From: Sulfitobacter sp.
Lineage (GTDB): Bacteria > Pseudomonadota > Alphaproteobacteria > Rhodobacterales > Rhodobacteraceae
NCBI GenBank assembly: GCA_051252055.1
Contig: JBPOFD010000006.1
Span: forward strand, 62,657-126,656
Length of the DNA stretch: 64,000 bases
Reading direction: 5' to 3'
Part shown: positions 1-64,000 of the stretch, in pieces
Layout of the letters: each line of letters begins with the position of its first letter
Position numbering within the stretch: position 1 is the stretch's first letter
Translations under genes and position numbers: made by a program
The notes under the pieces: generated by a model
What the model was told of the DNA's origin: nothing
What the model saw: only the letters and a program-made list of their open reading frames with translations
The model's database searches: none

Positions 1-55
1 GTTTTGCGATTGTGAAAGCCACATCCGTTGCGCCGGGTCAGATTGGCGCGGGGCA

Positions 56-373
56 TTAACGCTCCAGCGGCGCGCAGCCCATCAGCCCCGCGGGCAGCAC
101 AAGATGCGCCCCGGCGCGGTAGAGATCGGCCACAAAGCCGGGGTCATCGCTGATCAGGACCAGCCCCAGCGGCAGATCATCGGTGATGGCCACATGGGCG
201 GGCAGCGCGGCGATGAAGCCGGGGCCCGCGAAGGGCACCAGCGCGGCGGGGGGCGCGGCGCTGAGATGCATCACGGCGGCCAGAAGCGCGATCCAAGCCG
301 CGCCAAGCAGGCACAGCCCGGCGAGGATTTTAGTAATCGTGGATATGTTCAACGTGGGTGCCTTCGCGCGCAT
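56..373 (-). CDS. small membrane protein, unknown family
   Basis: 105-aa ORF with an N-terminal hydrophobic helix (ILAGLCLLGAAWIALLAAV). Third codon positions are strongly G/C in this frame (hand check). It overlaps the upstream gene stop by 44 nt, so the start (ATG 373 or TTG 352) is uncertain. Confidence 0.5.
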   Translation of the reverse strand: MRAKAPTLNISTITKILAGLCLLGAAWIALLAAVMHLSAAPPAALVPFAGPGFIAALPAHVAITDDLPLGLVLISDDPGFVADLYRAGAHLVLPAGLMGCAPLER

Positions 374-1370
374 AGAGGCGCAGTTGCGCGGCCAGATCGG
401 TCACTTTGAGCCCGACAATATGGCGGTAATCGCCGTAGCCTTGGCGTTTCATGGTGCTGCGGGCGTTGGGGAAATCGGGCGCATCTGAGATCACGGTGAG
501 CATGATGTCGTCATTGCCTGCGATTTCGATGAAATCAATGCCGCTGGCGGCCATTTGCACCAAGATATGCGTGAGGGCGCGGTAGCGCGGGGTTTCAAGC
601 TCGATGCCCTCGGGGCGCTGGGCGATGGGGCGCACCCCTTCGATATCGGGGTCGGCGCTGGCGATGAGGCGCAAGGTGAGGGCGTCTTGGCCCACTCCGG
701 CGACCGCATTTTCAATGACTTTGGCATAGGCGGCTTTGGCGCGGTATTCGAGCCCGAGCGCCACGCGGCGTTCGCGGTCGCGAAAGCGGGGGGTGGCGGC
801 GGCATCAAGAGCGGCGGCGTCTGCAGTGAAATCCCATTGATACCACGGCACTTGTTGCAAGAACTGCGCATAGGCGCGGGCCTGCGCGGCGGAGAGATCA
901 TCAAGCGGGCTGTGATCGGGGCCGCGCACCCATGTGGCGATGTGGCCAAGGGTTTCTTCATAGGCGGCTTTGGCGAGCATTTCGGCGGTGAAGCTGGTGC
1001 CGATGACATAGACCATTTGTTTGGTTTCAAACGGCACGCCGCCATGATCGGCGGCGGTTTCGCTTAGATCGCAGAGCGCGGACCAAAACCCGGTGATGGC
1101 GCGCAAGTAGCTGTAATCATGCGGATCACCTGTGCGGATGACCTGTGCGTAATCATCATAGGCATGCACGATGTGCCATTCAGGATAGGTGAGGTAGCTG
1201 CGGCTTTCGGCGCGGTGATGGATCGGCGCAAGCAGGGAGTTATAGGTGTTTTCGGCGGTGGGGCGCTGGCAGGCAAGCTCCACATAGCCGACGGGCAAGA
1301 GCAGCCCGCCGATGAGCAAGACCAGCAGCAATGCGGCGCGTTTGCCCCAGCGCCAGAGCCCGCGCGCCAT
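330..1370 (-). CDS. membrane-anchored protein of unknown function
   Basis: Track ORF 330..1616 trimmed to the ATG at 1370 (MARGLWRW...), which overlaps the upstream stop as ATGA. It has an N-terminal TM helix (AALLLVLLIGGLLLPVGYV) followed by a soluble domain of about 300 aa. No family recognised. Confidence 0.7.
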   Translation of the reverse strand: MARGLWRWGKRAALLLVLLIGGLLLPVGYVELACQRPTAENTYNSLLAPIHHRAESRSYLTYPEWHIVHAYDDYAQVIRTGDPHDYSYLRAITGFWSALCDLSETAADHGGVPFETKQMVYVIGTSFTAEMLAKAAYEETLGHIATWVRGPDHSPLDDLSAAQARAYAQFLQQVPWYQWDFTADAAALDAAATPRFRDRERRVALGLEYRAKAAYAKVIENAVAGVGQDALTLRLIASADPDIEGVRPIAQRPEGIELETPRYRALTHILVQMAASGIDFIEIAGNDDIMLTVISDAPDFPNARSTMKRQGYGDYRHIVGLKVTDLAAQLRLYAREGTHVEHIHDY

Positions 1371-1774
1371 CAGCCGCGTTCCCGCGTCAGCCCGGCCCAC
1401 AGCGCAAAGCTGCCCAGTGCCAGATGCGGGACATTGGCCGCGAGGCGCAAGAAGGTGAAGGACAGGCCCGCGTTGCCATTGGTGAAAATACCAAGGTCGA
1501 GATAGCCATAGCCGGTGAAAAAGCCAAAGACCCCATCGCCCAGATAAAGCGCGCCAAAGGTGACGAGGAAGAACCGCGCGGCGCGCTGGGAGATCAGTGC
1601 CGCCGCCAAGGCCCAAAGCGCGGAGGCCACATGCAGCGCATCGTCGAAAATATCGAGCGCGAAGATGCCAAAGGCCAGCCCGTTTTCATCGGTCAGCCCC
1701 GGAATGTAATTCAGCGAGGCGGCGATCATCAGCGCGGCAAAATAGCCAAGGCAGATTTTTCTAAGCAGGGTCAT
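1370..1774 (-). CDS. small polytopic membrane protein (DUF4383-like)
   Basis: 134 aa with about 4 hydrophobic segments, Gly/Phe-rich. ATGA start/stop overlaps at both ends (1370-1373, 1771-1774). Confidence 0.7.
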   Translation of the reverse strand: MTLLRKICLGYFAALMIAASLNYIPGLTDENGLAFGIFALDIFDDALHVASALWALAAALISQRAARFFLVTFGALYLGDGVFGFFTGYGYLDLGIFTNGNAGLSFTFLRLAANVPHLALGSFALWAGLTRERG

Positions 1775-3285
1775 GAGGTTAAAGGCTCCAGATAGCGGTT
1801 CCAGAAGCCGCTGCGAAACATGCCGTTGGGATCGAGGCTTTGTTTTGTGGCGGCAAATTCGGCGGCGCGGGGGTAGGCGCGGGTGAATTGATCGAGGCTG
1901 GCATGGGGGCGGTAGGGCAGATAATAGGTGCCGCCGATCCCGGTGATGCCGTCGATCAGGGCGCGGGTCATGCGGGCCATGTCGGCCTCGGCGCGGGTGG
2001 TTTTCTCTTGGCTGAAGGACATCACGGCGGCGATGCGCGGCTGGGGCGCATAGGCCAGCCAGCTGGCATTATCGGCTGCGATGTAGCGCAGGGTGACGTT
2101 GAGAAATTCTTGATAGGAGCCGGGGATCACCGCGCGGCAGAGCGCCAGAAATTCGGGGAAACGCGCGGGCGAGACAAAATATTCATGCAAGATGTCCACG
2201 CGGTTTGTATCGCCATCATCCAGCGTGACCACAGGTTCGTTGATCAGCGAGTTGCGCGTGGTTGCGCCGCCGCCCACCGCCGGGCCAAGCCCGGTTTCAA
2301 ACCACCAGCGCAGCGCCTTGCCACGTTCATTGCCCAGTTGCGCGCGGTAGATGCGGCCTGCGATTTTCGAGATCGCGCCAGAGCCTGCGGCGGGGGGCAG
2401 ATCAGATTGATCCTCGCTGGGGCGGTAGGTGATCATCAGGGCTTTTTCGAAAAAATCATCATGGCTGACGTTGAGCCTCCCGTAGGCCATGTTCACGGCG
2501 GGGTCTTGCACGGCGGCCACAAAACGCGCGCCAAACTCAGCGGCGGGCATTTTGTCGAAACGGGGTTCGAGGCGCAGGTTGGGGGCGGCGGCGACGTTCA
2601 ATGCGGTGATGGCTCCGGTGAGGCCATAGCCGCCCATGGTCATGTTGAAGATGTCGGTGTTTTGCGCGGGGCTGGCGGTGATCAATTCGCCATCGGGCAG
2701 CACCATGTCGAGCGATTGCACCGTGGCCCCCATCGGGCCGAAGGGCACGGGCCAGCCATGGGCGTTGACGCAAAAAGTGGCGGCGAGGCCAAAGTCATTG
2801 TTCGATTGCATGACCTGCGGCGAGAGCCCGGCGGGATCAAGCGCGGCGATGATCTGCGACCAGCGTGCGCCTGCATGGGCGCGGTAGCCTTGGGCTGCGC
2901 TGTCGATCTCGATCGCGCCATTGTCAAAGGTGATCGCATGGCCGCCGGGGGGGATGGCCTGCGCGCCCATGGAGTGGCGGGCGGCGCCAATGTTGACGGG
3001 GCGGTTTGCGGCGCGGGCCTCTTTCATCTCGGCGCGGATGGCGTCGACGAGGGCGCTGCCGGGGTCTTGGGTCAGGGTGATGTGGCGGTGAACAGAGGTC
3101 GCGCTCAGCTCGCTGGCATCATTGAGAAGCTGCGGGCCGGGTGTGGGCGCGGGGCCGATCAGGCGCGGCGCGGTGCGGGTGATGTTGGGGTGCCAGTGGT
3201 TTGCAGCCAGCACGCCAAGGGCTGCGCCGCTGCCAAAGAGCGCGGCGCGGCGGGTGAAGGTTTTCAAAGATTTACGGTTGCGCAT
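1771..3285 (-). CDS. Tat-exported FAD-binding (PCMH-type) oxidoreductase
   Basis: Track ORF 1771..3612 trimmed to the ATG at 3285. The N-terminus MRNRKSLKTFTRRAALFGSGAALG is a twin-arginine signal. The body resembles FAD-linked oxidases (DprE1 / gulonolactone-oxidase-like). Confidence 0.85.
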   Translation of the reverse strand: MRNRKSLKTFTRRAALFGSGAALGVLAANHWHPNITRTAPRLIGPAPTPGPQLLNDASELSATSVHRHITLTQDPGSALVDAIRAEMKEARAANRPVNIGAARHSMGAQAIPPGGHAITFDNGAIEIDSAAQGYRAHAGARWSQIIAALDPAGLSPQVMQSNNDFGLAATFCVNAHGWPVPFGPMGATVQSLDMVLPDGELITASPAQNTDIFNMTMGGYGLTGAITALNVAAAPNLRLEPRFDKMPAAEFGARFVAAVQDPAVNMAYGRLNVSHDDFFEKALMITYRPSEDQSDLPPAAGSGAISKIAGRIYRAQLGNERGKALRWWFETGLGPAVGGGATTRNSLINEPVVTLDDGDTNRVDILHEYFVSPARFPEFLALCRAVIPGSYQEFLNVTLRYIAADNASWLAYAPQPRIAAVMSFSQEKTTRAEADMARMTRALIDGITGIGGTYYLPYRPHASLDQFTRAYPRAAEFAATKQSLDPNGMFRSGFWNRYLEPLTS

Positions 3286-3517
3286 CACGGCCCCTGCACT
3301 TGGTTTTGTTATGGGTAGCACCGCGAGGCCGCCGCGCAACAGGGGGAATTGCACGCCAGTGGCACCGCGCTTTGCCGCGAAATGCCGCAAGGGTGGGGCG
3401 GGGTTGGGGATTTTATGCAGTGATTTTGAAATGAATTCGCAATGAAATGGCCTTGTTGCGCTTGTTTGTCCCGCCGCAACAGCGTAAGGCGCAGCCGTTG
3501 GCCAAAAGCGAGGAACC

Positions 3518-4756
3518 ATGCCCGTTCTGGTAATGAAATTCGGCGGTACATCCGTCGCCACATTGGACCGCATTCGCCGTGCCGCTAAACGCGTGGGCGT
3601 TGAAGTGGCCAAAGGCTATGATGTGATCGTGATCGTATCTGCCATGTCTGGCAAAACCAATGAGTTGGTGGGCTGGGTCAATGAGACCTCGCCGCTGTAT
3701 GATGCCCGTGAATATGACGCGGTTGTCAGCTCGGGGGAGAATGTCACGGCGGGGCTGATGGCGTTGACCTTGCAAGAGATGGATATTCCGGCGCGCAGCT
3801 GGCAGGGCTGGCAAGTGCCGGTCAAGACCACCTCGGCGCATAGTCAAGCGCGGATCGAAGATATTCCGCCACAAAACATCAATGCGCGTTTTGCCGATGG
3901 CATGCGGGTTGCGGTTGTGGCCGGGTTTCAAGGTGTGAGCCCCGAGGGGCGGATTACCACGCTGGGCCGGGGCGGATCGGACACCACGGCGGTGGCCTTT
4001 GCGGCAGCATTTGAGGCCGAGCGCTGTGACATCTATACCGATGTGGACGGGGTTTACACCACCGACCCACGGGTCAGCGAAAAGGCCCGCAAGCTCGATA
4101 AAATCGCCTTTGAAGAGATGCTGGAATTGGCATCTTTGGGCGCGAAGGTTTTGCAGACCCGCTCGGTTGAGTTGGCGATGCGGTATAAGGTCAAGCTGCG
4201 GGTGCTCAGCAGTTTTGAAGAACAATCCGACGAGGCCGGTACGCTGGTCTGCGACGAGGAGGAAATCATGGAAAGCAATGTGGTATCTGGGATCGCGTTC
4301 AGCCGCGATGAGGCGAAGATGACGCTGGTGTCGGTTGCGGACCGTCCGGGCATTGCGGCGTCGATCTTTACCGCGCTGAGCGAAGGCGGCGTGAACGTGG
4401 ATATGATCGTGCAGAACATCTCGGAAGAGGGTCGCACGGATATGACGTGGTCTTGCCCGGTTGATCAGGTGAAACGCGCCGATAAAGCGATTGCGGATGC
4501 CAAAGCGGCGGGTGTGATCAACTATCACGAGATCATCGCCGACGAGAATGTCGCCAAGGTATCCGTGGTGGGCATTGGCATGCGCAGCCACACAGGCGTT
4601 GCTGCCAAGATGTTCAAGGTGCTGAGCGCCGAGGGCATTAACATCAAAGTGATCACCACATCAGAGATCAAAATCTCTGTTCTGATTGACCGCAAATACA
4701 TGGAATTGGCCGTGCAGGCGTTGCATGATGCGTTTGAATTGCACAAGGCGGGGTAA
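3518..4756 (+). CDS. lysC: aspartate kinase
   Basis: MPVLVMKFGGTSVA... kinase N-terminus and C-terminal ACT repeats; 412 aa; GAGGA RBS upstream. Confidence 0.97.
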   Translation: MPVLVMKFGGTSVATLDRIRRAAKRVGVEVAKGYDVIVIVSAMSGKTNELVGWVNETSPLYDAREYDAVVSSGENVTAGLMALTLQEMDIPARSWQGWQVPVKTTSAHSQARIEDIPPQNINARFADGMRVAVVAGFQGVSPEGRITTLGRGGSDTTAVAFAAAFEAERCDIYTDVDGVYTTDPRVSEKARKLDKIAFEEMLELASLGAKVLQTRSVELAMRYKVKLRVLSSFEEQSDEAGTLVCDEEEIMESNVVSGIAFSRDEAKMTLVSVADRPGIAASIFTALSEGGVNVDMIVQNISEEGRTDMTWSCPVDQVKRADKAIADAKAAGVINYHEIIADENVAKVSVVGIGMRSHTGVAAKMFKVLSAEGINIKVITTSEIKISVLIDRKYMELAVQALHDAFELHKAG

Positions 4757-4773
4757 TCCATTCCCCGCCGTTT
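4747..4773 (+). terminator. candidate intrinsic terminator of lysC
   Basis: GGCGGGG-N9-CCCCGCC stem overlapping the TAA stop, followed by GTTT. The T-tract is short. Confidence 0.4.
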
Positions 4774-4844
4774 ACGCAAAAACTGTCGTGTTCGCCGCGT
4801 TTATGAATTAAACCTCCCTCTGAACGGGTAGAGGGCAATTTAGA

Positions 4845-7091
4845 ATGGCTGAAAGTCACGAAACAGAAAGCCGCAAACTGCTTGGCAGGCTGCGCGATGC
4901 CATGGCATCGGAGTCTGCGGGCCAAGAGCGGCTGGATAAGATCACCACGCTGATTGCGTCCTCTATGGGCTGCGAGGTTTGTTCTATCTATTTGTTTCGA
5001 GACGAAGAAACGCTTGAGCTTTGCGCCACGGAAGGGCTGAACAAAGCGGCGGTTCACGAAACACGCATGAAGCTTGGCGAGGGTTTGGTGGGCCGGGTGG
5101 CGAAACACCGCCGGGTGATCAACACCGCAGATGCCCCCCAAGCGCGCGGTTTCCGGTTTATGCCAGAGACCGGCGAAGAGATTTTTTCCAGCTTCCTTGG
5201 TGTGCCAATCCAGCGTGTGGGCGACCGTTTGGGCGTTTTGGTGGTGCAATCCAAAGCAGCGCGTGAATTTTCAGCAGATGAGATTTATGCGCTTGAAGTG
5301 GTCGCCATGGTTTTGGCCGAGATGACCGAATTGGGTGTGTTTCTGGGCGAGGGCGCGGCCATGTCGGCGCGCCATTCGCAGCCCGTGCTTTTGCCCGGCA
5401 CCGTGGCCCAAGAGGGCGTGGCGGAGGGGCATGTGTGGCTGCATGAGCCGCGTGTGGTTGTCTCCAACCCGATTGCCGATGATCCGCATAAAGAAGCTGT
5501 GCGTTTGGAGGCGGCGGTGGATGATCTGCGCGTGAGCGTTGATCAGTTGTTGACCATGTCCGCCGATAAGGACCAGCGGCAGGTGCTCGAAGCCTACCGG
5601 ATGTTTGCCAATTCCAAGGGCTGGATGCGGCGCATGCAAGAAGACATTGCGCGCGGTCTGTCTGCCGAAGCGGCGGTGGAAAAAGAGCAATCGCTGGCGC
5701 GCACAAGAATTGGGCAGGCGAGCGATCCTTATTTGCGCGAGCGCCTGTCGGATCTGGATGATCTGTCGAACCGTTTGCTGCGCATCCTGACCGGGCAGGG
5801 CAGTGATACCGGGGCAGAGATGCCCGTTGATCCCATCCTTGTGGCCAGCAATATCGGCCCGGCGGAGCTGCTTGAATATGGCCGTTCGCTCAAGGGGATT
5901 GTGCTGGAGAACGGCTCGGTTGGATCGCATGCGGCGATTGTGGCGCGGGCCTTGGCCATTCCGTTGATTGTACATGCGGGGCGCATCACCTCAGAGGCGC
6001 TCAACGGTGATCACATCATGGTGGATGGCGAGCAAGGCGTGGTGCATTTGCGCCCCGATGACACGGTCGCCACAGCGTTCCGCGATAAGATCGCCATGCA
6101 GGCGGCGGCGCAGGAAAGATACGCCTCGATCCGCGACAAACCCGCGATTTCCAAATGCGGCACCACTGTGGGGCTGCATATGAATGCAGGGCTGATGGCT
6201 GATCTGCCATCGCTCGAGGGATCGGGCGCGGAAGGCGTGGGCCTGTTTCGCACTGAGCTGCAATTTCTGGTGCGCAACAAGATGCCCAAACGCTCTGAGC
6301 TGTCGGCGCTTTATGCGCGGGTGCTGGATGCGGCGGGGGGCAAACGTGTGGTGTTTCGCACGCTTGATATCGGGTCGGATAAGGTGCTGCCTTATATGAA
6401 GCCCAATGACGAGCCGAACCCCGCGCTGGGCTGGCGCGCGATCCGGGTGGGGCTGGATAAGCCCGGCGTGATGCAGATGCAGTTGCAGGCGTTGCTGCGG
6501 GCCGCCAATGGGCGCAGCCTGTCGGTGATGTTCCCCTTTGTGGCGCAGTTCGAGGAATATCGCGCGGCGCGCAATGCGTTGACCAAGGCGCTGGCCCGCG
6601 AGGAGCGGCTTGGCCATGCGCTGCCTGCGCGGATTGAAGTGGGGGCGATGCTGGAGACGCCGAGCCTTGCCTTTGCGCCCAATCAATTCTTTGAAGAGGT
6701 CGATTTCCTGTCAATTGGCGGCAATGATCTCAAGCAGTTCTTTTTTGCGGCGGACCGGGAAAATGAGCGGGTGCGGCGGCGCTATGACACGCTCAATGTA
6801 AGTTTCCTGACGTTTTTGGAGCGCATTGTTGAGCGCTGTGAGGCCACGGGCACGCCATTGTCGTTCTGCGGCGAGGATGCGGGGCGCCCCGTAGAGGCTT
6901 TGTGTTTTGCCGCCATTGGCATTCGCAGCCTGTCCATGCGCCCGGCGTCTATTGGTCCGGTGAAAAACCTGATCCGGCGCAGCAACATCGAAGAGGTTCG
7001 CGCCGTGATTTACCAAGCGCGCGACCGCGGAGAGATGTCGGTGCGCGGCGCGGTGATGGAGTATTTGCGCGGCCAGTCGGGGCAGGCGTGA
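4845..7091 (+). CDS. ptsP: phosphoenolpyruvate-protein phosphotransferase EI-Ntr (GAF + PEP-utilising domains)
   Basis: 748 aa with an N-terminal GAF-like region and a C-terminal enzyme I body (GSHAAIVARALAIP..., GTNDL-like SIGGNDL). The lysC-ptsP adjacency is typical of alphaproteobacteria. Confidence 0.95.
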   Translation: MAESHETESRKLLGRLRDAMASESAGQERLDKITTLIASSMGCEVCSIYLFRDEETLELCATEGLNKAAVHETRMKLGEGLVGRVAKHRRVINTADAPQARGFRFMPETGEEIFSSFLGVPIQRVGDRLGVLVVQSKAAREFSADEIYALEVVAMVLAEMTELGVFLGEGAAMSARHSQPVLLPGTVAQEGVAEGHVWLHEPRVVVSNPIADDPHKEAVRLEAAVDDLRVSVDQLLTMSADKDQRQVLEAYRMFANSKGWMRRMQEDIARGLSAEAAVEKEQSLARTRIGQASDPYLRERLSDLDDLSNRLLRILTGQGSDTGAEMPVDPILVASNIGPAELLEYGRSLKGIVLENGSVGSHAAIVARALAIPLIVHAGRITSEALNGDHIMVDGEQGVVHLRPDDTVATAFRDKIAMQAAAQERYASIRDKPAISKCGTTVGLHMNAGLMADLPSLEGSGAEGVGLFRTELQFLVRNKMPKRSELSALYARVLDAAGGKRVVFRTLDIGSDKVLPYMKPNDEPNPALGWRAIRVGLDKPGVMQMQLQALLRAANGRSLSVMFPFVAQFEEYRAARNALTKALAREERLGHALPARIEVGAMLETPSLAFAPNQFFEEVDFLSIGGNDLKQFFFAADRENERVRRRYDTLNVSFLTFLERIVERCEATGTPLSFCGEDAGRPVEALCFAAIGIRSLSMRPASIGPVKNLIRRSNIEEVRAVIYQARDRGEMSVRGAVMEYLRGQSGQA

Positions 7092-7101
7092 GGGCGGGGT
7101 C

Positions 7102-7123
7102 GAGTATTTGAAGAAGGGTGAAG
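7102..7123 (+). repeat. dispersed intergenic motif, copy A (GAGTATTTGAAGAAGGGTGAAG)
   Basis: 20/23 match to the TGAGTATTTTTAGAAGGGTGAAG core seen at 30701, 57030 and 61051. Followed by an imperfect hairpin GAAGCGGCC-N7-GGCGGCTTC. Confidence 0.7.
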
Positions 7124-7221
7124 CGGCCATTTCGGGGCGGCTTCGCAAAGTGTCGTTGCCGCAGAGCCTGTGATGTGGCAAAGGTAATGCGATAGATTCT
7201 GAACGAAAGAGTTTACTTCCC

Positions 7222-7875
7222 ATGACAGATTTTGACGCGCGCCGTGAAGTGATGGTTGATACGCAAATCCGCCCGTCGGATGTGACCAAATTCCCGATCA
7301 TTGAAGCGATGCTGGCTGTGCCGCGCGAGGATTTTGTGCCCGCGGCCCGGCGTGAGGCGGCGTATCTGGGGGAAAACCTGTCGTTGGGGCAGGGGCGGGT
7401 GCTGCTTGATCCACGGACCCTGGCCAAGATGCTGGATGCTTTGGCAATTGGCGCGGATGAGATGGTGCTCGATATTGGCTGTGCTATGGGCTATTCGGCG
7501 GCGGTGATTGCGCGCATGGCCGAGGCGGTGATTGCCGTCGAAGAAGAGCCGTCTTTTGCCGCCGAGGCGCAGGAGGCTTTGGTGGCTGTGGGCGCGGATA
7601 ATGCGGTGGTGCATGTGGGGCCATTGGTTGGGGGCGCGCCGCAGCACGGCCCTTATGATGTGATCATTGTGCAGGGCGGTGTGGGCGTTTGGCCAGTGGC
7701 GCTGAGTGATCAGCTCAAGGATGGCGGGCGCATTGCGGCGCTGTTTATGGAGGGCGCGCTGGGCGAGGTCCGGATTGGCCATAAGCGCGGCGCGGATCTG
7801 CATTGGCGCCGGGCGTTTAATGCCAGCGCGCCGGTTTTGCCGGGCTTTGCCCCTGAAGCTGCGTTTCAATTGTAA
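7222..7875 (+). CDS. pcm: protein-L-isoaspartate O-methyltransferase
   Basis: 217 aa; VPREDFVP and VLDIGCAMGYSAAV SAM-binding motifs. Confidence 0.9.
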   Translation: MTDFDARREVMVDTQIRPSDVTKFPIIEAMLAVPREDFVPAARREAAYLGENLSLGQGRVLLDPRTLAKMLDALAIGADEMVLDIGCAMGYSAAVIARMAEAVIAVEEEPSFAAEAQEALVAVGADNAVVHVGPLVGGAPQHGPYDVIIVQGGVGVWPVALSDQLKDGGRIAALFMEGALGEVRIGHKRGADLHWRRAFNASAPVLPGFAPEAAFQL

Positions 7876-7923
7876 TAAAATGCGCGGGCTTGTGCCCGGC
7901 GCGACGAAACTTTCAAGAGGCGA

Positions 7924-9345
7924 ATGATGACGTTTTTCAACAAAGGCAAAGAGCGGCTGGCGGCTGTTGCGATGGTGGTTGCGGTGGCGATGCCGCAAAG
8001 CGCGTGGTCGGAGACATTGGCCGATGCTTTGGTGGGGGCGTATAATCATTCGGGGCTGCTTGAGCAGAACCGCGCTTTGCTGCGGGCGGCTGATGAGGAT
8101 GTGGCCTTTGCGGCCTCGGCGCTTAAGCCCATCGTGAGCTGGAGCGCCGCCGTGACGCGCAATTTTGGCCATGCGGTGATCGACAGCACGGTTTTGTCGC
8201 GCAGCCAGCTTGAGGAAACCTCGGCGAGTTTGGCGATTTCGGCCAGTTTGCTGCTTTATGATTTTGGCAGCACCGCGTTTCAGGTAGAGGCCGCCAAAGA
8301 GGTGGTTTTGGCCACGCGGCAGCAATTGGTCAGCGTGGAGCAGGGCGTTTTGCTTGATGCGGTATCGGCCTATATGGGCATGATCAGCGCGGCGGAATTT
8401 GTTGATCTGCGGGAAAATAACATTCGGGTTTTGACCCAAGAGCTGCGCGCCGCGCGGGACCGGTTTGAAGTGGGCGAAGTGACGCGCACCGATGTGGCGC
8501 TGGCCGAAGCGCAATTGGCCGAGGCCCGTGCGGGTCTGGCTGTGGCGCAGGGTGATTTGGCTGTGGCACGTGAGGAGTATAAGCGCGCTGTGGGCCGCAC
8601 GCCGGGCCGTTTGGCCGGGCCGCCGAGCCTGCCGCAATTGGCGGGGAATATCGCCAATGCCAAAGCGGCCGCTGTGCGCCGCCACCCCAATATGCTGGCG
8701 GTGCAGCATCAGGTTGCTGCTGCGGATTTGACCATTCGCCGCGCCGAAGCTGCGATGAAACCAACGGTGAAGTTGAACGGGTCTTTGTCCCTGTCGGAGA
8801 GCCTGTCGGACCGGGACGCGACGCGCTCTGGCTCGGTTGGTGTGAGCGTTGGCGGGCCGATTTACCAAGGCGGCGCGCTTTCGTCCTCGGTGCGCCAAGC
8901 GCAGGCGCAGCGCGATGCGTCGCGGGCGAATTTGCATGTGGTGAAGCTCTCGGTGGAGCAGGCGGTGGGCAATGCCTATGCGCAGCTTAGCTCTGCCAAG
9001 GCGGCGCTTGAGGCCTCGGAGCGGCAGATTCGCGCCGCGCGGATTGCCTTTGACGGGGTGCGCGAGGAAGCGACGCTGGGGGCGCGGACCACATTGGACG
9101 TGCTGGATGCGGAGCAATCCTTGCTTGATGCGCAGGCGAACCGGATTTCGGCACGCTCGAACCTTTATATTGCCTCCTACGGTGTGTTGGCGGCCACAGG
9201 CCGGTTGACCGCATTGGACCTGAAATTGCCGGTTCAGCAATACGATCCAGCAGCTTATTACAATTTGGTTAAAGACTCGCCGACCAAAGCATCTAAGCAG
9301 GGGCAGGCGCTTGATAGAGTTTTGAAATCACTTCAGAAAAATTAA
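7924..9345 (+). CDS. tolC: TolC-family outer membrane channel
   Basis: 473 aa with a signal peptide (AVAMPQSAWSE) and two repeated coiled-coil/barrel halves typical of TolC. Confidence 0.9.
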   Translation: MMTFFNKGKERLAAVAMVVAVAMPQSAWSETLADALVGAYNHSGLLEQNRALLRAADEDVAFAASALKPIVSWSAAVTRNFGHAVIDSTVLSRSQLEETSASLAISASLLLYDFGSTAFQVEAAKEVVLATRQQLVSVEQGVLLDAVSAYMGMISAAEFVDLRENNIRVLTQELRAARDRFEVGEVTRTDVALAEAQLAEARAGLAVAQGDLAVAREEYKRAVGRTPGRLAGPPSLPQLAGNIANAKAAAVRRHPNMLAVQHQVAAADLTIRRAEAAMKPTVKLNGSLSLSESLSDRDATRSGSVGVSVGGPIYQGGALSSSVRQAQAQRDASRANLHVVKLSVEQAVGNAYAQLSSAKAALEASERQIRAARIAFDGVREEATLGARTTLDVLDAEQSLLDAQANRISARSNLYIASYGVLAATGRLTALDLKLPVQQYDPAAYYNLVKDSPTKASKQGQALDRVLKSLQKN

Positions 9346-9450
9346 TCACCGCAAATTCGATACAAGTTTTACGGGTTCTATTTTCTCCGGTCTATTGTGA
9401 GAATCTATAGGCGGCTGTAGACTGTGCGGTGAGGCAAGAGTGGAAGTAAT

Positions 9451-10533
9451 ATGTCTGACCCCGTGACAAATGCCGAGGTAGAGGACGTTCTGTCGTCGAT
9501 CCGCCGTCTGGTTTCCGAAGATAAACGCCCGCAAACCGGCGCGCCAACGGCTGTGCCTGCTGCGGAGCGCCCGCAAGGCAATGCTGCGCCGAACCGCGAT
9601 GCGGGACGGTCGAGCCTGCGCTCGGATGGGCGGCTGGTGTTGACCCCGGCGCTGCGGGTCGCGGCGCGCGATGGGGCGGAACCCCCCGTGGAAGAGCCTG
9701 CTGTGGAAGAGCCTGCTGTGGATGAGGCGCCCTTTGTGGATGTCGATGCGCAGAAGGCGGCACATGTGCCGGAGCCGAGTGAAGCATCTGCGCCTGCGGA
9801 AGACGCGGTGGAGAACATGCTGGCTGATTTGCAGTCGGATGATGCGACTGCGCCGGATGAGGGTGATATGAGCGCGCCGTTTTTCCGTCATGCAGTCGAA
9901 AAGACAGCGGCGGAAGAAACTGCCCGTGACCGTGCAGAGCAAGCAGAGCCCGCGCAAGAGCCTGAGAATGATCCGTTTATGCCCAGCGAGGGGCTGTTGT
10001 TGAAAGCCGCCGGTTTGGTGGCGGAAGACGCGGAAGAGGGTGTGATTGTGGATGGCGATGCGCCGGGCTCCACGCCTGCGACGCTGAGCGCGAAGATTGC
10101 GGCGCTGGAGACGGCGATCGGGTCGATCCGGCAAGAATGGGAACCCGATGACACGGGCACCGATGAATATTCAGGCACCGAAGCCCCGGCCATGGCATGG
10201 GAAGATGACATCGCGGTCGAGGCCGAGCAAGCGGTGCGGCGCAGCCTTTCGGATGCGGCAAAAGAAGCGGCGTTTGAGCTGTCTGATCAGGATCGGCTGA
10301 GCGAGAGCGCTGCGCCGGAGGCTGATGTTGCGGCAGCAGCGGCGGGGTCGATGGGCGCCACAGCTGCGGCAGAGGATGCCCAGACCATCGATGAAGACGT
10401 GCTGCGTGAGTTGGTGGGCCAGATGGTTCGCCAAGAGCTGCAAGGTGTTTTGGGCGAGCGGATCACCCGCAATGTGCGCAAATTGGTACGGCGGGAAATC
10501 CACCGCGCCTTGGCGACGCAAGAGCTCGAATAA
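9451..10533 (+). CDS. PopZ-like pole-organising protein (DUF2497)
   Basis: The N-terminus MSDPVTNAEVEDVLSSIRRLVSED matches the PopZ N-terminal helix (..MEEILASIRRIISED). It has a long acidic Pro/Ala/Glu linker and a C-terminal helical module LRELVGQMVRQELQGVLGERITRNVRKLVRREI. The pcm-tolC-DUF2497 synteny is conserved. Confidence 0.75.
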   Translation: MSDPVTNAEVEDVLSSIRRLVSEDKRPQTGAPTAVPAAERPQGNAAPNRDAGRSSLRSDGRLVLTPALRVAARDGAEPPVEEPAVEEPAVDEAPFVDVDAQKAAHVPEPSEASAPAEDAVENMLADLQSDDATAPDEGDMSAPFFRHAVEKTAAEETARDRAEQAEPAQEPENDPFMPSEGLLLKAAGLVAEDAEEGVIVDGDAPGSTPATLSAKIAALETAIGSIRQEWEPDDTGTDEYSGTEAPAMAWEDDIAVEAEQAVRRSLSDAAKEAAFELSDQDRLSESAAPEADVAAAAAGSMGATAAAEDAQTIDEDVLRELVGQMVRQELQGVLGERITRNVRKLVRREIHRALATQELE

Positions 10534-10537
10534 ACGG

Positions 10538-10572
10538 CCCTCTCCGCGCCCTTTCGGGGAGAGCGGAGGGGG
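10538..10572. terminator. long hairpin between convergent PopZ-like gene and cobQ
   Basis: CCCTCTCCGC ... GCGGAGGGGG gives a 10-bp stem (one G-U) with an inner CCC/GGG extension. There is no clear U-tract. Confidence 0.4.
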
Positions 10573-10593
10573 GCATAGTGTGCTGGGGCGGGT

Positions 10594-12087
10594 TTAGCTT
10601 ACTGGGCTGGACTTGGCCTGCTGCGGCGCGGGGATTTCGGCGGCGAGCGACAGCAGAAGATCCACATCAAAACAGCTTTCGATATGATCGGCCAGCGCGT
10701 CCAGCGTGCTGTCGACCATGGATTCGTAGCCCATTTGTGCCTGCGCACCAAAGCCTTGCAGATAGGCAGCGCGGAAGCTGTCACTGCTGAAAATACCGTG
10801 CAGATAGGCGCCTTGTACCAAACCATTGGCGGAAGTAGCGCCCTCGGGCGTGCCCTCAAAGCGCAGCCAAGGGCGGGCGCTGTCGGGGCCTGAGGTTTCG
10901 CCCATGTGGATTTCATAGCCGGTGATCGGGGCTGCGCTGGCGATATGCGTGCCTTGGCGCAGGGAGAGGTGTTTGACCGGGGCAAGCACGGTGTCCACCG
11001 CCAGATGGCCAAGGCCCGCGACCTGGCCTGCGGGGCCTTCGATGCCATGGGGGTCTGCGATGGTTTGGCCAAGCATTTGATAGCCGCCGCACAGGCCCAG
11101 CACATGACCGCCGCGCCGGATATGGGCGGCCAGATCAATGTCCCAGCCTGCTGCGCGGAAAGCGGCGAGATCGGAAATGGTGGATTTGCTGCCGACCATC
11201 AGCACCAGATCGGCGTCGCCGGGCAGGGGGCTGCCGGGGGCGATAAGGCGCAGATCGACGCCGGGTTCGGCGGCAAGCGGGTCGAGATCGTCAAAATTGG
11301 CGATGCGCGGCAGTTGCGGCACGGCGATGACACAGCCAGCTCCGCCAGAGCGGCGGCGCGCGGGCAGGTCCATCACGTCTTCGGCGGGCAGGCGGGACGC
11401 CCCATCGAACCACGGGATCACCCCAAGGCAGGGCCAGCGGGTGCGGGCGGCAATGTCATCGCGGCCCCGGTCAAACAGCGAGACATCGCCGCGAAATTTA
11501 TTGATGGCAAAGCCGCGGATCAGCGCGTTGTCGGCGGCATCCAGCACCGCTTGTGAGCCAACGATCTGGGCGATGACGCCGCCCCGGTCAATGTCGCCCA
11601 TCAAGATGACGGGCACGCCTGCGGCTTGGGCAAAGCCCATATTGGCCACATCGCCTGCGCGCAGGTTGGTTTCGGCGGGGCTGCCTGCGCCTTCGACGAC
11701 GATCATGTCGCATTGCGCGGCCAGCCGGTGGAAGCTTTGCAAGATGGGGGCCATGAGCGCGGCTTTGCGCTGGCCATAGGTTGCGGCCTCTTGGTGGCCC
11801 CAGATCTGGCCTTGCACGATGACCTGCGCGCCTGTGGCGGTCTGGGGTTTGAGCAGCACGGGGTTCATATCTGTGTGCGGCGGTGCGCCAGCGGCGCGGG
11901 CTTGTAGCGCCTGCGCGCGGCCAATTTCGCCGCCATCGGCGGTGACGGCGGCATTGTTGGACATGTTTTGCGGCTTGAACGGGCGGACGGTGATGCCGCG
12001 CCGCGCGAGGCTGCGCAAAATGCCGGCCACGATCATGGATTTGCCGACATTGCTGCCGGTGCCTTGGATCATGATCGCTTTGGTCAT
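10594..12087 (-). CDS. cobQ: cobyric acid synthase
   Basis: Trimmed to [17 protein letters not shown] (ATG 12087); CobQ/CbiP body with a C-terminal GATase domain. Confidence 0.95.
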
Positions 12088-12167
12088 TTGGCGCTCCCTT
12101 TTGTGCCGGGCCACAGTGGCGCAAACTTGGGCTTAGGAAAAGACAGGTTGCGCGGGGCCGGGCAACG

Positions 12168-12200
12168 AAAAACGCGCCCCCGGTGGGAGGCGCGCTTTTT
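12168..12200 (-). terminator. intrinsic terminator (A-tract/T-tract flanked, potentially bidirectional)
   Basis: CGCGCC..GGCGCG stem with an inner CCC/GGG, flanked by GAAAAA and TTTTT. Lies 35 nt downstream of the 12235..12558 gene. Confidence 0.6.
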
Positions 12201-12234
12201 CAGTTCGCGATGTATAGCCCGCGATTGGCTGCTC

Positions 12235-12558
12235 TCAGGCGGCTTCTGCCTGTTGGGCAGCTGCATTGCGGCGTTCGCTTTCTTCGCGAGACAGGGCCAC
12301 AGAGGTCCGAACACCTTTGCCAACAAATTCCATGAGGCCATTCACAACGCGCTCGTTTGGATCGATACCCGCGCAAGACAGCACTTCGCGGCCATCACGG
12401 GAACGGGCCCAACGGGCGATTTGTTCAGGGCCATTGCCATATTTTTTGTCATCTGCAATAGCGTCGTCCAAAGCAGCCAACACAACAGCTGCAAAGAGTT
12501 TGCGGGCACGGTTGCCTTGCTCGTTATTGAAAGCTGTACCGTCAACGAAATCTTTCAT
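12235..12558 (-). CDS. small conserved hypothetical protein
   Basis: 107 aa; good AAGGA RBS 7-8 nt upstream of the ATG; followed by a terminator. No family recognised. Confidence 0.7.
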   Translation of the reverse strand: MKDFVDGTAFNNEQGNRARKLFAAVVLAALDDAIADDKKYGNGPEQIARWARSRDGREVLSCAGIDPNERVVNGLMEFVGKGVRTSVALSREESERRNAAAQQAEAA

Positions 12559-12778
12559 CTCGTCGTCCTTTCGTTATTCTTGCTCTTGTCATTTCGGCGT
12601 GAGGCTCCTTATGACGGATAAGCATCGATTCGGATACCCCGATTTAGCATAGCTGCCATGCAAATTTCACATAGCTCTCTGCGGGTGCAACACGAGATAG
12701 GTTGTCTTGCACGGGGTGACACCTCCAGATATAGAGCGTGTCAAACATTCATCAAGATATCCTCAAGGTTTTGTCACA

Positions 12779-13342
12779 ATGCCAAAGATCAATGGAAATG
12801 AAATTCGCCCCGGCAATGTGCTGGAACATAATGGCGGTTTGTGGGCGGCTGTGAAGGTCGATCACGTAAAGCCCGGAAAAGGCGGCGCTTTTGCGCAGGT
12901 CGAAATGCGCAACCTGCGCAACGGGTCAAAGTTGAATGAACGTTTCCGGTCTGCCGATAAGGTTGAGCGCGTGCGTTTGGAGCAAAAAGACCAGCAATTC
13001 CTGTTCGAAGATGACGGGATGCTGACGGTGATGGACACTGAAACCTATGAGCAGGTGCAGCTTTCCGCCGATCTGCTGGGCGATACGCGCCCATTTTTGC
13101 AAGATGGCATGATGATCGTTGTCGAATATCACGACGCAGAAGCGCTCAATGCGCGGTTGCCGCAAAAAGTGATCTGCAAAATTGTCGAGACTGAGCCAGT
13201 GGTGAAGGGTCAAACCGCCGCCAACAGCTTTAAGCCTGCGATTTTGGACAATGGCGTGAAAGTCATGGTGCCGCCGTTTGTGGGGCAGGACGAGGATATC
13301 GTCGTGAACACCGAGACGATGGAATACGCCGAACGCGCTTAA
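12779..13342 (+). CDS. efp: elongation factor P
   Basis: Trimmed to [22 protein letters not shown]...[16 protein letters not shown]; 187 aa. Confidence 0.95.
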
Positions 13343-13375
13343 GCGCGATGGAATATGCCGAACGCGCCTAAGCGC
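13318..13375 (+). repeat. 29-nt tandem duplication spanning the efp stop codon
   Basis: GATGGAATACGCCGAACGCGCTTAAGCGC is followed directly by GATGGAATATGCCGAACGCGCCTAAGCGC (2 mismatches). Confidence 0.9.
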
Positions 13376-13395
13376 GGGGACAGCGAGAATTTGGC

Positions 13396-13422
13396 GCGGC
13401 GGGGGAAACCCTGCCGCGTTTT
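13396..13422 (+). terminator. intrinsic terminator of efp
   Basis: GCGGCGGGG-GAAA-CCCTGCCGC stem (one G-U) followed by GTTTTGCGTTT. Confidence 0.6.
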
Positions 13423-13426
13423 GCGT

Positions 13427-14179
13427 TTATGCGGGAGTTTCGGACGCGTCCCAGATCACCCGCGCATCGCCTGCGCGCATCTCGCTGTCTTTGGCGCGGT
13501 CAAAGCGCAGATAGGCGATGGCGGCGCTGCCCGCGACGCTGTGCAAGGTGCCGGCGGGTTTATCCCCGGCCATGATCGGCGTGCCGGGGGCGGCGGTGCC
13601 TTCCAGCGTGACGCGGGTAAAGCCTTTGCGCAGCTCGGTTTTATGGCGCATCCGGGCGGTGACCTCTTGGCCCACATAACAGCCTTTGCGGAAATCCACC
13701 CCATCCAGCCGGTCAAAACCGGCCTCTAGGATAAATGTGTCGGGGGTAAGCTCTTGGCCCGCTTGCGGGATCAGGTTGGCGACGCGCAGAGCATCCCAAT
13801 CTGTGTCATCATCGGTTTGCGGATGATCGCGGTAGGCGCGCCAGCCAAGGGCGGGGCTGCGCGGATCGGGATAGGCATCGCCGGGCAGATCGCCCAGCCC
13901 CCGGTGCAGGTGCAGATCGGTGGGGGCAATCTGTACATCGGCGCGCAGTTTATACATGGAGAGCCGCTGGGCGAGCATGTCGCCTTGGGCCTCAGTCACG
14001 TCGATAAGAATGTCGCTGACATCCGCCGCGACAAAGAAATCCGCGATATATTTGCCCTGCGGGGTCAGCAGCGCGGCATAGATCGGCCCTTGATCCAGCT
14101 TGTCCATATTATTGGTGATCAGCCCTTGGAGAAAGCTGCGGGTGTCTTTGCCAGAAAGGCGCAGGATACGGCGGGTCAT
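13427..14179 (-). CDS. ygfZ: folate-binding YgfZ-family protein (aminomethyltransferase-like)
   Basis: MTRRILRLSGKDTRSFLQGLITNN N-terminus and the KGCYVGQE motif. Confidence 0.85.
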   Translation of the reverse strand: MTRRILRLSGKDTRSFLQGLITNNMDKLDQGPIYAALLTPQGKYIADFFVAADVSDILIDVTEAQGDMLAQRLSMYKLRADVQIAPTDLHLHRGLGDLPGDAYPDPRSPALGWRAYRDHPQTDDDTDWDALRVANLIPQAGQELTPDTFILEAGFDRLDGVDFRKGCYVGQEVTARMRHKTELRKGFTRVTLEGTAAPGTPIMAGDKPAGTLHSVAGSAAIAYLRFDRAKDSEMRAGDARVIWDASETPA

Positions 14180-14240
14180 GGGGGGTGCCTTTGGTTGAGA
14201 TAAGTGACATATAACATCGCAACCTCAGGACGAAAGACCC

Positions 14241-14918
14241 ATGCGCGCACCAATTTCCATTGTGATCCCGACCTTGAATGCCGAAACCGGCTTGCCGCGC
14301 TGTTTGGAGGCGCTGGTGGAAGGGCTGGAGGCGGGGATGATCCGTGAATTGATCGTGTCCGATGGCGGATCAAGCGATGCTTCGGGCGCGGTGGCGCAGG
14401 CATGGGGCGCGCAGGTGTTGCAAGGCGCGCCGTCGCGGGGCGGGCAGTTGCGCGCGGGCTGCGCCGCAGCCAAGGGCGAGTGGCTGTTTGTGCTGCATGC
14501 CGACAGCGTGTTGCCGCGCGGCTGGACCGGCCCGGTGGGCGCGCATTTGAGCAGCGGCAAGGCCGGGTGGGGCAGGTTGCGGTTTGATCGCGGCGGGCTG
14601 CGCGGGCGGATCGTCGCGGGCTGGGCCAATCTGCGCAGCGCGGTTTTTGGCCTGCCTTATGGCGATCAGGGATTGCTGATCCCAAGGGCGCTTTACGAGC
14701 AGGTGGGCGGTTATGCCGATCAGCCGCTGATGGAGGATGTGGCGCTGGCGCGGGCGCTGCGCGGGCATTTGGCGCCGCTGGATTTGAGCGTGACCACCAG
14801 CGCGGATAAATATGTAGCGCAGGGTTGGCTGCGCCGGGGTGGGCGCAACCTTTGGATTTTGCTGCGTTATTTGTCGGGCGCTGCGCCCGAAGCCTTGGCG
14901 CGCAGCTATCGCAAATAG
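14241..14918 (+). CDS. family 2 glycosyltransferase
   Basis: ISIVIPTLNAE...SDGGSSD (DxD-like) GT-A fold signature; 225 aa. Confidence 0.8.
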   Translation: MRAPISIVIPTLNAETGLPRCLEALVEGLEAGMIRELIVSDGGSSDASGAVAQAWGAQVLQGAPSRGGQLRAGCAAAKGEWLFVLHADSVLPRGWTGPVGAHLSSGKAGWGRLRFDRGGLRGRIVAGWANLRSAVFGLPYGDQGLLIPRALYEQVGGYADQPLMEDVALARALRGHLAPLDLSVTTSADKYVAQGWLRRGGRNLWILLRYLSGAAPEALARSYRK

Positions 14919-14921
14919 CGG

Positions 14922-17096
14922 CTAGTCTTCTGTGTGGGTCAGCTTGGGCACATCGGAAGCCCCCGCAGAGCCGCGCCCGGAGAGGGACGGGTTTTCCATA
15001 AAGAAGCGGTGGCAGTTGAAGGCAAATTGCCCTTCGGGCAGATCGGGCCGGGTAAAGGTGCCATCGGGGCGCAGCACCCAGCTTTGGGCGACATCGGCCA
15101 GATTGGCGGCCATGACCTGCGAGGTGATCTGGGCCTTTACCGTGGCGTTTTCAATCTCGACCAGCGTTTCGACGCGGCGGTTGAGGTTGCGGCCCATCCA
15201 ATCGGCGGAAGACATAAACACCCGCGATTTTTTATGCGGCAGCCCGTGGCCATTGCCAAAACACACGATGCGCGAATGTTCCAAGAAACGGCCCACGATG
15301 GATTTGACGCGGATGTTCTCGCTCAGGCCTTCGATGCCGGGGCGCAGCCCGCAGATGCCGCGCACCACAAGGCTGATTTTCACCCCTGCTTGGCTGGCGG
15401 CATAGAGCGCGTCGATGACTTCGTCGTCGATGACGCTGTTCATCTTGGCCCAGATTTCGGCGGGGCGGCCTGCGCGGGCGTGATCGGCCTCGGCGGCGAT
15501 CAGTTCGAGCAGGCGCGGTTTGAGCGTGGTGGGCGAGATCGCCAGATTGTCGAGCCCGTCTGGCGTGGCATAGCCCGAGAGGAAATTGAATACTTTGGTC
15601 GCGTCGCGCCCCAGTTTGGGATCGCAGGTGAACAGTGACAGATCGGTATAGATGCGCGCCGTGATCGGGTGGTAATTGCCGGTGCCGTAATGGGTGTAGG
15701 TGACAAGCTGGTCACCTTCGCGGCGCACCACGGTGCTGATTTTCGCGTGGGTTTTCAAGTCGATAAAGCCGTAGACCACATGCGCCCCCGCCCGTTCAAG
15801 GCGGCGCGATTGGCGGATGTTGGCGGCTTCGTCAAAGCGGGCTTTGAGCTCGACCAAGGCGGTGACGGATTTGCCCTCTTCGGCGGCTTCGCAGAGCGCC
15901 TCGACGATGGGGCTGTCGCGCGACGTGCGGTAGAGGGTTTGTTTGATCGCCACCACATTGGGATCGCGGGCGGCTTGTTGCAAGAAGCGCACCACCATGT
16001 CGAAAGTCTCATAGGGGTGGTGCAGCAGCATGTCTTTTTGCCGGATCGCCGCAAACATATCGCCGCCGTGGTCGGTGATGCGTTCGGGGATGCGCGGGGT
16101 GAATTGCGGCCAAAGCAGATCGGGACGGTTGTCATTGACCAAGGCAGAAAGATCGCCAACGCCGATCATGCCGTCGATCTCGATGACCTCGGAGGGGCCG
16201 ACGCCCAACTCATGCATGATGGTGGCTTTGAGCGCCTCGGGCGCGCCTGCGGAATGGGTCAGGCGCACCACTTCGCCGCGGCGGCGGCGTTTGAGCGCGA
16301 CTTCGAATTCGCGCACCAGATCTTCGGCTTCGTCTTCGACTTCGAGGTCGCTGTCGCGCAGTACCCGAAATTCGAAATGCGCCTTGAGGCGGTAGCCGGG
16401 GAAGAGGACGGGGATTTTCAGGACCAGCAGGTCTTCGAGCGGCAGGTAGCGTTGCACACCGTCAGGGGCGGGCAGGGCGACAAAACGGTCGATCTGGGCC
16501 GGGATCGGCAGCAGGGCTTGCAGGCTGCGCTTGTCGCTTTTGCGTTCCAGTTGCAGGGCCAGCGCATAGCCAGTGTTGGGGATGAAGGGGAAGGGGTGCG
16601 CGGGGTCAATCGCGAGGGGCGAGAGCACCGCGAAAACCTGGTTCAGGAAAACGCCGCCGAGGTAGTCAATGTCTGCCTCGGACAGATCAGCGATGCGTTC
16701 GAGCATGATGCCCGCGGCGTCCATTTCCTCCATCAGGGCGACGAGGATGCGCTGCTGGGTTTGCATCAGGCGGCGGGCGTCTTCGTTGATCATCACCAGC
16801 TGTTCGGCGGGGGTCAGCCCATCGGAGGCAGGCACGGAGTTGCCCGCATGGGCCAGCTCGCGCAGGCCCGCGACGCGCACGGTGTAGAACTCATCAAGGT
16901 TCTTGGCGCTGATCGAGAGGAAGCGCAGGCGTTCCAGCAGAGGCACGCGGGGGTTCTCGGCCTCCTCTGCCACGCGCCAGTTGAACGCGAGCCAGCTCAG
17001 CTCACGGTTAAAGAACCGCCCCGGACCGGTAATATCCAGGTCAGGCAGCGGGGTGGGCGCATCAAAGGGCGCCTTTAAGAAATCAGCTTGGCTCAT
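14922..17096 (-). CDS. ppk: polyphosphate kinase 1
   Basis: 724 aa; [16 protein letters not shown]-terminus and two PLD-like HKD regions (KTHAKIS...). Confidence 0.97.
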
Positions 17097-17146
17097 CGCG
17101 GGCGGTATCGCATTAAATTGTGAGGGTTATGTGACAGTTATCGCGC

Positions 17147-17821
17147 TTATGACGCGGATTTGTCCAGCACAGACGCGGCCAAGCTGCGGGTCAGCGGGCG
17201 TTTGAGTGCGATACTGGCGGCATCCAGCCGAGCCACGATGCGCCCGGCATCGGCAAAGCTGCGGTCGATGCGGCCCAGAAGATAGGGAATCAGGTCGGGT
17301 TTGGGGGTCAATTGCCGATCCGCCAGCAATTTCACCATAACGGCGGCCAGCAGCGCATCGTCGGGCGCATCGAGCGTGGCCTCGGTTGCGCCTTGCAGGC
17401 GGCTGGCCAGATCGGGCAGCGAGATGCCCCAGCTTGCCACATTGCCGCGCCCGGTCAGCAGCAGCGGCAGCCCGCTCGCGGCCATCATGTTATGCAGGTG
17501 AAACAGAGCGGTTTGGGCCTCGGGGTCGGCATTGATGGCGGGGATGTCCTCGACTGCCAGGGGGCATTGCGCGAGGGCGGGCACGGCGTCAGCGGTCAGG
17601 CCTTTGGCGGGGATGATCTGGGCGCCGGACAGGTCGGCCCACACATGGGCCAGATGGGTTTTGCCCGCGCCTTCAGGCCCCGAGAGGGCCATTTTGCCCG
17701 AAGGCCAGTTTTGCCATGTGTCGATCAGCGCCACCGCCAGCGCATTGGAGGGCGCGACAAAAAAGTCAGCGCGCCCCCGCGCAGGGCGCACGGGCAAATC
17801 AAAACCTAGTTGTTTAGCCAT
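17147..17821 (-). CDS. hdaA: DnaA-inactivating HdaA-family protein
   Basis: 224 aa; QLGFDLP..., Walker A-like GPEGAGKTHL. The ppk-hdaA synteny is typical of alphaproteobacteria. Confidence 0.85.
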   Translation of the reverse strand: MAKQLGFDLPVRPARGRADFFVAPSNALAVALIDTWQNWPSGKMALSGPEGAGKTHLAHVWADLSGAQIIPAKGLTADAVPALAQCPLAVEDIPAINADPEAQTALFHLHNMMAASGLPLLLTGRGNVASWGISLPDLASRLQGATEATLDAPDDALLAAVMVKLLADRQLTPKPDLIPYLLGRIDRSFADAGRIVARLDAASIALKRPLTRSLAASVLDKSAS

Positions 17822-17822
17822 A

Positions 17823-18896
17823 TCAGTCGTTTTCTACCGGCGGTGTGTAAGTGCCTTGGTAAAGCAGACTTTGGCGGTATTGTTCAACGGCAAACCGGGC
17901 AATCACGCCAAGCGATGCGGCCACAGGCACCGCGACCAGCATGCCGACAAAGCCAAACAGCGTGCCAAAGACCGACAGGGCAAGGATCAGCCAGACCGGG
18001 TGCAGCCCCACGGAATTGCCCACCAATTTGGGGGTGAGGAAATTGCCCTCGATGACTTGGCCGATCACAAAGATGCCTGCGACAAGCCCGATGGAGACCC
18101 AATCGCCCCAGAATTGGAACAGCGCCAGCCCGATGGCCAGCACGCCGCCAATCAGCGCGCCCAGATAGGGGATGAAGGTGACAAGTCCTGCGACAAAGCC
18201 GATGACAAGGCCAAATTGCAGCCCCACCAGCATCAGCGTGGCGGCGTAATATGTGCCAAGGATCAGGCAGACCGTGCCCATGCCGCGAATAAACGAGGCC
18301 AGCGTTTTATCAATATCGCGCGCCAGACGGCGGATCGTGGGGGCGTGATCGCGCGGCAGCAGCCCGTCAACCTGCGCCACCATGCGGTCCCAATCGAGCA
18401 GCAGATAGACCGCCACCACAGGCACGATCACAAACAGCATGATCACGTTCAAGATCGAGGCCGCCGAAGCCAGCGCGGTGTTGAGCAGCTCGCCGCCGCG
18501 TTCCTGCACCGCTTGGCCCAGCGAGATGATGGAATTGCGCAGGGTGGAGCCTTCTTCGGTGAGCGAGGGGAAACGCTCGGTCAGGAAAACGGTGGATTGT
18601 CTGGCCAGTTGCGGCGCGGTTTCCGACAGGTTGATCGCTTGGGACACCAGCGTCGGCACCACCAGCAGCGCCATGATCACAAAGATCAGCAGCCCGCAGA
18701 TGGTGATCACGGCGGTGGCCAGCACCCGGCTTAGGCCGAGGCGCTCGAGGCGGTCCGCCAGCGGGTCGAGGAAATAGGCAATCGCGCCGCCCAGCACAAA
18801 AGGCAGCAACACATTGCCCATGAACCACAGCACGATGATAAAAAGCCCGGTGGCAACGCCCCAGTATTTCAATTGGTCACGGATGGGCAGGGCCAT
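17823..18896 (-). CDS. AI-2E family (PerM-like) transporter
   Basis: 357 aa with about 8 TM segments and family-typical motifs. Confidence 0.9.
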   Translation of the reverse strand: MALPIRDQLKYWGVATGLFIIVLWFMGNVLLPFVLGGAIAYFLDPLADRLERLGLSRVLATAVITICGLLIFVIMALLVVPTLVSQAINLSETAPQLARQSTVFLTERFPSLTEEGSTLRNSIISLGQAVQERGGELLNTALASAASILNVIMLFVIVPVVAVYLLLDWDRMVAQVDGLLPRDHAPTIRRLARDIDKTLASFIRGMGTVCLILGTYYAATLMLVGLQFGLVIGFVAGLVTFIPYLGALIGGVLAIGLALFQFWGDWVSIGLVAGIFVIGQVIEGNFLTPKLVGNSVGLHPVWLILALSVFGTLFGFVGMLVAVPVAASLGVIARFAVEQYRQSLLYQGTYTPPVEND

Positions 18897-19022
18897 GGGG
18901 CCTCCTGGGTTTTGTTCAGATCAGACATCGCGCATGGCGGCGCTTGTTTCAAGGGTTGCGGGTTGAAATCCGCCCTTGATTGGCCTCTTGTTGCGCAGAA
19001 ATCCAAGGGAAGAGGCGGGCTT

Positions 19023-20261
19023 ATGTCATTTGATGCAGAACTTGAAACGCGGCTGGTGCGGTATGCGGCGGTGGACACGCAAAGCGATGCGCAAAGCCCC
19101 AGCAGCCCCAGCACGGCGCGGCAGCTTGATCTGTCGCGGATGCTGGTTGCGGAATTGGAGCAGATGGGCGCGCAAGATGTGCGCCTGATGGAATATGGTG
19201 CGGTGCTGGCGACGATACCGGGCAACAGTGCGGGGCCTGTAATGGGCCCGGTCATGGGCTGGTGCGCCCATGTGGATACCGCGCCGCAATTTCATGCCAG
19301 CGGCGTGAAACCTGTGGTGCACCGGGGCTATAATGGCGGGGATATCACCTTTGCCGATGCGCCTGATCTGGTGCTCAGCCCAGAGGTTTCGCCGCATTTG
19401 GCCAAGTGCAATGGCCATGACATTATCACCGCCAGCGGCACCACGTTGCTGGGCGGCGATGATAAGGCGGGCGTGGCGATTGCCATGACGGCGGCGCGGC
19501 ATTTGCTGGAAAATCCCGAGATTAAACATGGCGAAATCCGGCTGGCCTTTACGCCGGACGAGGAAATCGGGCGCGGGGTGGATGCCCAGTTGCCCGGTGA
19601 CATGGGCTGTGATTTTGCCTTTACTTTTGACGGGGCTTTGCCCGGAGACATTGAATTCGAAAGCTTTTCTGCCGATGGGGCAGAGGTGACGGTGCGCGGG
19701 GTCTCGGCGCATCCCGGCTATGCCAAGGGCAAAATGGTCAATGCGCTGCATCTGGTGGCCAAGATCATCGACACCTTGCCGCAACAAACCATGGTGCCTG
19801 AACTGACCGAGGGGCGGGAGGGGTTTATCCATGTCAGCGAGGTTGAGGGCGGCTTGACGCAGGCGGTGATCCGGCTGATCCTGCGCGATTTTGAGCGTGA
19901 GGGGTTGGCGCAGAAGGGCGCAATTTTGCGCGCCGTATGCGACGCGGTACAGGCGGGCGAGCCGCGCGCGCAGATCACCTGTGAGATCACGCCGCAATAT
20001 CGCAACATGCGCTATTGGCTCGAGGAGGATATGACGCCGGTTGAATTGGCGCGCAAAGCGGTGCGCGCGGCGGGGATGGAGCCTAAATCAGTGCCCATTC
20101 GCGGCGGCACCGATGGGTCGCGCCTGACGGAGCTGGGGCTGCCTTGCCCGAACCTGTTCACCGGGATGCAGGAAATCCATGGCCCGCTGGAGTGGATTTC
20201 GGTGCAGGACATGGGCAAAGCCGTGGCTGTGGCACTCGAATTGGCCAAGGGGACCGCGTAA
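19023..20261 (+). CDS. pepT: peptidase T (M20B tripeptidase)
   Basis: Trimmed to MSFDAELETRLVRYAAVDTQSD; HVDTAP, GGDDKAG and TPDEEIG metal-ligand motifs. Confidence 0.9.
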   Translation: MSFDAELETRLVRYAAVDTQSDAQSPSSPSTARQLDLSRMLVAELEQMGAQDVRLMEYGAVLATIPGNSAGPVMGPVMGWCAHVDTAPQFHASGVKPVVHRGYNGGDITFADAPDLVLSPEVSPHLAKCNGHDIITASGTTLLGGDDKAGVAIAMTAARHLLENPEIKHGEIRLAFTPDEEIGRGVDAQLPGDMGCDFAFTFDGALPGDIEFESFSADGAEVTVRGVSAHPGYAKGKMVNALHLVAKIIDTLPQQTMVPELTEGREGFIHVSEVEGGLTQAVIRLILRDFEREGLAQKGAILRAVCDAVQAGEPRAQITCEITPQYRNMRYWLEEDMTPVELARKAVRAAGMEPKSVPIRGGTDGSRLTELGLPCPNLFTGMQEIHGPLEWISVQDMGKAVAVALELAKGTA

Positions 20262-20358
20262 GCCCCGTATATTTTTAGCCAAAGCCCTAAGCGGTGATTG
20301 TGTCGGCGCGCCCCTTGGCTTAGGCAAGGCGTGCTTGTGAAAGACCATTGGAGCCATC

Positions 20359-21699
20359 ATGCGACTGAGCCGTTATTTCTTGCCTGTGCTGAAAGAGACC
20401 CCTTCGGAGGCGCAGATTGTCAGCCACCGGTTGATGTTGCGTGCGGGGATGATCAAACAATCCGCGGCAGGGATTTATTCGTGGTTGCCGCTGGGCTTCA
20501 AAGTGCTGCGCAAGATCGAAGATATTGTGCATCAAGAACAGGCGCGTGCGGGCCATTTGGCGATGCTGATGCCGACCATTCAATCGGCGGATCTGTGGCG
20601 CGAAAGCGGGCGGTATGACGCCTATGGCGACGAGATGTTGCGCATCACGGACCGGGGCGGGCGCGATATGCTGTTCACGCCCACCGCCGAGGAGTTGATC
20701 ACCGATATTTTCCGCAGCCATGTGAGCAGCTACCGCGATTTGCCGCTGACCATGTATCAGATCCAGTGGAAATTCCGCGATGAAGTGCGCCCGCGTTTTG
20801 GCGTGATGCGGGGCCGCGAGTTCTTGATGAAAGACGGCTATAACTTTGATTTGACAAAAGAAGACGCGCTGCATGCGTATAACCGCCATCTGGTCAGCTA
20901 TCTGCGGACCTATGAGCGGATGGGGTTGCAGGCGATTCCGATGCGCGCCGATAGCGGCCCGATTGGCGGCGATGACACGCATGAGTTCCTTGTGCTGGCC
21001 GACACCGGCGAATCGGAGGTGTTCTATGACAGCGCCGTGACCGATCTGAGCTTTGGTGACCGGGACATTGATTTCACCGATGTTGCGCAATGTGCCGCGA
21101 TCATGGAGGAATTCACCTCCAAATATGCGCGCACCGATGAGACCCATGACGAGGCGCTGTTTAACGAAGTACCTCAAGAGCGCCGCCGCACCGCACGCGG
21201 CATCGAAGTTGGGCAAATCTTTTACTTCGGGACCAAATATTCCGATGCGATGGGTGCCAAGGTGCAAGGCCCCGATGGCAAGCCTGTGCCGGTGCATATG
21301 GGCAGTCACGGGATTGGCGTGAGCCGTCTGCTGGGCGCGATTATCGAGGCCAGCCATGACGATAAGGGCATCATCTGGCCCGTAGGCGTGACGCCGTTCC
21401 ATGCAGGTATTGTGAACCTGCGCCAAGGCGACGCCGAAGCGGATGCGGCCTGTGAGGCGATTTACAGCAGCCTGCAAACGCTGGGTCTGGACCCGCTTTA
21501 TGATGACCGCAAAGAAGGCGCGGGCAGCAAATTTGCCTCGATGGATCTGATTGGTCTGCCATGGCGGATCACCGTGGGGCCACGCGGGCTCAAGAACGGT
21601 GTGGTTGAGCTAACGAGCCGCCGCACGGGCGAGAGTGAAGAGTTGCCGCCAGAAGAGGCCGTGGCGCGTTTGGCGAAAATCTACGCGGGCAAGCTGTAA
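20359..21699 (+). CDS. proS: proline--tRNA ligase (short alpha-type)
   Basis: [32 protein letters not shown]...; 446 aa. Confidence 0.97.
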
Positions 21700-21735
21700 C
21701 GGCTTGGCCTGCGGCGCGCGGAGGGCGAGGCGGCA

Positions 21736-22233
21736 ATGATCCTGCGGGCGCTGACAGTTGCGGGAGGATTGGCAGGGGCGGCGGCAACGTCGCAATTCCC
21801 TGAATTCTCTCAGCAATATGTGCAGCGTCTGGGCGGGGCCGTGGATGCGCTGGGCGAGGTTGTGGCGGATTTTGACGCCTCAGCCGCCGCCGAGGGTTTG
21901 AGCCGCGAGGGTGCGTTGGCGCAGATGCAGGGCAATGATTTCATTGCCCGCCGCCGCGCCGATATGGCGCGCAGTTTTGCCCGATATGACAGGTTGAGCG
22001 CGGATTTGCAGGCGTTGCAGGGGCAGGGGCCGTTTACCCGCGCCTATCAACTGCAACGCTTTCGCGACCCCGAGATTGCGCGTGCCGCTTGGGCCGCCTA
22101 TCAGCCCGCCGTGCCGATCAATTTTGCGGGGCTGAGCTTTGCCGGGCTTGGCTTTGTGCTGGGCATGCTGGGGGCGGGGATCTGCCTGCGGCTTCTTGCT
22201 TGGCCCTTGCGGCGCAAGCCAAGGCGGGCTTGA
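21736..22233 (+). CDS. DUF2937-like membrane-associated protein
   Basis: SQFPEFSQQYVQRLGGAVDAL N-terminal motif and a C-terminal TM; 165 aa. Confidence 0.7.
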   Translation: MILRALTVAGGLAGAAATSQFPEFSQQYVQRLGGAVDALGEVVADFDASAAAEGLSREGALAQMQGNDFIARRRADMARSFARYDRLSADLQALQGQGPFTRAYQLQRFRDPEIARAAWAAYQPAVPINFAGLSFAGLGFVLGMLGAGICLRLLAWPLRRKPRRA

Positions 22234-22284
22234 CCGCGCCCCGGCAACAGGCGAGTTTGCCGAAAAACCGAAAGAGCAGGCAGT

Positions 22285-23577
22285 ATGGCCCATAAAACCC
22301 CTCCCTTTGCGCCGTTTGAATGGATGATCGCCTGGCGTTATTTGCGCGCGCGCCGTGCCGAAGGCGGGGTGAGCGTGATGACGTGGATCAGCCTGATTGG
22401 CATCACCTTGGCGGTGTTTGCGTTGATCGCGACCCTATCGGTGCGCGCCGGGTTTCGGGCGGAGTTTGTCGACACGATCTTGGGGGCCAATGCCCATGTG
22501 ACGGTCTATAGTTTTGGCACGGTCAGCGAGACCGGATTTGTTGACCGCACCATTCCTGATTACCCCCAGTGGGTGAGCGCGGTTTCGGCGGTGCCCGGTG
22601 TGACCCGTGTGGCGCCTTTGGTGCGCGGGCAGGTGATGGCCAATGCGGGCCAGCAAAACGCGGGCGTGCAGGTTTATGGCATCGCTTTGCCCGATCTCAA
22701 GACCATTCCGCGTATTGCCAACCCCGACACAGCCGAAGGGGATATTGAGGCATTACAAGGCGATAGCGTGATTGCTATTGGGTCGGGCGTGGCGCGGGAA
22801 TTGGGGGTCGGGCTTGGCGATCGGGTCAAGCTGATCTCGCCCAATGGGGTGAAGACCGCCTTTGGCACCAGCCCGCGGATCAAGTCGTATGAGGTGGTTT
22901 ATGTGTTCAGCGCCGGGCGCTATGACATTGACCGCACGCGGGCCTATTTGCCCTTTGAGGAGGCGCAGAGCTTTTTCAACCGCGAAGGGGTGGCGGATGA
23001 GCTTGAGGTGATGATCACTGACCCTGACCATGTGGAGGAGATTGCGCCCGCGATCCAAGTGGCCTCGGGGCCGCTGGGGCAGGTCTGGACGTGGAAAGAC
23101 AGCTCTGCCTCGTTCCTTTCGGCCTTGGATATCGAGGATAACGTGATGTTTGTGATCCTGTCTGTGCTGGTGCTGATTGCGGCGATGAACATCACCTCGG
23201 GGCTGATCATGTTGGTGAAAAACAAGGGGCGCGATATCGGGATTTTGCGCACCATGGGGCTGAGTGAAGGCTCAGTGTTGCGGGTGTTTTTCATCTGCGG
23301 CGCGTTTACCGGGATTATCGGCACGGTGGCTGGGGTGATTTTGGGCTGTCTGTTTGCGGTCTATGTGGACCAGATTTTTGCCGTGGTGAATTACCTGTCG
23401 GGCGGCGATGCGTGGGATCCTTCGATCCGGGGGATCTATGCGCTGCCAGCGAAATTGCAGCTGGTGGATGTGTTGTCGGCGGTGGCTTTGTCGCTGGGGC
23501 TGTCTTTTGTTGTGACCATTTTTCCGGCCCGCCGTGCGGCGCGGATGAACCCGGTGGAGGCGCTGCGCTATGAGTGA
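22285..23577 (+). CDS. lipoprotein-releasing ABC transporter permease (LolC/E family)
   Basis: 430 aa; [15 protein letters not shown]-terminus and FtsX-type C-terminal TMs. Overlaps lolD by 8 nt. Confidence 0.9.
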
Positions 23578-24256
23578 TCCTATTTTGCGCCTGTCGGGCA
23601 TCAGCAAAGCCTATAACGCGGGAAAACCCAATGAAGTGAACGTGTTACGCGGCATTGATCTGGAGTTGCAGCCGGGCGAGATTGTCGCGCTTGTGGCCCC
23701 GTCGGGGGCGGGGAAATCGACGCTGCTGCATATTGCGGGGCTGCTGGACGTGGCCGATAGCGGGCGCGTTGAGATCGGCGGGCAAGACATGAGCGGCAAA
23801 CGCGACCGGCTGCGCACGCAGGTGCGGCGGCAGGATGTGGGGTTCATTTACCAGTTTCACCATCTGCTGCCGGAGTTTTCCGCGTTGGAGAATATCGTGC
23901 TGCCGCAGCTGGCCAATGGCATCGGGCGCGGGCAGGCCGAGCAGCGCGCGCGCGATTTGCTGGAGCAGGTGGGGGTGGCCCCGCGCGCCGCGCACCGACC
24001 CGCAGCCCTGTCGGGCGGCGAGCAGCAGCGGGTGGCGTTTTGCCGGGCGCTGGCTAATGCGCCGCGTCTGTTGCTGGCCGATGAGCCGACGGGAAATCTG
24101 GACCCCAGCACCTCGGAGCAGGTGTTTGCCGCGCTGCTGGAACTGGTGCGCAGCACCGGGCTGTCGGCATTGATTGCGACCCATAATCTGGAGCTCGCGG
24201 GGCGGATGGACCGGCAATTGCGCTTGGAACAGGGCCAGCTAATTACCAGTCTTTAA
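23570..24256 (+). CDS. lolD: lipoprotein-releasing ABC transporter ATPase
   Basis: Walker A GAGKST, signature LSGGEQQR, Walker [10 protein letters not shown]. Confidence 0.92.
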
Positions 24257-24315
24257 CCATATTGTGACCATATTCCCCTCATAGGTTGCTGTTAACCAGA
24301 TAGGGAACAACCGCA

Positions 24316-25065
24316 ATGACCGCTTGGATGATCATGATGCTTGTCGCAGCAGGGCCGATGATGGCGCTGATGGACAGTTTCGGCGATGACGAAGGCGCGG
24401 ATGACAGTGGCGACGAGAGCGGCGATCAAGACCCGGTTGATCAGACCGGCGTAGACCTGTTGGACAGCGTCGATACTTCCGGCGATGAAGACGTTGATGC
24501 GGATGGCGATGCAGAGCCTTTGGTAAACGAGCAGAGTTTTACCGACGGGGACGATGAATTTACCGGCACAGATGCGGCGCGGCAGTTCCTTGATATGGGC
24601 GCGGGTAATGATGCGGCCAGCGGCGGGCGTTTATCCGATGTGATCCAAGGCGGCAGCGGCGCAGACACGCTTTCGGGCGGCGGTGGCGGCGATTATCTCT
24701 ATGCGGATGATGCCAATTCGGCCTCTGCCTCGGATGAGGATGTTGATTTTCTTGATGGTGGCGCCGGGGCGGATTACCTCTATTTTGGCAATGGGGATGT
24801 GGCCACGGGCGGCAGCGGCGAGGATATTTTCACGTTGCGCCAAGACCTTGATGGCAATGCGACAATCACTGATTTTGACAGCAATGCCGATACGATTGTG
24901 TTTGAAACCGATGATCCAGAGGGACTGAGCATTGCGGCGCAGATCTTTACCGACACGGGTATGATTATTGAGCTGAGCAATGGCGCCACGCTGACGCTGG
25001 AAGGCGCGGAAGGCCAGATTGAAGAGAGCCAGATCAGCTTTCAAGAAGTGATCGGGCTGAGCTAG
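24316..25065 (+). CDS. acidic calcium-binding protein with hemolysin-type (RTX-like) Gly/Asp repeats
   Basis: GGSGADTLSGGGGGDYLYADD and LDGGAGADYLYFGNGD nonapeptide-like repeats; very acidic; hydrophobic N-terminus (MIMMLVAAGPMMAL). Confidence 0.7.
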   Translation: MTAWMIMMLVAAGPMMALMDSFGDDEGADDSGDESGDQDPVDQTGVDLLDSVDTSGDEDVDADGDAEPLVNEQSFTDGDDEFTGTDAARQFLDMGAGNDAASGGRLSDVIQGGSGADTLSGGGGGDYLYADDANSASASDEDVDFLDGGAGADYLYFGNGDVATGGSGEDIFTLRQDLDGNATITDFDSNADTIVFETDDPEGLSIAAQIFTDTGMIIELSNGATLTLEGAEGQIEESQISFQEVIGLS

Positions 25066-25167
25066 TTTCCGGAGCGTTACGGGGCGCTGCCTTGACCACG
25101 TTGCCTTGACGGGGGCGGGATGGCTTGGGCATGCTGGGTGTATTCCGAGTTGAAAGGGTACCCCGAC

Positions 25168-26157
25168 ATGGCAATGATCCCGCTGGACCAGATTGAAACC
25201 ACCACATTTGAGGCGCTGCGCCGCGCGGGAGCGGATGAGTTTCCCGCCCGCGAAGTGGCCCGCGCCGTGCGCGAGGCCGAGGCTACAGGCAACCGCATTT
25301 GCGGGCTTTATTACGTTGAGAGCTATTGCCAGCAGTTGCGCTCTGGCCGGGTGAAGGGCCAAGCGCGGCCCAAGGTGCAAATGCCGCGAGCGGGTATGGT
25401 GCGGGTGGATGCGGGGTATGGGTTTGCCCAGCCTGCCTTTACCGCCGGATTGCCGCAGGCCTTGGCGGCGGCGCGCAGTTGCGGCATTGCCAGCCTTGCG
25501 GTGGGCGCGGCGCATACCTGTACCTCGCTGGGCTATTTCACCGGGCAGATCGCGCGCGCAGGGATGATCGGCATCGGCTTTACCAACGCCTCGCCGATTG
25601 TGGCCGCGCCGGGGGGCAAAAGCCGGGTGATTGGCACCAATCCCATCGCGTTTTCTGTGCCCGATGGGCAGGGCGGCGTGGCGCTGCAATTTGATCAATC
25701 GACCACCACGGTGGCGCTTGGCAAGATCACCATGGCCAAGGCGGCGGGCGAGAAAATCCCCGAAGGCTGGGCGCTGGATGCGCAGGGCCAGCCCACGACG
25801 GACCCGGCGGCGGCGCTGGGGGGATCGCTGGTGTCGATGGGCGGCTATAAGGGCTGGGGTTTTGGGTTGATGGCGGAGCTGCTCGCGGCGGGCATGGCGG
25901 GCGGGGTGCTGTCGCGTGATGTCAAACCGCTCAAGGCGCCGGAGGGTGCGCCGCATGATCTGGGGCAATATTATATCTTGATTGATCCAAATGGCGCGGA
26001 AGATTTTGACGCGAAACTGGCGGCGCTGAGCGCTGCTGCTAGCGCCGATCCGGGGGCGCGGATGCCGGGGCAGAGCCGGGTTTTTGCCGATCCGGTCGAG
26101 GTGCCGCAGGCGCTTTGGGAACAGATGTCAGGGCTTGCCGAAGGGGTAGGCGGTTAG
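25168..26157 (+). CDS. Ldh_2 family (malate/L-lactate/sulfolactate dehydrogenase-like) oxidoreductase
   Basis: Trimmed to MAMIPLDQIETT...; family-typical GxNPIAF and GYKGWG motifs. Confidence 0.85.
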   Translation: MAMIPLDQIETTTFEALRRAGADEFPAREVARAVREAEATGNRICGLYYVESYCQQLRSGRVKGQARPKVQMPRAGMVRVDAGYGFAQPAFTAGLPQALAAARSCGIASLAVGAAHTCTSLGYFTGQIARAGMIGIGFTNASPIVAAPGGKSRVIGTNPIAFSVPDGQGGVALQFDQSTTTVALGKITMAKAAGEKIPEGWALDAQGQPTTDPAAALGGSLVSMGGYKGWGFGLMAELLAAGMAGGVLSRDVKPLKAPEGAPHDLGQYYILIDPNGAEDFDAKLAALSAAASADPGARMPGQSRVFADPVEVPQALWEQMSGLAEGVGG

Positions 26158-26837
26158 CCGCAAATCCCTTTGATTTCAACGCCGTCCCACGGCAGGCCCA
26201 CGGCGGATTGCCGCGCCTTCGAGAGCGGGGCGACGGGCATGACTTCGGCAATCATCGCGTGCAATCGCTGGGTTCGGGGGGCCTGCGGGGCGAGGCTGCG
26301 GCAGCAGACAAATTCCTCGACGATGGCGCCTTGTTGTTCAAAGGCGAAATCCAGAAAACCGGCGGTGCCGCCGATTTCAAACAGATAGGGATCGCCGCCG
26401 GGGCTGTGTTCGGAGGCGGCGCGCAGGGGCGAGTATCCGGTGAGTTTGCGGTTCTGCCACTGCCAGACATGGGTCAGCTCATGGGCCAGAAACATCGCGG
26501 CGACCAGACCGATTTTATCAGGGTATTCAGGTAGATAGTCGTCGAGATACCAGTCTTTATCAAAGAGCACCGTGTTGAAGAGCGCAACCGCTGCGGGTTT
26601 TGAGGTGACGGTGGTTTCCTCGGGCGGCAGCGGCGGCAGGATCAGCTCGCGGCAGGTGGTGCGCGGGCGCGGTTTGCGCCGGAAAGTCACGGCCCGCGTG
26701 GGCGCGCCGTCATGCAGGCGGACCTTGGACATGTCGAGCCCCGCGCCGTGGATCGTGCCTGCAAAAGCGCGCTCGGCCTCGGTCAGCGGACGCCCGCAGG
26801 AGGCCAAAAACAGCAAAAGGATCAGGGCGCGTTTCAT
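26154..26837 (-). CDS. lipoprotein with zincin-like HExxH motif
   Basis: Track ORF 26154..27296 trimmed to MKRALILLLFLASCG (lipobox LASC). Contains AHELTHVWQWQ. Confidence 0.7.
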   Translation of the reverse strand: MKRALILLLFLASCGRPLTEAERAFAGTIHGAGLDMSKVRLHDGAPTRAVTFRRKPRPRTTCRELILPPLPPEETTVTSKPAAVALFNTVLFDKDWYLDDYLPEYPDKIGLVAAMFLAHELTHVWQWQNRKLTGYSPLRAASEHSPGGDPYLFEIGGTAGFLDFAFEQQGAIVEEFVCCRSLAPQAPRTQRLHAMIAEVMPVAPLSKARQSAVGLPWDGVEIKGICG

Positions 26838-26941
26838 GCCCGCAGTAAGGCGCGGGGCGCGGGCAGGTTCAAGCGGTTTTTGCGTAAATCGGCGTACACG
26901 ACATGTGCACCGACTGTGCACAGAGCGTCTGCCGGGGGCGC

Positions 26942-27343
26942 TTAGCGGGCGAAGGTGGCTGTGGCGAGGGCGACTTCTTTGCCGGAGGGGTCGGCCAGCA
27001 AGGTGCAGCGCGCGAAGATCATGGATTTGCCCGCCCGCGTGACCTGCGCGCGCGCGGTGATCTGGGTGCCGCTGGCGGGGCGCAGGAATTGCGTGTCGAG
27101 GGTGACGGTGCCCACGGGGATCATCTCGCCCAGATGCCCGCCGATGGCGAGGACCATGGCGGTGTCGGCGAGGGCGGTGAGCGCCTGGCCGCAGACGATG
27201 CCGCCGGTGCGCGCCAGAGCGGAGGTGATGGGCATGGTGAGGGTGGTTTGCGCGGGGGTGATTTGGGCGACGGTGATGTCGAGCGCCTGCACCCACGGGG
27301 CGAAGTTTTCTGCGAGGAAGGTTTGGGCGGTTTGGGGTGTCAT
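26942..27343 (-). CDS. PaaI-family hotdog-fold thioesterase
   Basis: 133 aa; GGIVCGQALTALADTA... pattern typical of PaaI/YbgC-like thioesterases. Confidence 0.85.
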   Translation of the reverse strand: MTPQTAQTFLAENFAPWVQALDITVAQITPAQTTLTMPITSALARTGGIVCGQALTALADTAMVLAIGGHLGEMIPVGTVTLDTQFLRPASGTQITARAQVTRAGKSMIFARCTLLADPSGKEVALATATFAR

Positions 27344-27373
27344 GGGGTGATCCTTTGGGTTGGGATCAGTTTA

Positions 27374-27400
27374 GGGGGATGTGGGGGGAGGGGAAGGGGG
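27374..27400 (+). other. G-quadruplex-type motif (G5-N4-G6-N1-G4-N2-G5)
   Basis: GGGGGATGTGGGGGGAGGGGAAGGGGG read directly. It sits at the junction between the core sequence and the low-GC islet. Confidence 0.6.
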
Positions 27401-27408
27401 ATTTGATT

Positions 27409-27975
27409 TTATGGGGAGCAAGGGACGGTTAGGGAATGCCAAAAAAGGCCCTTGCCGGACACTGCACAATCCAACGCATAGGGATACGAAAGAGCGATAA
27501 TAGCGATTACAACGGGGACAGCCAAATCAATCGCTAGAAACTCGAGTGCTTTCAAGAGTTGAAATAAGCGATCGAACAGTAGCTCTGTTTGGCGTTCTTG
27601 ATAAGCAAATTTTTCTTTGTGATTAGCAAGGTTCTCTTCTGGTGTGTCTGGCGCGCTCGCCGGAGAGTAGATGTCGCCTATCATCCATGAAATGTGCTTT
27701 TCATTCCTGATCTTGGATCGTGCGATTTGGTTCGTTGCGCAAACCTCGAAAATGCGAGGTATCTCGCGAACGAGAAAAGTGAAAAGGAAAAATGCCGTAA
27801 GGATTTGACCCGCTCGAATAGCTTTCGGTGGCGAAATCAAAATTTCGAGGCTTAGAAAATGTAGAATATTTTGGGTGAAGTCGAGCGAAGCGAATATGAG
27901 GGTAAAGCTAGCCGCTGAAATTAGCGCTCGCTTTGCGCCTTTGCTGCTACTTGCCGTAATATCATTAAAATACAA
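27409..27975 (-). CDS. low-GC ORFan, predicted membrane protein
   Basis: The only open frame across an AT-rich stretch (188 codons without a stop at about 46% GC). Three hydrophobic segments. TTG start 13 nt after the parE stop, with GAGGGA about 8 nt upstream. Third codon positions are about half A/T, unlike the neighbours. Confidence 0.55.
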   Translation of the reverse strand: MYFNDITASSSKGAKRALISAASFTLIFASLDFTQNILHFLSLEILISPPKAIRAGQILTAFFLFTFLVREIPRIFEVCATNQIARSKIRNEKHISWMIGDIYSPASAPDTPEENLANHKEKFAYQERQTELLFDRLFQLLKALEFLAIDLAVPVVIAIIALSYPYALDCAVSGKGLFWHSLTVPCSP

Positions 27976-27987
27976 TTGTGGTTTCCC

Positions 27988-29943
27988 TCAAACATCCAAT
28001 TCCTCAACAAATTTTGCGTTCTCTTGAATATATTGAAAACGCAACTCTGGCTTTTTGCCCATCAGGCGTTCGACCAGATCGCTGGTTTCGCCGGGCATGT
28101 CTTCGTCCACGGTCACGCGGATCAATTTCCGCGTGCTGGGGTCCATGGTGGTCTCTTTGAGGTCTTTCGCGTCCATTTCACCCAGACCTTTGAAGCGAGA
28201 GACGTCGATTTTGCCTTTGCCGCCAAGGCCTTTTTCCAGCCAGACGTCGCGTTCCGCTTCGTCGAGGCAATAGACGCGTTTGGCGCCTTGGGTCAGGCGG
28301 AAGAGCGGCGGGCAAGCCAGGTAGAGGTGGCCTGCGTCAATCAGCGGGCGCATTTGTGTGAAGAAGAATGTCATGAGCAGCGCCGCGATATGCGCGCCGT
28401 CCACGTCGGCGTCGGTCATGATGATGATCTTGTCATAGCGCAGGTCATCGAGGTTGAATTTTGTGCCCATGCCCACGCCAAGCGCTTCGCAGAGGTCGCT
28501 GATTTCGGCATTGGTGTTGAGCTTGCCCGAGGCCGCGCCCAGCACGTTGAGGATTTTACCTTTCAGCGGCAGCAGCGCTTGGTTCACCCGGTTGCGCGCG
28601 CCTTTGCCTGAGCCGCCAGCGGAATCGCCCTCGACGATGAAGAGTTCCGTGCCGATGCGGTCTTTGCTGGTGCAATCGGTGAGTTTGCCGGGCAGGCGCA
28701 GTTTCTTGGTCGCGGTTTTGCGGGCGGTTTCTTTTTCTTGGCGGCGGCGCAGGCGTTCTTCGGCGCGCAGCACGAGGAAATCGAGGATCGCGCCTGCGGA
28801 TTTTGTATCGGCGGCCAGCCAGTTGTCGAAGTGGTCGCGCACGGCGCCTTCGGTCATTTTGGCGGCGATTTCTGAGGAGAGGCGGTCTTTGGTTTGGCCA
28901 ACAAATGCGGGCTCTGCGATGAAGCAAGAGACCAGCGCGCAGCCGCCAGACATCAGGTCTTCGCGGGTGATTTGCGCGGCTTTTTTGTTGTTGGCAAGTT
29001 CGCCGTAAGCTTTGATGCCTTTGAGGATGGCGGCCCAGAAACCTGCCACATGGGTGCCGCCTTCGGGGGTGGGCACGGTGTTACAATAAGATTGGATGAA
29101 GCCATCGCGCGACGGGGTCCAGTTGATGGCCCATTCGACCTTGCCCGCTTCACCGAATTTCTCGCGGAAATCGACGGTGCCGGCAAAGGCGTTTTCGGAA
29201 TAGGTGGTGGCTTTGCCCAAGGTTTCGCCAAGGTAATCGGAGAGGCCGCCGGGGAAGTGGAACGTGGCTTCGGTGGGGGTTTCGCCGTCATTGATGGCGG
29301 TTTTCCAGCGGATTTCCACGCCGGAGAACAGATAGGCTTTGGAGCGGATGGAGTTGAACAGCCGCGCCGGTTTGAAACGGTGGCCGCCAAAGATTTCCGC
29401 ATCGGCGTGGAAGGTCACCGTGGTGCCGCGCCGATTGGGGGCGGCCCCGACTTTCTCCACCGGGCCAAGCGGCAACCCGCGCGAAAAGCGTTGCTCATAG
29501 AGCTCTTTGTTGCGCGCGACCTGCACGATCATACTGTCCGAGAGCGCGTTGACCACCGAGGCGCCAACCCCGTGCAGACCGCCCGAGGTCTCATAGGCTT
29601 TGCCCGAGAATTTGCCCCCCGCGTGCAGGGTGCACAAGATCACTTCGAGGGCGGATTTATCGGGGAATTTTGGGTGCGGATCGATCGGGATGCCGCGGCC
29701 ATTGTCGCGGATGGTGACGGAGTAATCTTCGTGCAGCTCCACCTCGATGCGGTTGGCATGGCCTGCCACCGCTTCGTCCATGGAGTTGTCGAGCACTTCG
29801 GCCACCAGATGGTGCAGCGCCCGCTCATCTGTGCCGCCGATATACATGCCGGGGCGCTTGCGCACAGGCTCGAGCCCCTCCAGCACTTCAATGGAGGAGG
29901 CATCATAATCGGAAGCTTCGCTGGCGCTCAGAAGGTCGGACAT
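27988..29943 (-). CDS. parE: DNA topoisomerase IV subunit B
   Basis: 651 aa; GHKL ATPase N-terminus (LEGLEPVRKRPGMYIGG), Toprim EGDSAGG, C-terminus ...IQENAKFVEELDV. The length fits ParE rather than GyrB. Confidence 0.93.
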   Translation of the reverse strand: MSDLLSASEASDYDASSIEVLEGLEPVRKRPGMYIGGTDERALHHLVAEVLDNSMDEAVAGHANRIEVELHEDYSVTIRDNGRGIPIDPHPKFPDKSALEVILCTLHAGGKFSGKAYETSGGLHGVGASVVNALSDSMIVQVARNKELYEQRFSRGLPLGPVEKVGAAPNRRGTTVTFHADAEIFGGHRFKPARLFNSIRSKAYLFSGVEIRWKTAINDGETPTEATFHFPGGLSDYLGETLGKATTYSENAFAGTVDFREKFGEAGKVEWAINWTPSRDGFIQSYCNTVPTPEGGTHVAGFWAAILKGIKAYGELANNKKAAQITREDLMSGGCALVSCFIAEPAFVGQTKDRLSSEIAAKMTEGAVRDHFDNWLAADTKSAGAILDFLVLRAEERLRRRQEKETARKTATKKLRLPGKLTDCTSKDRIGTELFIVEGDSAGGSGKGARNRVNQALLPLKGKILNVLGAASGKLNTNAEISDLCEALGVGMGTKFNLDDLRYDKIIIMTDADVDGAHIAALLMTFFFTQMRPLIDAGHLYLACPPLFRLTQGAKRVYCLDEAERDVWLEKGLGGKGKIDVSRFKGLGEMDAKDLKETTMDPSTRKLIRVTVDEDMPGETSDLVERLMGKKPELRFQYIQENAKFVEELDV

Positions 29944-30071
29944 ACGGGCTGCTCATCTTGTTTTGATTGCTGGCCACTATGGCAGAGCGCGGCCAATGGG
30001 GGAAGGGGCTGCGGGGGTTTTCACTGTGGATAAACCCTGCCAATCTGGGCGCGTGCGAAAAGGAGCAGCCA

Positions 30072-30680
30072 ATGCCGTGGATCAAGACCATTCCCTTCAA
30101 CGAAGCGACCGGAAAGCTCAAAGAGCTTTACGCCCGCGTGACGGGGCCGAACAATAATGTCGATAACATCATGATGATGCATTCGCTGCGCCCGCACACG
30201 ATGGAAGGGCATATGGCGATCTATAAATATGTGCTGCACCACCGCGACAACCAGATCCCCAAGTGGTTTCTGGAAGTGCTGGGGGTTTGGGTCTCCTCGC
30301 TCAACGACTGCACCTATTGTGTCGAGCATCATTTTGCCGGGATGAAACGCTTGCTGCGCGATGATGCGCGCAGCGATGCGATCCGCGCCGCGATTGAGAC
30401 GCGCGACTTGGCGGCCCTGCCGCTGGACGGCGCGCAACTGGCCGCGATGCGCTATGCGCAGGCGCTGACCTTGGCCCCTGCCGATCTGCGCGCCCTTGAT
30501 GTCGAGGCGCTGCGCATGGCGGGCTGGAGCGATGGCGAGATATTGGAGATCAATCAGGTTTGTGCCTATTTTGCCTATGCCAACCGCACGGTGCTGGGGC
30601 TGGGCTGCTCGACCGAGGGCGACATCATCGGGCTGAGCCCCGGCAATAATGATGACCCGGACGATTGGGGCCACGCCTGA
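30072..30680 (+). CDS. carboxymuconolactone decarboxylase-family peroxidase-related enzyme
   Basis: Trimmed to MPWIKTIPFNEATGKLKELY (AAGGAG RBS upstream); CxxC-like NDCTYCVEHH motif. Confidence 0.85.
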   Translation: MPWIKTIPFNEATGKLKELYARVTGPNNNVDNIMMMHSLRPHTMEGHMAIYKYVLHHRDNQIPKWFLEVLGVWVSSLNDCTYCVEHHFAGMKRLLRDDARSDAIRAAIETRDLAALPLDGAQLAAMRYAQALTLAPADLRALDVEALRMAGWSDGEILEINQVCAYFAYANRTVLGLGCSTEGDIIGLSPGNNDDPDDWGHA

Positions 30681-30700
30681 GGCCGCGCGCCGCGCTTTGG

Positions 30701-30726
30701 CTTCACCCTTCTAAAAATACTCAAAT
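30701..30726 (-). repeat. dispersed intergenic motif, copy B
   Basis: The reverse complement ATTTGAGTATTTTTAGAAGGGTGAAG is identical over 26 nt to 57030..57055. Confidence 0.85.
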
Positions 30727-30870
30727 CCCGCGCTCTGACCTTGCGTGGCGGGCCGGAGGTATGACCGGGGGCCGGGGGTGGTTGCCAAAATCCCACCACC
30801 CCGCGCGCAATGCGAATTTGCCAGTTCAGCGCGCCTTTCCAAGCGCAGCGCCCCTGCGTAAGGAATAGGC

Positions 30871-32253
30871 ATGATACAAACAATGACATATCCCGGCCAT
30901 GTACGGGCGATTTTGAAACTGGGCCTGCCGCTGATTGGCGGGCATTTGGCGCAGATGGCGATTGGCGTGACCGACACGGTGATGCTGGGCTGGTACGGGG
31001 TGGAGGCGCTGGCGGCGGTGACGCTGGCCTCGACCTATTTCTTTGTGCTTTTCATTTTCGGCTCGGGTTTTGCATGGGCGGTGATGCCTATGGTGGCCTC
31101 TTATGCCGCTGAGAAAAACGAGACCGGCATTCGCCGCGCCACGCGCATGGGGCTTTGGTTGTCGCTGGCCTTTGGCTTGCTGGCCTTGCCTTTGATGATC
31201 TGGTCCAAGCCGCTGTTGTTGATGCTGGGGCAGGGCGATGCGCTGGCGGAGCTGGCTTCGCAATATCTGGCGGTGGCGGGCTGGGGCATTGTGCCGGCGC
31301 TGCTTGTCATGGTGCTCAAGAGCTATCTGGCGGCGCTGGAGCGCACGCAGATTGTGCTGTGGATCACTGTTTTGGCCGCGATTGTGAATGTTTTCGCCAA
31401 TTACGCGTTTATTTTCGGCAATTGGGGCGCGCCTGAATTGGGCGTGGTGGGGGCGGCGCTTGCGTCGCTCTCGACGCAGTTTGTCTCGCTGCTGGGCGTG
31501 GTGGGTTATGTGCTGTGGATCATGCCGCATCATGCGCTGTTCCGGCGCATGTGGAAGGGCGATGTGCAGATGTTGGCCCAAGTGTTCCGTTTGGGCTGGC
31601 CGATTGGTTTGACCGCGCTGAGCGAGGTGGGTTTGTTTGCCGCCTCTGCGGTGATGATGGGCTGGCTGGGCACGGTGCCTTTGGCTGCACATGGGATTGC
31701 GGTGCAATTGGCCTCGATCACCTTCATGATGCATTTGGGGCTGAGCAATGTGGCCACGATCCGCGCGGGCAATGCCTATGGGCGCAGCGATGCCGATCAC
31801 ATGGCGCGCGGCGCGAAAGTGGTGATCATCATGTCGCTGGTGTTTTCCGCCCTGACCATTGCCATGTTCCTTGCCCTGCCGGAGACCCTGATTTCCGTTT
31901 TCATGCGCGAGGGGGAGACCGCCCGCGCCGAGATTTTGGCAATTGGTGTGGGGCTGCTGGCGATGGCGGCGCTGTTTCAACTTGTCGACGGGGCGCAGGC
32001 TGTGGCGCTGGGGCTGCTGCGCGGGGTGCAGGACACGCGGATTCCGATGATCTTTGCCGGGCTGAGCTATTGGGTGATTGGCATCCCCTGTTCCTATCTG
32101 CTGGGCTTTGTCTGGGGGATGGAAGGCATTGGCGTTTGGGCCGGGTTGGTTGTGGGGCTTGGCGTGGCGGCGGTGCTGCTCAATTGGCGGTTCTGGGCTG
32201 TGACCCTGCCCAATGTGCGGCGCACAGCGGGCAAGGCGCGTAGCGCAGCTTAA
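30871..32253 (+). CDS. MATE family efflux transporter
   Basis: 460 aa, 12 TM; LGLPLIGGHLAQMAIGVTDTVMLG N-terminal motif. Confidence 0.92.
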   Translation: MIQTMTYPGHVRAILKLGLPLIGGHLAQMAIGVTDTVMLGWYGVEALAAVTLASTYFFVLFIFGSGFAWAVMPMVASYAAEKNETGIRRATRMGLWLSLAFGLLALPLMIWSKPLLLMLGQGDALAELASQYLAVAGWGIVPALLVMVLKSYLAALERTQIVLWITVLAAIVNVFANYAFIFGNWGAPELGVVGAALASLSTQFVSLLGVVGYVLWIMPHHALFRRMWKGDVQMLAQVFRLGWPIGLTALSEVGLFAASAVMMGWLGTVPLAAHGIAVQLASITFMMHLGLSNVATIRAGNAYGRSDADHMARGAKVVIIMSLVFSALTIAMFLALPETLISVFMREGETARAEILAIGVGLLAMAALFQLVDGAQAVALGLLRGVQDTRIPMIFAGLSYWVIGIPCSYLLGFVWGMEGIGVWAGLVVGLGVAAVLLNWRFWAVTLPNVRRTAGKARSAA

Positions 32254-33128
32254 CCCCGGCTGCCCAGCCACACACAGGTGAGAACCACCCCCGCGCCCAG
32301 AAATTGCGCGGGGCTGAGCGTTTGGCCCAGAAAACCCCAGCCAAGCAGCACAGCGGTGAGCGGGCTGAGGAAGCCAAAATTGGTCACAGCGGCAGGGCCA
32401 AGCCGTTCAATGCCGCGAAACCAGAAAAAATAGCTCAGCGCCGCGCCGATCAGGCCGAGCCATGCAAGCCCTGCCAGATTGGCCGCGCTGAGCGAGGGCA
32501 GGGGCGGCTCGAGCCACAAAGCCACCGGCAAGAGCAGCAGCCCGCCAGCGGTGAGTTGCCAAGCGGTAAAGGTCAGCGCGCCCACGGGCGGTTGCCATTT
32601 GCGCGTCAGCACCACGCCCGCGCCCATGGAGACCGCGCCAATCAGCGCCGCCGCCACGCCCCAGGCATCCAGCGCCGCCCCCGGCGACATCACCAGCAGC
32701 GCCACGCCAAAGATACCCGCCGCCGCCGCGCCGAGCCTGCGCGCCCCCAGCGGCGCGCCAAGCGCCAGATGCGCCAGCAGCAGCACGATCAGCGGCTGCA
32801 CCGCGCCCAAGGTGGCCGCCACCCCGCCGGGCAGGTGATAGGCCGCAAAGAACAGCGCCGCCCAGAAGATCGCGAAATTCAGCGCCCCCAAGACCAGCAG
32901 CCGCCCCAGCCAGCGGCGCGGCGGCATTTGCCGGGTGAGCGCCATCAGCAGCAGCCCCGCAGGCAGCGCCCGCAGCGCCGCCACGCTGAGCGGCATATCT
33001 GCGGTTTCGGGCAGCAATTGGGTGGCGACGATATAGCTGCTGCCCCAGATCACTGGGGCCGAGGCCGCCAGCGCCAGATCAAGGCGGCGCGTGTTGGGCG
33101 CAGAGGGCGCGAGTGGGGCTGAGGTCAT
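32250..33128 (-). CDS. EamA/DMT family transporter
   Basis: 292 aa, 10 TM, two EamA repeats. Divergent from the MarR gene. Confidence 0.9.
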   Translation of the reverse strand: MTSAPLAPSAPNTRRLDLALAASAPVIWGSSYIVATQLLPETADMPLSVAALRALPAGLLLMALTRQMPPRRWLGRLLVLGALNFAIFWAALFFAAYHLPGGVAATLGAVQPLIVLLLAHLALGAPLGARRLGAAAAGIFGVALLVMSPGAALDAWGVAAALIGAVSMGAGVVLTRKWQPPVGALTFTAWQLTAGGLLLLPVALWLEPPLPSLSAANLAGLAWLGLIGAALSYFFWFRGIERLGPAAVTNFGFLSPLTAVLLGWGFLGQTLSPAQFLGAGVVLTCVWLGSRG

Positions 33129-33143
33129 GGGGGCATCCTTTGT

Positions 33144-33202
33144 CTTGACGTCAAGCTAGTTATCTTGAGGTCGAGATAGGTGTGCGGTCTCTTGATGTCA
33201 AG
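33144..33202. promoter_or_regulatory. three copies of a 12-nt palindromic operator CTTGAnGTCAAG in the EamA/MarR divergent region
   Basis: CTTGACGTCAAG (33144..33155, perfect palindrome), CTTGAGGTCGAG (33164..33175), CTTGATGTCAAG (33191..33202). Confidence 0.55.
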
Positions 33203-33226
33203 ATACCTGCCATGTTAGGCAGGGGC

Positions 33227-33718
33227 ATGGATCAAGTTGATAAAATTCTGGCGCAGTGGCGCGCCGAGCGGCCCGATTTGGATGTGAGCGCGATGGGGGT
33301 GTTTGGCCGGATCAAGCGCCTGTCGGATCATCTGGGGCGGGCGCTGAATGAGGTGTTCCTGCGCCACGGGCTGAACGCTGCCAATTTCGATGTGCTGGCG
33401 ACGCTGCGCCGGGCGGGCGCGCCCTATGCGCTTAGCCCGTCGGAATTGATGGAATGGACCATGGTGACATCGGGCACCATGACCAACCGTCTGGACCGTT
33501 TGGAGGCCGCAGGGTTGATCGAGCGGCGCAGCAATCCGCGCGACGGGCGCGGCTCGCTGGTGGCGCTGAGCCCGGCGGGTTTGGCATTGGTGGATGTGGT
33601 GGTGAGCGATCACGTGGCCAATCAGCAGCGCCTTTTGGAGGCGCTGCCGGAGGCGATGCGCGCCCCGCTTGATGCGGCGCTGGCCGCGTGGCTGGCGGCG
33701 TTTGAGGGGGCGGAGTAG
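33227..33718 (+). CDS. MarR family transcriptional regulator
   Basis: Winged-helix body (FDVLATLRRAG...SELMEWTMVTSGTMTNRLDRLEAAGLIER). The start is ATG 33227 or 33212. The GTG at 33182 lies inside the operator region. Confidence 0.85.
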   Translation: MDQVDKILAQWRAERPDLDVSAMGVFGRIKRLSDHLGRALNEVFLRHGLNAANFDVLATLRRAGAPYALSPSELMEWTMVTSGTMTNRLDRLEAAGLIERRSNPRDGRGSLVALSPAGLALVDVVVSDHVANQQRLLEALPEAMRAPLDAALAAWLAAFEGAE

Positions 33719-33742
33719 CGCCCCCGTTTGGCCGTTCCCGCG

Positions 33743-34147
33743 TTAATCGTCGCGGGTCAGGCGGTCGGCTTTTTTGCGCACGAGGGTGCTGCGCAGGTCA
33801 TGCATGGCCAGCAGCAGCGCGTCGGTGACAGCGTCGAGTTGCTCGTCCGTGGCGCGGCTTTGCACCCATTGGGTGGTCAGGTTCATATAATCCACAGCGC
33901 GGTGGATGTCGTCGATGTCGCGGTGCGCCAGCACAGCGGCGCGGTTGGCCATCCATGATTTGATCTCGTCGAGATCTTCAGGGGTGAGCGTGCGGTCGCC
34001 TTGGGGTTTGATCTCGCCGTTGCGCATGTTCACAACGGCGATTTGATCCATTTCGATGCGGCGTTGGCGGTTTTCCGTATCGACACGGAAAACCGCTGCG
34101 CCATTTTCACGCACGCGAAAGTAGTAGTTGGGGAGTTCGCCAGCCAT
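33743..34147 (-). CDS. conserved hypothetical protein
   Basis: Trimmed to MAGELPNYYFRVRENG (ATG 34147), 134 aa. Lies 12 nt downstream of the aminotransferase gene and is probably co-transcribed with it. Confidence 0.65.
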   Translation of the reverse strand: MAGELPNYYFRVRENGAAVFRVDTENRQRRIEMDQIAVVNMRNGEIKPQGDRTLTPEDLDEIKSWMANRAAVLAHRDIDDIHRAVDYMNLTTQWVQSRATDEQLDAVTDALLLAMHDLRSTLVRKKADRLTRDD

Positions 34148-34158
34148 GATCTGCCTTT

Positions 34159-35418
<1,260 letters not shown>

Positions 35419-35454
35419 TCAAGCGCAAAGGGCCGTGCAGCACAGGAGAGAGCG

Positions 35455-35856
35455 ATGACAGATGGTGATGACGACTGGTATGGCCCCGATACAGCCACGT
35501 TTGGCGACCGGGTGGCCGCCGCGCGCGAACAGACGGGGATGAGCCAAGGGCAATTGGCCCGCAGGCTTGGCGTGCGTCAATCGACGCTGCGCAAATGGGA
35601 AGATGACATCAGCGAGCCGCGTGCGAACCGCTTGTCGATGCTGGCGGGGCTGCTCAATGTCTCCATGCGCTGGCTGATCAACGGCGAAGGGCCGGGGATT
35701 GCTGCGCCTGACGCCGCCGAGCCTGTGCCGGAAGACACATCCGCCATTCTGGCCGAGCTGCGCGCCCTGCGCCATGATCTGATGAGCAAGGTTGAACAGC
35801 TGGGCCGTTTGGAAAAACGCCTGCGCGGCACACAGGTGGCTCGGCGCAATGACTGA
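35455..35856 (+). CDS. XRE-family helix-turn-helix transcriptional regulator
   Basis: The HTH is GMSQGQLARRLGVRQSTLRKWE. C-terminal coiled-coil-like tail. Confidence 0.8.
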   Translation: MTDGDDDWYGPDTATFGDRVAAAREQTGMSQGQLARRLGVRQSTLRKWEDDISEPRANRLSMLAGLLNVSMRWLINGEGPGIAAPDAAEPVPEDTSAILAELRALRHDLMSKVEQLGRLEKRLRGTQVARRND

Positions 35857-36115
35857 GCTTCGTGAACACCGGGTAAAACGGCTCGCCATGCGTTCGATGC
35901 GGCGCGGGATCAAGGAAATGGACCTGATTCTCTCCAGCTTTGCCGATGGCAATTTGGCGGCGATGGATGAGGCTGCTTTGGATCATTACGAGGTGCTTTT
36001 GGAAGAAAGTGACCATGATCTTTATGCTTGGGTCTCTGGAAAACAGCCGACCCCGCCGCAATATGCAGCTTTGATTGGTGAAATTTCCGAGCAATTTCAA
36101 CCGCTCAAACGGTGA
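35849..36115 (+). CDS. sdhE: succinate dehydrogenase flavinylation/assembly factor SdhE (DUF339)
   Basis: Trimmed to MTELREHRVKRLAMRSMRRGIKEMDLIL...DLYAWVSG; 88 aa. Overlaps the upstream gene by 8 nt. Confidence 0.85.
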   Translation: MTELREHRVKRLAMRSMRRGIKEMDLILSSFADGNLAAMDEAALDHYEVLLEESDHDLYAWVSGKQPTPPQYAALIGEISEQFQPLKR

Positions 36116-36188
36116 TCTTCGCGTTTAACGAAATATTCTGATTTTTTCTTCATTTTCCTTCCGAGCAGATAGAGTCGGAGAAGAAAAA

Positions 36189-36689
36189 ATGAGCATTCAA
36201 GACCCGGTAGGGCAGGCCCGCACAGATCAGGGCTTTATGGTGGGCTATCTCGAAGCCCTGTCTTTGGTTGAACGGTTGCACCGGCTCTTGCTGGATGTGA
36301 TCAAGGATGAGTTTGAGCGCGTGGGCGTGTTGGAGATCAACGCGGTTCAGGCGCTCTTGCTGTTCAACATCGGTGATCACGAGGTCACGGCTGGCGAGTT
36401 GAAATCGCGCGGTTATTATCAAGGCAGCAACGTCAGTTATAATCTCAAGAAGCTGGTGGAGATGGGTTATATGCACCATCAACGCTGTGAGATTGACCGC
36501 CGTTCGGTGCGGGTGCGGTTGACGGAAAAGGGCCGCACGGTGCGCGATGTGGTGGCCGGGTTGTTTGCCCGCCACGCAGATGGGCTGGAAAGCCGCGGCG
36601 TGCTGGGGCCCGATGGCATCACCGAGATTACCGGATCGCTGAAACGGATGGAGCGGTATTGGAGCGATCAGATCCGCTATATTTACTAG
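36189..36689 (+). CDS. MarR-like winged-helix transcriptional regulator
   Basis: 166 aa; INAVQALLLFNIGDHEVTAGELK...NVSYNLKKLVEMGYM recognition-helix region. Confidence 0.75.
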   Translation: MSIQDPVGQARTDQGFMVGYLEALSLVERLHRLLLDVIKDEFERVGVLEINAVQALLLFNIGDHEVTAGELKSRGYYQGSNVSYNLKKLVEMGYMHHQRCEIDRRSVRVRLTEKGRTVRDVVAGLFARHADGLESRGVLGPDGITEITGSLKRMERYWSDQIRYIY

Positions 36690-37407
36690 CGGGCAGCTGT
36701 GAGACTTGCAGGCCGTCGGTTTCGCGCAGCAGCTTTGTGGCCATGGCATTGGCGTAATCATCAAACCCCTGCGCGGTGATCACAAATGCGCCGGGGCCAA
36801 AGATGACCTCCTGCGTGAAATAGTCGGACAGATCGCCAATCGCATCAAGGCCGATTGCCCCGGCGGGCGGGCGCAGCGCCCCGATCACCAGCGCATTGAG
36901 CGTCAGGGCGGGGGGGGCGCGGGCCTCAAGCACCTCGCGCACCTCGCGGGGGCGGGGGCCAAGGTTGGATTTGCCATCGCCGGAAATATCAAGCGTGTGC
37001 TGCCAGCAACCGGGCTGCTGGGCCAGATAGGCAGCACCCAGCGCCATGGCCCCGCCAAGCGCGGTGCCCGGCGTGCTGGGGACGCGGCGGGTTTGTCGCA
37101 GGGTTTCAGCCAGCGCTTCGAGCGCGGCAGGTCCGGTGATCTCGGTCCAGGGCAGCAAGAGCCGCTCGTCGCCCGGGCCGGACCATTCATAAACCAAGAT
37201 GCGCAGGGGGGCATCGGGCAGATCCAAAAGCGCGGCGCGGACATCGGGGCGCAGCAGGGCCAGCGCCAGCCCGTCGAGCTGCAAGCGATATTCACGCGCA
37301 TCAACCGAGCCGGAAACATCGAGCCCCAAGGCCAAGGCTTGGCGACATTGCGCGGCGAGCGGCGCAGCGGCCAAGAGGCCAAAGGCGAGGGCGGCGGCGC
37401 GGATCAT
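36628..37407 (-). CDS. DUF1194 (vWA-like) secreted protein
   Basis: Trimmed to MIRAAALAFGLLAAAPLAAQ (signal peptide); LDVSGSVD MIDAS-like motif. The 3' end overlaps the convergent gene by 62 nt. Confidence 0.8.
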   Translation of the reverse strand: MIRAAALAFGLLAAAPLAAQCRQALALGLDVSGSVDAREYRLQLDGLALALLRPDVRAALLDLPDAPLRILVYEWSGPGDERLLLPWTEITGPAALEALAETLRQTRRVPSTPGTALGGAMALGAAYLAQQPGCWQHTLDISGDGKSNLGPRPREVREVLEARAPPALTLNALVIGALRPPAGAIGLDAIGDLSDYFTQEVIFGPGAFVITAQGFDDYANAMATKLLRETDGLQVSQLPASKYSGSDRSNTAPSVSAIR

Positions 37408-37527
37408 GACGCGGGGCGTGCAGGCGCGCGCGCTGGCGCGGCGGGCAGGCGGGGTGCCGCAGGGCCAAAAGGCCCCGCGATCAGACAAAGCAGGGCGATG
37501 GGCCATGCGGATCTGCCTGAGGTGATT

Positions 37528-37962
37528 TTACCAATGGCCCGTGTTTTCCATGCTGGCCCAAGGTTCTTGCGGCGCAAGCGCCTCGCCTTCTTGCAGCAGT
37601 TCAACGGAGATATTGTCGGGGCTGCGCACAAAGGCCATGTAGCCATCGCGCGGCGGGCGGTTGATGGTCACGCCATTGTCCTGCAGGAATTGGCAGGTTT
37701 CGTAGATGTTTTCGACGGAAAACGCCAAATGGCCAAAATGGCGGCTGTCGCTGGGCAGGGCATCATCGCCATCCCAATTATAGGTCAGTTCCACATCAGC
37801 ATGGCCGTCGGTCATGCCGGGGGGGCAAAGATAGACCAGCGTGAAACGGCCTTGCTCGCTCTCGTAACGGCGGCGCTCCACCAACCCGAGCAGGGTGTAA
37901 AAGGCAATCGAGGCGTCCAGATCTTTGACGCGCACCATTGTGTGCAGGAATTTAATGGGCAT
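37528..37962 (-). CDS. gloA: lactoylglutathione lyase (glyoxalase I, VOC family)
   Basis: Trimmed to MPIKFLHTMVRVKDLDASIAFYT...; FGHLAF and RSPDNISVELLQ motifs. Confidence 0.88.
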   Translation of the reverse strand: MPIKFLHTMVRVKDLDASIAFYTLLGLVERRRYESEQGRFTLVYLCPPGMTDGHADVELTYNWDGDDALPSDSRHFGHLAFSVENIYETCQFLQDNGVTINRPPRDGYMAFVRSPDNISVELLQEGEALAPQEPWASMENTGHW

Positions 37963-38103
37963 GAAGGCTCCTTGGGAAGTGATGCCCCCGGCGGCGCGGG
38001 GCCTTTGGGGGGTGATTTGCAATCTCATGCAAACCTAACACGCAGGGGCGGCGTGTCGAGATGGGCCAAGCAGGCCCAGCCCGGAAATTGCCTGCGCGCG
38101 CAT

Positions 38104-39519
38104 TTAAAAGGCGGAGCGCACCCCGAGGCTGATGCCAAAGCGGTTCACATCAAACAGCCCGATATTGCTGTCGGTGGAGGAGGCCGAAACCGTCACGGCG
38201 GGGTTAAACCCATAGTAATCAATCTGGTGGAAAGTGGCGGTGACATCGGCAAAAATCCGGGTGTCTTCGCGCCCATCCGGGTCATGCACCGAATATTCAT
38301 AATCGCGCAGCGCCGCGCCCAGACCAAATTGCAGCCCCGCGCCAAACACCGGTTTGGCCTTGGCATAGATCGCCCGCAGCTCTAGCTGGTTATATTCAGC
38401 GTCGCGGTTGTTATCCGAGATCTGCCGCGTCACGGCGGCCTCGAAAAACAGATTATCGCCGGTTTTCAACTGGCGAGTCAGGCTGGTGGCAAATTCGAGC
38501 CGCTCTGTATCGGAAGTGCGTTGGCCGTTTTGCACTTCGCCCAGCAAGGAGAATTGCAGCCGATCACGCGGGTTGATCCGGTAGGATTGCGAGACCCGCC
38601 CGCGCAGAAAAGACGCATAGCGCGCCCCGCCATAGAAGCTTTGGCCCAGATCGGCGTTGAGGGAAAATTCGCCGCGCCCGTCATGGGTGATTTGTTTGTA
38701 GCCATAGCCGAGGCTGAGGCTGCCATAGGCAAAATCATCGCCGGAGACATCGGGGGCATCATCTTCGGCGCTGCTGGAGAGCACGAAGCTGCGGTAGCTG
38801 CCCAAGATGTGCAGGTCATGGGCGGTGGTTTCGGTCTGGTTGAAGCGGTAACGGCTGTGCAGGGCTGCGCCATATTCCAGCCCCGAGAGGGCGCGGGCCG
38901 CGCCGCCGAGCACATATTCTACAGGCTCGCCAAAGAGCAGTTCGGAATAGACGTAATTGAGTTGGGAGGTCTCGCGCGCCGAGCCATTGTTGATGTTGGA
39001 ATTGGGCGCGAGGGTGAAAGAAACTTGGGTGTTCCAAGGGTTTTGCTGGCGCACATAGTTAAAATCGCGGGCCGCTTTGCCCTTGAGTGCCGGGGTGGGG
39101 GCGTGTTGGACCGCGCGGCGCAGCCAGAGCTGGGCGCGGGTGCGTTTGCCATCCGAGGAGAGCGCTTGGGCCATCACAAGGGCTGCGGCATATTTGTCGG
39201 GATCGCTTTGCGACAGGGTCCAGCCGCGCCGAGCGGTTTTGAGGGCGGCGTCATATTGCCCAAGGTCGCGCAGGGCGCGGGCGCGCAGCAGCAGCGCTGT
39301 CATGTCGCCAGCGTCGCGGGCCAAAAGCGCATCGGCAATCGCCAGCGCCTGCGCGGGGTTGCGCCCTTGCAGGCTTTGCATGCCAAGCGTGCCAAGCTGG
39401 GCTGCGGTGAGATTGGTTTGGGCAAAACCGGGGGCTGCAAAAGTGATGGCCAATGGCGCGCACAGCAGAGCTGCGGCGCTAAAGGCGATCAGTTTTTTGT
39501 GCAATTTCAGCAGGTTCAT
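38104..39519 (-). CDS. Slam-like outer membrane protein (N-terminal TPR + DUF560-type beta-barrel)
   Basis: Trimmed to MNLLKLHKKLIAFSAALLCAPLAITFAAPGFAQ (signal peptide). A helical TPR-like region of about 150 aa is followed by an alternating beta-strand region that ends ...GISLGVRSAF (aromatic C-terminus). Lies 10 nt downstream of a lipoprotein gene. Confidence 0.7.
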   Translation of the reverse strand: MNLLKLHKKLIAFSAAALLCAPLAITFAAPGFAQTNLTAAQLGTLGMQSLQGRNPAQALAIADALLARDAGDMTALLLRARALRDLGQYDAALKTARRGWTLSQSDPDKYAAALVMAQALSSDGKRTRAQLWLRRAVQHAPTPALKGKAARDFNYVRQQNPWNTQVSFTLAPNSNINNGSARETSQLNYVYSELLFGEPVEYVLGGAARALSGLEYGAALHSRYRFNQTETTAHDLHILGSYRSFVLSSSAEDDAPDVSGDDFAYGSLSLGYGYKQITHDGRGEFSLNADLGQSFYGGARYASFLRGRVSQSYRINPRDRLQFSLLGEVQNGQRTSDTERLEFATSLTRQLKTGDNLFFEAAVTRQISDNNRDAEYNQLELRAIYAKAKPVFGAGLQFGLGAALRDYEYSVHDPDGREDTRIFADVTATFHQIDYYGFNPAVTVSASSTDSNIGLFDVNRFGISLGVRSAF

Positions 39520-39529
39520 CGCCTGTCCC

Positions 39530-40594
39530 TTAGCGGTAAACGATGAAGCCGCTGGTATCGCGCACGGTGACGCTGTCGAATTCGGCGTTGTTTTCCAGCA
39601 CCATGACGCCAACAATTTCATCAGGGTCATCGCCGGAAACGATGGCGTAGTAATTGCCCGATTCATATTCGACGGGATCGCCTGCGTCATTGGTGAAGGA
39701 GCTGTCGAGCACGCCGATCAACTCGCCATTGTCATCGAGCACGCCGGGGCCGACGGTGAAGACGGCGGCGGGCAGGCTGGTGAGGCTGGCTTCGTTTTTC
39801 GTGTTGATCCGGCCAAGCACATCATTGGTGATGTTTTCGCCGTCGATGTCATAGATTTCGCGGTTTGTGAGATTGCCGCGTACCGCATCGCCGCGCGAGC
39901 CGGTGGAGCTGTTGAAATCGTCAAAATCGATGGCAATTGTCATGTTGCCAGTGGAATATTGCACGCCAGCGGCCCCGTTAAAGTCGCGGATACCGGCGGC
40001 TTGGCCTTGGAAAATCGCCTGACCTTCGGTGGGCAGGGTTACGCTGCCGCTGCGTTGATAGACAAAACCGCCAAAGCCGTAATCGCGGTAGGCCCCGGTG
40101 CGCACGATGGCGAATTGCGTCGCGGGGTTGCCATCGGCGTCTTTGTTGGTGCTCACGCCGTAGATCGCGCGGTGGCTGAATTGGTTAATCTGCGCTTGGG
40201 TCAACGAGTCTTCGAAGACATTGTCGCCCTCATAGACCGCATATTGACCGTTCGCGAGGCTGCTGACGGCTGTGCCGCGTGAATAGGTGTTGCCGCCATC
40301 GAAGCCGAGGTTGTCGACCGAGAAAGTGTCGGTGTCGCCATCATAGGAGATCGACGAGGCGTAGCCATTGCCGAAATATTCGCTGTCGGTGCTGCCGGAG
40401 GCTTCGGAGCGGAAAAGCCCGGAACCTGCGGAGGGGGATTCGGTGCCCGGTGGCAATTCGCCATCGCGTGAGATGCCTGTGGTGTCATCGCCAGCACTGG
40501 CATCGGTTTCATCGGTGGTGTCTTCGAACGGGTTGCCGCCGCTACAGCTTGCAAGGAACGCGCAAAGCACCAGGCCAGTTGCCTTAAATTTCAT
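39530..40594 (-). CDS. TbpB/fHbp-like surface lipoprotein candidate
   Basis: Lipobox LCAFLASCSG, a disordered acidic linker, then the pattern LPTEGQAIFQGQAAGIR...GNMTIAIDFDDFN...G.L, as in the handle/barrel domains of Slam-dependent lipoproteins. Ends ...DTSGFIVYR. Confidence 0.65.
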   Translation of the reverse strand: MKFKATGLVLCAFLASCSGGNPFEDTTDETDASAGDDTTGISRDGELPPGTESPSAGSGLFRSEASGSTDSEYFGNGYASSISYDGDTDTFSVDNLGFDGGNTYSRGTAVSSLANGQYAVYEGDNVFEDSLTQAQINQFSHRAIYGVSTNKDADGNPATQFAIVRTGAYRDYGFGGFVYQRSGSVTLPTEGQAIFQGQAAGIRDFNGAAGVQYSTGNMTIAIDFDDFNSSTGSRGDAVRGNLTNREIYDIDGENITNDVLGRINTKNEASLTSLPAAVFTVGPGVLDDNGELIGVLDSSFTNDAGDPVEYESGNYYAIVSGDDPDEIVGVMVLENNAEFDSVTVRDTSGFIVYR

Positions 40595-40824
40595 TTTTGC
40601 CTGCCTCTGAATAATGTTTTTTCTTACAATCCATGTCGAATACGCTCTTTGTCAACTGAACCGGGGTGTGGGCGCGCGATTGGTTCGCGATCATGGCCAA
40701 AAAACAATACCGGATATGGCGGTTCCTGCACCCGGTTTGCGCAGATATAGTGGGCAACGAATCCATATATGGCGCGTCAAACCTTAGGCGCGCCGGGGCC
40801 GTAAAAACAAAGACCGGGGTCAAG

Positions 40825-41658
40825 ATGCAGCAATATCATGAAGCGTTACGAGCGATATTGGAGATGGGCGAGGAATCGAGTGACCGCACGGGCACCGGGA
40901 CGCTTTCCTATTTCGGGTTGCAGTCGCGGTATCGGCTGGCGGATGGGTTTCCATTGGTCACGACCAAAAAGCTGCATCTGAAATCGATCATTCATGAGCT
41001 TTTGTGGTTCCTCTCTGGCGATACCAACATACGGTATTTAAAGGAAAATGGCGTCTCGATCTGGGATGAATGGGCCGATGAGAAGGGCGATCTTGGGCCG
41101 GTTTACGGGCATCAATGGCGCAGCTTTCCGGCGCTGGAGCCGACGGGGCAGATGCTGGATGGCGAGCCGCTGTTTACCGGGCGCGGCATTGATCAGATTG
41201 CCCAGTTGGTGGAGATGATCAAAACGGCGCCGGACAGTCGGCGGTTGATTGTCTCGGCGTGGAACCCCGCCGATGTGCCGCGCATGGCGCTGCCGCCTTG
41301 CCATACCATGTGGCAGGTGCGGGTGCTGAACGGGAAATTGCATTTGCAGCTTTACCAACGCTCGGCGGATATGTTTCTGGGCGTGCCGTTCAACATTGCG
41401 TCTTATGCGTTGCTTCAGGTGATGTTGGCGCATGTGACGGGGTACGAGCCGGGTGATTTTGTGCACACGTTGGGTGATGCGCATATTTATTCAAATCATA
41501 TGGATCAAGTGGCGTTGCAGCTGTCGCGGACGCCAAAACCGCTGCCTCGTTTGCGGATCAAACGCGATGTGGCGTCGATTTTTGACTTTAAATTCGAGGA
41601 TTTCGAGATCACCGGCTATGAGCCTGATCCCGCGATCCGCGCAGCTGTGGCGGTCTGA
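40825..41658 (+). CDS. thyA: thymidylate synthase
   Basis: Trimmed to [23 protein letters not shown]...; the PPCH active-site Cys is present. Confidence 0.97.
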
Positions 41659-41660
41659 AC

Positions 41661-42140
41661 ATGATTACATTGGTTGTTGCGCGGGCGAAAAACGGGGCGA
41701 TTGGGCGGGATGGGACCATCCCGTGGCAGGTGCCGGAAGATTTGAAAGCGTTTCAACGCGAAACGCTGGGCGGCGCGTTGATTATGGGGCGCAACACCTG
41801 GGACAGCCTGCCGGTGAAACCGCTGTCGCGGCGGCTCAATATCGTGGTGTCGTCGCGGGAAGATGCGGCAGATATTGTAGTGCCGTCGGTAGCAGCGGGT
41901 GCCGCGTTGGCCTCGGCGCAGGGCTATGACCGGATTTACGGCATTGGCGGCGCGGGGATTTACCAAGAGATGATGCCGCTGGCGCATCGGCTGCTGATCT
42001 CTGAGGTTGATATGGACGTGCCTGATGCGGATACGTTTTTCCCACCGTTTGACGCGGCGGAATGGCAGGTGATCTCGGAGCGGGTGCTGCGGGCGGAGGG
42101 GCCGGGGTGCTTGGTGCGGGAATATCTGCGGCTGCGGTAG
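41661..42140 (+). CDS. folA: dihydrofolate reductase
   Basis: MITLVVARAKNGAIGRDGTIPWQVPEDLKAFQRETLGGALIMGRNTW. Confidence 0.93.
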   Translation: MITLVVARAKNGAIGRDGTIPWQVPEDLKAFQRETLGGALIMGRNTWDSLPVKPLSRRLNIVVSSREDAADIVVPSVAAGAALASAQGYDRIYGIGGAGIYQEMMPLAHRLLISEVDMDVPDADTFFPPFDAAEWQVISERVLRAEGPGCLVREYLRLR

Positions 42141-42193
42141 GGGCGCGGCGATGCCCTCTGGACAGTTACGTTTGGGACGGTCATCAATTCTTC

Positions 42194-43390
42194 ATGTTTG
42201 ATCTTGAAAATCCCCCCGCTGGCTTTGTTGAAAACCCCTTTGCGCATTATGATAGGTTGCTGCGCGAGGCGCCGGTCTGTGTGCAGCGCGACGGGTCGGT
42301 TCTGATCAGCAAACATGCGGATTTGAACGCGATTTACCGCGATACGGCGACCTATATCAGCGATAAACACGCAGCTTTTGCGCCGAAATTTGGCCGCGAT
42401 ACGCCGCTGTTTGAGCATCACACCACGTCATTGGTGTTCAACGATCCGCCGCTGCATGGGCGGGTGCGGCGGATTATGACCTCGGCGCTGACGCCCAAAG
42501 CGTTGCAGCGCATGGAGCCGGGGTTGATCGCGGTGGTGGATCAATTGCTGGAAGATATGCCGCAAGAGGCTGATCTGATTGAGGATTTTGCCAGCACGAT
42601 CCCGATCCAGATCATTGGTAACCTGCTGGATGTGCCGATGGCAGAGCGGGGACCGCTGCGCGATTGGTCACTGGCGATTCTGGGGGCGCTTGAGCCTGTG
42701 CTGAGCGCCGAGCAGCTTGAGGCGGGGCATCAAGCGGTCAGGGAGTTCAAAGCCTATCTGCAAGATTTGATTGCGCGGCGGCGTGCGGCGCCCGGTGATG
42801 CGGAAACCGATGTGTTAACGCGGCTGATCAACGGCGATGACAGCGGGAAGCTCACGGAAATCGAGCTCATTCAGAACTGTATTTTCATCCTGAACGCGGG
42901 TCATGAGACGACGACCAATCTGATCGGCAACGGGTTGGCGATGCTGCATGATCACCCCGAGCAAAAAGCGCGGCTTTTGGCGGATTGGGGGCTGATTGAT
43001 ACGGCGGTGGAGGAGGTGCTGCGGCTGCGCTCGCCCAACCAGTTTGGCAACCGTGAAACCACCGCCGATGTGACGCTGCGGGGCGTGGATATTCCGGCAG
43101 GCAGCAACCTTCATTTGTGCATTGGTGCGGCGAACCGCGACCCTGAAGTGTTTGAGAACCCTGAGGTTTTTGATATTACACGCAAGCCGAACCGGCATCT
43201 GGCCTTTGCGGGCGGGCCGCATGTTTGCGTCGGGCTGACCCTGGCGCGGATGGAAGGGCGCATTGCGATCGAGCGGTTTTTGCGGCGCTATCCGGCGTAT
43301 GAAATTGGCGCGGCGCGGGTCAGCGGCGGGCGCATTCGGTTTCATGGCTATGCGTCGCTGCCGGCCAAGATCGGGGGCTCGGGCGCATAA
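42194..43390 (+). CDS. cytochrome P450
   Basis: Trimmed to MFDLENPPAGF...; AGHETT I-helix, ExxR (EEVLRLR), heme loop FAGGPHVCVGLTLA. Confidence 0.92.
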   Translation: MFDLENPPAGFVENPFAHYDRLLREAPVCVQRDGSVLISKHADLNAIYRDTATYISDKHAAFAPKFGRDTPLFEHHTTSLVFNDPPLHGRVRRIMTSALTPKALQRMEPGLIAVVDQLLEDMPQEADLIEDFASTIPIQIIGNLLDVPMAERGPLRDWSLAILGALEPVLSAEQLEAGHQAVREFKAYLQDLIARRRAAPGDAETDVLTRLINGDDSGKLTEIELIQNCIFILNAGHETTTNLIGNGLAMLHDHPEQKARLLADWGLIDTAVEEVLRLRSPNQFGNRETTADVTLRGVDIPAGSNLHLCIGAANRDPEVFENPEVFDITRKPNRHLAFAGGPHVCVGLTLARMEGRIAIERFLRRYPAYEIGAARVSGGRIRFHGYASLPAKIGGSGA

Positions 43391-43517
43391 GCGTCGAGGC
43401 CGCGCAACCCGGCACCGCGCAGGGTGCAAGCCGCGTTATGCCCTGTGGGAACCAAGGGCGGCTCTTTTTGTTAACCACTCGTGAAGCATGCGCCCCGCAA
43501 AATGCAGGGCGGCTGCG

Positions 43518-43724
43518 TCAGAGAAGTTTTAGATCGCTTGCCATTTGTCGGCCATCGCGCCCTTCGGTGAGCTCGTAGCTGATCTTTTGATCATCGGCCA
43601 AGCCGGTCAGACCGGATTGCTCGACAGCTGAAATATGGACAAAAACATCACTGCCACCTGCTTCGGGCGCAATAAACCCGTAGCCTTTGGTGGTGTTGAA
43701 CCATTTCACGGTGCCATTTGGCAT
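43518..43724 (-). CDS. cold-shock domain protein (CspA family)
   Basis: MPNGTVKWFNTTKGYGFIAPEAGGSDVFVHISAV; 68 aa. About 160 nt of non-coding DNA lies upstream, consistent with a long csp leader. Confidence 0.95.
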   Translation of the reverse strand: MPNGTVKWFNTTKGYGFIAPEAGGSDVFVHISAVEQSGLTGLADDQKISYELTEGRDGRQMASDLKLL

Positions 43725-43884
43725 AATTCCCCGTGCCTCCTTCGTTTAGTCAAGTTGCCGCAAATCGCGGCATGGGGACGCACCCCACACCTAGCAAGAT
43801 TGCGCAATCTCAAATAAAATCAAGTTCTGCGTCGATTTTATTGCAAAGCGGCGGCATAAGCGCTGAAAAATCAGGAGAATTTTA

Positions 43885-44229
43885 ATGAAAAGCGAGACTG
43901 AGGCGCAGGGGCGGCTGTTTGGGCTGAAAAATTGCGACACATGCCGCAAGGCGCTGAAAGCGGTGCCGGGGCTGGCGCTGGTGGATGTGCGCGCCGATGG
44001 GGTGCCGCCGGAGGTGATGGCGCGGGCGCTGGCGGAATTTGGCGCGGCTTTAGTGAATACGCGGTCGACCACGTGGCGGGGCTTGGATGAGGCGCAGCGG
44101 GCGCGGCCCGCTGCGGAACTTTTGGCAGAGCATCCGGCGCTGATGAAGCGGCCTTTGATCCTTGCCCAGTCGCAGATGTTTCTGGGCTGGAGCAAGGAGG
44201 TGCAGGCGCAGGTTGAGGCTCTGGTTTAA
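43885..44229 (+). CDS. ArsC/Spx/MgsR-family thioredoxin-fold protein
   Basis: LFGLKNCDTCRKALK motif; 114 aa. The start is uncertain. Confidence 0.8.
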   Translation: MKSETEAQGRLFGLKNCDTCRKALKAVPGLALVDVRADGVPPEVMARALAEFGAALVNTRSTTWRGLDEAQRARPAAELLAEHPALMKRPLILAQSQMFLGWSKEVQAQVEALV

Positions 44230-44780
44230 CCGATGGATTTGGCGCGCAAGGCCCGGTCGAGGGACAGGGGGCCTGCGCCTTTGATCACAAGGACGAGCAG
44301 CAAGAAAACCCAGAATGCGCGCTGGTCGAGGATGATCGCGTCTGGGAAACGGTCAAACCATGCGCCGAGGACTTTGGGGTCTTCGAAACCGTTGTGGCCG
44401 TAGAGATCTGTGAGCGATTGCAAGGTGATAAAGCCGATCATGCCAAGCGCGGAGAGGCGGGTCAGCAGGCCGAGCACCACCAGCGCGGGCAGGATGAATT
44501 CGCCCCATGTGCCGCCCATGACGACCAGCGTGTGAAAGATGCTGAGCTGGTCTGTATCATAGCCTGCGGCCTCCATCGCGCGGGGGAAAATCTGCGCGTA
44601 GGCCCCCACGGAGGGGGAGAAAATGCCGGCAAAGCCTTCGCCAAGTTTGGTCAGGCCAGAGACCCAGAAATAGATCAGCAACACGCCCGCAAAGATCAGC
44701 CGGGCGAGGGTGGGCAGGAGCCAATCGCTGCGGTCGAGGGCATCGGCGAGGCGGCGGTAGGCGGAGAGAAGTGCGTTCAT
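44226..44780 (-). CDS. DoxX-family membrane protein (last gene of the bufferin-like cluster)
   Basis: 184 aa, about 4 TM, with DoxX-like hydrophobic pattern. Co-directional with the DUF2063 gene, 24 nt downstream of it. Confidence 0.8.
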   Translation of the reverse strand: MNALLSAYRRLADALDRSDWLLPTLARLIFAGVLLIYFWVSGLTKLGEGFAGIFSPSVGAYAQIFPRAMEAAGYDTDQLSIFHTLVVMGGTWGEFILPALVVLGLLTRLSALGMIGFITLQSLTDLYGHNGFEDPKVLGAWFDRFPDAIILDQRAFWVFLLLVLVIKGAGPLSLDRALRAKSIG

Positions 44781-44804
44781 GGTCAGTCCTTTATGGGCCG
44801 GTGT

Positions 44805-45560
44805 TTAACCAGCGGAAGGGGGCGCGCAAAACGCCCCGGCGGCGAGGGTCAGGCCAAGGGCCTGTGCCAGATCAAAATCGGGGGCAGCTTGGGCGGCAGC
44901 CTCGCAGGCGCGCTGCAGCGGCGCGCCGCCGCGCAGGGTTTCGAGCCATGTGGCCGCGCCCGAAGGGAGGGCGGCAGGCATTGGGTCAAACTCGGGGCGG
45001 GTGATGAGGATGTCTTGGGGAACGGGGGCGGGTTTGGGCGCATCCGCTTGGGTGTTGAAGCGCCAGATGTCAAAAAGCGGCCAGTCGGAGCGCAGGATAA
45101 GCGTAGCCGGGGCCAGCGGCAAATGCAGCGCCATGAGCGCCTCTGGGGGCAGGGCCGCGAGGCTGGCGGCGTCGAACGGGGCGGCATCAGCGGCATGGTA
45201 GGAGCGGCGCAGGGCCAGATCGAGGGCCGCGCAATCGGGCAGGTAACCCAGATGGGCCAGCGGCGCAAACCCATGTAAAAATTCAGGGAAATCAGCGCCG
45301 TAATGCATCATCAGCGGCGATTTTGGCGGGTGGGCGCGCACAAAGATCGGCATCAGGCTGTCGAAGTTTTGCGGCCCGATGATTTTGCGCACCAGCGGGA
45401 AGGCGGTTTTCATCGCTTCGATTAACGATGTGGTGACATTGTTGCGATACACATCATAGCGGCGCCCGGCGGGGCGGCCTGCGCCGTCGATCAGCCCGTC
45501 GGGAACGGGGCTTTGCGCGTCGAGCAGGGCGGCGCGGAATTGCGATTGCGACAGGGTCAT
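44805..45560 (-). CDS. DUF2063 protein (MbnC/BufC-like partner of the MNIO enzyme)
   Basis: FRAALLD...[34 protein letters not shown] is the DUF2063 N-terminal signature. Its start overlaps the DUF692 stop by 4 nt. Confidence 0.8.
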
Positions 45561-46450
45561 GCGGGGGCACCTGCGGGCAGGGCGATGCGGCTGAGCGCGG
45601 CGGCGGCGCGGCTGGCCTCATCGCGTAGAACAGGCCAATCGGGCACGTCATTGTCCCATTCCACCAGCACCGGGCGCGGGCCGGAGCGGGCGAGGGTGTA
45701 ATCAAGCAGGGCCCAGACGGGATCAACCACCGCTTTGCCGTGGCTGTCGATGAGCAGGGGCGCGCCGTGATCATCGCTGTCTTCGTCGTGGCCGCCCACG
45801 TGAATCTCGCCCACGGCATCAAGCGGGAAGGCGTCGATATAGGCCTGCGGCGAGAGGCCAAGATTGGTGGCGGAAATGAACACATTGTTCACATCCAGCA
45901 AGAGACCACAGGAGGTTTTGTGGGTAAGTTCGGAAAGAAAGTCCGTTTCGGACAAGCTGGAATCGGCAAAGGCGAGGTAGCTGGAGGGGTTTTCCAGCAG
46001 CATTTGGCGGCCCAGCACGTCTTGGACCTGGGCGATGTGATCCGCGACGCGGGCCAAGGTGGCGGGGGTGTAGGGCAGGGGCAGCAGATCATTCATGAAC
46101 TCGGCCCCATGGGTGGACCATGCCAGATGTTCGGAAAAGCTGGCTGGATTGCTGCGGTCGATCAGGGTTTTGAGGCGGGCAAGATGCGCCGTATCAAGCG
46201 GGGTTTCACCGCCGATGGACAGGCCAACCCCATGCACGGAAAGCGCAAATTCGGCGCTGAGGGCGGCAAGCTGGGCCAGCGGTCTGCCGCCATCGCCCAT
46301 GTAGTTTTCCGCATGCACTTCGATCCAGCGCACCGGGCCGGGAGCGTCGCTAAGCTGTTGGAAATGTTGGGGTTTATAGCCTACCCCCGGCGCATGTGGC
46401 AGGGATGTGAGGCGGGGAGGATGCTGTGTCATCGCTGGCCCTATGTCCAT
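45557..46450 (-). CDS. DUF692/UPF0276 multinuclear non-heme iron oxidase (MbnB/BufB-like)
   Basis: GVGYKPQHF..., [29 protein letters not shown] and HVGGH motifs. An alternative start is ATG 46432. Confidence 0.88.
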
Positions 46451-46581
46451 TTGGAGATGTCCGTTTGGAACGGTGCGTTTTGAAAGCTGTGGCGGCAGGC
46501 GCGGGGGCCTGAGATGCCCTGTTCGGCTTGGCGCGCAGGCCCGAGGATCGGAGCGTGGCCAGAGCGGGACCGGAGCTGTGG

Positions 46582-46606
46582 CCGGGCAGGCGCGGGGCCT
46601 GCCCGG
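46582..46606 (-). terminator. perfect 10-bp hairpin 10 nt after the precursor gene stop (attenuator/stabiliser candidate)
   Basis: CCGGGCAGGC-N5-GCCTGCCCGG read directly; no U-tract. It lies in a 165-nt spacer between the precursor and enzyme genes. Confidence 0.55.
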
Positions 46607-46615
46607 AGCCGCAAT

Positions 46616-46918
46616 TTATGCGGGCAGATCGCGGTCGAGCGCGGCCAGAGAGCCTTTGCGCGCGGTGCCGTCTGCCATGGCGGGCAGGTCCATGGTTTCG
46701 CAGGAGCCTGCGTCAACCAATGTCCAAGCGTTGCCTTGGTAATCTGTGACCGATGTGCCCGCGCAGGTGGTGCCGGGACCGGCGGCGCAATCATTGGCGC
46801 CTGCCAGGGAAACGCCGTAGCATTTTTCTTTGGACGCGGCCTGCACGGTGGTGGCTTGGGCGGCCAGAGCAGCGGCAACGGCCCCCGCGATTGCGAATGT
46901 TTTAACTGTTGTCGACAT
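46616..46918 (-). CDS. DUF2282 Cys-rich secreted peptide (bufferin/BufA-like RiPP precursor)
   Basis: 100 aa; Sec signal ...AAQATTVQA|AS; core [27 protein letters not shown]...GSCE with Cys33/44/52/73; AAGGAG RBS upstream. Confidence 0.8.
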
Positions 46919-47098
46919 GGATCGTCTCCTTTGGTTTAGAACGAAAACCTGTTTGATGGCACCAATAGATCAGCCTTGGGGGCCGGGGGCCATTCACGAG
47001 ACAGTGTGTCACATCCGCGTTAGGAAATCCGCTCAAACATGGGGAATTCCGAAACATTTGACGGATTCTGGCGCGGGGTTGTAACAAAAACGCCGCAG

Positions 47099-47124
47099 CG
47101 CCCGGCCCGCGATGGGGCCGGGCG
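47099..47124 (-). terminator. thrS terminator hairpin
   Basis: CGCCCGGCCC-N6-GGGCCGGGCG perfect 10-bp stem 9 nt after the thrS stop. A TTTTT run follows 9 nt further on. Confidence 0.55.
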
Positions 47125-47133
47125 TGAGAATTG

Positions 47134-49080
47134 TTACAGAAGATCTGGCGGGGTGGCGTCGCGGCCCAGCGAGGCGGCGACTTCATCCAGCGGTTGCACC
47201 GAAGTTTGTTTTTCGCCAAGGCGGCGGACAGAGACTGTGCGTTCTTCGACTTCGCGCGCGCCCACCGCGAGGATCACCGGCACTTTGCCAACGGAATGTT
47301 CGCGCACCTTGTAGTTGATCTTTTCATTGCGGGTGTCTGCTTCGGCGCGCACCCCTGCGGCGCGCAGGGTTTCGACCACTTCGTTCACATAGTCATCCGC
47401 CTCGGAGGTGATCGAGGCCACAACCACTTGGCGCGGGGCCAGCCAGAAGGGCAATTTGCCTGCGTGTTCTTCGATCAAGATGCCGATGAAACGCTCAAAG
47501 CTGCCCAAAGTGGCGCGGTGCAGCATGACGGGGCGGTGTTTGGCCCCATCGGCGCCGATGAACGTGGCGTCGAGCCGTTCGGGCAGGTTGGGGTCCACCT
47601 GAAGTGTGCCGCATTGCCAGTTCCGGCCAATCGCGTCGGTGAGGGTGAATTCCAGTTTCGGGCCGTAGAATGCGCCTTCGCCTTCGAGCAGTTCGTATTC
47701 GTAGCCCGCCGCCTTGCAGGCATCGCCCAAGGCTTTTTCCACGCGGTCCCAGCTTTCGTCGCTGCCGATGCGTTTTTCGGGACGGGTGGAGAGTTTGATG
47801 GTCCAGTCGTGGAAGCCCAGATCGGCGTAGACTTCCGACAGGAAGGCGATGAAACGCGCGGTTTCATCGGTGATCTGGTCTTCGGTGCAGAAAATATGCC
47901 CGTCATCTTGGGTAAAGCCGCGCACCCGCATGATGCCATGCAGCGCGCCCGAGGGCTCGTAGCGGGCGCAGGAGCCAAATTCGGCCATGCGCAGTGGAAG
48001 GTCGCGATAGGATTTCAGGCCCTGATTGAAGATCTGCACGTGGCAGGGGCAGTTCATCGGTTTGAGCGCGTTGACGGCTTTTTCGCGGGCATGTTCTTCG
48101 TCCACTTCGACGATGAACATGTGGTCTTGGTATTTATCCCAGTGGCCGGAGGCCTCCCATAATTTGCGGTCGACGACCTGCGGGGTGTTGACCTCGACAT
48201 AGCCGCCTTTGCGCTGTTGGCGGCGCATGTAATCTTGCAATTGGGTGTAGATGCCCCAGCCGTTGGGGTGCCAGAAGACTTGGCCGGGGGCCTCTTCTTG
48301 CATGTGGAAGAGGTTCATTTCGCGGCCAAGTTTGCGGTGGTCGCGTTTTGCGGCCTCTTCGAGCATGTTGAGATGGGCGCGCAGTTTCTCTTTGCCGGTG
48401 AAGGCCACGCCGTAGATGCGTTGCAGCATGGCGCGGTTGCTGTCGCCGCGCCAATAGGCGCCCGCGATGGACATGAGTTTGAACGCATCGCCGGGCACTT
48501 GGCCGGTGTGTTGCAGGTGCGGGCCACGGCACAGGTCTTGCCAGTCGCCATGCCAATACATGCGCAGCGGCTCGTCGCCGGGGATCGCGTCGATCAGTTC
48601 GACCTTATAGGGCTCGCCGCGGTCTTGGTAATATTGCACAGCGCGGGCGCGGTCCCAGACTTCGGTGCGCACGGCGTCGCGTTTGTTGATGATTTCTTTC
48701 ATCTTTTTCTCGATCAGCCCCAGATCTTCGGGGGTGAACGGCTCGGCGCGGTCAAAGTCGTAATACCAGCCGTCCTTGATCACCGGGCCGATGGTGACTT
48801 GGGTGTCGGGCCAGATTTCCTGCACGGCGCGGGCCATGATATGCGCGAGGTCGTGGCGCACCAGCTCATTGGCTTGGTCTTCGTCGGCCATGGTGTGGAT
48901 CGCGATGGCGGCATCGGCGTTGATGGGCCATTGCAGGTCAAAATGCTGGCCATCCACGGTGGCGCTGATGGCTTTTTTGCCCAGCGAGGTGGAAATGGAG
49001 GTGGCGACTTCGGCGGCGGTGATGCCTGCGTCGAAGGATTTTGCATTGCCATCGGGGAAAGTGAGAGAGATCTGGGCCAT
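47134..49080 (-). CDS. thrS: threonine--tRNA ligase
   Basis: 648 aa; TGS N-terminus ([16 protein letters not shown]), editing domain, class II core and anticodon domain. Confidence 0.98.
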
Positions 49081-49188
49081 GTCAGGCGCTCCTCGTCAGT
49101 TTGGCGCCCACGAGACGCCCGGTTGCGGGTTATGTGTTTCGCCCTATTTGGCTTTGTCATAGGGGCAAGTCAACACGGGAAACGGCAG

Positions 49189-50490
49189 ATGGCAGGCAGC
49201 AAAGCGCAAAAAGCATTTGGTTTGATTGCAGGAAATGCAGGCAGCAGCAGCCCTGATGCGGGCGGTTTGCCGCCCCGCGCGGCGCAGGCCGAGCCGCGCA
49301 ATGGGCTGCGTCATGCGGCGTCTTTGTCGATGACGAAAGTGGCGGATGGGCTGATTGATCCCAAGCTGGTGTTGAGCTGGTTGCTGACTGCGTTGGGCGC
49401 GCCTGCGATCTATGCCGGGGCTTTGGTGCCGATCCGCGAGGCGGGCGCGCTGTTGCCGCAGATTGTGCTGGCGGGCTGGGTGCAGCGCATGGCGCGGCGC
49501 AAATGGGCGTGGGTTGCCGGATCTGCCGGGCAGGGTTTTTTTGCGGCGTTGATTGCGCTGGCGGCGCTGGCGCTGGAGGGGGCGGCGGCGGGGCTGGCGA
49601 TTTGCGGTGCGCTGGCCGCGCTCGCCCTGTGCCGGGCGATGTGTTCGGTGTCGTTTAAAGAGATTTTGGGCAAGACCGTGGGGCAGGCGCGGCGCGGGGC
49701 GGTGACCGGGCTGGCGGGGTCGATATCGAGCATTGGGGTGCTGATTTTTGCGGGGCTGCTGATGTCGGGTCTGTTTCAGAGCCGGGGCGTGGTGATTGGC
49801 GCGCTGCTGCTTGCGGCGGCGCTTTGGGCGGGAGCGGCGCTGCTCTTTGCTGCGCTGGAGGAAGAGCCAAGCGAGGCGGGGCCAGATGCGGGGGCCACAT
49901 GGGAGGTTTTGCGCGGCAATAGGGTGCTGTGGCGGTTCATTGCCGCGCGCGGGCTGTTGGTGTCGACCGCGCTGGCGCCGCCCTATCTGGTGGTGCTGTC
50001 GGGGGGCGAAGGGCAGGGCAGTTTGGGGCATTTGGGCGGGCTGGTGCTGGCCTCGGCGGCGGCGTCATTGCTCAGTTCTTACGTCTGGGGGCGGTTGGCG
50101 GATCGCTCCAGCCGCTGGGTGCTGATGGCAACCGGCGTGGTGGGCGCGGGGGCCATGGCGCTGGCGCTGGGGTTTGAGTTTGCGGGGCTGGCGGGGAGTT
50201 TCTGGGCGATGCCGCTGGCGCTGTTTGTGTTGATGATCGCCTATCACGGGGTGCGGCAGGGGCGATCGACCTATTTGGTGGATATGGCCCCGCAGGACCG
50301 CCGCGCGGCCTATGCGGCGGTGTCGAACACGGTGATCGGCGGGCTTTTGCTGTTGGCGGGGATTGCGGGCGGCGGGGCGGCGCTGTTTGGGGCGGTGCCT
50401 GTTTTGCTGTTGTTTGCGGGTATGGCGCTGGCGGGCTGCGCGGTGGCGTTTGGTTTGCCCGAGGCGCAGGAGTATCGTGCGCCGGGCTGA
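49189..50490 (+). CDS. MFS transporter
   Basis: Track ORF 48217..50490 trimmed to ATG 49189 (MAGSKAQ...), because the upstream part is antisense to thrS. 12 TM-like segments. Confidence 0.85.
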   Translation: MAGSKAQKAFGLIAGNAGSSSPDAGGLPPRAAQAEPRNGLRHAASLSMTKVADGLIDPKLVLSWLLTALGAPAIYAGALVPIREAGALLPQIVLAGWVQRMARRKWAWVAGSAGQGFFAALIALAALALEGAAAGLAICGALAALALCRAMCSVSFKEILGKTVGQARRGAVTGLAGSISSIGVLIFAGLLMSGLFQSRGVVIGALLLAAALWAGAALLFAALEEEPSEAGPDAGATWEVLRGNRVLWRFIAARGLLVSTALAPPYLVVLSGGEGQGSLGHLGGLVLASAAASLLSSYVWGRLADRSSRWVLMATGVVGAGAMALALGFEFAGLAGSFWAMPLALFVLMIAYHGVRQGRSTYLVDMAPQDRRAAYAAVSNTVIGGLLLLAGIAGGGAALFGAVPVLLLFAGMALAGCAVAFGLPEAQEYRAPG

Positions 50491-50622
50491 ACCCTGCTGA
50501 CTGAACCTTGCTGACCGATCTTTGCCGATGGGGCGGCGCAGGGGTGTCTGCGCGGTTGCGCTTGGGGCGGGGCAGGGCCATGATCGCGCTAAATCTCAAG
50601 GCGAGATCCCAAGGAGAATTCC

Positions 50623-51366
50623 ATGAGCGAAATGCAGCATTTCACCACGCCCCAAGGGCGTAAGCTGGCCTATCATTTGACCAAAGGTGCGGCCCCTTAT
50701 GTGGTGTTTCTGGGCGGGTTGAAATCTGACATGGAGGGCACGAAGGCCCTGCATCTGGAGGCATGGGCCAAAGCGCAGGGGCGCGGGTTTTTGCGGTTCG
50801 ATTATTCGGGCCACGGGCAATCCGGGGGCCGGTTTGAAGAGGGCGCGATTGGCGATTGGCATGAGGATACCGCCGCGATCACCGATGCGCTGATTGAGGA
50901 GGCGTTTGTGGTGGTTGGCTCGTCGATGGGCGGCTGGCAGGCGTTGTTGCTGGCGCGGGCGCGGGCCGAGCGGATTGCCGGGATGGTGACGATTGCCGCC
51001 GCGCCTGATTTCACCGAGGACGGTTGGTGGGCGAATTTTGACAGTTTCCAGCGCGCGCAGCTAAAGCGCACCGGGCAATTGGCGCTGCCTTCGGATTATA
51101 TGGACCCATATTATGTGACGCAGCGCATGATTGACGACGGGCGCAAACATCTGGTGCTGCGCGAGGTGTTGGAATTGCCTTTCCCGGTGCGGTTCTTGCA
51201 AGGCACGGCGGATACGGCAGTGAGCGTTGAGACCGCCAATAAGCTGCTGGAACATGCGCGCGGGGCGGATATGCAATTGGTGCTGGTGAAGGATGCCGAT
51301 CACCGGTTTTCCGATGGGCCCTGTTTGGGGTTGATCGAGGCGGCAGTGGCGCAGGTTTTGGCCTGA
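50623..51366 (+). CDS. alpha/beta hydrolase
   Basis: GSSMGG nucleophile elbow and a C-terminal DADHRF His motif. Confidence 0.85.
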   Translation: MSEMQHFTTPQGRKLAYHLTKGAAPYVVFLGGLKSDMEGTKALHLEAWAKAQGRGFLRFDYSGHGQSGGRFEEGAIGDWHEDTAAITDALIEEAFVVVGSSMGGWQALLLARARAERIAGMVTIAAAPDFTEDGWWANFDSFQRAQLKRTGQLALPSDYMDPYYVTQRMIDDGRKHLVLREVLELPFPVRFLQGTADTAVSVETANKLLEHARGADMQLVLVKDADHRFSDGPCLGLIEAAVAQVLA

Positions 51367-51373
51367 GGAGGCG

Positions 51374-51802
51374 ATGATGCAGCAGCGGATTAGTTTGATC
51401 ACTTTGGCGGCGCGGCAGCCCGATGTTTTGACGGCGTTTTACGATGCGCTGGGCTGGCGGCGGGTGGAGAGCCCTGATGGGGTGGTGGCCTATGATCTGC
51501 TGGGGCAGGCCTTGGGGATTTACCCCGCCGAGATGTTGGCGCGGGACATGGGTGTGCCGCTTGAGAGCCTTGGGCATGGCGCGATGACCCTGAGCCATAA
51601 TGTGCCCGAAAAGACCGATGTGGCCCCGATGTTGTCGCGGGCCGAGGCGGCGGGGGCGAGGGTTATCAAACCCGCGCATGATGTTTTCTGGGGCGGGCAT
51701 ATCGGGTATTTTGCCGATCCCGAGGGGCATGTCTGGGAGATTGCGTGGAATCCGCATAGCCCGCTTGGGGCGGATGGCGCGTTTCGCTGGAACGGGTATT
51801 GA
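51374..51802 (+). CDS. VOC/glyoxalase-family protein
   Basis: 142 aa; FADPEGHVWEIAWNP C-terminal motif typical of glyoxalase/bleomycin-resistance folds. Confidence 0.8.
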   Translation: MMQQRISLITLAARQPDVLTAFYDALGWRRVESPDGVVAYDLLGQALGIYPAEMLARDMGVPLESLGHGAMTLSHNVPEKTDVAPMLSRAEAAGARVIKPAHDVFWGGHIGYFADPEGHVWEIAWNPHSPLGADGAFRWNGY

Positions 51803-52437
51803 TGCGCAAACCGGGCAGCATGTGGAGCCTTGAGAATTTTGGCCGGGTGCGCCTGTCGCGGCATTTTTACATGCGCGATTTTATGATGTCGGAGATATCG
51901 AGCTTTCATGGGGTGCCAAATCTGCCCGATGATCCCGATCTGGCGATTGAAAATGGCGCGGCGTTTTGCACGGCGCTGCTTGATCCGCTGGAGGAGACAT
52001 TTGGCCGGGTTGCCGTGCGCTCGGGCTATCGCAGCGCGGCGCTGAATGGGTTTGGCAATGCGCAAAAGCTCAATTGTGCGGCAAATGACAACCCGGCGGA
52101 GTGCCATATCTGGGACCGGGCCGGGGGCGCGCAGGCGATTGCCGGGGCCAGCATTGTGATCCCGTGGTTTGCAGATCGCTATGCCAGCGGGCGCGATTGG
52201 CGTGATTTGGCGTGGTGGGTGCATGATCATCTGCCCTATTCAGAGATGTGGTTTTTCCCTAAATTGGCGGCATTTAATTTGGTGTGGCGGCCCCAGCCAC
52301 TGCGCAGCATTTCAAGCTATATCGCGCCGCGCGGCATGTTGTTGCGTGCAGGCGATGCGCCGGGCGAGGCGGCAGAGCAGCGCGCGGCGCGCTATCGTGA
52401 TTTTCCGGCCCTGCGGGGGATTGCCTATCCGGCGTGA
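51802..52437 (+). CDS. hypothetical protein with peptidase M15A-like SGYR motif
   Basis: ATG 51802 overlaps the upstream TGA by 1 nt. The motifs RHFYMRDF...RSGYRSAALN...CHIWD are reminiscent of the Zn D-Ala-D-Ala carboxypeptidase fold. No signal peptide. Confidence 0.5.
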   Translation: MRKPGSMWSLENFGRVRLSRHFYMRDFMMSEISSFHGVPNLPDDPDLAIENGAAFCTALLDPLEETFGRVAVRSGYRSAALNGFGNAQKLNCAANDNPAECHIWDRAGGAQAIAGASIVIPWFADRYASGRDWRDLAWWVHDHLPYSEMWFFPKLAAFNLVWRPQPLRSISSYIAPRGMLLRAGDAPGEAAEQRAARYRDFPALRGIAYPA

Positions 52438-52501
52438 CCGCCCCTTGCAGGCCGGACGGCAACAGGCCAAAACAGGGCGCAACTCCTGAAGGGGAAGAAC
52501 C

Positions 52502-53197
52502 ATGGGCGAGGCGCTGGTATTCTTACCGGGCATGATGTGTGACGCGCGGCTGTTTGGCCCGCAAATCGCTGAATTTTCAGCGGATACGCCGCTGATGGTT
52601 GGTCCTGTGACCCAAACGGAACGGGTGGAAGAGACCGCCTCGAGGCTGCTTGATGCGCTGCCCAAGCGCTTTGCGCTGGCGGGGCATGGATTGGGCGGTG
52701 TGGTGGCGATGGAGATATTGCGCCGCGCCCCGGACCGGGTGTCGCGGCTGGCGCTGCTGGGCACCAGCCCGCTGGCGGAGACCCCGACCGAAGCTGCCAA
52801 CCGCGAGCCGATGATTGTGAAGATGCGCGCCGGGCGTATGGGCGAGGTGCTGCGCGAGGAAATCAAGCTGAGCCATTTGGCGCCGGGGCCCTACCGCAAC
52901 GAGGTTTTGGAGCTGGCGATGGACATGGGCACGGTGTTGGGGCCAGAGGTGTATATCCGGCAATCGCGCGCCATGCAGCGGCGCAAAGACCAGCAGGCGA
53001 CGCTGCGCAAATGCAAAGTGCCGACATTGATTTTATGCGGGGCGTATGACACGCGCTATTCGGTGAAACGCCATGAGTTTATGGCGGAGCTGATCCCCAA
53101 TGCGCGGCTGCATGTGCTTGAAGACGCAGGACATTTGCCGATGTTGGAACAGCCGGGCCAGACCACGGATGCGCTGCGCGAATGGATGCGCTGGTAG
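52502..53197 (+). CDS. alpha/beta-hydrolase-fold protein lacking the canonical nucleophile Ser
   Basis: The elbow reads GHGLGG (ggg cat gga ttg ggc ggt) instead of GHSLGG. A C-terminal EDAGHLPMLEQP His motif is present. Confidence 0.8.
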   Translation: MGEALVFLPGMMCDARLFGPQIAEFSADTPLMVGPVTQTERVEETASRLLDALPKRFALAGHGLGGVVAMEILRRAPDRVSRLALLGTSPLAETPTEAANREPMIVKMRAGRMGEVLREEIKLSHLAPGPYRNEVLELAMDMGTVLGPEVYIRQSRAMQRRKDQQATLRKCKVPTLILCGAYDTRYSVKRHEFMAELIPNARLHVLEDAGHLPMLEQPGQTTDALREWMRW

Positions 53198-53200
53198 CGG

Positions 53201-53779
53201 TTAGCGGTCTTTTGGCAGCAGGGCGCGGCGGTCAGCATCGCAGACCACGACCACCGGGATGATCGGCAGTCCGTCTTTTGCATCAAACAGCAGATTATGA
53301 CGCCAATCGCCGCTTAGGAAATGCCTAGCGGCGCGGCTCATACCGCCCCAAAGCAGGTGGTGCAGCCCTTTGTGGCGGGTTTTACCGCCGGGGGCAGGGA
53401 TATGCGCCTGACCGCGCAGCGGCCCGAGCGGGGCTTTATCGGCAAAAAGATCATAATTGATGCCGATAAACGAAATTTTAGGATTGCGCGGGGTATTAAA
53501 CAGCGGTGTGCCGCAGCACCCCGCATACCACCGCAGCAGATTTTTAGGACCAAAGGAGAAAACCCGCAGATGATCCATGCCGCCGTCGATGCGCAGACGG
53601 TCTGGCGTGGTTTGAAACAGCGCGACCGGGCCGGGGGCAGGATCGGGCGCGCCGCAATAGACATGGCCCGCGCGGCAAGAGCGGCAAAAGCACTGTGCAT
53701 GGTTGCCGGTGCGCGGGCTGACGCCAATCACTGCGCCGTTGATTTTGGCGCAGGCGCAGCTGATGGCGACGTTTTTCAT
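53201..53779 (-). CDS. Cys-rich GFA/CENP-V-like protein
   Basis: CAC...CFCRSC...CC clusters; 192 aa. The assignment is tentative. Confidence 0.55.
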   Translation of the reverse strand: MKNVAISCACAKINGAVIGVSPRTGNHAQCFCRSCRAGHVYCGAPDPAPGPVALFQTTPDRLRIDGGMDHLRVFSFGPKNLLRWYAGCCGTPLFNTPRNPKISFIGINYDLFADKAPLGPLRGQAHIPAPGGKTRHKGLHHLLWGGMSRAARHFLSGDWRHNLLFDAKDGLPIIPVVVVCDADRRALLPKDR

Positions 53780-53800
53780 GGCTTTGGGGCTTTCAGGCTC

Positions 53801-55099
53801 TTAGGCCGCGGCGTTTTTATTGGCTGCGGGGCGACGTTTTTTGGCGCTGTTTGCAGATTGGCTTTCAGGGGCTTCATTCGCGTCGATGAAATCAAGCACC
53901 AAGGGCCGGATGTTGTTGCGCCAGCTGCGCCCGGCAAAGATGCCGTAATGGCCTGCGCCCTCTTCGAGGTGGCTGAGTTTTTTGCTGTCCGGCAGGCCGG
54001 TGCACAGATCCAGCGCGGCGATACATTGGCCGGGGGCGGAAATGTCATCGTTGGAGCCTTCGACGGTCATCACGGCGACGGTGCTGATCTTGCCGATGTC
54101 GACCTGTTTGCCAGCCACGGTAAAGACATTGCGGGCGATTTCGCGGTCTTTGAACACGCGCTCGACGGTGGAGAGGTAGAATTCGGCGGTCATGTCCATC
54201 ACGGCGAGATATTCGTCGTAGAATTTATTGTGCTTGTCATGATCGTGGGATTCATGGCGCGCCACGCGGTTGATCTGATCGACGAAGGCTTTGGTATGGG
54301 TTTCGGCGTTCATCGAGATGAAGGAGCTGAGCTGCAACAAACCGGGATAGACCTTGCGGCCCACGCCTGCGTATTTGAAGCCGACCTGCTGGATCATGGT
54401 TTCTTCAAGCTGGCCCATGGTGACGCTATGGCCAAAATCGGTGACTTCGGTGGGCGCGGCATCTGGATCAATCGGGCCGCCGATCAAGGTGAGCGAGCGG
54501 GGCTGTGCGGCGGGGTCTTCTTCGGCCAGATAGGCGGTGGCGGCGAGGGTCAGCGGCGCAGGTTGGCACACGGCGATCACATGGGTGTCGGGGCCAAGTT
54601 CACGCATGAAATCGACCAGATAGAGCGTGTAATCTTCCACGTCGAATTTGCCCGCGCTGACGGGGATATCGCGGGCATTGTGCCAATCTGTCACGTAAAC
54701 GTCGCAATCAGGCACCAGACTGATGACCGTGGAGCGCAGGAGGGTGGCGTAATGACCGGACATGGGCGCGACGAGCAGCACTTTGCGTTTGGGTGTGTCG
54801 CGGCCCTGCACGTTGAAGTGGAGCAGATCGCCGAAGGGGCGCTCGATGACTTTTTCAACGGCAACGAGGCGGTCTTGGCCTGCGTCATTTGCGAAGGCCG
54901 GCACGTTCCAATCGGGTTTGACCACCATGCGGCCAAAGGTGCGCTCAGTCACTTCGCCCCAAGCGCCCAGCCAATCAAGCGCGGGGTTGGGGAACATGGC
55001 AAAGCCAGGATAAGCGGCAAGCGCCTGCGCAGAAGCGCCGAGGAACTGATTTGTGTTTCGCAAACTTTCCATCAGGTCGTAGGATGCCATGTAGCGCAT
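53801..55099 (-). CDS. phaZ: intracellular polyhydroxyalkanoate depolymerase
   Basis: Trimmed to MRYMASYDLMESL (AGGAG 8 nt upstream). Body typical of PhaZ (LVAPMSGHYATLLR..., VCQP...). Confidence 0.9.
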   Translation of the reverse strand: MRYMASYDLMESLRNTNQFLGASAQALAAYPGFAMFPNPALDWLGAWGEVTERTFGRMVVKPDWNVPAFANDAGQDRLVAVEKVIERPFGDLLHFNVQGRDTPKRKVLLVAPMSGHYATLLRSTVISLVPDCDVYVTDWHNARDIPVSAGKFDVEDYTLYLVDFMRELGPDTHVIAVCQPAPLTLAATAYLAEEDPAAQPRSLTLIGGPIDPDAAPTEVTDFGHSVTMGQLEETMIQQVGFKYAGVGRKVYPGLLQLSSFISMNAETHTKAFVDQINRVARHESHDHDKHNKFYDEYLAVMDMTAEFYLSTVERVFKDREIARNVFTVAGKQVDIGKISTVAVMTVEGSNDDISAPGQCIAALDLCTGLPDSKKLSHLEEGAGHYGIFAGRSWRNNIRPLVLDFIDANEAPESQSANSAKKRRPAANKNAAA

Positions 55100-55161
55100 A
55101 AGGGAACTCCTGTAATTTACCCTTTTTGGGTATTTTGCGATCCCCCCACCGGGATGCGGAG

Positions 55162-55176
55162 GCTGCAATGCTGCAG
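55162..55176. promoter_or_regulatory. PhaR-type CTGC-N3-GC motif in the phaZ/phaC divergent region
   Basis: GCTGCAATGCTGCAG read directly; related to the sites at 57197 and 57868. Confidence 0.4.
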
Positions 55177-55194
55177 GTGCGAAGGTAGGAGGTA

Positions 55195-57009
55195 ATGATT
55201 AAGATGACAACAAAAACCACTGGTACAGAGGCCCCAGCCGAGCAATCTCTGCCGCGGCTGACCGAAAACCTTAAGAAAGTGGAAGAGCTTACGCTGCGGT
55301 TGCATCATGTAATTTCGACCCGTTCGACACATCAAGCGGCGCTGGATGGGCCGAATCAGGAACTCTTTACCAAGGCCGCGCAGTCCTATTTGCACGAGGC
55401 AATGACCAATCCGGCCAAGGTTTTAGAGCATCAGATGTCTTTTTGGGCAAAATCTGTGACCCATTATATGGAGGCGCAGCAGGCGCTGGCCAAAGGGGCG
55501 CTGAGCGCGCCTGAGGATCGCGGCCCCGAAGACCGGCGGTTTGCCAATCCGCTATGGCGCTCGCACCCGTATTTTAACTTTGTGAAACAGCAATATCAGC
55601 GCAATGCCGAGGCATTGGCGCAATCTGTGGATGATGTGGAGGGGATGGAGGGCCACGAGAAACAGCGGCTGCAATATTTCAGCCGCCAGATCATTGATAT
55701 GATGTGCCCGACGAATTTTCTGGCCACCAACCCTGATGCGCTGGAGCGTGCGGTGGAGACCGAAGGCGAGAGTTTGGTGAAGGGGCTGGAAAACCTGATT
55801 GGCGATCTGGAGGCCAATAACGGCGAGTTGGTGGTGCGGCTGGCTGATGAAAAGGCCTTTGAGCTGGGCGGGAATATTGCCACGACCCCCGGCAAAGTGG
55901 TGTTTCGCAACCGCATGTTTGAGCTGATCCAATACAGCCCCAGCACCGAAGAAGTGCATAAAACCCCGCTGGTGGTGTTTCCGCCGTGGATCAATAAATT
56001 CTATATTCTGGACCTCAAAGCGCAGAATTCTTTTGTGAAATGGGTGGTGGATCAGGGTTATACGCTGTTCATGGTGTCTTGGGTCAATCCGGGGCGCGAC
56101 TATGCGCAGGTCGGCATGGAGGATTACCTTGAAGAGGGGTATCTGGCCGCGTTTGATCAGGTGAAGCAGATCACCGGCGAGAAGAAGGTTAACGCGGTGG
56201 GCTATTGCATCGCGGGGACGACTTTGTCGCTGGCCTTGTCGCTGCTCAAACAGCGCGGCGATAAATCGGTGAAATCGGCCACGTTCTTTACCGCGCTGAC
56301 GGATTTTTCCGATCAGGGCGAGTTTCGTCCGTTTTTGACCAATGATTTCATAGACGGGATTGAGGCGGAGATTGACGATAAAGGCGTGTTGCCGTCGATT
56401 GTGATGGCGCGGACCTTTAGCTTTTTGCGCTCCAATGATCTGGTCTATGGGCCTGCGATCAAAAGCTATATGATGGGCGAGACGCCGCCCGCCTTTGATC
56501 TGCTTTATTGGAATGGCGATGGGGCGAACCTGCCCGGTAAGATGGCGGTGCAGTATCTGCGCGGGCTGTGCCAGCGCAATGAGCTGGCTGAGGGCGGGTT
56601 TGAATTGCTGGGGCATCGGCTTCAATTGGCGGATGTGGATGTGCCGCTTTGTGCGATTGCCTGTGAGACCGATCATATTGCGCCGTGGAAGGACAGCTAT
56701 CGCGGCGTGCAGCAGATGGGCAGCACGGATAAGCATTTCATCATGACGCAATCGGGGCATATCGCGGGGATCGTGAACAGCCCTTCGCGCAATAAATACG
56801 GGCATTACACCCATGATGATCTGAATTTGGATTATGAGGATTGGCGCGCTTCGGCGAGTTTCCATGAGGGGTCGTGGTGGCCGCGCTGGGAGAAATGGCT
56901 CAGCGGGCATTCGGGCAAGATGGTGCCGGCGCGACATCCCGGCGAGGGCGGCGCGCAGGTGCTGGGCGATGCGCCGGGCAGTTATGTGCAGGTCAAAGCG
57001 CGGGCCTAG
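55195..57009 (+). CDS. phaC: class I poly(R)-hydroxyalkanoate synthase
   Basis: 604 aa; lipase-box-like GYCIAGT; AGGAGG RBS at 55187..55192. Confidence 0.96.
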   Translation: MIKMTTKTTGTEAPAEQSLPRLTENLKKVEELTLRLHHVISTRSTHQAALDGPNQELFTKAAQSYLHEAMTNPAKVLEHQMSFWAKSVTHYMEAQQALAKGALSAPEDRGPEDRRFANPLWRSHPYFNFVKQQYQRNAEALAQSVDDVEGMEGHEKQRLQYFSRQIIDMMCPTNFLATNPDALERAVETEGESLVKGLENLIGDLEANNGELVVRLADEKAFELGGNIATTPGKVVFRNRMFELIQYSPSTEEVHKTPLVVFPPWINKFYILDLKAQNSFVKWVVDQGYTLFMVSWVNPGRDYAQVGMEDYLEEGYLAAFDQVKQITGEKKVNAVGYCIAGTTLSLALSLLKQRGDKSVKSATFFTALTDFSDQGEFRPFLTNDFIDGIEAEIDDKGVLPSIVMARTFSFLRSNDLVYGPAIKSYMMGETPPAFDLLYWNGDGANLPGKMAVQYLRGLCQRNELAEGGFELLGHRLQLADVDVPLCAIACETDHIAPWKDSYRGVQQMGSTDKHFIMTQSGHIAGIVNSPSRNKYGHYTHDDLNLDYEDWRASASFHEGSWWPRWEKWLSGHSGKMVPARHPGEGGAQVLGDAPGSYVQVKARA

Positions 57010-57029
57010 AGTTTGGCAGCGCCGGGGTT

Positions 57030-57055
57030 ATTTGAGTATTTTTAGAAGGGTGAAG
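57030..57055 (+). repeat. dispersed intergenic motif, copy C
   Basis: ATTTGAGTATTTTTAGAAGGGTGAAG, 26/26 identical to the reverse complement of 30701..30726. It runs into the phaC terminator stem. Confidence 0.85.
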
Positions 57056-57080
57056 GGGGCGCGGTGGCGGCCCCTTTTTT
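57053..57080 (+). terminator. intrinsic terminator of phaC
   Basis: AAGGGGCGC..GCGGCCCCTT stem followed by TTTTTT. Confidence 0.65.
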
Positions 57081-57172
57081 GTGCTGCAGTGCAATAAATT
57101 TCTCGTAAATCGGGGCTGCGCGTCCATATTTATAAGGTTATCAAGGATTTACCCTAGGGTAGAAATTTTATG

Positions 57173-57213
57173 CTGCACTGCGGAATAAATCTTGAAATGC
57201 TGCGGTGCAGCAT
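57173..57213. promoter_or_regulatory. PhaR operator candidates upstream of phaP
   Basis: ATGCTGC-GGT-GCAGCAT (57197..57213, perfect 7-nt inverted arms) and CTGC-ACT-GCGG (57173..57183). Matches the CTGC-N3-GCAG type reported for Rhodobacter PhaR. Confidence 0.55.
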
Positions 57214-57278
57214 GTATATTGGTTTCAGACGAGAAACGCCGGGGATGGCCTCGGATTGATAGTTTAAGGATGAACCCA

Positions 57279-57722
57279 ATGACTAAGACCCAAGATTATT
57301 CCGCGATGTTCAAAGACGTCATGGGCAGCTTTCCAGTGGACACAGCCGCCATGGAAAATGCGTTCAAATCTTCCGCTTCTTTGAATGAGAAACTCTCAGG
57401 TGTGGCGCTGAATGCGGCCGAGAAAACCACCGAGATTTCCACCAAATGGACCAAAGAGACACTGACCAAATTGGCAGACATGTCCAAGGCCAAGCAAGAG
57501 CCCGCAGATTACGCCAAAGCGATGACCGATTTCGCATCGGCTTCTGCTGAAGTTGCTGCCGAGCACATGGCCGCATTTGCCGAGATCGCCAAGAAGGTCC
57601 AGATGGACACTGTTGAGTTGATGATGGCTGCGGGCAAAGACATGCAAGAAGAAGCAACTTCGGCTGTTAAAAAAGCATCTGACGATGTGCAAGCTGCGGC
57701 CAAGAAAGCCACAGCGAAGTAA
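57279..57722 (+). CDS. phaP: phasin (PHA granule-associated protein)
   Basis: Trimmed to MTKTQDYSAMFKDVMGSFP (AAGGA 8 nt upstream). 147 aa, Ala/Lys/Glu-rich and helical. Confidence 0.85.
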   Translation: MTKTQDYSAMFKDVMGSFPVDTAAMENAFKSSASLNEKLSGVALNAAEKTTEISTKWTKETLTKLADMSKAKQEPADYAKAMTDFASASAEVAAEHMAAFAEIAKKVQMDTVELMMAAGKDMQEEATSAVKKASDDVQAAAKKATAK

Positions 57723-57799
57723 GCCGTGCCGCAAGGCATGTGCGATCCATAGCCGCAAGGCGATGCGCGTCCGATCCTCCCTCGGTGGCGCGCAAGAAG

Positions 57800-57834
57800 G
57801 GGCGGGCTTGGTGACAAGCTCGCCCTTTGTTTTT
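57800..57834 (+). terminator. intrinsic terminator of phaP
   Basis: GGGCGGGCTTG-GTGA-CAAGCTCGCCC (11 bp, one G-U) followed by TTTGTTTTT. Confidence 0.7.
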
Positions 57835-57867
57835 GGGGGCCTTTCTTTTTCTGCGCCGCCCCCCTAA

Positions 57868-57880
57868 GCTGCAATGCAGC
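57868..57880. promoter_or_regulatory. PhaR autoregulatory operator candidate
   Basis: GCTGC-AAT-GCAGC perfect palindrome about 25 nt upstream of the phaR start. Confidence 0.5.
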
Positions 57881-57902
57881 ACTCTTGCAGGAGGAATTTT
57901 CC

Positions 57903-58463
57903 GTGGCCACAAGCGACAAGCCATTGCTGATCAAGCGGTACGCCAGCCGTCGGCTTTATAACACTGAAACCAGCGATTACGTGACGCTCGAGGATATTGG
58001 CGGGTTCATCCGCGATGGGCGCGAGGTTCAGATTGTTGATCTGAAATCGGGTGATGATCTGACGCGGCAATATTTGCTCCAGATCATTGCCGAGCATGAG
58101 AGCCGGGGCGAGAATGTTTTGCCGGTGGATGTGCTCAATGATTTGGTGCGCAGCTATATGACGGGCAATGTCAGCGTGGTGCCGCAGTTCTTGCAGACCT
58201 CGTTTGCGATGTTGCGCGAAGGGCAGAGCCGGGCGATGGAGAATATGAGCGCCATCAACCCGATTGCCAAGATGCCCGGTTTCGAGGCCATGCAGGCCCA
58301 GCAACAGGCGTTTTTCAAAGCGATGACAGAGACCTGGCCTGCGGGCAGCAGCGGGCCCGAGCGCGGCGCTGGCAAAGAGACCAAAGAAGCGGGCGGCGAT
58401 GATTTGAACGCCATCAAGCAGCAGCTTGCCGAGCTTCAGGAAAAGCTGAGCAAGCTGAAGTAG
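57903..58463 (+). CDS. phaR: polyhydroxyalkanoate synthesis repressor
   Basis: GTG start with an AGGAGG RBS about 9 nt upstream; ...LLIKRYASRRLYNTETSDYVTLEDI is the PhaR signature. Confidence 0.92.
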   Translation: MATSDKPLLIKRYASRRLYNTETSDYVTLEDIGGFIRDGREVQIVDLKSGDDLTRQYLLQIIAEHESRGENVLPVDVLNDLVRSYMTGNVSVVPQFLQTSFAMLREGQSRAMENMSAINPIAKMPGFEAMQAQQQAFFKAMTETWPAGSSGPERGAGKETKEAGGDDLNAIKQQLAELQEKLSKLK

Positions 58464-58474
58464 GTTTTGCGGGA

Positions 58475-59635
58475 TCAGGCCGGTTCTGACGTGGCCTGAT
58501 CCAGAGCATCCAGCAGCGCGTCTGCCACCACATCACATTGATCGATACTGAGTTGCACGGGCAGGCGCACGTCGCAGGCGCGCATCAGCATGGCGCGGGT
58601 GCGCGGCAGGTCGGGCATCTCTTCGATGAATTGCCAGTTCCAGAAGGCGCGGGCATTATCGGCGCTTTGGCCAAAGACCTGTACCTTTATGCCGCGCTCT
58701 GCGGCGGCTTGGACAAAACGCGCGGTGGCTGTGCTGTCCATGCCCATCAGGTTGAACTGGATTGAATCGGGCGCGCGGGTTTCGGCGGGCAGGGGGGCGG
58801 GCACGTTGATTTGCGGCGCGGCGCTCAGGCGGGATGCCATATGGTCGTGGTTGCGGCGGCCTTGCGCCACCCGGCGGGGCAGTTCATCAAGTTGCGGGCG
58901 GATCAGCGCCGCCGAGAGGTTGTTGAGCCGCAGGTTGTAGAGCGGCAGTTTGTTCTGCCAGCGCGCAAAGGCGTTTTGCAGCACGTCATGTTTGCGCCAA
59001 TTATGCTCGTAAGCGCCGGACATGATGATGGCGCGGGCCACCAGATCGGCGTCATCGGTGATCAAGATGCCGCCTTCGCCTGCGTTGACCATTTTGTAAG
59101 ATTGGAAGGAGAAACAGCCGACCCGGCCAATGGTGCCGATTTTCCGGTCGTGCCAGAGCGTGCCAAGCGAATGGGCCGCGTCTTCGATCACCGGGATATC
59201 TGCCGCATCGCACAGCGCCATGATCGCGTCCATATCGGAGGTGTGGCCGCGCATGTGGCTGATGATCACTGCTTGGACCTGCGGCAATTTGGCTTCGAAA
59301 TCGCCCAGATCGATGCGGTAATTTTCGCCCACTTCGCACAGGATCGGCTGCAATCCGGCGTGGATCACTGCCGAGGGCACGGCGGCGAAGGTGAAGCCGG
59401 GAATCATCACCTTGGCGTCATTTGGCAGGTCCAGCGCCTTGAGCGAGAGGAACAGCGCCGCCGAGCAGGAGGAGACAGCCAACGCAAAGCGGCTGCCCAT
59501 CAGCGCGGCAAATTCGCGCTCCAGCAGCATGACAGGTGCGTTATCGGCGGCGGTATAGCGGAACAGATCGCCCGTGCTCAGCAGGCGGTCGACCTCTTCG
59601 CGGGCGGCATCGGGGATGGGTTCGGCGCTGTGCAT
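58475..59635 (-). CDS. DegT/DnrJ/EryC1/StrS-family PLP aminotransferase
   Basis: Trimmed to MHSAEPIPDAAREEV...; SCSAALFLSL and SFQSYKMVNAGEGG (PLP-Lys) motifs. Confidence 0.88.
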   Translation of the reverse strand: MHSAEPIPDAAREEVDRLLSTGDLFRYTAADNAPVMLLEREFAALMGSRFALAVSSCSAALFLSLKALDLPNDAKVMIPGFTFAAVPSAVIHAGLQPILCEVGENYRIDLGDFEAKLPQVQAVIISHMRGHTSDMDAIMALCDAADIPVIEDAAHSLGTLWHDRKIGTIGRVGCFSFQSYKMVNAGEGGILITDDADLVARAIIMSGAYEHNWRKHDVLQNAFARWQNKLPLYNLRLNNLSAALIRPQLDELPRRVAQGRRNHDHMASRLSAAPQINVPAPLPAETRAPDSIQFNLMGMDSTATARFVQAAAERGIKVQVFGQSADNARAFWNWQFIEEMPDLPRTRAMLMRACDVRLPVQLSIDQCDVVADALLDALDQATSEPA

Positions 59636-59740
59636 GTCGGGAAGGGTCACGGGGGGCAGTCTCCAAAGCAATTGGCGCGTCTTAACGCGTGTCGCAACTT
59701 AACGCATGTGAAGATTAGGTGACAACCAAAGAGCGCGGCG

Positions 59741-61048
59741 TCAAAGCCCTATCCGGTCGCGCATGGCGTACCAGCACATGGCCAGCACCAGCAGCGGATT
59801 GCGCAGGGCTGCGCCGCCGGGGAATGGCGAGGTGGGGATGCGCGACATGGTGTCGAACCCATCGCCATCGCCTATAATCGCCTGCGCCATCAGCTTGCCC
59901 GCATGGGTGGCGGTGCCAAGCCCGTGGCCCGAATAGCCCGAGGCAGAGAGGATGTTTGGCGCAACCCGCGCCATATAGGGCAGGCGTTTGAGGGTGATGG
60001 CCAGCGTGCCGCCCCATGCGTAGTCGATTTTCACATCGCGCAGGTCTGGGAAAACCACAGACATAGGTTTGCGCACTTTGGCGGCTATGTCGGTTGGAAA
60101 GCGGTAGCCATAGCTTTCGCCGCCGCCAAACAGCAGCCGTCCATCATGGCTCAGCCGGAAGTAATTCACCACAAAGCGGCTGTCAGCCACAGCCACGTCG
60201 CGCGGCATGATCTGGGCGGCGCGATCCCCCAAAGGTTCGGTTGCGGCGATGAAATTGTTGATCGGCATCACGCGGGCGGCGACCTTGCGGTTCAGCCCGC
60301 CCAGATAGCCATTGCAGGCCAGCACCACATGATCGGCCTCCACATGGCCCGTGTCGCAGCGCAGCACAGCGCGCGCGCCTTCGTCGATGTTGTGCACGGC
60401 GCTGCCTTCAAAGATCTGCACCCCGGCGGCCACACAGGCGCGGGCCAGCCCCAGTGCAAAATTCAGCGGGTGCAAATGCGCCGCGCCCATATCAAGCAGA
60501 CCGCCTTTGTAATCGGGCGATGCGCAGACGCCGCGCATGGCGGCATCATCCAGCGCCTCGATCTGGTCGTAGCCATAGGTCTTTTGCAGATGTTCCGCAT
60601 ATTCATGCAGATGCCCCACCTCGCTGGCGCTGGACCCTGTCCAGGCCACGCCGGGTTTGAGGTGAACCCCTGCCATGTCATGCTCGGCGATCAGGCCCTT
60701 GACCAAATCCTTGGCCTCTTCGCCCATTTCCCACAGGGCGCGGGCGTCTTGATGGCCGAGCAGTTTCTCAAGCCCGTCTTGCTCCACCCGCTGGCCCGAG
60801 CCAAGCTGTCCGCCATTGCGCCCGGAGGCACCAAAGCCCACGCGCTGGGCCTCCAGCACAATGACCCGCCGCCCGGCCTGCGCCAGATGCAGCGCAGCAG
60901 ACAGGCCGGTATAGCCCGCGCCCACCACACACACATCAGCGCGCTGCGCGCCTTGCAGCGGCGCAAACCGCGCCAAAGGCGTGGCGGTGGCGGCATACCA
61001 GCTTGCGGGGTATTCGCCCACACGGTCATTGGCATAAAGCAGGTTCAT
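59741..61048 (-). CDS. FAD-dependent oxidoreductase (gamma-glutamylputrescine oxidase PuuB-like)
   Basis: DVCVVGAGYTGLSAALHLAQAGRRVIVLE dinucleotide fold; 435 aa. Confidence 0.9.
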   Translation of the reverse strand: MNLLYANDRVGEYPASWYAATATPLARFAPLQGAQRADVCVVGAGYTGLSAALHLAQAGRRVIVLEAQRVGFGASGRNGGQLGSGQRVEQDGLEKLLGHQDARALWEMGEEAKDLVKGLIAEHDMAGVHLKPGVAWTGSSASEVGHLHEYAEHLQKTYGYDQIEALDDAAMRGVCASPDYKGGLLDMGAAHLHPLNFALGLARACVAAGVQIFEGSAVHNIDEGARAVLRCDTGHVEADHVVLACNGYLGGLNRKVAARVMPINNFIAATEPLGDRAAQIMPRDVAVADSRFVVNYFRLSHDGRLLFGGGESYGYRFPTDIAAKVRKPMSVVFPDLRDVKIDYAWGGTLAITLKRLPYMARVAPNILSASGYSGHGLGTATHAGKLMAQAIIGDGDGFDTMSRIPTSPFPGGAALRNPLLVLAMCWYAMRDRIGL

Positions 61049-61050
61049 GG

Positions 61051-61073
61051 CTTCACCCTTCTAAAAGTACTCA
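61051..61073 (-). repeat. dispersed intergenic motif, copy D, abutting a start codon
   Basis: The reverse complement reads TGAGTACTTTTAGAAGGGTGAAG-CC-ATG, so the motif ends 2 nt before the ATG of the oxidoreductase gene. Confidence 0.8.
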
Positions 61074-61094
61074 TGCACAGCAGATGCTGCGCGG

Positions 61095-62453
61095 TCACAC
61101 GTTCATCAAAAGATGCTCGCGCTCCCACGGGGAAATCACTTGCAGGAACTCGTCATATTCGGCGCGTTTCACGATGGAATAGACCCGGGCAAATTCTGGC
61201 CCCAGCACTTTGTGCAGGGCTTCGGCTTGCTCGAACAGGTTCAGCGCATCGCCCATCACGCGGGGGATGTCGCCATCGCCCTCATAGGCATCGCCTTTGA
61301 ATTCCGCATCGGGTTTTTTGCCTTCCATCAGGCCCAGATAGCCGCAGGCGAGGCTGGCGGCGATGCCCAGATAGGGGTTGCAATCCATTCCCGCGAGGCG
61401 GTTTTCCACCCGGCGCGCGGCGGGGCCGGAAAGCGGCACGCGGATGCCCGTGGTGCGGTTGTCGCGGCCCCAGCACAGGTTGATTGGTGCTGCGTGGTCT
61501 TTCACATAGCGCCGATAGCTGTTCACATAGGGCGCAATCACCGCCAGCGCGTCTGGCATGTGGTTTTGTAGCCCTGCGATGAAGTGGTAAAACGCATCGG
61601 TTTCGCCGCCGTCGCTGTCGGAGAAGATGTTTTTGCCTGTCTCGCTGTCCAGCACCGAGTGGTGGATATGCATGGCGCTGCCCGGCTCGTCTGCGATGGG
61701 TTTGGCCATAAACGTGGCATAGCAATCATGGCGCATTGCAGCTTCGCGGATCAGGCGTTTGAAATAGAACACCTCATCGGCCAGTTTCACCGGATCGCCA
61801 TGGGCGAGGTTGATCTCGAGCTGGCCTGCGCCGCCTTCTTGGGTGATGCCGTCGATCTCGAAGCCTTGGGCTTCGGCGAAATCATAGATGTCGTCGATCA
61901 CCGGGCCAAATTCATCCACTGCGGTCATGGAATAGGCTTGGCGGGCGGCGGCGGGGCGGCCCGAGCGGCCCATCATGGGTTTGATCTCATGGGCGGGATC
62001 AAGGTTGCGCGCCACGAGGAAAAATTCCATTTCGGGGGCCACAACAGGTTCCCAGCCTTCGGCGCGGTAAAGCTCGACCACGCGTTTAAGCACGTTGCGC
62101 GGGGAATAGGGCACCGGGTCGCCATCGCGGTCATAGGCGTCGTGGATGACCTGCAAGGTCCAATCCCCGGTCCAAGGCGCGGCGGTGGCGGTGGTCATGT
62201 CCGGGCGCAGGATCATGTCTTTTTCGATAAAGCCGTCTTCGCCTGCGGCTTCGCCCCATTCGCCGGTGATGGTTTGGTAAAAGATGCTGTCGGGCAGGTG
62301 GAAATAATCCTGACGGGCAAATTTGCTGGCGGGTACGGCCTTGCCGCGGGCAATGCCGGGCAGGTCGGGGATGATACATTCAACTTCATCAAGCCGCCGG
62401 CCGCTCAGGTAATCGCGCGCGGCGTCGGGCAGGTCTTGGGTCCAGTCAGACAT
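61095..62453 (-). CDS. glutamine synthetase-family gamma-glutamyl-amine synthetase (PuuA/SpuB-like)
   Basis: 452 aa; GS catalytic-domain motifs (GAGQLEINL, MHIHHS, NRTTGIRVP). Confidence 0.92.
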   Translation of the reverse strand: MSDWTQDLPDAARDYLSGRRLDEVECIIPDLPGIARGKAVPASKFARQDYFHLPDSIFYQTITGEWGEAAGEDGFIEKDMILRPDMTTATAAPWTGDWTLQVIHDAYDRDGDPVPYSPRNVLKRVVELYRAEGWEPVVAPEMEFFLVARNLDPAHEIKPMMGRSGRPAAARQAYSMTAVDEFGPVIDDIYDFAEAQGFEIDGITQEGGAGQLEINLAHGDPVKLADEVFYFKRLIREAAMRHDCYATFMAKPIADEPGSAMHIHHSVLDSETGKNIFSDSDGGETDAFYHFIAGLQNHMPDALAVIAPYVNSYRRYVKDHAAPINLCWGRDNRTTGIRVPLSGPAARRVENRLAGMDCNPYLGIAASLACGYLGLMEGKKPDAEFKGDAYEGDGDIPRVMGDALNLFEQAEALHKVLGPEFARVYSIVKRAEYDEFLQVISPWEREHLLMNV

Positions 62454-63133
62454 TACGATCTCTCTTTCTTGAAGAATGCCGCCATTTGATCCGCAACGAT
62501 CTGGCTGTCGATCGGGGCCTGCAAGGTGGCGTTGGCCGCGTCGAGCTGTTGGTCGGGCACGGTGCCCTTGCCGCGGGTGCGCAGCAGCCCCTCGACAAAA
62601 TCGGAATTAAACTCGGGGTGGGGTTGGATGGTCCAGATCCGGTCATCATAGATCAGGGCGGCATTTTCGCAAAAGCTGGACGAGCCAATAACTTCGGCGC
62701 CTTCGGGGCGCTGGGTGACTTGGTCTTGGTGCCATGCGTTGAGGGCCACGGTTTTGCCGTCCAGATCATATTCGACCCGGCCCACGGACCAGCCGCCGCC
62801 GAATTTCTCGACTTTGCCGCCAAGCGCTTGGGCGATGATCTGGTGGCCAAAGCACACGCCAATCATGGGCCGCCCATCGGCATAGGTTTCGCGGATGAAA
62901 TCCTCGAGCGGCGCAATCCATGGGTGATCTTCATAGGCCCCGTGTTTGGAGCCAGTGATCAGCCAGCCATCGGCCCTGGTGATGGCATCTGGAAATTCGC
63001 CATCCACCACGCGCCAGCTTTCAAATTCGAACCCATGCCCGCCCAGCAGGCGCGGGAACATTTGTCCGTAATGGCCATGCTCGGGGACCAGTTCGTCGGG
63101 CGCGTGGCCTGTGATTAAGATGCCGATTTTCAT
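62453..63133 (-). CDS. class I glutamine amidotransferase-like protein
   Basis: GVCFGHQ nucleophile elbow and HPE triad motif. TAATG 1-nt overlap with the downstream GS-like gene. Confidence 0.88.
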   Translation of the reverse strand: MKIGILITGHAPDELVPEHGHYGQMFPRLLGGHGFEFESWRVVDGEFPDAITRADGWLITGSKHGAYEDHPWIAPLEDFIRETYADGRPMIGVCFGHQIIAQALGGKVEKFGGGWSVGRVEYDLDGKTVALNAWHQDQVTQRPEGAEVIGSSSFCENAALIYDDRIWTIQPHPEFNSDFVEGLLRTRGKGTVPDQQLDAANATLQAPIDSQIVADQMAAFFKKERS

Positions 63134-63136
63134 GGG

Positions 63137-64000
63137 TTACACCGTGTCCAGATAGATCTCTGTTTGCTCTGCCGCGTCAAGCTCGGACATGTGCAGCAGC
63201 TCTTGCCGTTTGGTCATCACAAAGTTGCGGATCAGGTTTGGCGCAAAAATCCGCGCCATATCGGCGTCTTTTTCAAACGCGTCGATGGCATCGCCCCATG
63301 TGGAGGGGATTTGCGGCAGATCGGCTTTATAGGCGTTGCCGGTGATGGGTTCGGGCGGCAATTTGCCATCCTCGATCCCGTTGATCGCAGCGCCCAGTAC
63401 AGCCGCCAGCATCAGATAGGGGTTCACATCGCCGCCCGCAACGCGGTGTTCGATGCGCCGCGCGCGGCGGTCGCCCGAGGGAATGCGAATGGCGGCGGTG
63501 CGGTTCTCATAGGCCCAAGACACGCCCGTGGGCGCATGTGCGCCGGGCACCATCCGTTGATAGCTGTTGGCATGAGGCGCAAAGATCAGCGCCGAGCCGG
63601 GCATGGCCGAAAGACAGCCCTGAACCGCGTGGCGCATCATGTCTGTGCCCTTTTCGGTGCCATCGTCAAAGACGTTATTGCCGTCTTTATCCAGCACCGA
63701 GAAATGCACATGCAGGCCAGAACCGGCGTAATCCTCATAGGGTTTCGCCATGAAGCTGGCGGCGAAATTATGCCGCCGGGCCAAACCTTTGACCAACATT
63801 TTGAACAGCCAAGCATCATCGGCGGCGCGCAGGGCGTCGTCGCTGTGCATCAGGTTGATCTCGAACTGGCCCAGACCTGCCTCGGAGATCGCCGTGTCGG
63901 CGGGAATGTCCATTTCTTCGCAGGCGTCATAGAGATCGGTGAAGAATTCATCGAACTGGTCCAGCGCCCGCAGCGACAGGATCTCGCCCGCCACCCGGCG
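63137..64000 (-). CDS. second glutamine synthetase-family protein (5' end outside window)
   Basis: The frame stays open to the window edge. The C-terminal GS catalytic domain is present (GLGQFEINL, LHVHFS, NRTAAIRIP). Confidence 0.85.
   Translation of the reverse strand, partial: RRVAGEILSLRALDQFDEFFTDLYDACEEMDIPADTAISEAGLGQFEINLMHSDDALRAADDAWLFKMLVKGLARRHNFAASFMAKPYEDYAGSGLHVHFSVLDKDGNNVFDDGTEKGTDMMRHAVQGCLSAMPGSALIFAPHANSYQRMVPGAHAPTGVSWAYENRTAAIRIPSGDRRARRIEHRVAGGDVNPYLMLAAVLGAAINGIEDGKLPPEPITGNAYKADLPQIPSTWGDAIDAFEKDADMARIFAPNLIRNFVMTKRQELLHMSELDAAEQTEIYLDTV

Follow-up and report, generated by a model that had tools for sequence, protein, structure and literature searches.

Two adjacent minus-strand genes of the window (the whole 64,000-nt stretch of DNA analyzed) probably form, in an uncultured Sulfitobacter-like roseobacter, a bicistronic type 11 secretion system (T11SS; Slam) unit that is orthologous to SPO1272-SPO1271 of Ruegeria pomeroyi. 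The gene structure, the HMM and predicted-fold architectures of the products, the obligatory tight adjacency of the genes, the co-variation of their proteins and a conserved promoter before the pair are shown here; we infer translocation itself and everything said of a ligand, with the Slam most likely placing the adjacent lipoprotein on the cell surface. After Sec export, Cys17 of the 354-aa protein would receive its lipid and the Lol system would deliver the protein to the inner leaflet of the outer membrane; the Slam would recognize the C-terminal 8-stranded barrel of its cargo and move the lipoprotein to the cell surface. There it would stay tethered by a flexible acidic linker of roughly 60 residues, with the conserved N-domain facing outward. 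A LolC/E-like and LolD pair was also found in the window. The locus comprises the following features.

36628..37506, minus strand: gene for a DUF1194/vWA-like secreted protein (PF06707, E 1.2e-58)
37528..37962, minus strand: glyoxalase I-type gene, 144 aa, a conserved neighbor (PF00903)
38104..39519, minus strand: gene for the Slam, the T11SS outer membrane protein (OMP), 471 aa (PF04575 and homologs)
38107..39039, minus strand: predicted 14-stranded DUF560 barrel of the Slam, residues 161-471, ending ...VRSAF (AF2)
39040..39417, minus strand: predicted periplasmic TPR domain of the Slam, residues 35-160 (TPR_19, TPR_14, AF2)
39520..39529, minus strand: 10-nt intercistronic spacer GGGACAGGCG, purine-rich and Shine-Dalgarno-like (sequence)
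39530..40594, minus strand: predicted surface lipoprotein gene, 354 aa, SPO1272-type T11SS cargo (open reading frame and homologs)
39533..40039, minus strand: predicted C-terminal 8-stranded beta-barrel of the lipoprotein, residues 186-354, presumed Slam-recognition domain (AF2)
40040..40360, minus strand: predicted beta-rich N-terminal (handle/effector) domain, residues 79-185 (AF2 strands 81-179)
40361..40543, minus strand: disordered acidic tether, residues 18-78 (pLDDT <50)
40544..40594, minus strand: lipoprotein signal peptide and lipobox L-A-S-C, residues 1-17, with Cys17 as the lipidated residue (read from sequence)
40617..40655, minus strand: predicted promoter of the lipoprotein-Slam unit (consensus of related loci)
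40699..40764, no strand assigned: conserved intergenic blocks (fixed distance to the lipoprotein ATG in related loci)

The pair is an already described conserved roseobacter locus and not a new one. DUF560 proteins of marine Rhodobacterales make up cluster 3 of the T11SS network, and a syntenic marine cluster 3 locus with a predicted cargo lipoprotein has been described computationally (Grossman, Mucci & Goodrich-Blair 2025, Microb Genom 11:001406; PMC12282271). As both the locus and its interpretation are in the literature, the discovery is incremental, and the novelty implied by an earlier sequence-only reading of this DNA was overstated. The window lipoprotein shares 54% identity with SPO1272 of Ruegeria pomeroyi over its full length (E 1e-128) and the Slam shares 46% with SPO1271 over the 370 residues available (E 7e-104); by sequence comparison, the two genes are orthologous to this R. 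pomeroyi DSS-3 pair. The SPO1272/SPO1271 locus has the same order of cargo, OMP, glyoxalase and DUF1194 genes, with a thymidylate synthase gene divergent upstream, and SPO1272-type cargo has the same predicted architecture (SPII signal, beta N-domain and 8-stranded barrel with a helix in a loop). Marine cluster 3 membership was thus found from this gene-for-gene neighborhood and the identity to SPO1271, by which the window pair was placed rather than by the network. Whereas the published cluster 3 loci carry thyX, and most of the related loci likewise have this flavin-dependent type, the window carries classical thyA-folA (PF00303 and PF00186) and a single DUF1194 gene. The organism of the window is an uncultured seawater roseobacter; homologs of its lipoprotein numbered 798, the closest being 67% identical. 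In the literature on SPO1270-1273, only a brief mention of thyX was found and no data for the pair from proteomics, transcriptomics or fitness studies, and a literature search returned no paper joining "surface lipoprotein assembly modifier" and Roseobacter.

Both open reading frames proposed by the sequence-only reading were recovered at their minus-strand coordinates, and independent gene calls on the source contigs gave the same 354-aa and 471-aa products. Exactly 10 nt separate the TAA stop of the lipoprotein gene from the Slam ATG at 39519, the spacing that had been reported. A longer frame extending to 39690 was rejected as the Slam gene because Met1 of MNLLKL is invariant in 32 homologs.

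The 471-aa protein passed the gathering score of PF04575 (SlipAM/DUF560; 33 bits versus 22, E 6.1e-8) over residues 162-458, corresponding to profile positions 1-275 of 288, so its initial assignment as a DUF560/Slam protein withstood the HMM check. Many of its 423 homologs are annotated as "surface lipoprotein assembly modifier," and most carry a precomputed PF04575 hit. Judged by sequence, the hydrophobic N-terminus, MNLLKLHKKLIAFSAAALLCAPLAITFAAPGFA-Q, looks like an SPI signal. Two TPR models scored above their cut-offs at residues 53-108 (TPR_19, 33.3 bits against 25; TPR_14, 25.4 bits against 23.5), and seven helices were placed at residues 39-158 (pLDDT 89-96) in the AF2 model, which has an overall pLDDT of 85; a TPR-like region had been proposed and is present, its length being about 120 aa and not the 150 aa suggested. 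The model also contains 14 long strands between residues 162 and 469, mostly with pLDDT >90, in agreement with the earlier description of a signal peptide and a barrel ending in VRSAF. The PNSNINNGS loop (residues 172-180) is nearly invariant, conservation reaching 0.97 in the window of residues 171-180. By Foldseek, the nearest solved barrels were the 14-stranded OmpG, CymA and FadL (TMt 0.55-0.68), and Slam structures were absent among the fold matches; a PDB sequence search gave no match, and NCBIfam gave sub-threshold TPR matches only. BcsC and PelB were the best Foldseek matches of the complete model (E 3.5e-12 to 8e-9) because in all of these proteins an outer membrane barrel is joined to a periplasmic TPR domain. 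This likeness is one of architecture only: BcsC has a 16-stranded barrel and a far longer TPR array and belongs to cellulose operons, whereas the window Slam has 14 strands and the DUF560 domain, and no polysaccharide synthesis genes were found near it. Judged by these models, the 471-aa protein is a TPR plus 14-stranded DUF560 barrel protein of the Slam type; an unrelated porin or BamA-type barrel was looked for by HMM and fold and not found.

The lipoprotein begins with MKFKATGLVLCAFLASC, and its lipobox cysteine, Cys17, was kept in all 35 homologs compared. An equivalent signal peptide and lipobox were present in 74 of the 76 related loci that have the N-terminus on the contig. The tether that follows is rich in G, S, D, T and E (G11, S10, D7, T7 and E6 over residues 18-78). 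The LASC lipobox and the disordered acidic linker of the sequence-only reading were both borne out. Within the tether lies a conserved linear motif, LPPGTxSP...FRSE (residues 47-64), and P48, G50, T51, P54, R62 and E64 are invariant among homologs. AF2 confidence in the N-domain was only moderate (pLDDT about 50-75). This domain contains the peak of conservation in the protein, FAIVRTGAYxxYGFGGFxYQR (residues 161-181); its mean conservation was 0.72 versus 0.68 for the barrel, with windows within residues 161-180 reaching 0.93 and 0.87. The barrel was modeled mostly at pLDDT 77-97, with strands at residues 192-204, 212-223, 238-248, 277-280, 291-301, 307-320, 326-339 and 342-353 and a helix at 256-267 in one loop. 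Thus, AF2 returned the structures anticipated for both proteins, namely, TPR and a 14-stranded barrel for the Slam and an 8-stranded barrel for the lipoprotein, and the motifs that had been picked out by eye (VTLPTEGQAIFQGQAAG, TIAIDFDDFN and the C-terminal GFIVYR) were all found in the translation.

All 27 matches of the lipoprotein model to the PDB at E ≤0.001 (Foldseek) were to the known Slam cargo proteins fHbp, TbpB or NHBA. The best were fHbp at E 1.2e-6 (probability 1.00) and TbpB at 1.4e-4, and the NHBA C-domain gave a TMt of 0.63. The window lipoprotein had zero matches to Pfam TbpB_B_D (PF01298) and FHBP_C (PF08794) even at E ≤1 and none in NCBIfam, and searches of PDB chains with the single sequence or a 35-sequence profile returned only a spurious signal-peptide match. 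Sub-threshold FHBP_C similarity was detected in 18 of 35 family members (best E 1.4e-4), the top score among divergent members being 22.8 bits against a cut-off of 28.1, and TbpB_B_D similarity in one of the 35 (0.0074). A HMMER profile of the family matched only 320 clusters and failed to reach the TbpB and fHbp families, and the link to known cargo therefore rests on the predicted fold. The earlier label "TbpB/fHbp-like" is accordingly valid at the level of the predicted fold and not as Pfam membership, as neither the curated TbpB_B_D nor the FHBP_C threshold was reached. Marine cluster 3 OMPs were reported to co-occur "only rarely" with barrel-type cargo (PMC12282271), a rarity explained by the lipoprotein family never reaching the Pfam cut-off. 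The main text of that study gives Pseudooceanicola marinus as lacking a cargo gene, while its supplement lists PSM7751_01665 and has Silicimonas algicola as the strain without one; a newly found cargo gene in P. marinus was dropped as a result, since the supplement already has it and the main text is a slip.

Slam1 and Slam2 of Neisseria meningitidis (T11SS cluster 1; cargo TbpB, LbpB, fHbp, HpuA and NHBA) have the same DUF560 barrel and N-terminal TPR, and their cargo likewise carries a beta handle and a C-terminal 8-stranded barrel on a flexible tether and is encoded beside the translocon. Unlike that cargo, the window lipoprotein falls under the curated Pfam thresholds, although its fold matches are significant; its locus has no nearby TonB-dependent partner, its N-domain is as conserved as the barrel rather than hypervariable, and the roseobacter locus is single-copy and syntenic in 80 of 80 cases, in organisms that are free-living or algal-associated marine bacteria. 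The literature describes the same C-terminal 8-stranded barrel, encoded beside an OMP, in HphA/HsmA (Acinetobacter), HrpC/HrpB (Xenorhabdus), NilC/NilB and Pls/TepS. Haemophilins are soluble secreted haem binders, whereas the window cargo has a lipobox; no haemophilin was among the 50 Foldseek matches listed for the lipoprotein model, and nothing points to haem binding. From the conservation of the whole protein across genera, the syntenic single-copy locus and the lack of a nearby TonB-dependent receptor, we infer that the lipoprotein has a housekeeping function in binding a conserved ligand at the cell surface, rather than one in host-variable, TonB-coupled iron piracy. Host glycoproteins would be an implausible ligand for a seawater roseobacter.

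In each of 80 related loci, which come from about 20 genera, a lipoprotein gene immediately precedes the Slam gene on the same strand, with a median gap of 2 nt (Slam starts chosen heuristically) and about 36 overlaps, mostly of 1 or 4 nt; these gaps and overlaps suggest translational coupling. The lipoprotein and Slam co-vary (r = 0.77; partial r = 0.70 with the glyoxalase and MarR genes controlled for; Mantel p about 0.001), compared with a partial r of 0.22 for lipoprotein and glyoxalase; rapid evolution common to both proteins, or transfer of the two genes together, could account for this pattern instead of physical interaction. A profile search found one Slam and one lipoprotein gene per locus in all 80, and no transposase was seen among the genes scanned. 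The "additional DUF560 domains" reported in 102 of 145 loci (PMC12282271) were not matched by this search, which gave exactly one Slam per locus. The same study raised the idea that cluster 3 lost its cargo or changed function; for the SPO1271-like group the data point the other way, because the cargo gene is always present, the proteins co-vary and the family is invisible to Pfam.

The pair is predicted to have its own conserved promoter, TTGACA-N18-GAtTGT, which in the window reads TTGACA (40655-40650), 18 nt, GATTGT (40631-40626) and an A-run (40620-40617) as the likely start site, giving a leader of about 25-30 nt. TTGAC occurs in 64 of 66 nonredundant related loci at a median of 66 nt before the lipoprotein ATG, followed by conserved G+22, A+25, TGT+27-29 and AAAA+35-38, and the alignment of related loci shows no conserved operator within the core promoter. 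Farther upstream are conserved blocks, GGATTCG (40764-40758), CACTATATCTG (40752-40742), the palindrome ACCGCCATATCCGGT (40723-40709) and a T-run (40708-40699), whose spacing to the lipoprotein ATG is constant in 36-44 of the 66 loci (shuffle maximum, 6-18); the palindrome also occurs in the alignment as symmetric variants, e.g., ACCTC..GAGGT. The best fit for these blocks is a back-to-back promoter/operator that serves the divergent thymidylate synthase gene and perhaps also the lipoprotein promoter: read on the opposite strand they form a coherent putative thyX promoter (A-tract, palindrome at about -41.5 and TATAGT). A reading as an sRNA, attenuator or riboswitch on the lipoprotein strand was rejected, as the CTATAT box has no -35 and the stem is only 5 bp; Rfam at gathering thresholds gave zero RNA families across the whole window, and the blocks are thus no known riboswitch or sRNA. 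A possible resemblance of the blocks to NrdR boxes was out of register in the alignment and was dropped. The locus was present only in seawater metagenome DNA runs and in no RNA-seq run. At the other end of the unit, a weak terminator-like site (38125-38112) overlaps the Slam stop codon; it was dropped as a terminator. Sites of this kind in the scanned region number 9, versus 5.2 expected. A stable hairpin follows the Slam stop in 64 of 78 loci, a raw count made with no shuffle control that was not relied on.

The glyoxalase gene is found downstream in 78 of 80 loci (67-90% identity) and has conserved boxes of its own, CTCGACA at about -62 and TGCTAGG at about -42, so it is probably transcribed separately. 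Beyond it is the DUF1194 gene, with a likely start (MIRAAALAF...) at 37407 and a MIDAS-like DVSGS just after the signal peptide. Aside from the divergent thymidylate synthase gene upstream, the other neighbors include aspartate aminotransferase, XRE-type HTH, Sdh5/CptB, DHFR and cold-shock genes, which the SPO1272/SPO1271 locus likewise has in its vicinity. It is possible, though we consider it unlikely, that the cluster 3 DUF560 protein has ceased to serve the lipoprotein and instead exports or acts together with the downstream DUF1194/vWA proteins, or is a plain channel, the lipoprotein staying on the periplasmic face of the outer membrane. No other domain co-occurs with cluster 3 OMPs as often as DUF1194 (102/145 loci), which has been raised as an alternative cargo or partner (PMC12282271); in our set it occurs in 70 of the 80 loci in one to three copies, most commonly two against the one of the window, and the lipoprotein lies under the Pfam thresholds of the known cargo domains. 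However, it is the lipoprotein gene that is present in every locus, immediately adjacent to the Slam gene and strongly co-varying with it, whereas DUF1194 is separated from the pair by the glyoxalase gene with its own promoter boxes. Moreover, the lipoprotein has the predicted fold that defines T11SS cargo, whereas the window DUF1194 protein, as read from its sequence, has neither a barrel domain nor a lipobox (Gln at position -1). It may nevertheless be a partner or an alternative cargo.

A bolder extension of the Slam-cargo reading, and a rather improbable one, is that the lipoprotein is a core, vertically inherited roseobacter surface receptor that works without a TonB partner and has a conserved non-host ligand. 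Its expression would be tied to thymidylate synthesis via the palindrome shared with the thyX/thyA promoter, and its ligand would be extracellular DNA, nucleotides or a folate/flavin-type cofactor, in the manner of NHBA with DNA and heparin. If true, this would be the first physiological role for type 11 secretion in free-living marine bacteria. Somewhat more doubtful again is a lipoprotein that forms half of a bipartite TonB-dependent receptor of the TbpB/TbpA or HpuA/HpuB type for iron, haem or a cofactor, with its transporter encoded elsewhere. Every well-studied TbpB-like protein works as half of such a receptor, and the fold here is TbpB-like. Cobalamin, molybdopterin or nickel has been speculated to be the ligand, but co-occurrence with TonB-dependent receptors is rare in cluster 3 (PMC12282271), and the genes scanned in the 64-kb window included no TonB-dependent receptor, TonB/ExbBD or haem/iron uptake gene. 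Further arguments against such a receptor are that the best fold matches, fHbp and NHBA, bind ligands without import, that the mature lipoprotein has no Cys, no Trp and a single His that is not invariant, and that the core promoter shows no conserved operator. That both frames are chance or a decaying, functionless remnant is refuted by the conservation data: an in-frame stop or frameshift affects one or both genes in 3 of 80 related assemblies and Phe replaces the lipobox Cys in one, set against intact frames, hundreds of full-length homologs with many invariant residues, a GC3 of 0.70-0.71 for both genes that is like that of neighboring genes, and confident structure models.

Roseobacters rank with the most abundant marine heterotrophs and with those studied best, and yet, to our knowledge, nothing is known of how they place lipoproteins on their surface; the tested type 11 secretion systems that we know of are all from animal-associated bacteria. 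The pair offers a clean system in which Slam function outside pathogens can readily be tested, and a way into what a conserved surface lipoprotein captures in seawater.

The lipoprotein and Slam ORFs lie on the minus strand at 39530-40594 and 38104-39519, as the sequence-only reading had described, and their 354- and 471-aa products were also called independently on three seawater metagenome contigs with identical sequence. The N-terminus of the lipoprotein, MKFKATGLVLCAFLASC, carries the lipobox L-A-S-C, a classic lipoprotein signal; all 35 aligned homologues, which come from many genera, keep Cys17. The C-terminal motifs reported for the lipoprotein (LPTEGQAIFQGQAAG, TIAIDFDDFN, and GFIVYR) and for Slam (VRSAF) were all found. 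Counted from the lipoprotein TAA to the Slam ATG, the intercistronic spacer is exactly 10 nt (GGGACAGGCG), the distance originally given. A longer Slam ORF starting at 39690, inside the lipoprotein gene, was rejected because all 32 aligned homologues share Met1 of MNLLKL.

Slam matched the DUF560 (SlipAM) profile PF04575 with 33 bits against a curated threshold of 22, covering profile positions 1 to 275 of 288, and its residues 53 to 108 also passed the Pfam thresholds for TPR_19 and TPR_14. Many of its 423 homologues carry the NCBI name "surface lipoprotein assembly modifier." A confident AlphaFold2 model built on 32 homologues (mean pLDDT, 85) comprised a signal peptide, seven helices (residues 39 to 158), and fourteen long strands (residues 162 to 469), in agreement with the architecture proposed earlier. 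The nearest folds were the TPR-plus-barrel exporters BcsC and PelB, and TM-scores against the 14-stranded barrels OmpG, CymA, and FadL were 0.55 to 0.68; no solved Slam structure was found by sequence or by fold search. Given the Pfam match, the model, and its nearest folds, the HMM, sequence, and fold comparisons therefore yielded no unrelated porin or BamA-type barrel, the outcome that had been named as counting against a Slam.

Searches of the lipoprotein, its family profile included, against Pfam, NCBIfam, and PDB sequences matched no family. In its structural model, residues 1 to 78 are disordered save for the signal peptide helix (residues 7 to 15), residues 79 to 185 form a beta-rich N-domain of moderate model confidence, and residues 186 to 354 form a confidently modelled eight-strand barrel with a helix (residues 256 to 267) in one loop. 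All 27 Foldseek matches of the model at an E value of ≤0.001 were to fHbp, to TbpB, or to the C-terminal barrel of NHBA, all three of them Slam-dependent surface lipoproteins; the best was meningococcal fHbp (E value, 1.2e-6). The proposed likeness to TbpB and fHbp was thus borne out by the predicted fold, while in sequence it reached only sub-threshold levels: FHBP_C gave weak matches in 18 of 35 family members (best E value, 1.4e-4) and TbpB_B_D a match in one of the 35 (0.0074), and no member, the most divergent included, attained the FHBP_C cut-off (22.8 versus 28.1 bits). An HMMER profile of the family recovered only 320 clusters from 1.84 billion representative proteins, from which the family is judged compact and, at HMMER profile sensitivity, separate from the large TbpB/fHbp families.

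A network of DUF560 proteins falls into ten clusters, in nine of which water and soil organisms predominate (Grossman et al. 2021; PMC8406197), and marine cluster 3 is almost wholly made up of Roseobacteraceae and Rhodobacteraceae (Grossman, Mucci and Goodrich-Blair 2025; PMC12282271). A syntenic locus from 11 strains contains a T11SS outer-membrane protein (OMP), thymidylate synthase, lactoylglutathione lyase, and at least one DUF1194 gene, to which 10 of the 11 add an SPII lipoprotein of 282 to 375 aa, for which AlphaFold predicts an 8-strand barrel at the C-terminus (PMC12282271). The neighbourhood in the window is exactly this published cluster 3 locus, and the gene families around the pair are those listed as co-occurring (PMC12282271).

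Features around the lipoprotein-Slam pair
Beyond folA: cold-shock gene and P450 gene
40864-42140, plus strand: thyA-folA, divergent, upstream of the lipoprotein gene
40699-40764, between the lipoprotein gene and thyA: conserved blocks and T-run, at fixed positions across loci
40655-40617, minus strand: predicted lipoprotein-Slam promoter, with TTGAC and further bases conserved in related loci
Downstream of the Slam gene, minus strand, same as the pair: glyoxalase gene, then DUF1194 gene (36628-37506)
Beyond DUF1194: convergent MarR gene (36189-36689, plus strand), then Sdh5/CptB, XRE-type HTH, and aspartate aminotransferase genes

Compared with sequences from the supplement of PMC12282271, the lipoprotein shares 54% identity (E value, 1e-128) with the Ruegeria pomeroyi cargo SPO1272, and Slam shares 46% (E value, 7e-104) with the corresponding OMP, SPO1271. 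The lipoprotein belongs to the first of the two structural groups in that study, which has a helix in a barrel loop, and did not significantly resemble the second cargo type (e.g., from Sulfitobacter sp. NAS-14.1). The pair comes from an uncultured Sulfitobacter-like roseobacter and is orthologous to a locus that had been described in silico before; its interpretation as a Slam with a cargo lipoprotein was right and the finding real, though of a predicted and previously described kind. A literature search turned up no data on either SPO1271 or SPO1272.

Cluster 3 loci encode cargo of at least two types, whose mature sequences are unrelated (PMC12282271 supplement). NAS141_17234 of strain NAS-14.1 has its signal peptide and first residues in common with SPO1272-type proteins of close relatives (e.g., P0032) and no significant similarity to them beyond; this related N-terminus with an unrelated remainder suggests that the mature domain may be swapped cassette-like at one locus. 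The main text of PMC12282271 gives Pseudooceanicola marinus LMG 23705 as the sole strain without a cargo gene, whereas supplementary file 3 lists PSM7751_01665 (342 aa) as its cargo and marks Silicimonas algicola as having none. In L071, one of the related loci, the ORF at 5869-6897 translates to the listed PSM7751_01665 and is 45% identical to the window lipoprotein.

Barrel-type cargo was reported to co-occur "only rarely" in cluster 3, with TbpBBD in 8 of 145 loci, and whether cargo was lost, encoded elsewhere, or below detection was left undecided (PMC12282271). A Slam profile scan of one genome per species gave 228 relatives, of which the best 80, most similar to the query and from approximately 20 genera, were counted. 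A lipoprotein homologue lay immediately upstream of the Slam gene on the same strand in 80/80, and each locus had a single Slam and a single lipoprotein gene. Taken with the sub-threshold Pfam results, this adjacency shows that, in the SPO1271-like part of cluster 3 represented by the best 80 of 228, the "rarity" of cargo is an artefact of detection. The lipobox was present in 74 of the 76 loci with the N-terminus on the contig. With Slam starts picked heuristically, the lipoprotein-to-Slam start distance had a median of 2 nt over the 80 loci and the two genes overlapped in approximately 36, mostly by 1 or 4 nt, a spacing typical of translational coupling. The lipoprotein ORF was intact except in two of the 80. 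Single loci with defects were L052 (a MAG; in-frame stops in both genes), L079 (Lacimonas salitolerans, a draft isolate genome; in-frame stop in the lipoprotein gene), L058 (a MAG; Slam gene frameshifted), and L068 (a MAG; lipobox Cys replaced by Phe); the defects may reflect either errors of sequencing or genuine decay.

Across 66 complete loci, pairwise divergence of the lipoprotein correlated with that of Slam (r = 0.77), and the partial correlation was 0.70 after glyoxalase and MarR divergence was regressed out (partial Mantel p ~0.001), versus 0.22 for lipoprotein and glyoxalase. Both proteins evolve fast (mean p-distance, 0.49 for the lipoprotein and 0.53 for Slam) compared with the slow flanking glyoxalase (0.20) and MarR (0.17). 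These values fit an interacting, surface-related pair, and part of the co-variation could also come from evolutionary rates in common or from transfer of both genes together.

In 64 of 66 non-redundant loci, the region upstream of the lipoprotein gene contains TTGAC, whose median distance to the ATG is 66 nt; G, GA, TGT, and an A-run come after it at constant spacing. This reads as a putative sigma-70-type promoter, CGTTGACA-N18-GAtTGT, which would place the start site ~30 nt ahead of the ATG; no conserved operator was seen within the core promoter among the 66 related loci. The glyoxalase gene has conserved boxes of its own (CTCGACA at ~-62 and TGCTAGG at ~-42), and its very high conservation (67 to 90% identity across loci) marks it as a probable housekeeping neighbour outside the operon, weakening the published speculation that ties T11SS to nickel or aldehyde metabolism (PMC12282271). 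Three further blocks at fixed distances from the lipoprotein ATG occurred in 36 to 44 of the 66 loci, versus a shuffled maximum of 6 to 18.

Conserved upstream blocks, by distance from the lipoprotein ATG
~-174: GGATTCG
~-160: CACTATATCTG
~-126: palindrome ACCGC-N5-GCGGT, then T-run

The palindrome shows symmetric variants (e.g., ACCTC...GAGGT). The divergent gene is thyX in most loci, starting at ~-195, and on its strand the order is A-tract, palindrome centred at ~-41.5, TATAGT -10 box, and leader; on this order, the blocks fit best as the promoter of this thymidylate synthase gene with a putative regulator site. Located ~96 nt ahead of the predicted lipoprotein start, that site could act on the two divergent promoters alike. 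The window itself has classical thyA and folA instead of the flavin-dependent thyX of most related loci, the published ones included. This arrangement was found in only ~8 of 80 loci, and the window blocks are kept despite the replacement, with the thyA-folA ATG 270 nt away. No Rfam RNA family matched the upstream intergenic region.

Within the lipoprotein, the N-domain and barrel are equally conserved (0.72 versus 0.68). The most conserved stretch is FAIVRTGAYxxYGFGGFxYQR (residues 161 to 181), and a linear motif with six invariant residues, LPPGTxSP...FRSE, stands in the disordered tether, which is variable elsewhere. Acidic residues strongly outnumber basic ones in the mature protein (D+E, 53; K+R, 16), which lacks Cys and Trp and whose only His is not fully conserved. 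This conservation is the opposite of the pattern in TbpB and fHbp, whose ligand-binding lobes are hypervariable, and argues for a conserved ligand.

The analysis shows how the lipoprotein and Slam are built, the obligatory adjacency and tight spacing of their genes, the co-variation of the two proteins, and a conserved promoter predicted for the pair alone. By analogy with Neisseria Slam1/2 and other T11SS, the lipoprotein would be exported by Sec, lipidated on Cys17, and carried by Lol to the outer membrane, where Slam would recognise its C-terminal barrel and move it to the surface, to be tethered by the ~60-residue linker. A less likely alternative is that the DUF1194 protein is the true Slam cargo or partner. 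Another is a bipartite TonB-dependent system with its transporter encoded at a distance, but no TonB-dependent receptor, TonB, haem, or siderophore system was present among the genes scanned in the 64-kb window. The weakest is that the lipoprotein and Slam ORFs are non-functional. The favoured reading is that the lipoprotein binds a conserved ligand of non-host origin at the cell surface, with no direct TonB-coupled import, as for fHbp and NHBA and unlike TbpB.

The window also encodes, at 22285-24256 on the plus strand, a MacB_PCD plus FtsX permease and an adjacent ABC ATPase that look like a LolC/E-LolD lipoprotein release system, the machinery needed by the cargo before Slam; its presence in the same window is probably coincidental. 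The MarR-family gene is very conserved (71 to 89% identity across genera), its ORF converges on the DUF1194 ORF with 3' ends overlapping by ~60 nt, and it has no common promoter with the Slam cluster. Long ORFs at 333-1616 and 7216-9240 (both minus strand; 428 and 675 aa; GC3, 0.69) had no Pfam match at an E value of ≤0.001 and are putative genes. A bufferin-type RiPP operon (44226-46918, minus strand) lies ~4 kb from the pair.

Genes of the bufferin-type operon
46616-46918, minus strand: bufferin-type precursor, 100 aa, signal peptide, four to five Cys
45557-46450, minus strand: MbnB/TglH/ChrH (DUF692) enzyme
44805-45560, minus strand: DUF2063
44226-44780, minus strand: DoxX

This operon looks like a metal-binding peptide system of a known kind and seems to have no relation to the Slam pair. 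The pair remains of interest for the ligand of its lipoprotein and as a clean case on which to test type 11 secretion among free-living marine bacteria.

Follow-up and report, generated by a model that had tools for sequence, protein, structure and literature searches.

Multinuclear non-haem iron oxidases (MNIOs) and their partner proteins are now known from more than 24,000 loci, and the closest described counterpart of the operon examined here is buf1 of Caulobacter vibrioides (BufA1-BufB1-BufC1-BufD1; CCNA_03363-03366), which encodes the founding bufferin (PMC11626156). The two share gene order and all four protein families, with a Sec-signal precursor that is predicted to be a small folded protein with a Cys spacing of 11/8/21, an MNIO with a DUF2063 partner, and DoxX in last place. 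They differ in that a SigF/NrsF pair adjoins the Caulobacter operon, which has a GTAACC-N16-CGAA promoter, whereas the present operon lacks a linked regulator and has CenR-type boxes; in addition, the core N-terminus is shorter here if the leader is cleaved after Ala27. Orthologous four-gene sets (DUF2282/DUF692/DUF2063/DoxX) make up the gig (gold-induced genes) operons of Cupriavidus metallidurans and Legionella pneumophila and an operon of Bordetella pertussis. These occur in other taxa and other genomic contexts and are metal-induced or controlled by the virulence regulator BvgAS, which indicates that bufferin regulation varies between lineages.

More distant systems share the chemistry in part. 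The other captophorins oxazolin (HvfA-C, H. influenzae), fontiphorin and gonophorin are copper-binding products whose Cys are made into 5-thiooxazoles by an MNIO-PME1 pair, and their gene sets frequently include DoxX (PMC13097082 / 10.1101/2025.11.18.689057), but their precursors carry EGKCG repeats where the precursor here has a folded DUF2282 domain. In the methanobactin system MbnABC, MbnB (an MNIO to whose structures BufB aligns) and MbnC make a copper ligand from Cys in a ribosomally made peptide, whereas the chemistry is of the oxazolone-thioamide type, a leader peptide takes the place of the Sec signal, and the product is a secreted chalkophore for copper acquisition, induced on copper starvation. 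For the regulation of the operon the relevant comparison is CenK-CenR, a two-component system for envelope biogenesis and cell division, in which CenR is essential in the alphaproteobacteria studied. Its promoters (R. sphaeroides tolQ, surA, dsbC, msrA, RSP_1199 and cenR; S. meliloti srlA) have 15-bp TGA-N8-TGA / TCAC-N6-GTGA boxes that are co-directional with the gene and directly upstream of the -35 element, as is predicted here, and the targets are periplasmic or envelope products (29 of 31 target units, including dsbC, msrA and ccmF; PMC9275681). The buf locus is different in that two predicted boxes abut. No bufferin gene is reported in any CenR regulon; for the published regulon nothing can be read into this absence, as the published genome table gives neither a Buf1 nor a DUF692 gene for a Cereibacter (R. 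sphaeroides group) assembly.

The operon lies on the minus strand of a 64,000-nt stretch of Sulfitobacter DNA, the whole of which is referred to as the window. It consists of bufA (46616-46918, 100 aa), for a BufA1/DUF2282 precursor; bufB (45557-46450, 297 aa), for an MNIO (DUF692) maturase; bufC (44805-45560, 251 aa), for a DUF2063/HvfC_N partner of the PME1 type; and doxX, or bufD (44226-44780, 184 aa), for a DoxX-family inner-membrane protein. The coordinates of all four co-directional ORFs were reproduced exactly as first assigned by a model from the letters alone (the sequence-only reading). A second bufB ATG at 46432, called by another gene caller, gives a 291-aa product and is the more likely start. 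The 4-nt overlap noted earlier is the ATGA shared by the bufC start and the bufB stop codon, which suggests translational coupling, while doxX begins 24 nt past bufC with its own Shine-Dalgarno sequence. The Shine-Dalgarno sites of the operon genes are good, and that of bufA is strong (AAAGGAG, 46932-46926). On one side the doxX stop codon overlaps that of a convergent ArsC/YffB-family gene (43885-44229, plus strand) and on the other lies thrS (47134-49080, minus strand). Between thrS and the buf promoter region, and outside the operon, stands what reads as the intrinsic terminator of thrS (47086-47123, minus strand; GCCCGGCCC-CATCGC-GGGCCGGGC, then a T-run); a terminator-like site reported at 47112-47093 falls inside this region.

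The assignment of the precursor to DUF2282 was borne out by Pfam (PF10048, a family that now itself bears the name BufA1; E 8.6e-23, 80.5 bits against a cut-off of 22.4, profile positions 1-50 of 53) and agrees with the precomputed annotation, which labels BufA as PF10048:BufA1; among the NCBIfam models the BufA1 model was not matched and there was only a weak match to BufA2. The four Cys are at 33, 44, 52 and 73, where they had been placed, and comparison with the characterised BufA1 shows that their 11/8/21 spacing is identical to that of Cys12/23/31/52 in C. vibrioides Buf1. Across 131 diverse family members the four columns hold Cys in 125/128, 127/131, 130/131 and 116/129 sequences. BufA also carries the family motifs EKCYG, NDCAAG, GTxCAGTS and DYQGNAW, and the residues of its metal-binding loop are retained. 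Homology to C. vibrioides Buf1 (PMC11626156) predicts a disulfide between Cys33 and Cys73 and thiooxazoles at Cys44 and Cys52. On inspection the N-terminus looks like the Sec-type signal peptide described before, having a basic n-region (K6), an h-region (residues 7-20) and AxA-type sites at AQA22 and VQA27, with cleavage predicted, ambiguously, after one or the other. In the AF2 model the leader is disordered and the core is structured with a two-stranded sheet. The computed mass of the unmodified core is 7237.31 Da (A28-A100) or 7737.57 Da (T23-A100), and the predicted monoisotopic mass of mature BufA is 7227.24 Da (73-aa core) or 7727.50 Da (78-aa core), some 10 Da lighter, a 5-thiooxazole amounting to -4.03 Da per Cys.

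DUF692/UPF0276 motifs had been recognized in bufB, and its product matches Pfam MbnB_TglH_ChrH (E 2.9e-101) and passes the cut-off of the NCBIfam MNIO_BufB equivalog (365.8 bits, cut-off 310). When aligned to 3BWW, TglH (8HCI) and MbnB (7DZ9), BufB conserves VHG72, SEH106, EN153, DVNN186, HVGGH217, DSH235 and EWD264. The His, Asp, Glu and Asn residues of these motifs we take to be the individual iron ligands, as assigned from MbnB structures. The N-terminal DUF2063 signature seen in BufC was recovered by Pfam (E 8.8e-25), and its AF2 model (pLDDT 92.6, pTM 0.87) found TglI (8HCI_A, E 2e-5) and NgoC (3DEE, E 3e-4, TM 0.67) with Foldseek, together with weak matches to MbnC and McbB-type RRE proteins, as would befit a PME1-type partner with an RRE-like C-terminal domain in the predicted fold. 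The last protein, earlier described as DoxX-like, scores 27.3 bits against Pfam DoxX (E 5.8e-6, cut-off 23.6), and its hydropathy windows give about four hydrophobic segments. None of the NCBIfam Hvf equivalogs was reached (HvfB 232.7 bits, cut-off 360; HvfC 34.3, cut-off 142; HvfX 23.1, cut-off 80), and since the last two scores are so far under their cut-offs, BufC and DoxX are family members and not oxazolin equivalogs. An oxazolin/HvfABC-type captophorin cluster was rejected on these scores and because the DUF2282 precursor has no EGKCG repeats. A methanobactin cluster was likewise rejected, given an MbnB score of 54.6 bits (cut-off 325) and a Sec-signal precursor with a folded domain of 73-78 aa.

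Every membership feature that can be examined in silico thus agrees with the original reading of a Buf1-type bufferin cluster, and the sequences support its assignment to a Sec-exported, Cys-modified, metal-binding small protein; by analogy with characterised members, a periplasmic copper-buffering RiPP is the supported reading of the product. The case once made for its novelty finds no support, as the locus is an ordinary member of a very widespread family, and databases already list close homologues as 'BufA1 family periplasmic bufferin-type metallophore'. The statement that no Rhodobacterales member had been studied holds for experiments, the literature yielding no experimental, expression or product data on Rhodobacterales bufferins, but not for genomics, as Rhodobacterales assemblies were already counted in a published genome survey. 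The absence of an adjacent regulator had also been thought unusual. It is true of this locus: the ORFs scanned, which reach about 13 kb to each side, include no sigma/anti-sigma gene or metal regulator. It is not distinctive, however, because DUF2282 occurs with 5,268 MNIO loci and NrsF with 1,596 (Table S1 of PMC12452194), which caps the share of Buf1 loci with a Caulobacter-type SigF/NrsF neighbour at about 30%. Nor does it leave the locus unregulated, a conserved operator there matching CenR boxes.

This operator emerges from comparison with related genomes. The order thrS-bufABCD-arsC-cspA is syntenic in 80 of 80 Roseobacter-group relatives examined, the four buf genes being intact and syntenic in all 80 loci long enough to show them, which is far beyond chance for a four-gene block. 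Across genera the buf proteins retain 45-89% identity with intact ORFs. The sole conserved block upstream of bufA, T.AC..GTGA..CAC..GTGA.T (47022-46993), consists of two abutting 15-bp boxes on the minus strand, and when 79 upstream regions are aligned without bias the T.AC and GTGA elements of the first box are at least 90% conserved. These 79 loci are related by descent, so their conservation marks the element as functional and is silent on which protein binds it. Box 1 (47008-47022; TAACGCGGATGTGAC) is of the TGA-N8-TGA class, with TAA in the window where TGA is expected (most relatives have TGAC...GTGAC), and the published matrix for R. sphaeroides CenR gives it 8.07, verified sites scoring 7.1-10. 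Box 2 (46993-47007; ACACTGTCTCGTGAA) abuts box 1, scores 5.25 and resembles the cenR autoregulatory site ACACGAGCGCGTGAG (Table 1 of PMC9275681). The best CenR-matrix score over the 79 loci has a median of 9.10 compared with 3.74 for shuffles, and 89% of the loci exceed the 95th percentile of the shuffles. The abutting box pair is present in 56/79 loci, and the abutting 15-mer scores at least 4 in 70% of loci versus 0.4% of random 15-mers. The CenR matrix is of low information, and six other 15-mers in the window, by housekeeping genes, match it as well as or better than box 1. A double box of such strength occurs once among 127,942 window positions, the conserved block reaches a PWM score of at least 12 once in the 64-kb window, and at a threshold of 14 it is found in 1.2 Mb of locus flanks only at the position upstream of bufA.

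The promoter itself can be placed provisionally. A candidate -10 element, TCTATT (46964-46969, minus strand), is weakly supported: in most relatives a CTAnnT/TTTAnT-like element follows the boxes at a distance of 24-31 nt, and T is 65-69% conserved at three positions of the motif. If correct, it would put the -35 element at 46992-46987, immediately next to box 2, with transcription starting near 46957-46960. The predicted boxes would then be co-directional with the gene and abut the predicted -35, which is the geometry seen at 28 of the 31 R. sphaeroides CenR sites (PMC9275681) and, in S. meliloti, at the -42 site verified by EMSA. The most likely OmpR-family activator of the operon would be CenR of the CenK-CenR envelope-stress system, an identification to which we give an even chance. 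The fuller proposal, that a marine Roseobacter bufferin operon is under direct CenK-CenR activation through the conserved abutting box pair, we put slightly below that. CenR control of bufferin genes is not reported in the literature searched, and what seems to be new here is the conserved CenR-like double box and the conserved hairpin after bufA, the bufferin family itself being already known.

A bufferin operon whose double box is bound by some other regulator is less probable than CenR control but has to be taken seriously. The candidates are a copper- or metal-responsive OmpR-family response regulator like CopR or CusR, an EssR-like partner (EssR cross-regulates with CenR in Brucella), or a dimeric repressor of the TCAC-N6-GTGA palindrome. 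The boxes lend themselves to two readings, as palindromes or as direct repeats of 11-bp period, an ambiguity also noted for the S. meliloti site, similar half-sites are common to OmpR-family regulators, the low information of the matrix adds to the uncertainty, and a metal sensor would make physiological sense because the characterised bufferin operons are metal-induced. Set against this, the full 15-mer pattern of verified CenR sites is matched (for example L042 TGACGCGGGCGTGAC and RSP_1199 TGACGCGGGCGTGAA), with box 2 like cenR's own site; the position and orientation of the boxes suit activated CenR promoters; and a response-regulator gene is linked to the locus neither in the window nor in any of the 80 relatives. 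A far weaker candidate is an ECF sigma promoter of the SigF kind, served by a sigma factor whose gene lies elsewhere in the genome. SigF dependence is known for Caulobacter buf1 and buf2, and the xxAC ... CGT elements are superficially like ECF -35/-10 motifs, but the upstream motif differs in spacing and content from that of SigF, the AC-to-CG distance being 20 nt here versus 17 in GTAACC-N16-CGAA, the invariant central GTGA..CAC has no counterpart there, and the block resolves into two 15-bp repeats. Nor is there a sigma or NrsF gene among the ORFs scanned within 13 kb, and the thrS-arsC interval leaves no room for such a gene in any of the 80 syntenic relatives. We regard this promoter type as very improbable.

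Two further alternatives concern the product and not its control. The thiooxazole-bearing periplasmic protein might serve roseobacters in protection from envelope, oxidative or thiol stress, or in handling another metal, instead of in copper buffering. A predicted place in an envelope-stress regulon with dsbC, msrA and rpoH1 among its members would fit such a role, as would the responses of gig-type operons to gold, cadmium and other metals, the existence of MerC-bufferin fusions, which suggest roles with other metals, the protection that DoxX homologues give against oxidative or sulfur stress, and the universal conservation of the locus in a housekeeping neighbourhood. We nevertheless consider it unlikely, as copper binding is common to all characterised members, the bufA reporters of Caulobacter are responsive to Cu and not to Fe, Zn or Mn, and the metal-binding loop of BufA retains its residues. 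That the cluster is a relic, with an unmodified precursor or unexpressed genes, would accord with the lack of Rhodobacterales expression or product reports in the literature, but it is scarcely credible when four intact ORFs have stayed syntenic across genera at this level of protein identity, the catalytic motifs and Cys residues are invariant, and promoter element, Shine-Dalgarno sites and hairpin are all conserved.

The best explanation of the whole, with CenR-type activation and a role for the hairpin included, is a Buf1-type bufferin (captophorin) operon, bufA-bufB-bufC-doxX, that lies on the chromosome and has been inherited vertically, and in this we have considerable confidence. In the proposed mechanism, buf would be transcribed from a promoter of its own, past the thrS terminator, and be activated by an OmpR-family response regulator bound to the two boxes just upstream of the -35 element, the Caulobacter SigF/NrsF pair presumably playing no part at the Roseobacter operon. 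By homology, BufB would act as the iron oxidase with BufC as its partner, and together they would carry out, in the cytoplasm, the four-electron oxidation of Cys44 and Cys52 of BufA to 5-thiooxazoles. The modified BufA would then be exported by Sec, its leader removed by signal peptidase and the Cys33-Cys73 disulfide formed, to give an acidic protein of about 7.2 kDa that may chelate copper in the periplasm. DoxX would be accessory, modification in Caulobacter being independent of it. CenK-CenR activation, if true, would bring a copper-chelating RiPP into a core envelope-stress programme with DsbC, MsrA, SurA and Tol, and not under a dedicated metal-sensing ECF circuit, and it would be the first natural-product cluster placed in the CenR regulon.

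The remaining conserved feature lies within the operon. Nine nt past the bufA stop codon is a GC-rich hairpin with a 10-bp stem (46582-46606, minus strand; CCGGGCAGGC-CCCGC-GCCTGCCCGG), which has no U-tract in the window. Its candidate role is that of a partial terminator or mRNA stabiliser, which would set the ratio of precursor to enzymes, and it might attenuate read-through or stabilise the bufA message such that more precursor than enzyme is made. Although the sequences are unrelated, a hairpin of -19 kcal/mol or lower follows bufA in 95% of 76 relatives, with a median of -24.5 kcal/mol compared with -14.1 kcal/mol for coding controls (Mann-Whitney p = 8e-35).

The four minus-strand open reading frames of the buf operon lie exactly where the sequence-only reading placed them, and profile searches found all four of the proposed Pfam families, each over its gathering score. 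These are bufA (46616-46918, 100 aa; DUF2282, E 8.6e-23), bufB (45557-46450, 297 aa; MbnB_TglH_ChrH, E 2.9e-101), bufC (44805-45560, 251 aa; DUF2063, E 8.8e-25) and doxX (44226-44780, 184 aa; DoxX, E 5.8e-6). The start of bufC overlaps the stop of bufB within ATGA, as had been reported, and good Shine-Dalgarno sequences precede both bufA and doxX. Another gene caller chose a second ATG of bufB, at 46432 with a weak AGGG ahead of it, which gives a 291-aa product. The bufB product scores 365.8 bits against the equivalog cut-off of 310 for the NCBIfam model 'MNIO family bufferin maturase' (BufB) and falls under the NCBIfam cut-offs of HvfB, ApyH, MbnB and ChrH. All the features that define the family and are open to checking in silico are present, which makes this a canonical operon of the Buf1-type bufferins (captophorins), and the initial identification of a bufferin cluster was real and correctly interpreted.

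The four cysteines of the BufA precursor, at positions 33, 44, 52 and 73, had been described as having DUF2282-like spacing. By the published Cys numbering, that spacing (11/8/21) is identical to that of Caulobacter Buf1, the core cysteines of which are at 12/23/31/52 (PMC11626156). HMMER recovered 959 clusters of BufA homologues at E <= 1e-3 from 1.84 billion cluster representatives, and in an alignment of 131 diverse family members all four BufA cysteines fall in near-invariant Cys columns, every flanking motif is carried (EKCYG, NDCAAG, GTxCAGTS and DYQGNAW), and the C-terminal G-S-L...LP tail is family-wide too. N-terminally, BufA shows the n/h/c arrangement typical of Sec signal peptides, and AQA22 and VQA27 are its two candidate AxA cleavage sites. 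A PDB sequence search with BufA gave no true matches; in its AlphaFold model, which agrees with the published description of bufferins, the leader is disordered and the core is structured, with a sheet of two strands and, at Cys44, a short helical turn, the Cys44-Cys52 loop being the lower-confidence part. In homologous systems, BufB and BufC act together to turn Cys II and Cys III oxidatively into 5-thiooxazoles, the peptide leaves via Sec with cleavage of the leader, a disulfide joins Cys I to Cys IV, the affinity of the mature protein for copper is very high, and modification proceeds without DoxX (PMC11626156; 10.1101/2025.11.18.689057). [quoted passage not shown] By analogy, Cys44 and Cys52 of BufA would be converted to 5-thiooxazoles by BufB/BufC and a disulfide would form between Cys33 and Cys73, so that the mature protein is predicted to have 7227.24 Da (core A28-A100) or 7727.50 Da (core T23-A100), in each case 10.08 Da less than without modification.

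The enzymes are equally typical. BufB could be aligned across the whole barrel with the DUF692 structure 3BWW (E 1.9e-43), TglH and MbnB, and it retains the motifs VHG, SEH, EN, DVNN, HVGGH, DSH and EWD, which we take to be the iron ligands by reference to MbnB structures. A PDB sequence search with BufC gave no true match and was replaced by a fold search with its predicted model, which is confident (pLDDT 92.6, pTM 0.87) and matched the MNIO partner proteins TglI (E 2e-5) and NgoC/3DEE (E 3e-4, TM 0.67), with MbnC a weaker match.

Bufferins have been described as the largest MNIO-associated RiPP family (PMC11626156), their cluster core consists of precursor, MNIO, DUF2063 and DoxX genes (PMC12452194), and the captophorin study counted more than 24,000 MNIO-partner loci, with about half of Pseudomonadota reference genomes represented (10.1101/2025.11.18.689057). 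The databases have followed: the close homologues of BufA in Sulfitobacter, Roseobacter and Sedimentitalea (80-87% identity) are already labelled 'BufA1 family periplasmic bufferin-type metallophore', BufC homologues are named 'HvfC/BufC family peptide modification chaperone', and PF10048 is now called BufA1. The suggestion that no member from the Rhodobacterales had been studied holds for experimental work, of which we found none, but Rhodobacterales assemblies with one each of Buf1, DUF692, DUF2063 and DoxX are already in a published genome table, as are Cereibacter and Paracoccus assemblies that have no Buf1 or DUF692 gene. The locus thus adds one more ordinary member to a family that is well known and that databases already annotate. 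It has little significance as a biosynthetic system, since bufferin/captophorin chemistry and genetics are already described and annotation is automatic, and its residual interest lies in a predicted link to the CenK-CenR two-component system.

A genome scan with BufB yielded 80 loci, every one of them from the Roseobacter group, including Sulfitobacter, Roseobacter, Ruegeria, Sedimentitalea, Tateyamaria and Marinovum. When the window proteins were mapped onto these loci, all four buf genes were intact in every relative whose contig reaches far enough, and the order thrS > bufA > bufB > bufC > doxX < arsC > cspA was nearly universal. From this single conserved architecture it follows that the cluster is a vertically inherited chromosomal fixture and not an island, and its fixed place in a housekeeping neighborhood across an abundant marine group favors a role in copper or envelope homeostasis at sea that is constitutive in the physiology of these bacteria. 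The flanking genes are, as first described, thrS and an ArsC-family gene, the latter of the ArsC/YffB family, beyond which lie cspA, a P450 gene, folA and thyA. The convergent doxX (minus) and ArsC/YffB-family (plus) genes share TTAA at 44226-44229, so that their stop codons overlap, no space is left for a terminator and the 3′ ends of both transcripts have to overlap. The P450 was considered as a tailoring enzyme and rejected: it is on the opposite strand, with two genes in between, and has merely generic P450 similarity to ApyO. It lies outside the buf cluster, by cspA, and is found in only some relatives (Sulfitobacter/Roseobacter); the longest ORF of the gene (42062-43390) runs into the end of folA and the true start is probably later. 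On the other side, a 757-aa ORF antisense to thrS (48217-50490, plus) is a high-GC artefact, within which only the 3′ part (~49300-50490) is a real gene, an MFS transporter kept upstream of thrS in many relatives. No tRNA, tmRNA or Rfam family at gathering score was found in the whole 64-kb window.

The absence of an adjacent regulator, also pointed out from the sequence, is genuine, as ORFs scanned over ~13 kb on each side include no sigma, NrsF or metal-sensor gene. This is not unusual among buf loci. MNIO loci with DUF2282 number 5,268 and those with NrsF only 1,596 (Table S1, PMC12452194), which means that the Caulobacter arrangement, with its SigF/NrsF sigma/anti-sigma pair, is possible in at most ~30% of Buf1 loci; the Bordetella buf operon is controlled by BvgAS. 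Several local candidates were weighed and set aside. Pfam scans over the same ~13 kb on each side gave only PhaR, by phaC and a phasin gene, and a MarR-family protein paired with EamA, both judged unrelated. The ArsC/Spx-family neighbor is YffB-like and under all NCBIfam cut-offs, and its adjacency carries no specific signal because the whole region is syntenic. In Ruegeria-type relatives, the extra gene that separates doxX from arsC encodes a small membrane protein and not a regulator. A SigF-type ECF promoter (GTAACC-N16-CGAA in Caulobacter) differs in both spacing and content from the conserved block upstream of bufA, and against a riboswitch or other RNA element within the leader or the spacers, 43400-47300 has no Rfam match at E <= 1.

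The polyhydroxyalkanoate gene set of the window comprises phaC (55195-57009), a phasin-like gene (57192-57722) and phaR (57885-58463), while the MarR-family regulator (33182-33718, plus) and the EamA-family transporter (32250-33128, minus) form a divergent pair. The extra membrane-protein gene, seen in the relatives' loci L026 (10136-10585) and L069 (10800-11168), encodes ~122-149 aa ending in ...GKPDEPKAHF; it occurs in Ruegeria-/Parasedimentitalea-type relatives and is absent from the window.

A strong hairpin followed by a T-run at 47123-47086 terminates thrS, and the buf operon thus has its own upstream region. An unbiased alignment (MAFFT) of 79 non-identical loci, covering the 170 nt ahead of bufA, contains just one block other than the ATG with >=90% conservation, T.AC...GTGA..CAC...GTGA.T; the bufA Shine-Dalgarno sequence is conserved to only >=75%. 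A matrix of this block has one match in the 64-kb window, with no second at a score of >=12, and at a threshold of 14 it matches only the position upstream of bufA within the 1.2 Mb that flank the loci. The block's 3′ end, formed by its second GTGA, is 63-103 nt from the ATG, most commonly ~78. The block itself has no Rfam match and can be read as a pair of units, T(G/C)AC-N6-GTGA and (A/T)CAC-N6-GTGA.

The only literature match to TCAC-N6-GTGA was CenR, an alphaproteobacterial response regulator. In S. meliloti, CenR is a class II activator at AGTCAC-N6-GTGACT centered at −42, with binding demonstrated by EMSA and the T and A of the half-site found essential by mutagenesis. In R. sphaeroides, ChIP-seq and RNA-seq gave a 15-bp TGA-N8-TGA consensus, with 31 transcription units as targets; 28 of these sites have the same direction as the gene and lie immediately ahead of the −35, and 29 of the units specify envelope or periplasmic products, including tolQ, surA, dsbC, msrA, ccmF, cycH and rpoH1 (PMC9275681). 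The bufA block consists of two abutting 15-mers of this type, box 1 (47022-47008, TAACGCGGATGTGAC) and box 2 (47007-46993, ACACTGTCTCGTGAA), which score 8.07 and 5.25, respectively, with a re-implementation of the published CenR matrix that reproduced the published Patser scores within 0.25. Box 1 in the relatives is mostly TGACG-N5-GTGAC, for example TGACGCGGGCGTGAC in locus L042, and resembles the CenR site of R. sphaeroides RSP_1199, TGACGCGGGCGTGAA; box 2 can be set beside the site of cenR itself, ACACGAGCGCGTGAG (PMC9275681).

Box 1 ranks only seventh among 127,972 window positions, hence a single box is not significant alone; the other top matches, which neighbor housekeeping genes for cytoplasmic proteins, are most simply taken as chance. 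The signal is strong when the loci are taken together: the median best forward-strand score is 9.10 versus 3.74 for dinucleotide shuffles, with 89% of loci above the shuffles' 95th percentile (6.76). An abutting 15-mer scoring >=4 is present in 70% of loci versus 0.4% of random 15-mers, the abutting pair is found in 56 of 79 loci at relaxed thresholds, and a double box of buf strength occurs exactly once among 127,942 window positions. If the window copy (TCTATT, 46969-46964) of a weakly conserved CTAnnT/TTTAnT element downstream of the boxes is used, the −35 would lie directly against box 2 and the box centers near −44 and −59, with transcription predicted to start at about 46957-46960, some 40 nt ahead of the ATG. 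These features suggest that buf transcription may be activated by CenR or a similar OmpR-family regulator. Among the papers searched, none links CenR with bufferin, MNIO, DUF692 or DUF2282, and the predicted rewiring of the operon to the CenK-CenR envelope-stress system is, in our estimation, about evenly poised between right and wrong. The double box nevertheless provides a concrete hypothesis for the control of bufferin operons that have no SigF/NrsF, which are the majority, and CenR control, if true, would connect the envelope-stress response with copper buffering in the periplasm. Elsewhere in the window, CenR-matrix matches abut just once, at 27248-27277 (plus), TTGCGCGGGGGTGAT TTGGGCGACGGTGAT, with scores of 7.21 and 5.37. 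Loci L082/L083 belong to a relative that is further removed (BufA 62% identical) and have two additional genes in the thrS-bufA gap (3039-5644), one for a GAF/HTH_8 (MimR_N) regulator and one for an aldehyde dehydrogenase; a degenerate double box is retained there ~83 nt upstream of bufA.

A second candidate control element follows the precursor gene. Nine nt past the bufA stop codon is a hairpin with a 10-bp GC stem (46606-46582), and a hairpin of <= −19 kcal/mol is present at this position in 95% of 76 relatives, where its median is −24.5 kcal/mol versus −14.1 for same-length coding controls (p = 8e-35); the sequence itself is not conserved. The whole bufA-bufB spacer folds no better than shuffles (z = −0.76) and only the local hairpin is real. 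A T-run follows it in some relatives' copies, with none after the window copy. The hairpin may be a partial terminator or stabilizer that would hold the precursor above the enzymes, with attenuation perhaps occurring at it, and this structurally conserved element is a candidate device for setting precursor-to-enzyme stoichiometry. The spacer also contains a ~27-nt imperfect direct repeat on the minus strand (46601-46574 and 46511-46485), CAGGCCCC(C)GCGCCTGCC(CG)GCCACAGCT, the first copy of which makes the hairpin. The spacer is 165 nt compared with ~55-120 nt in relatives, probably because of the repeat duplication.
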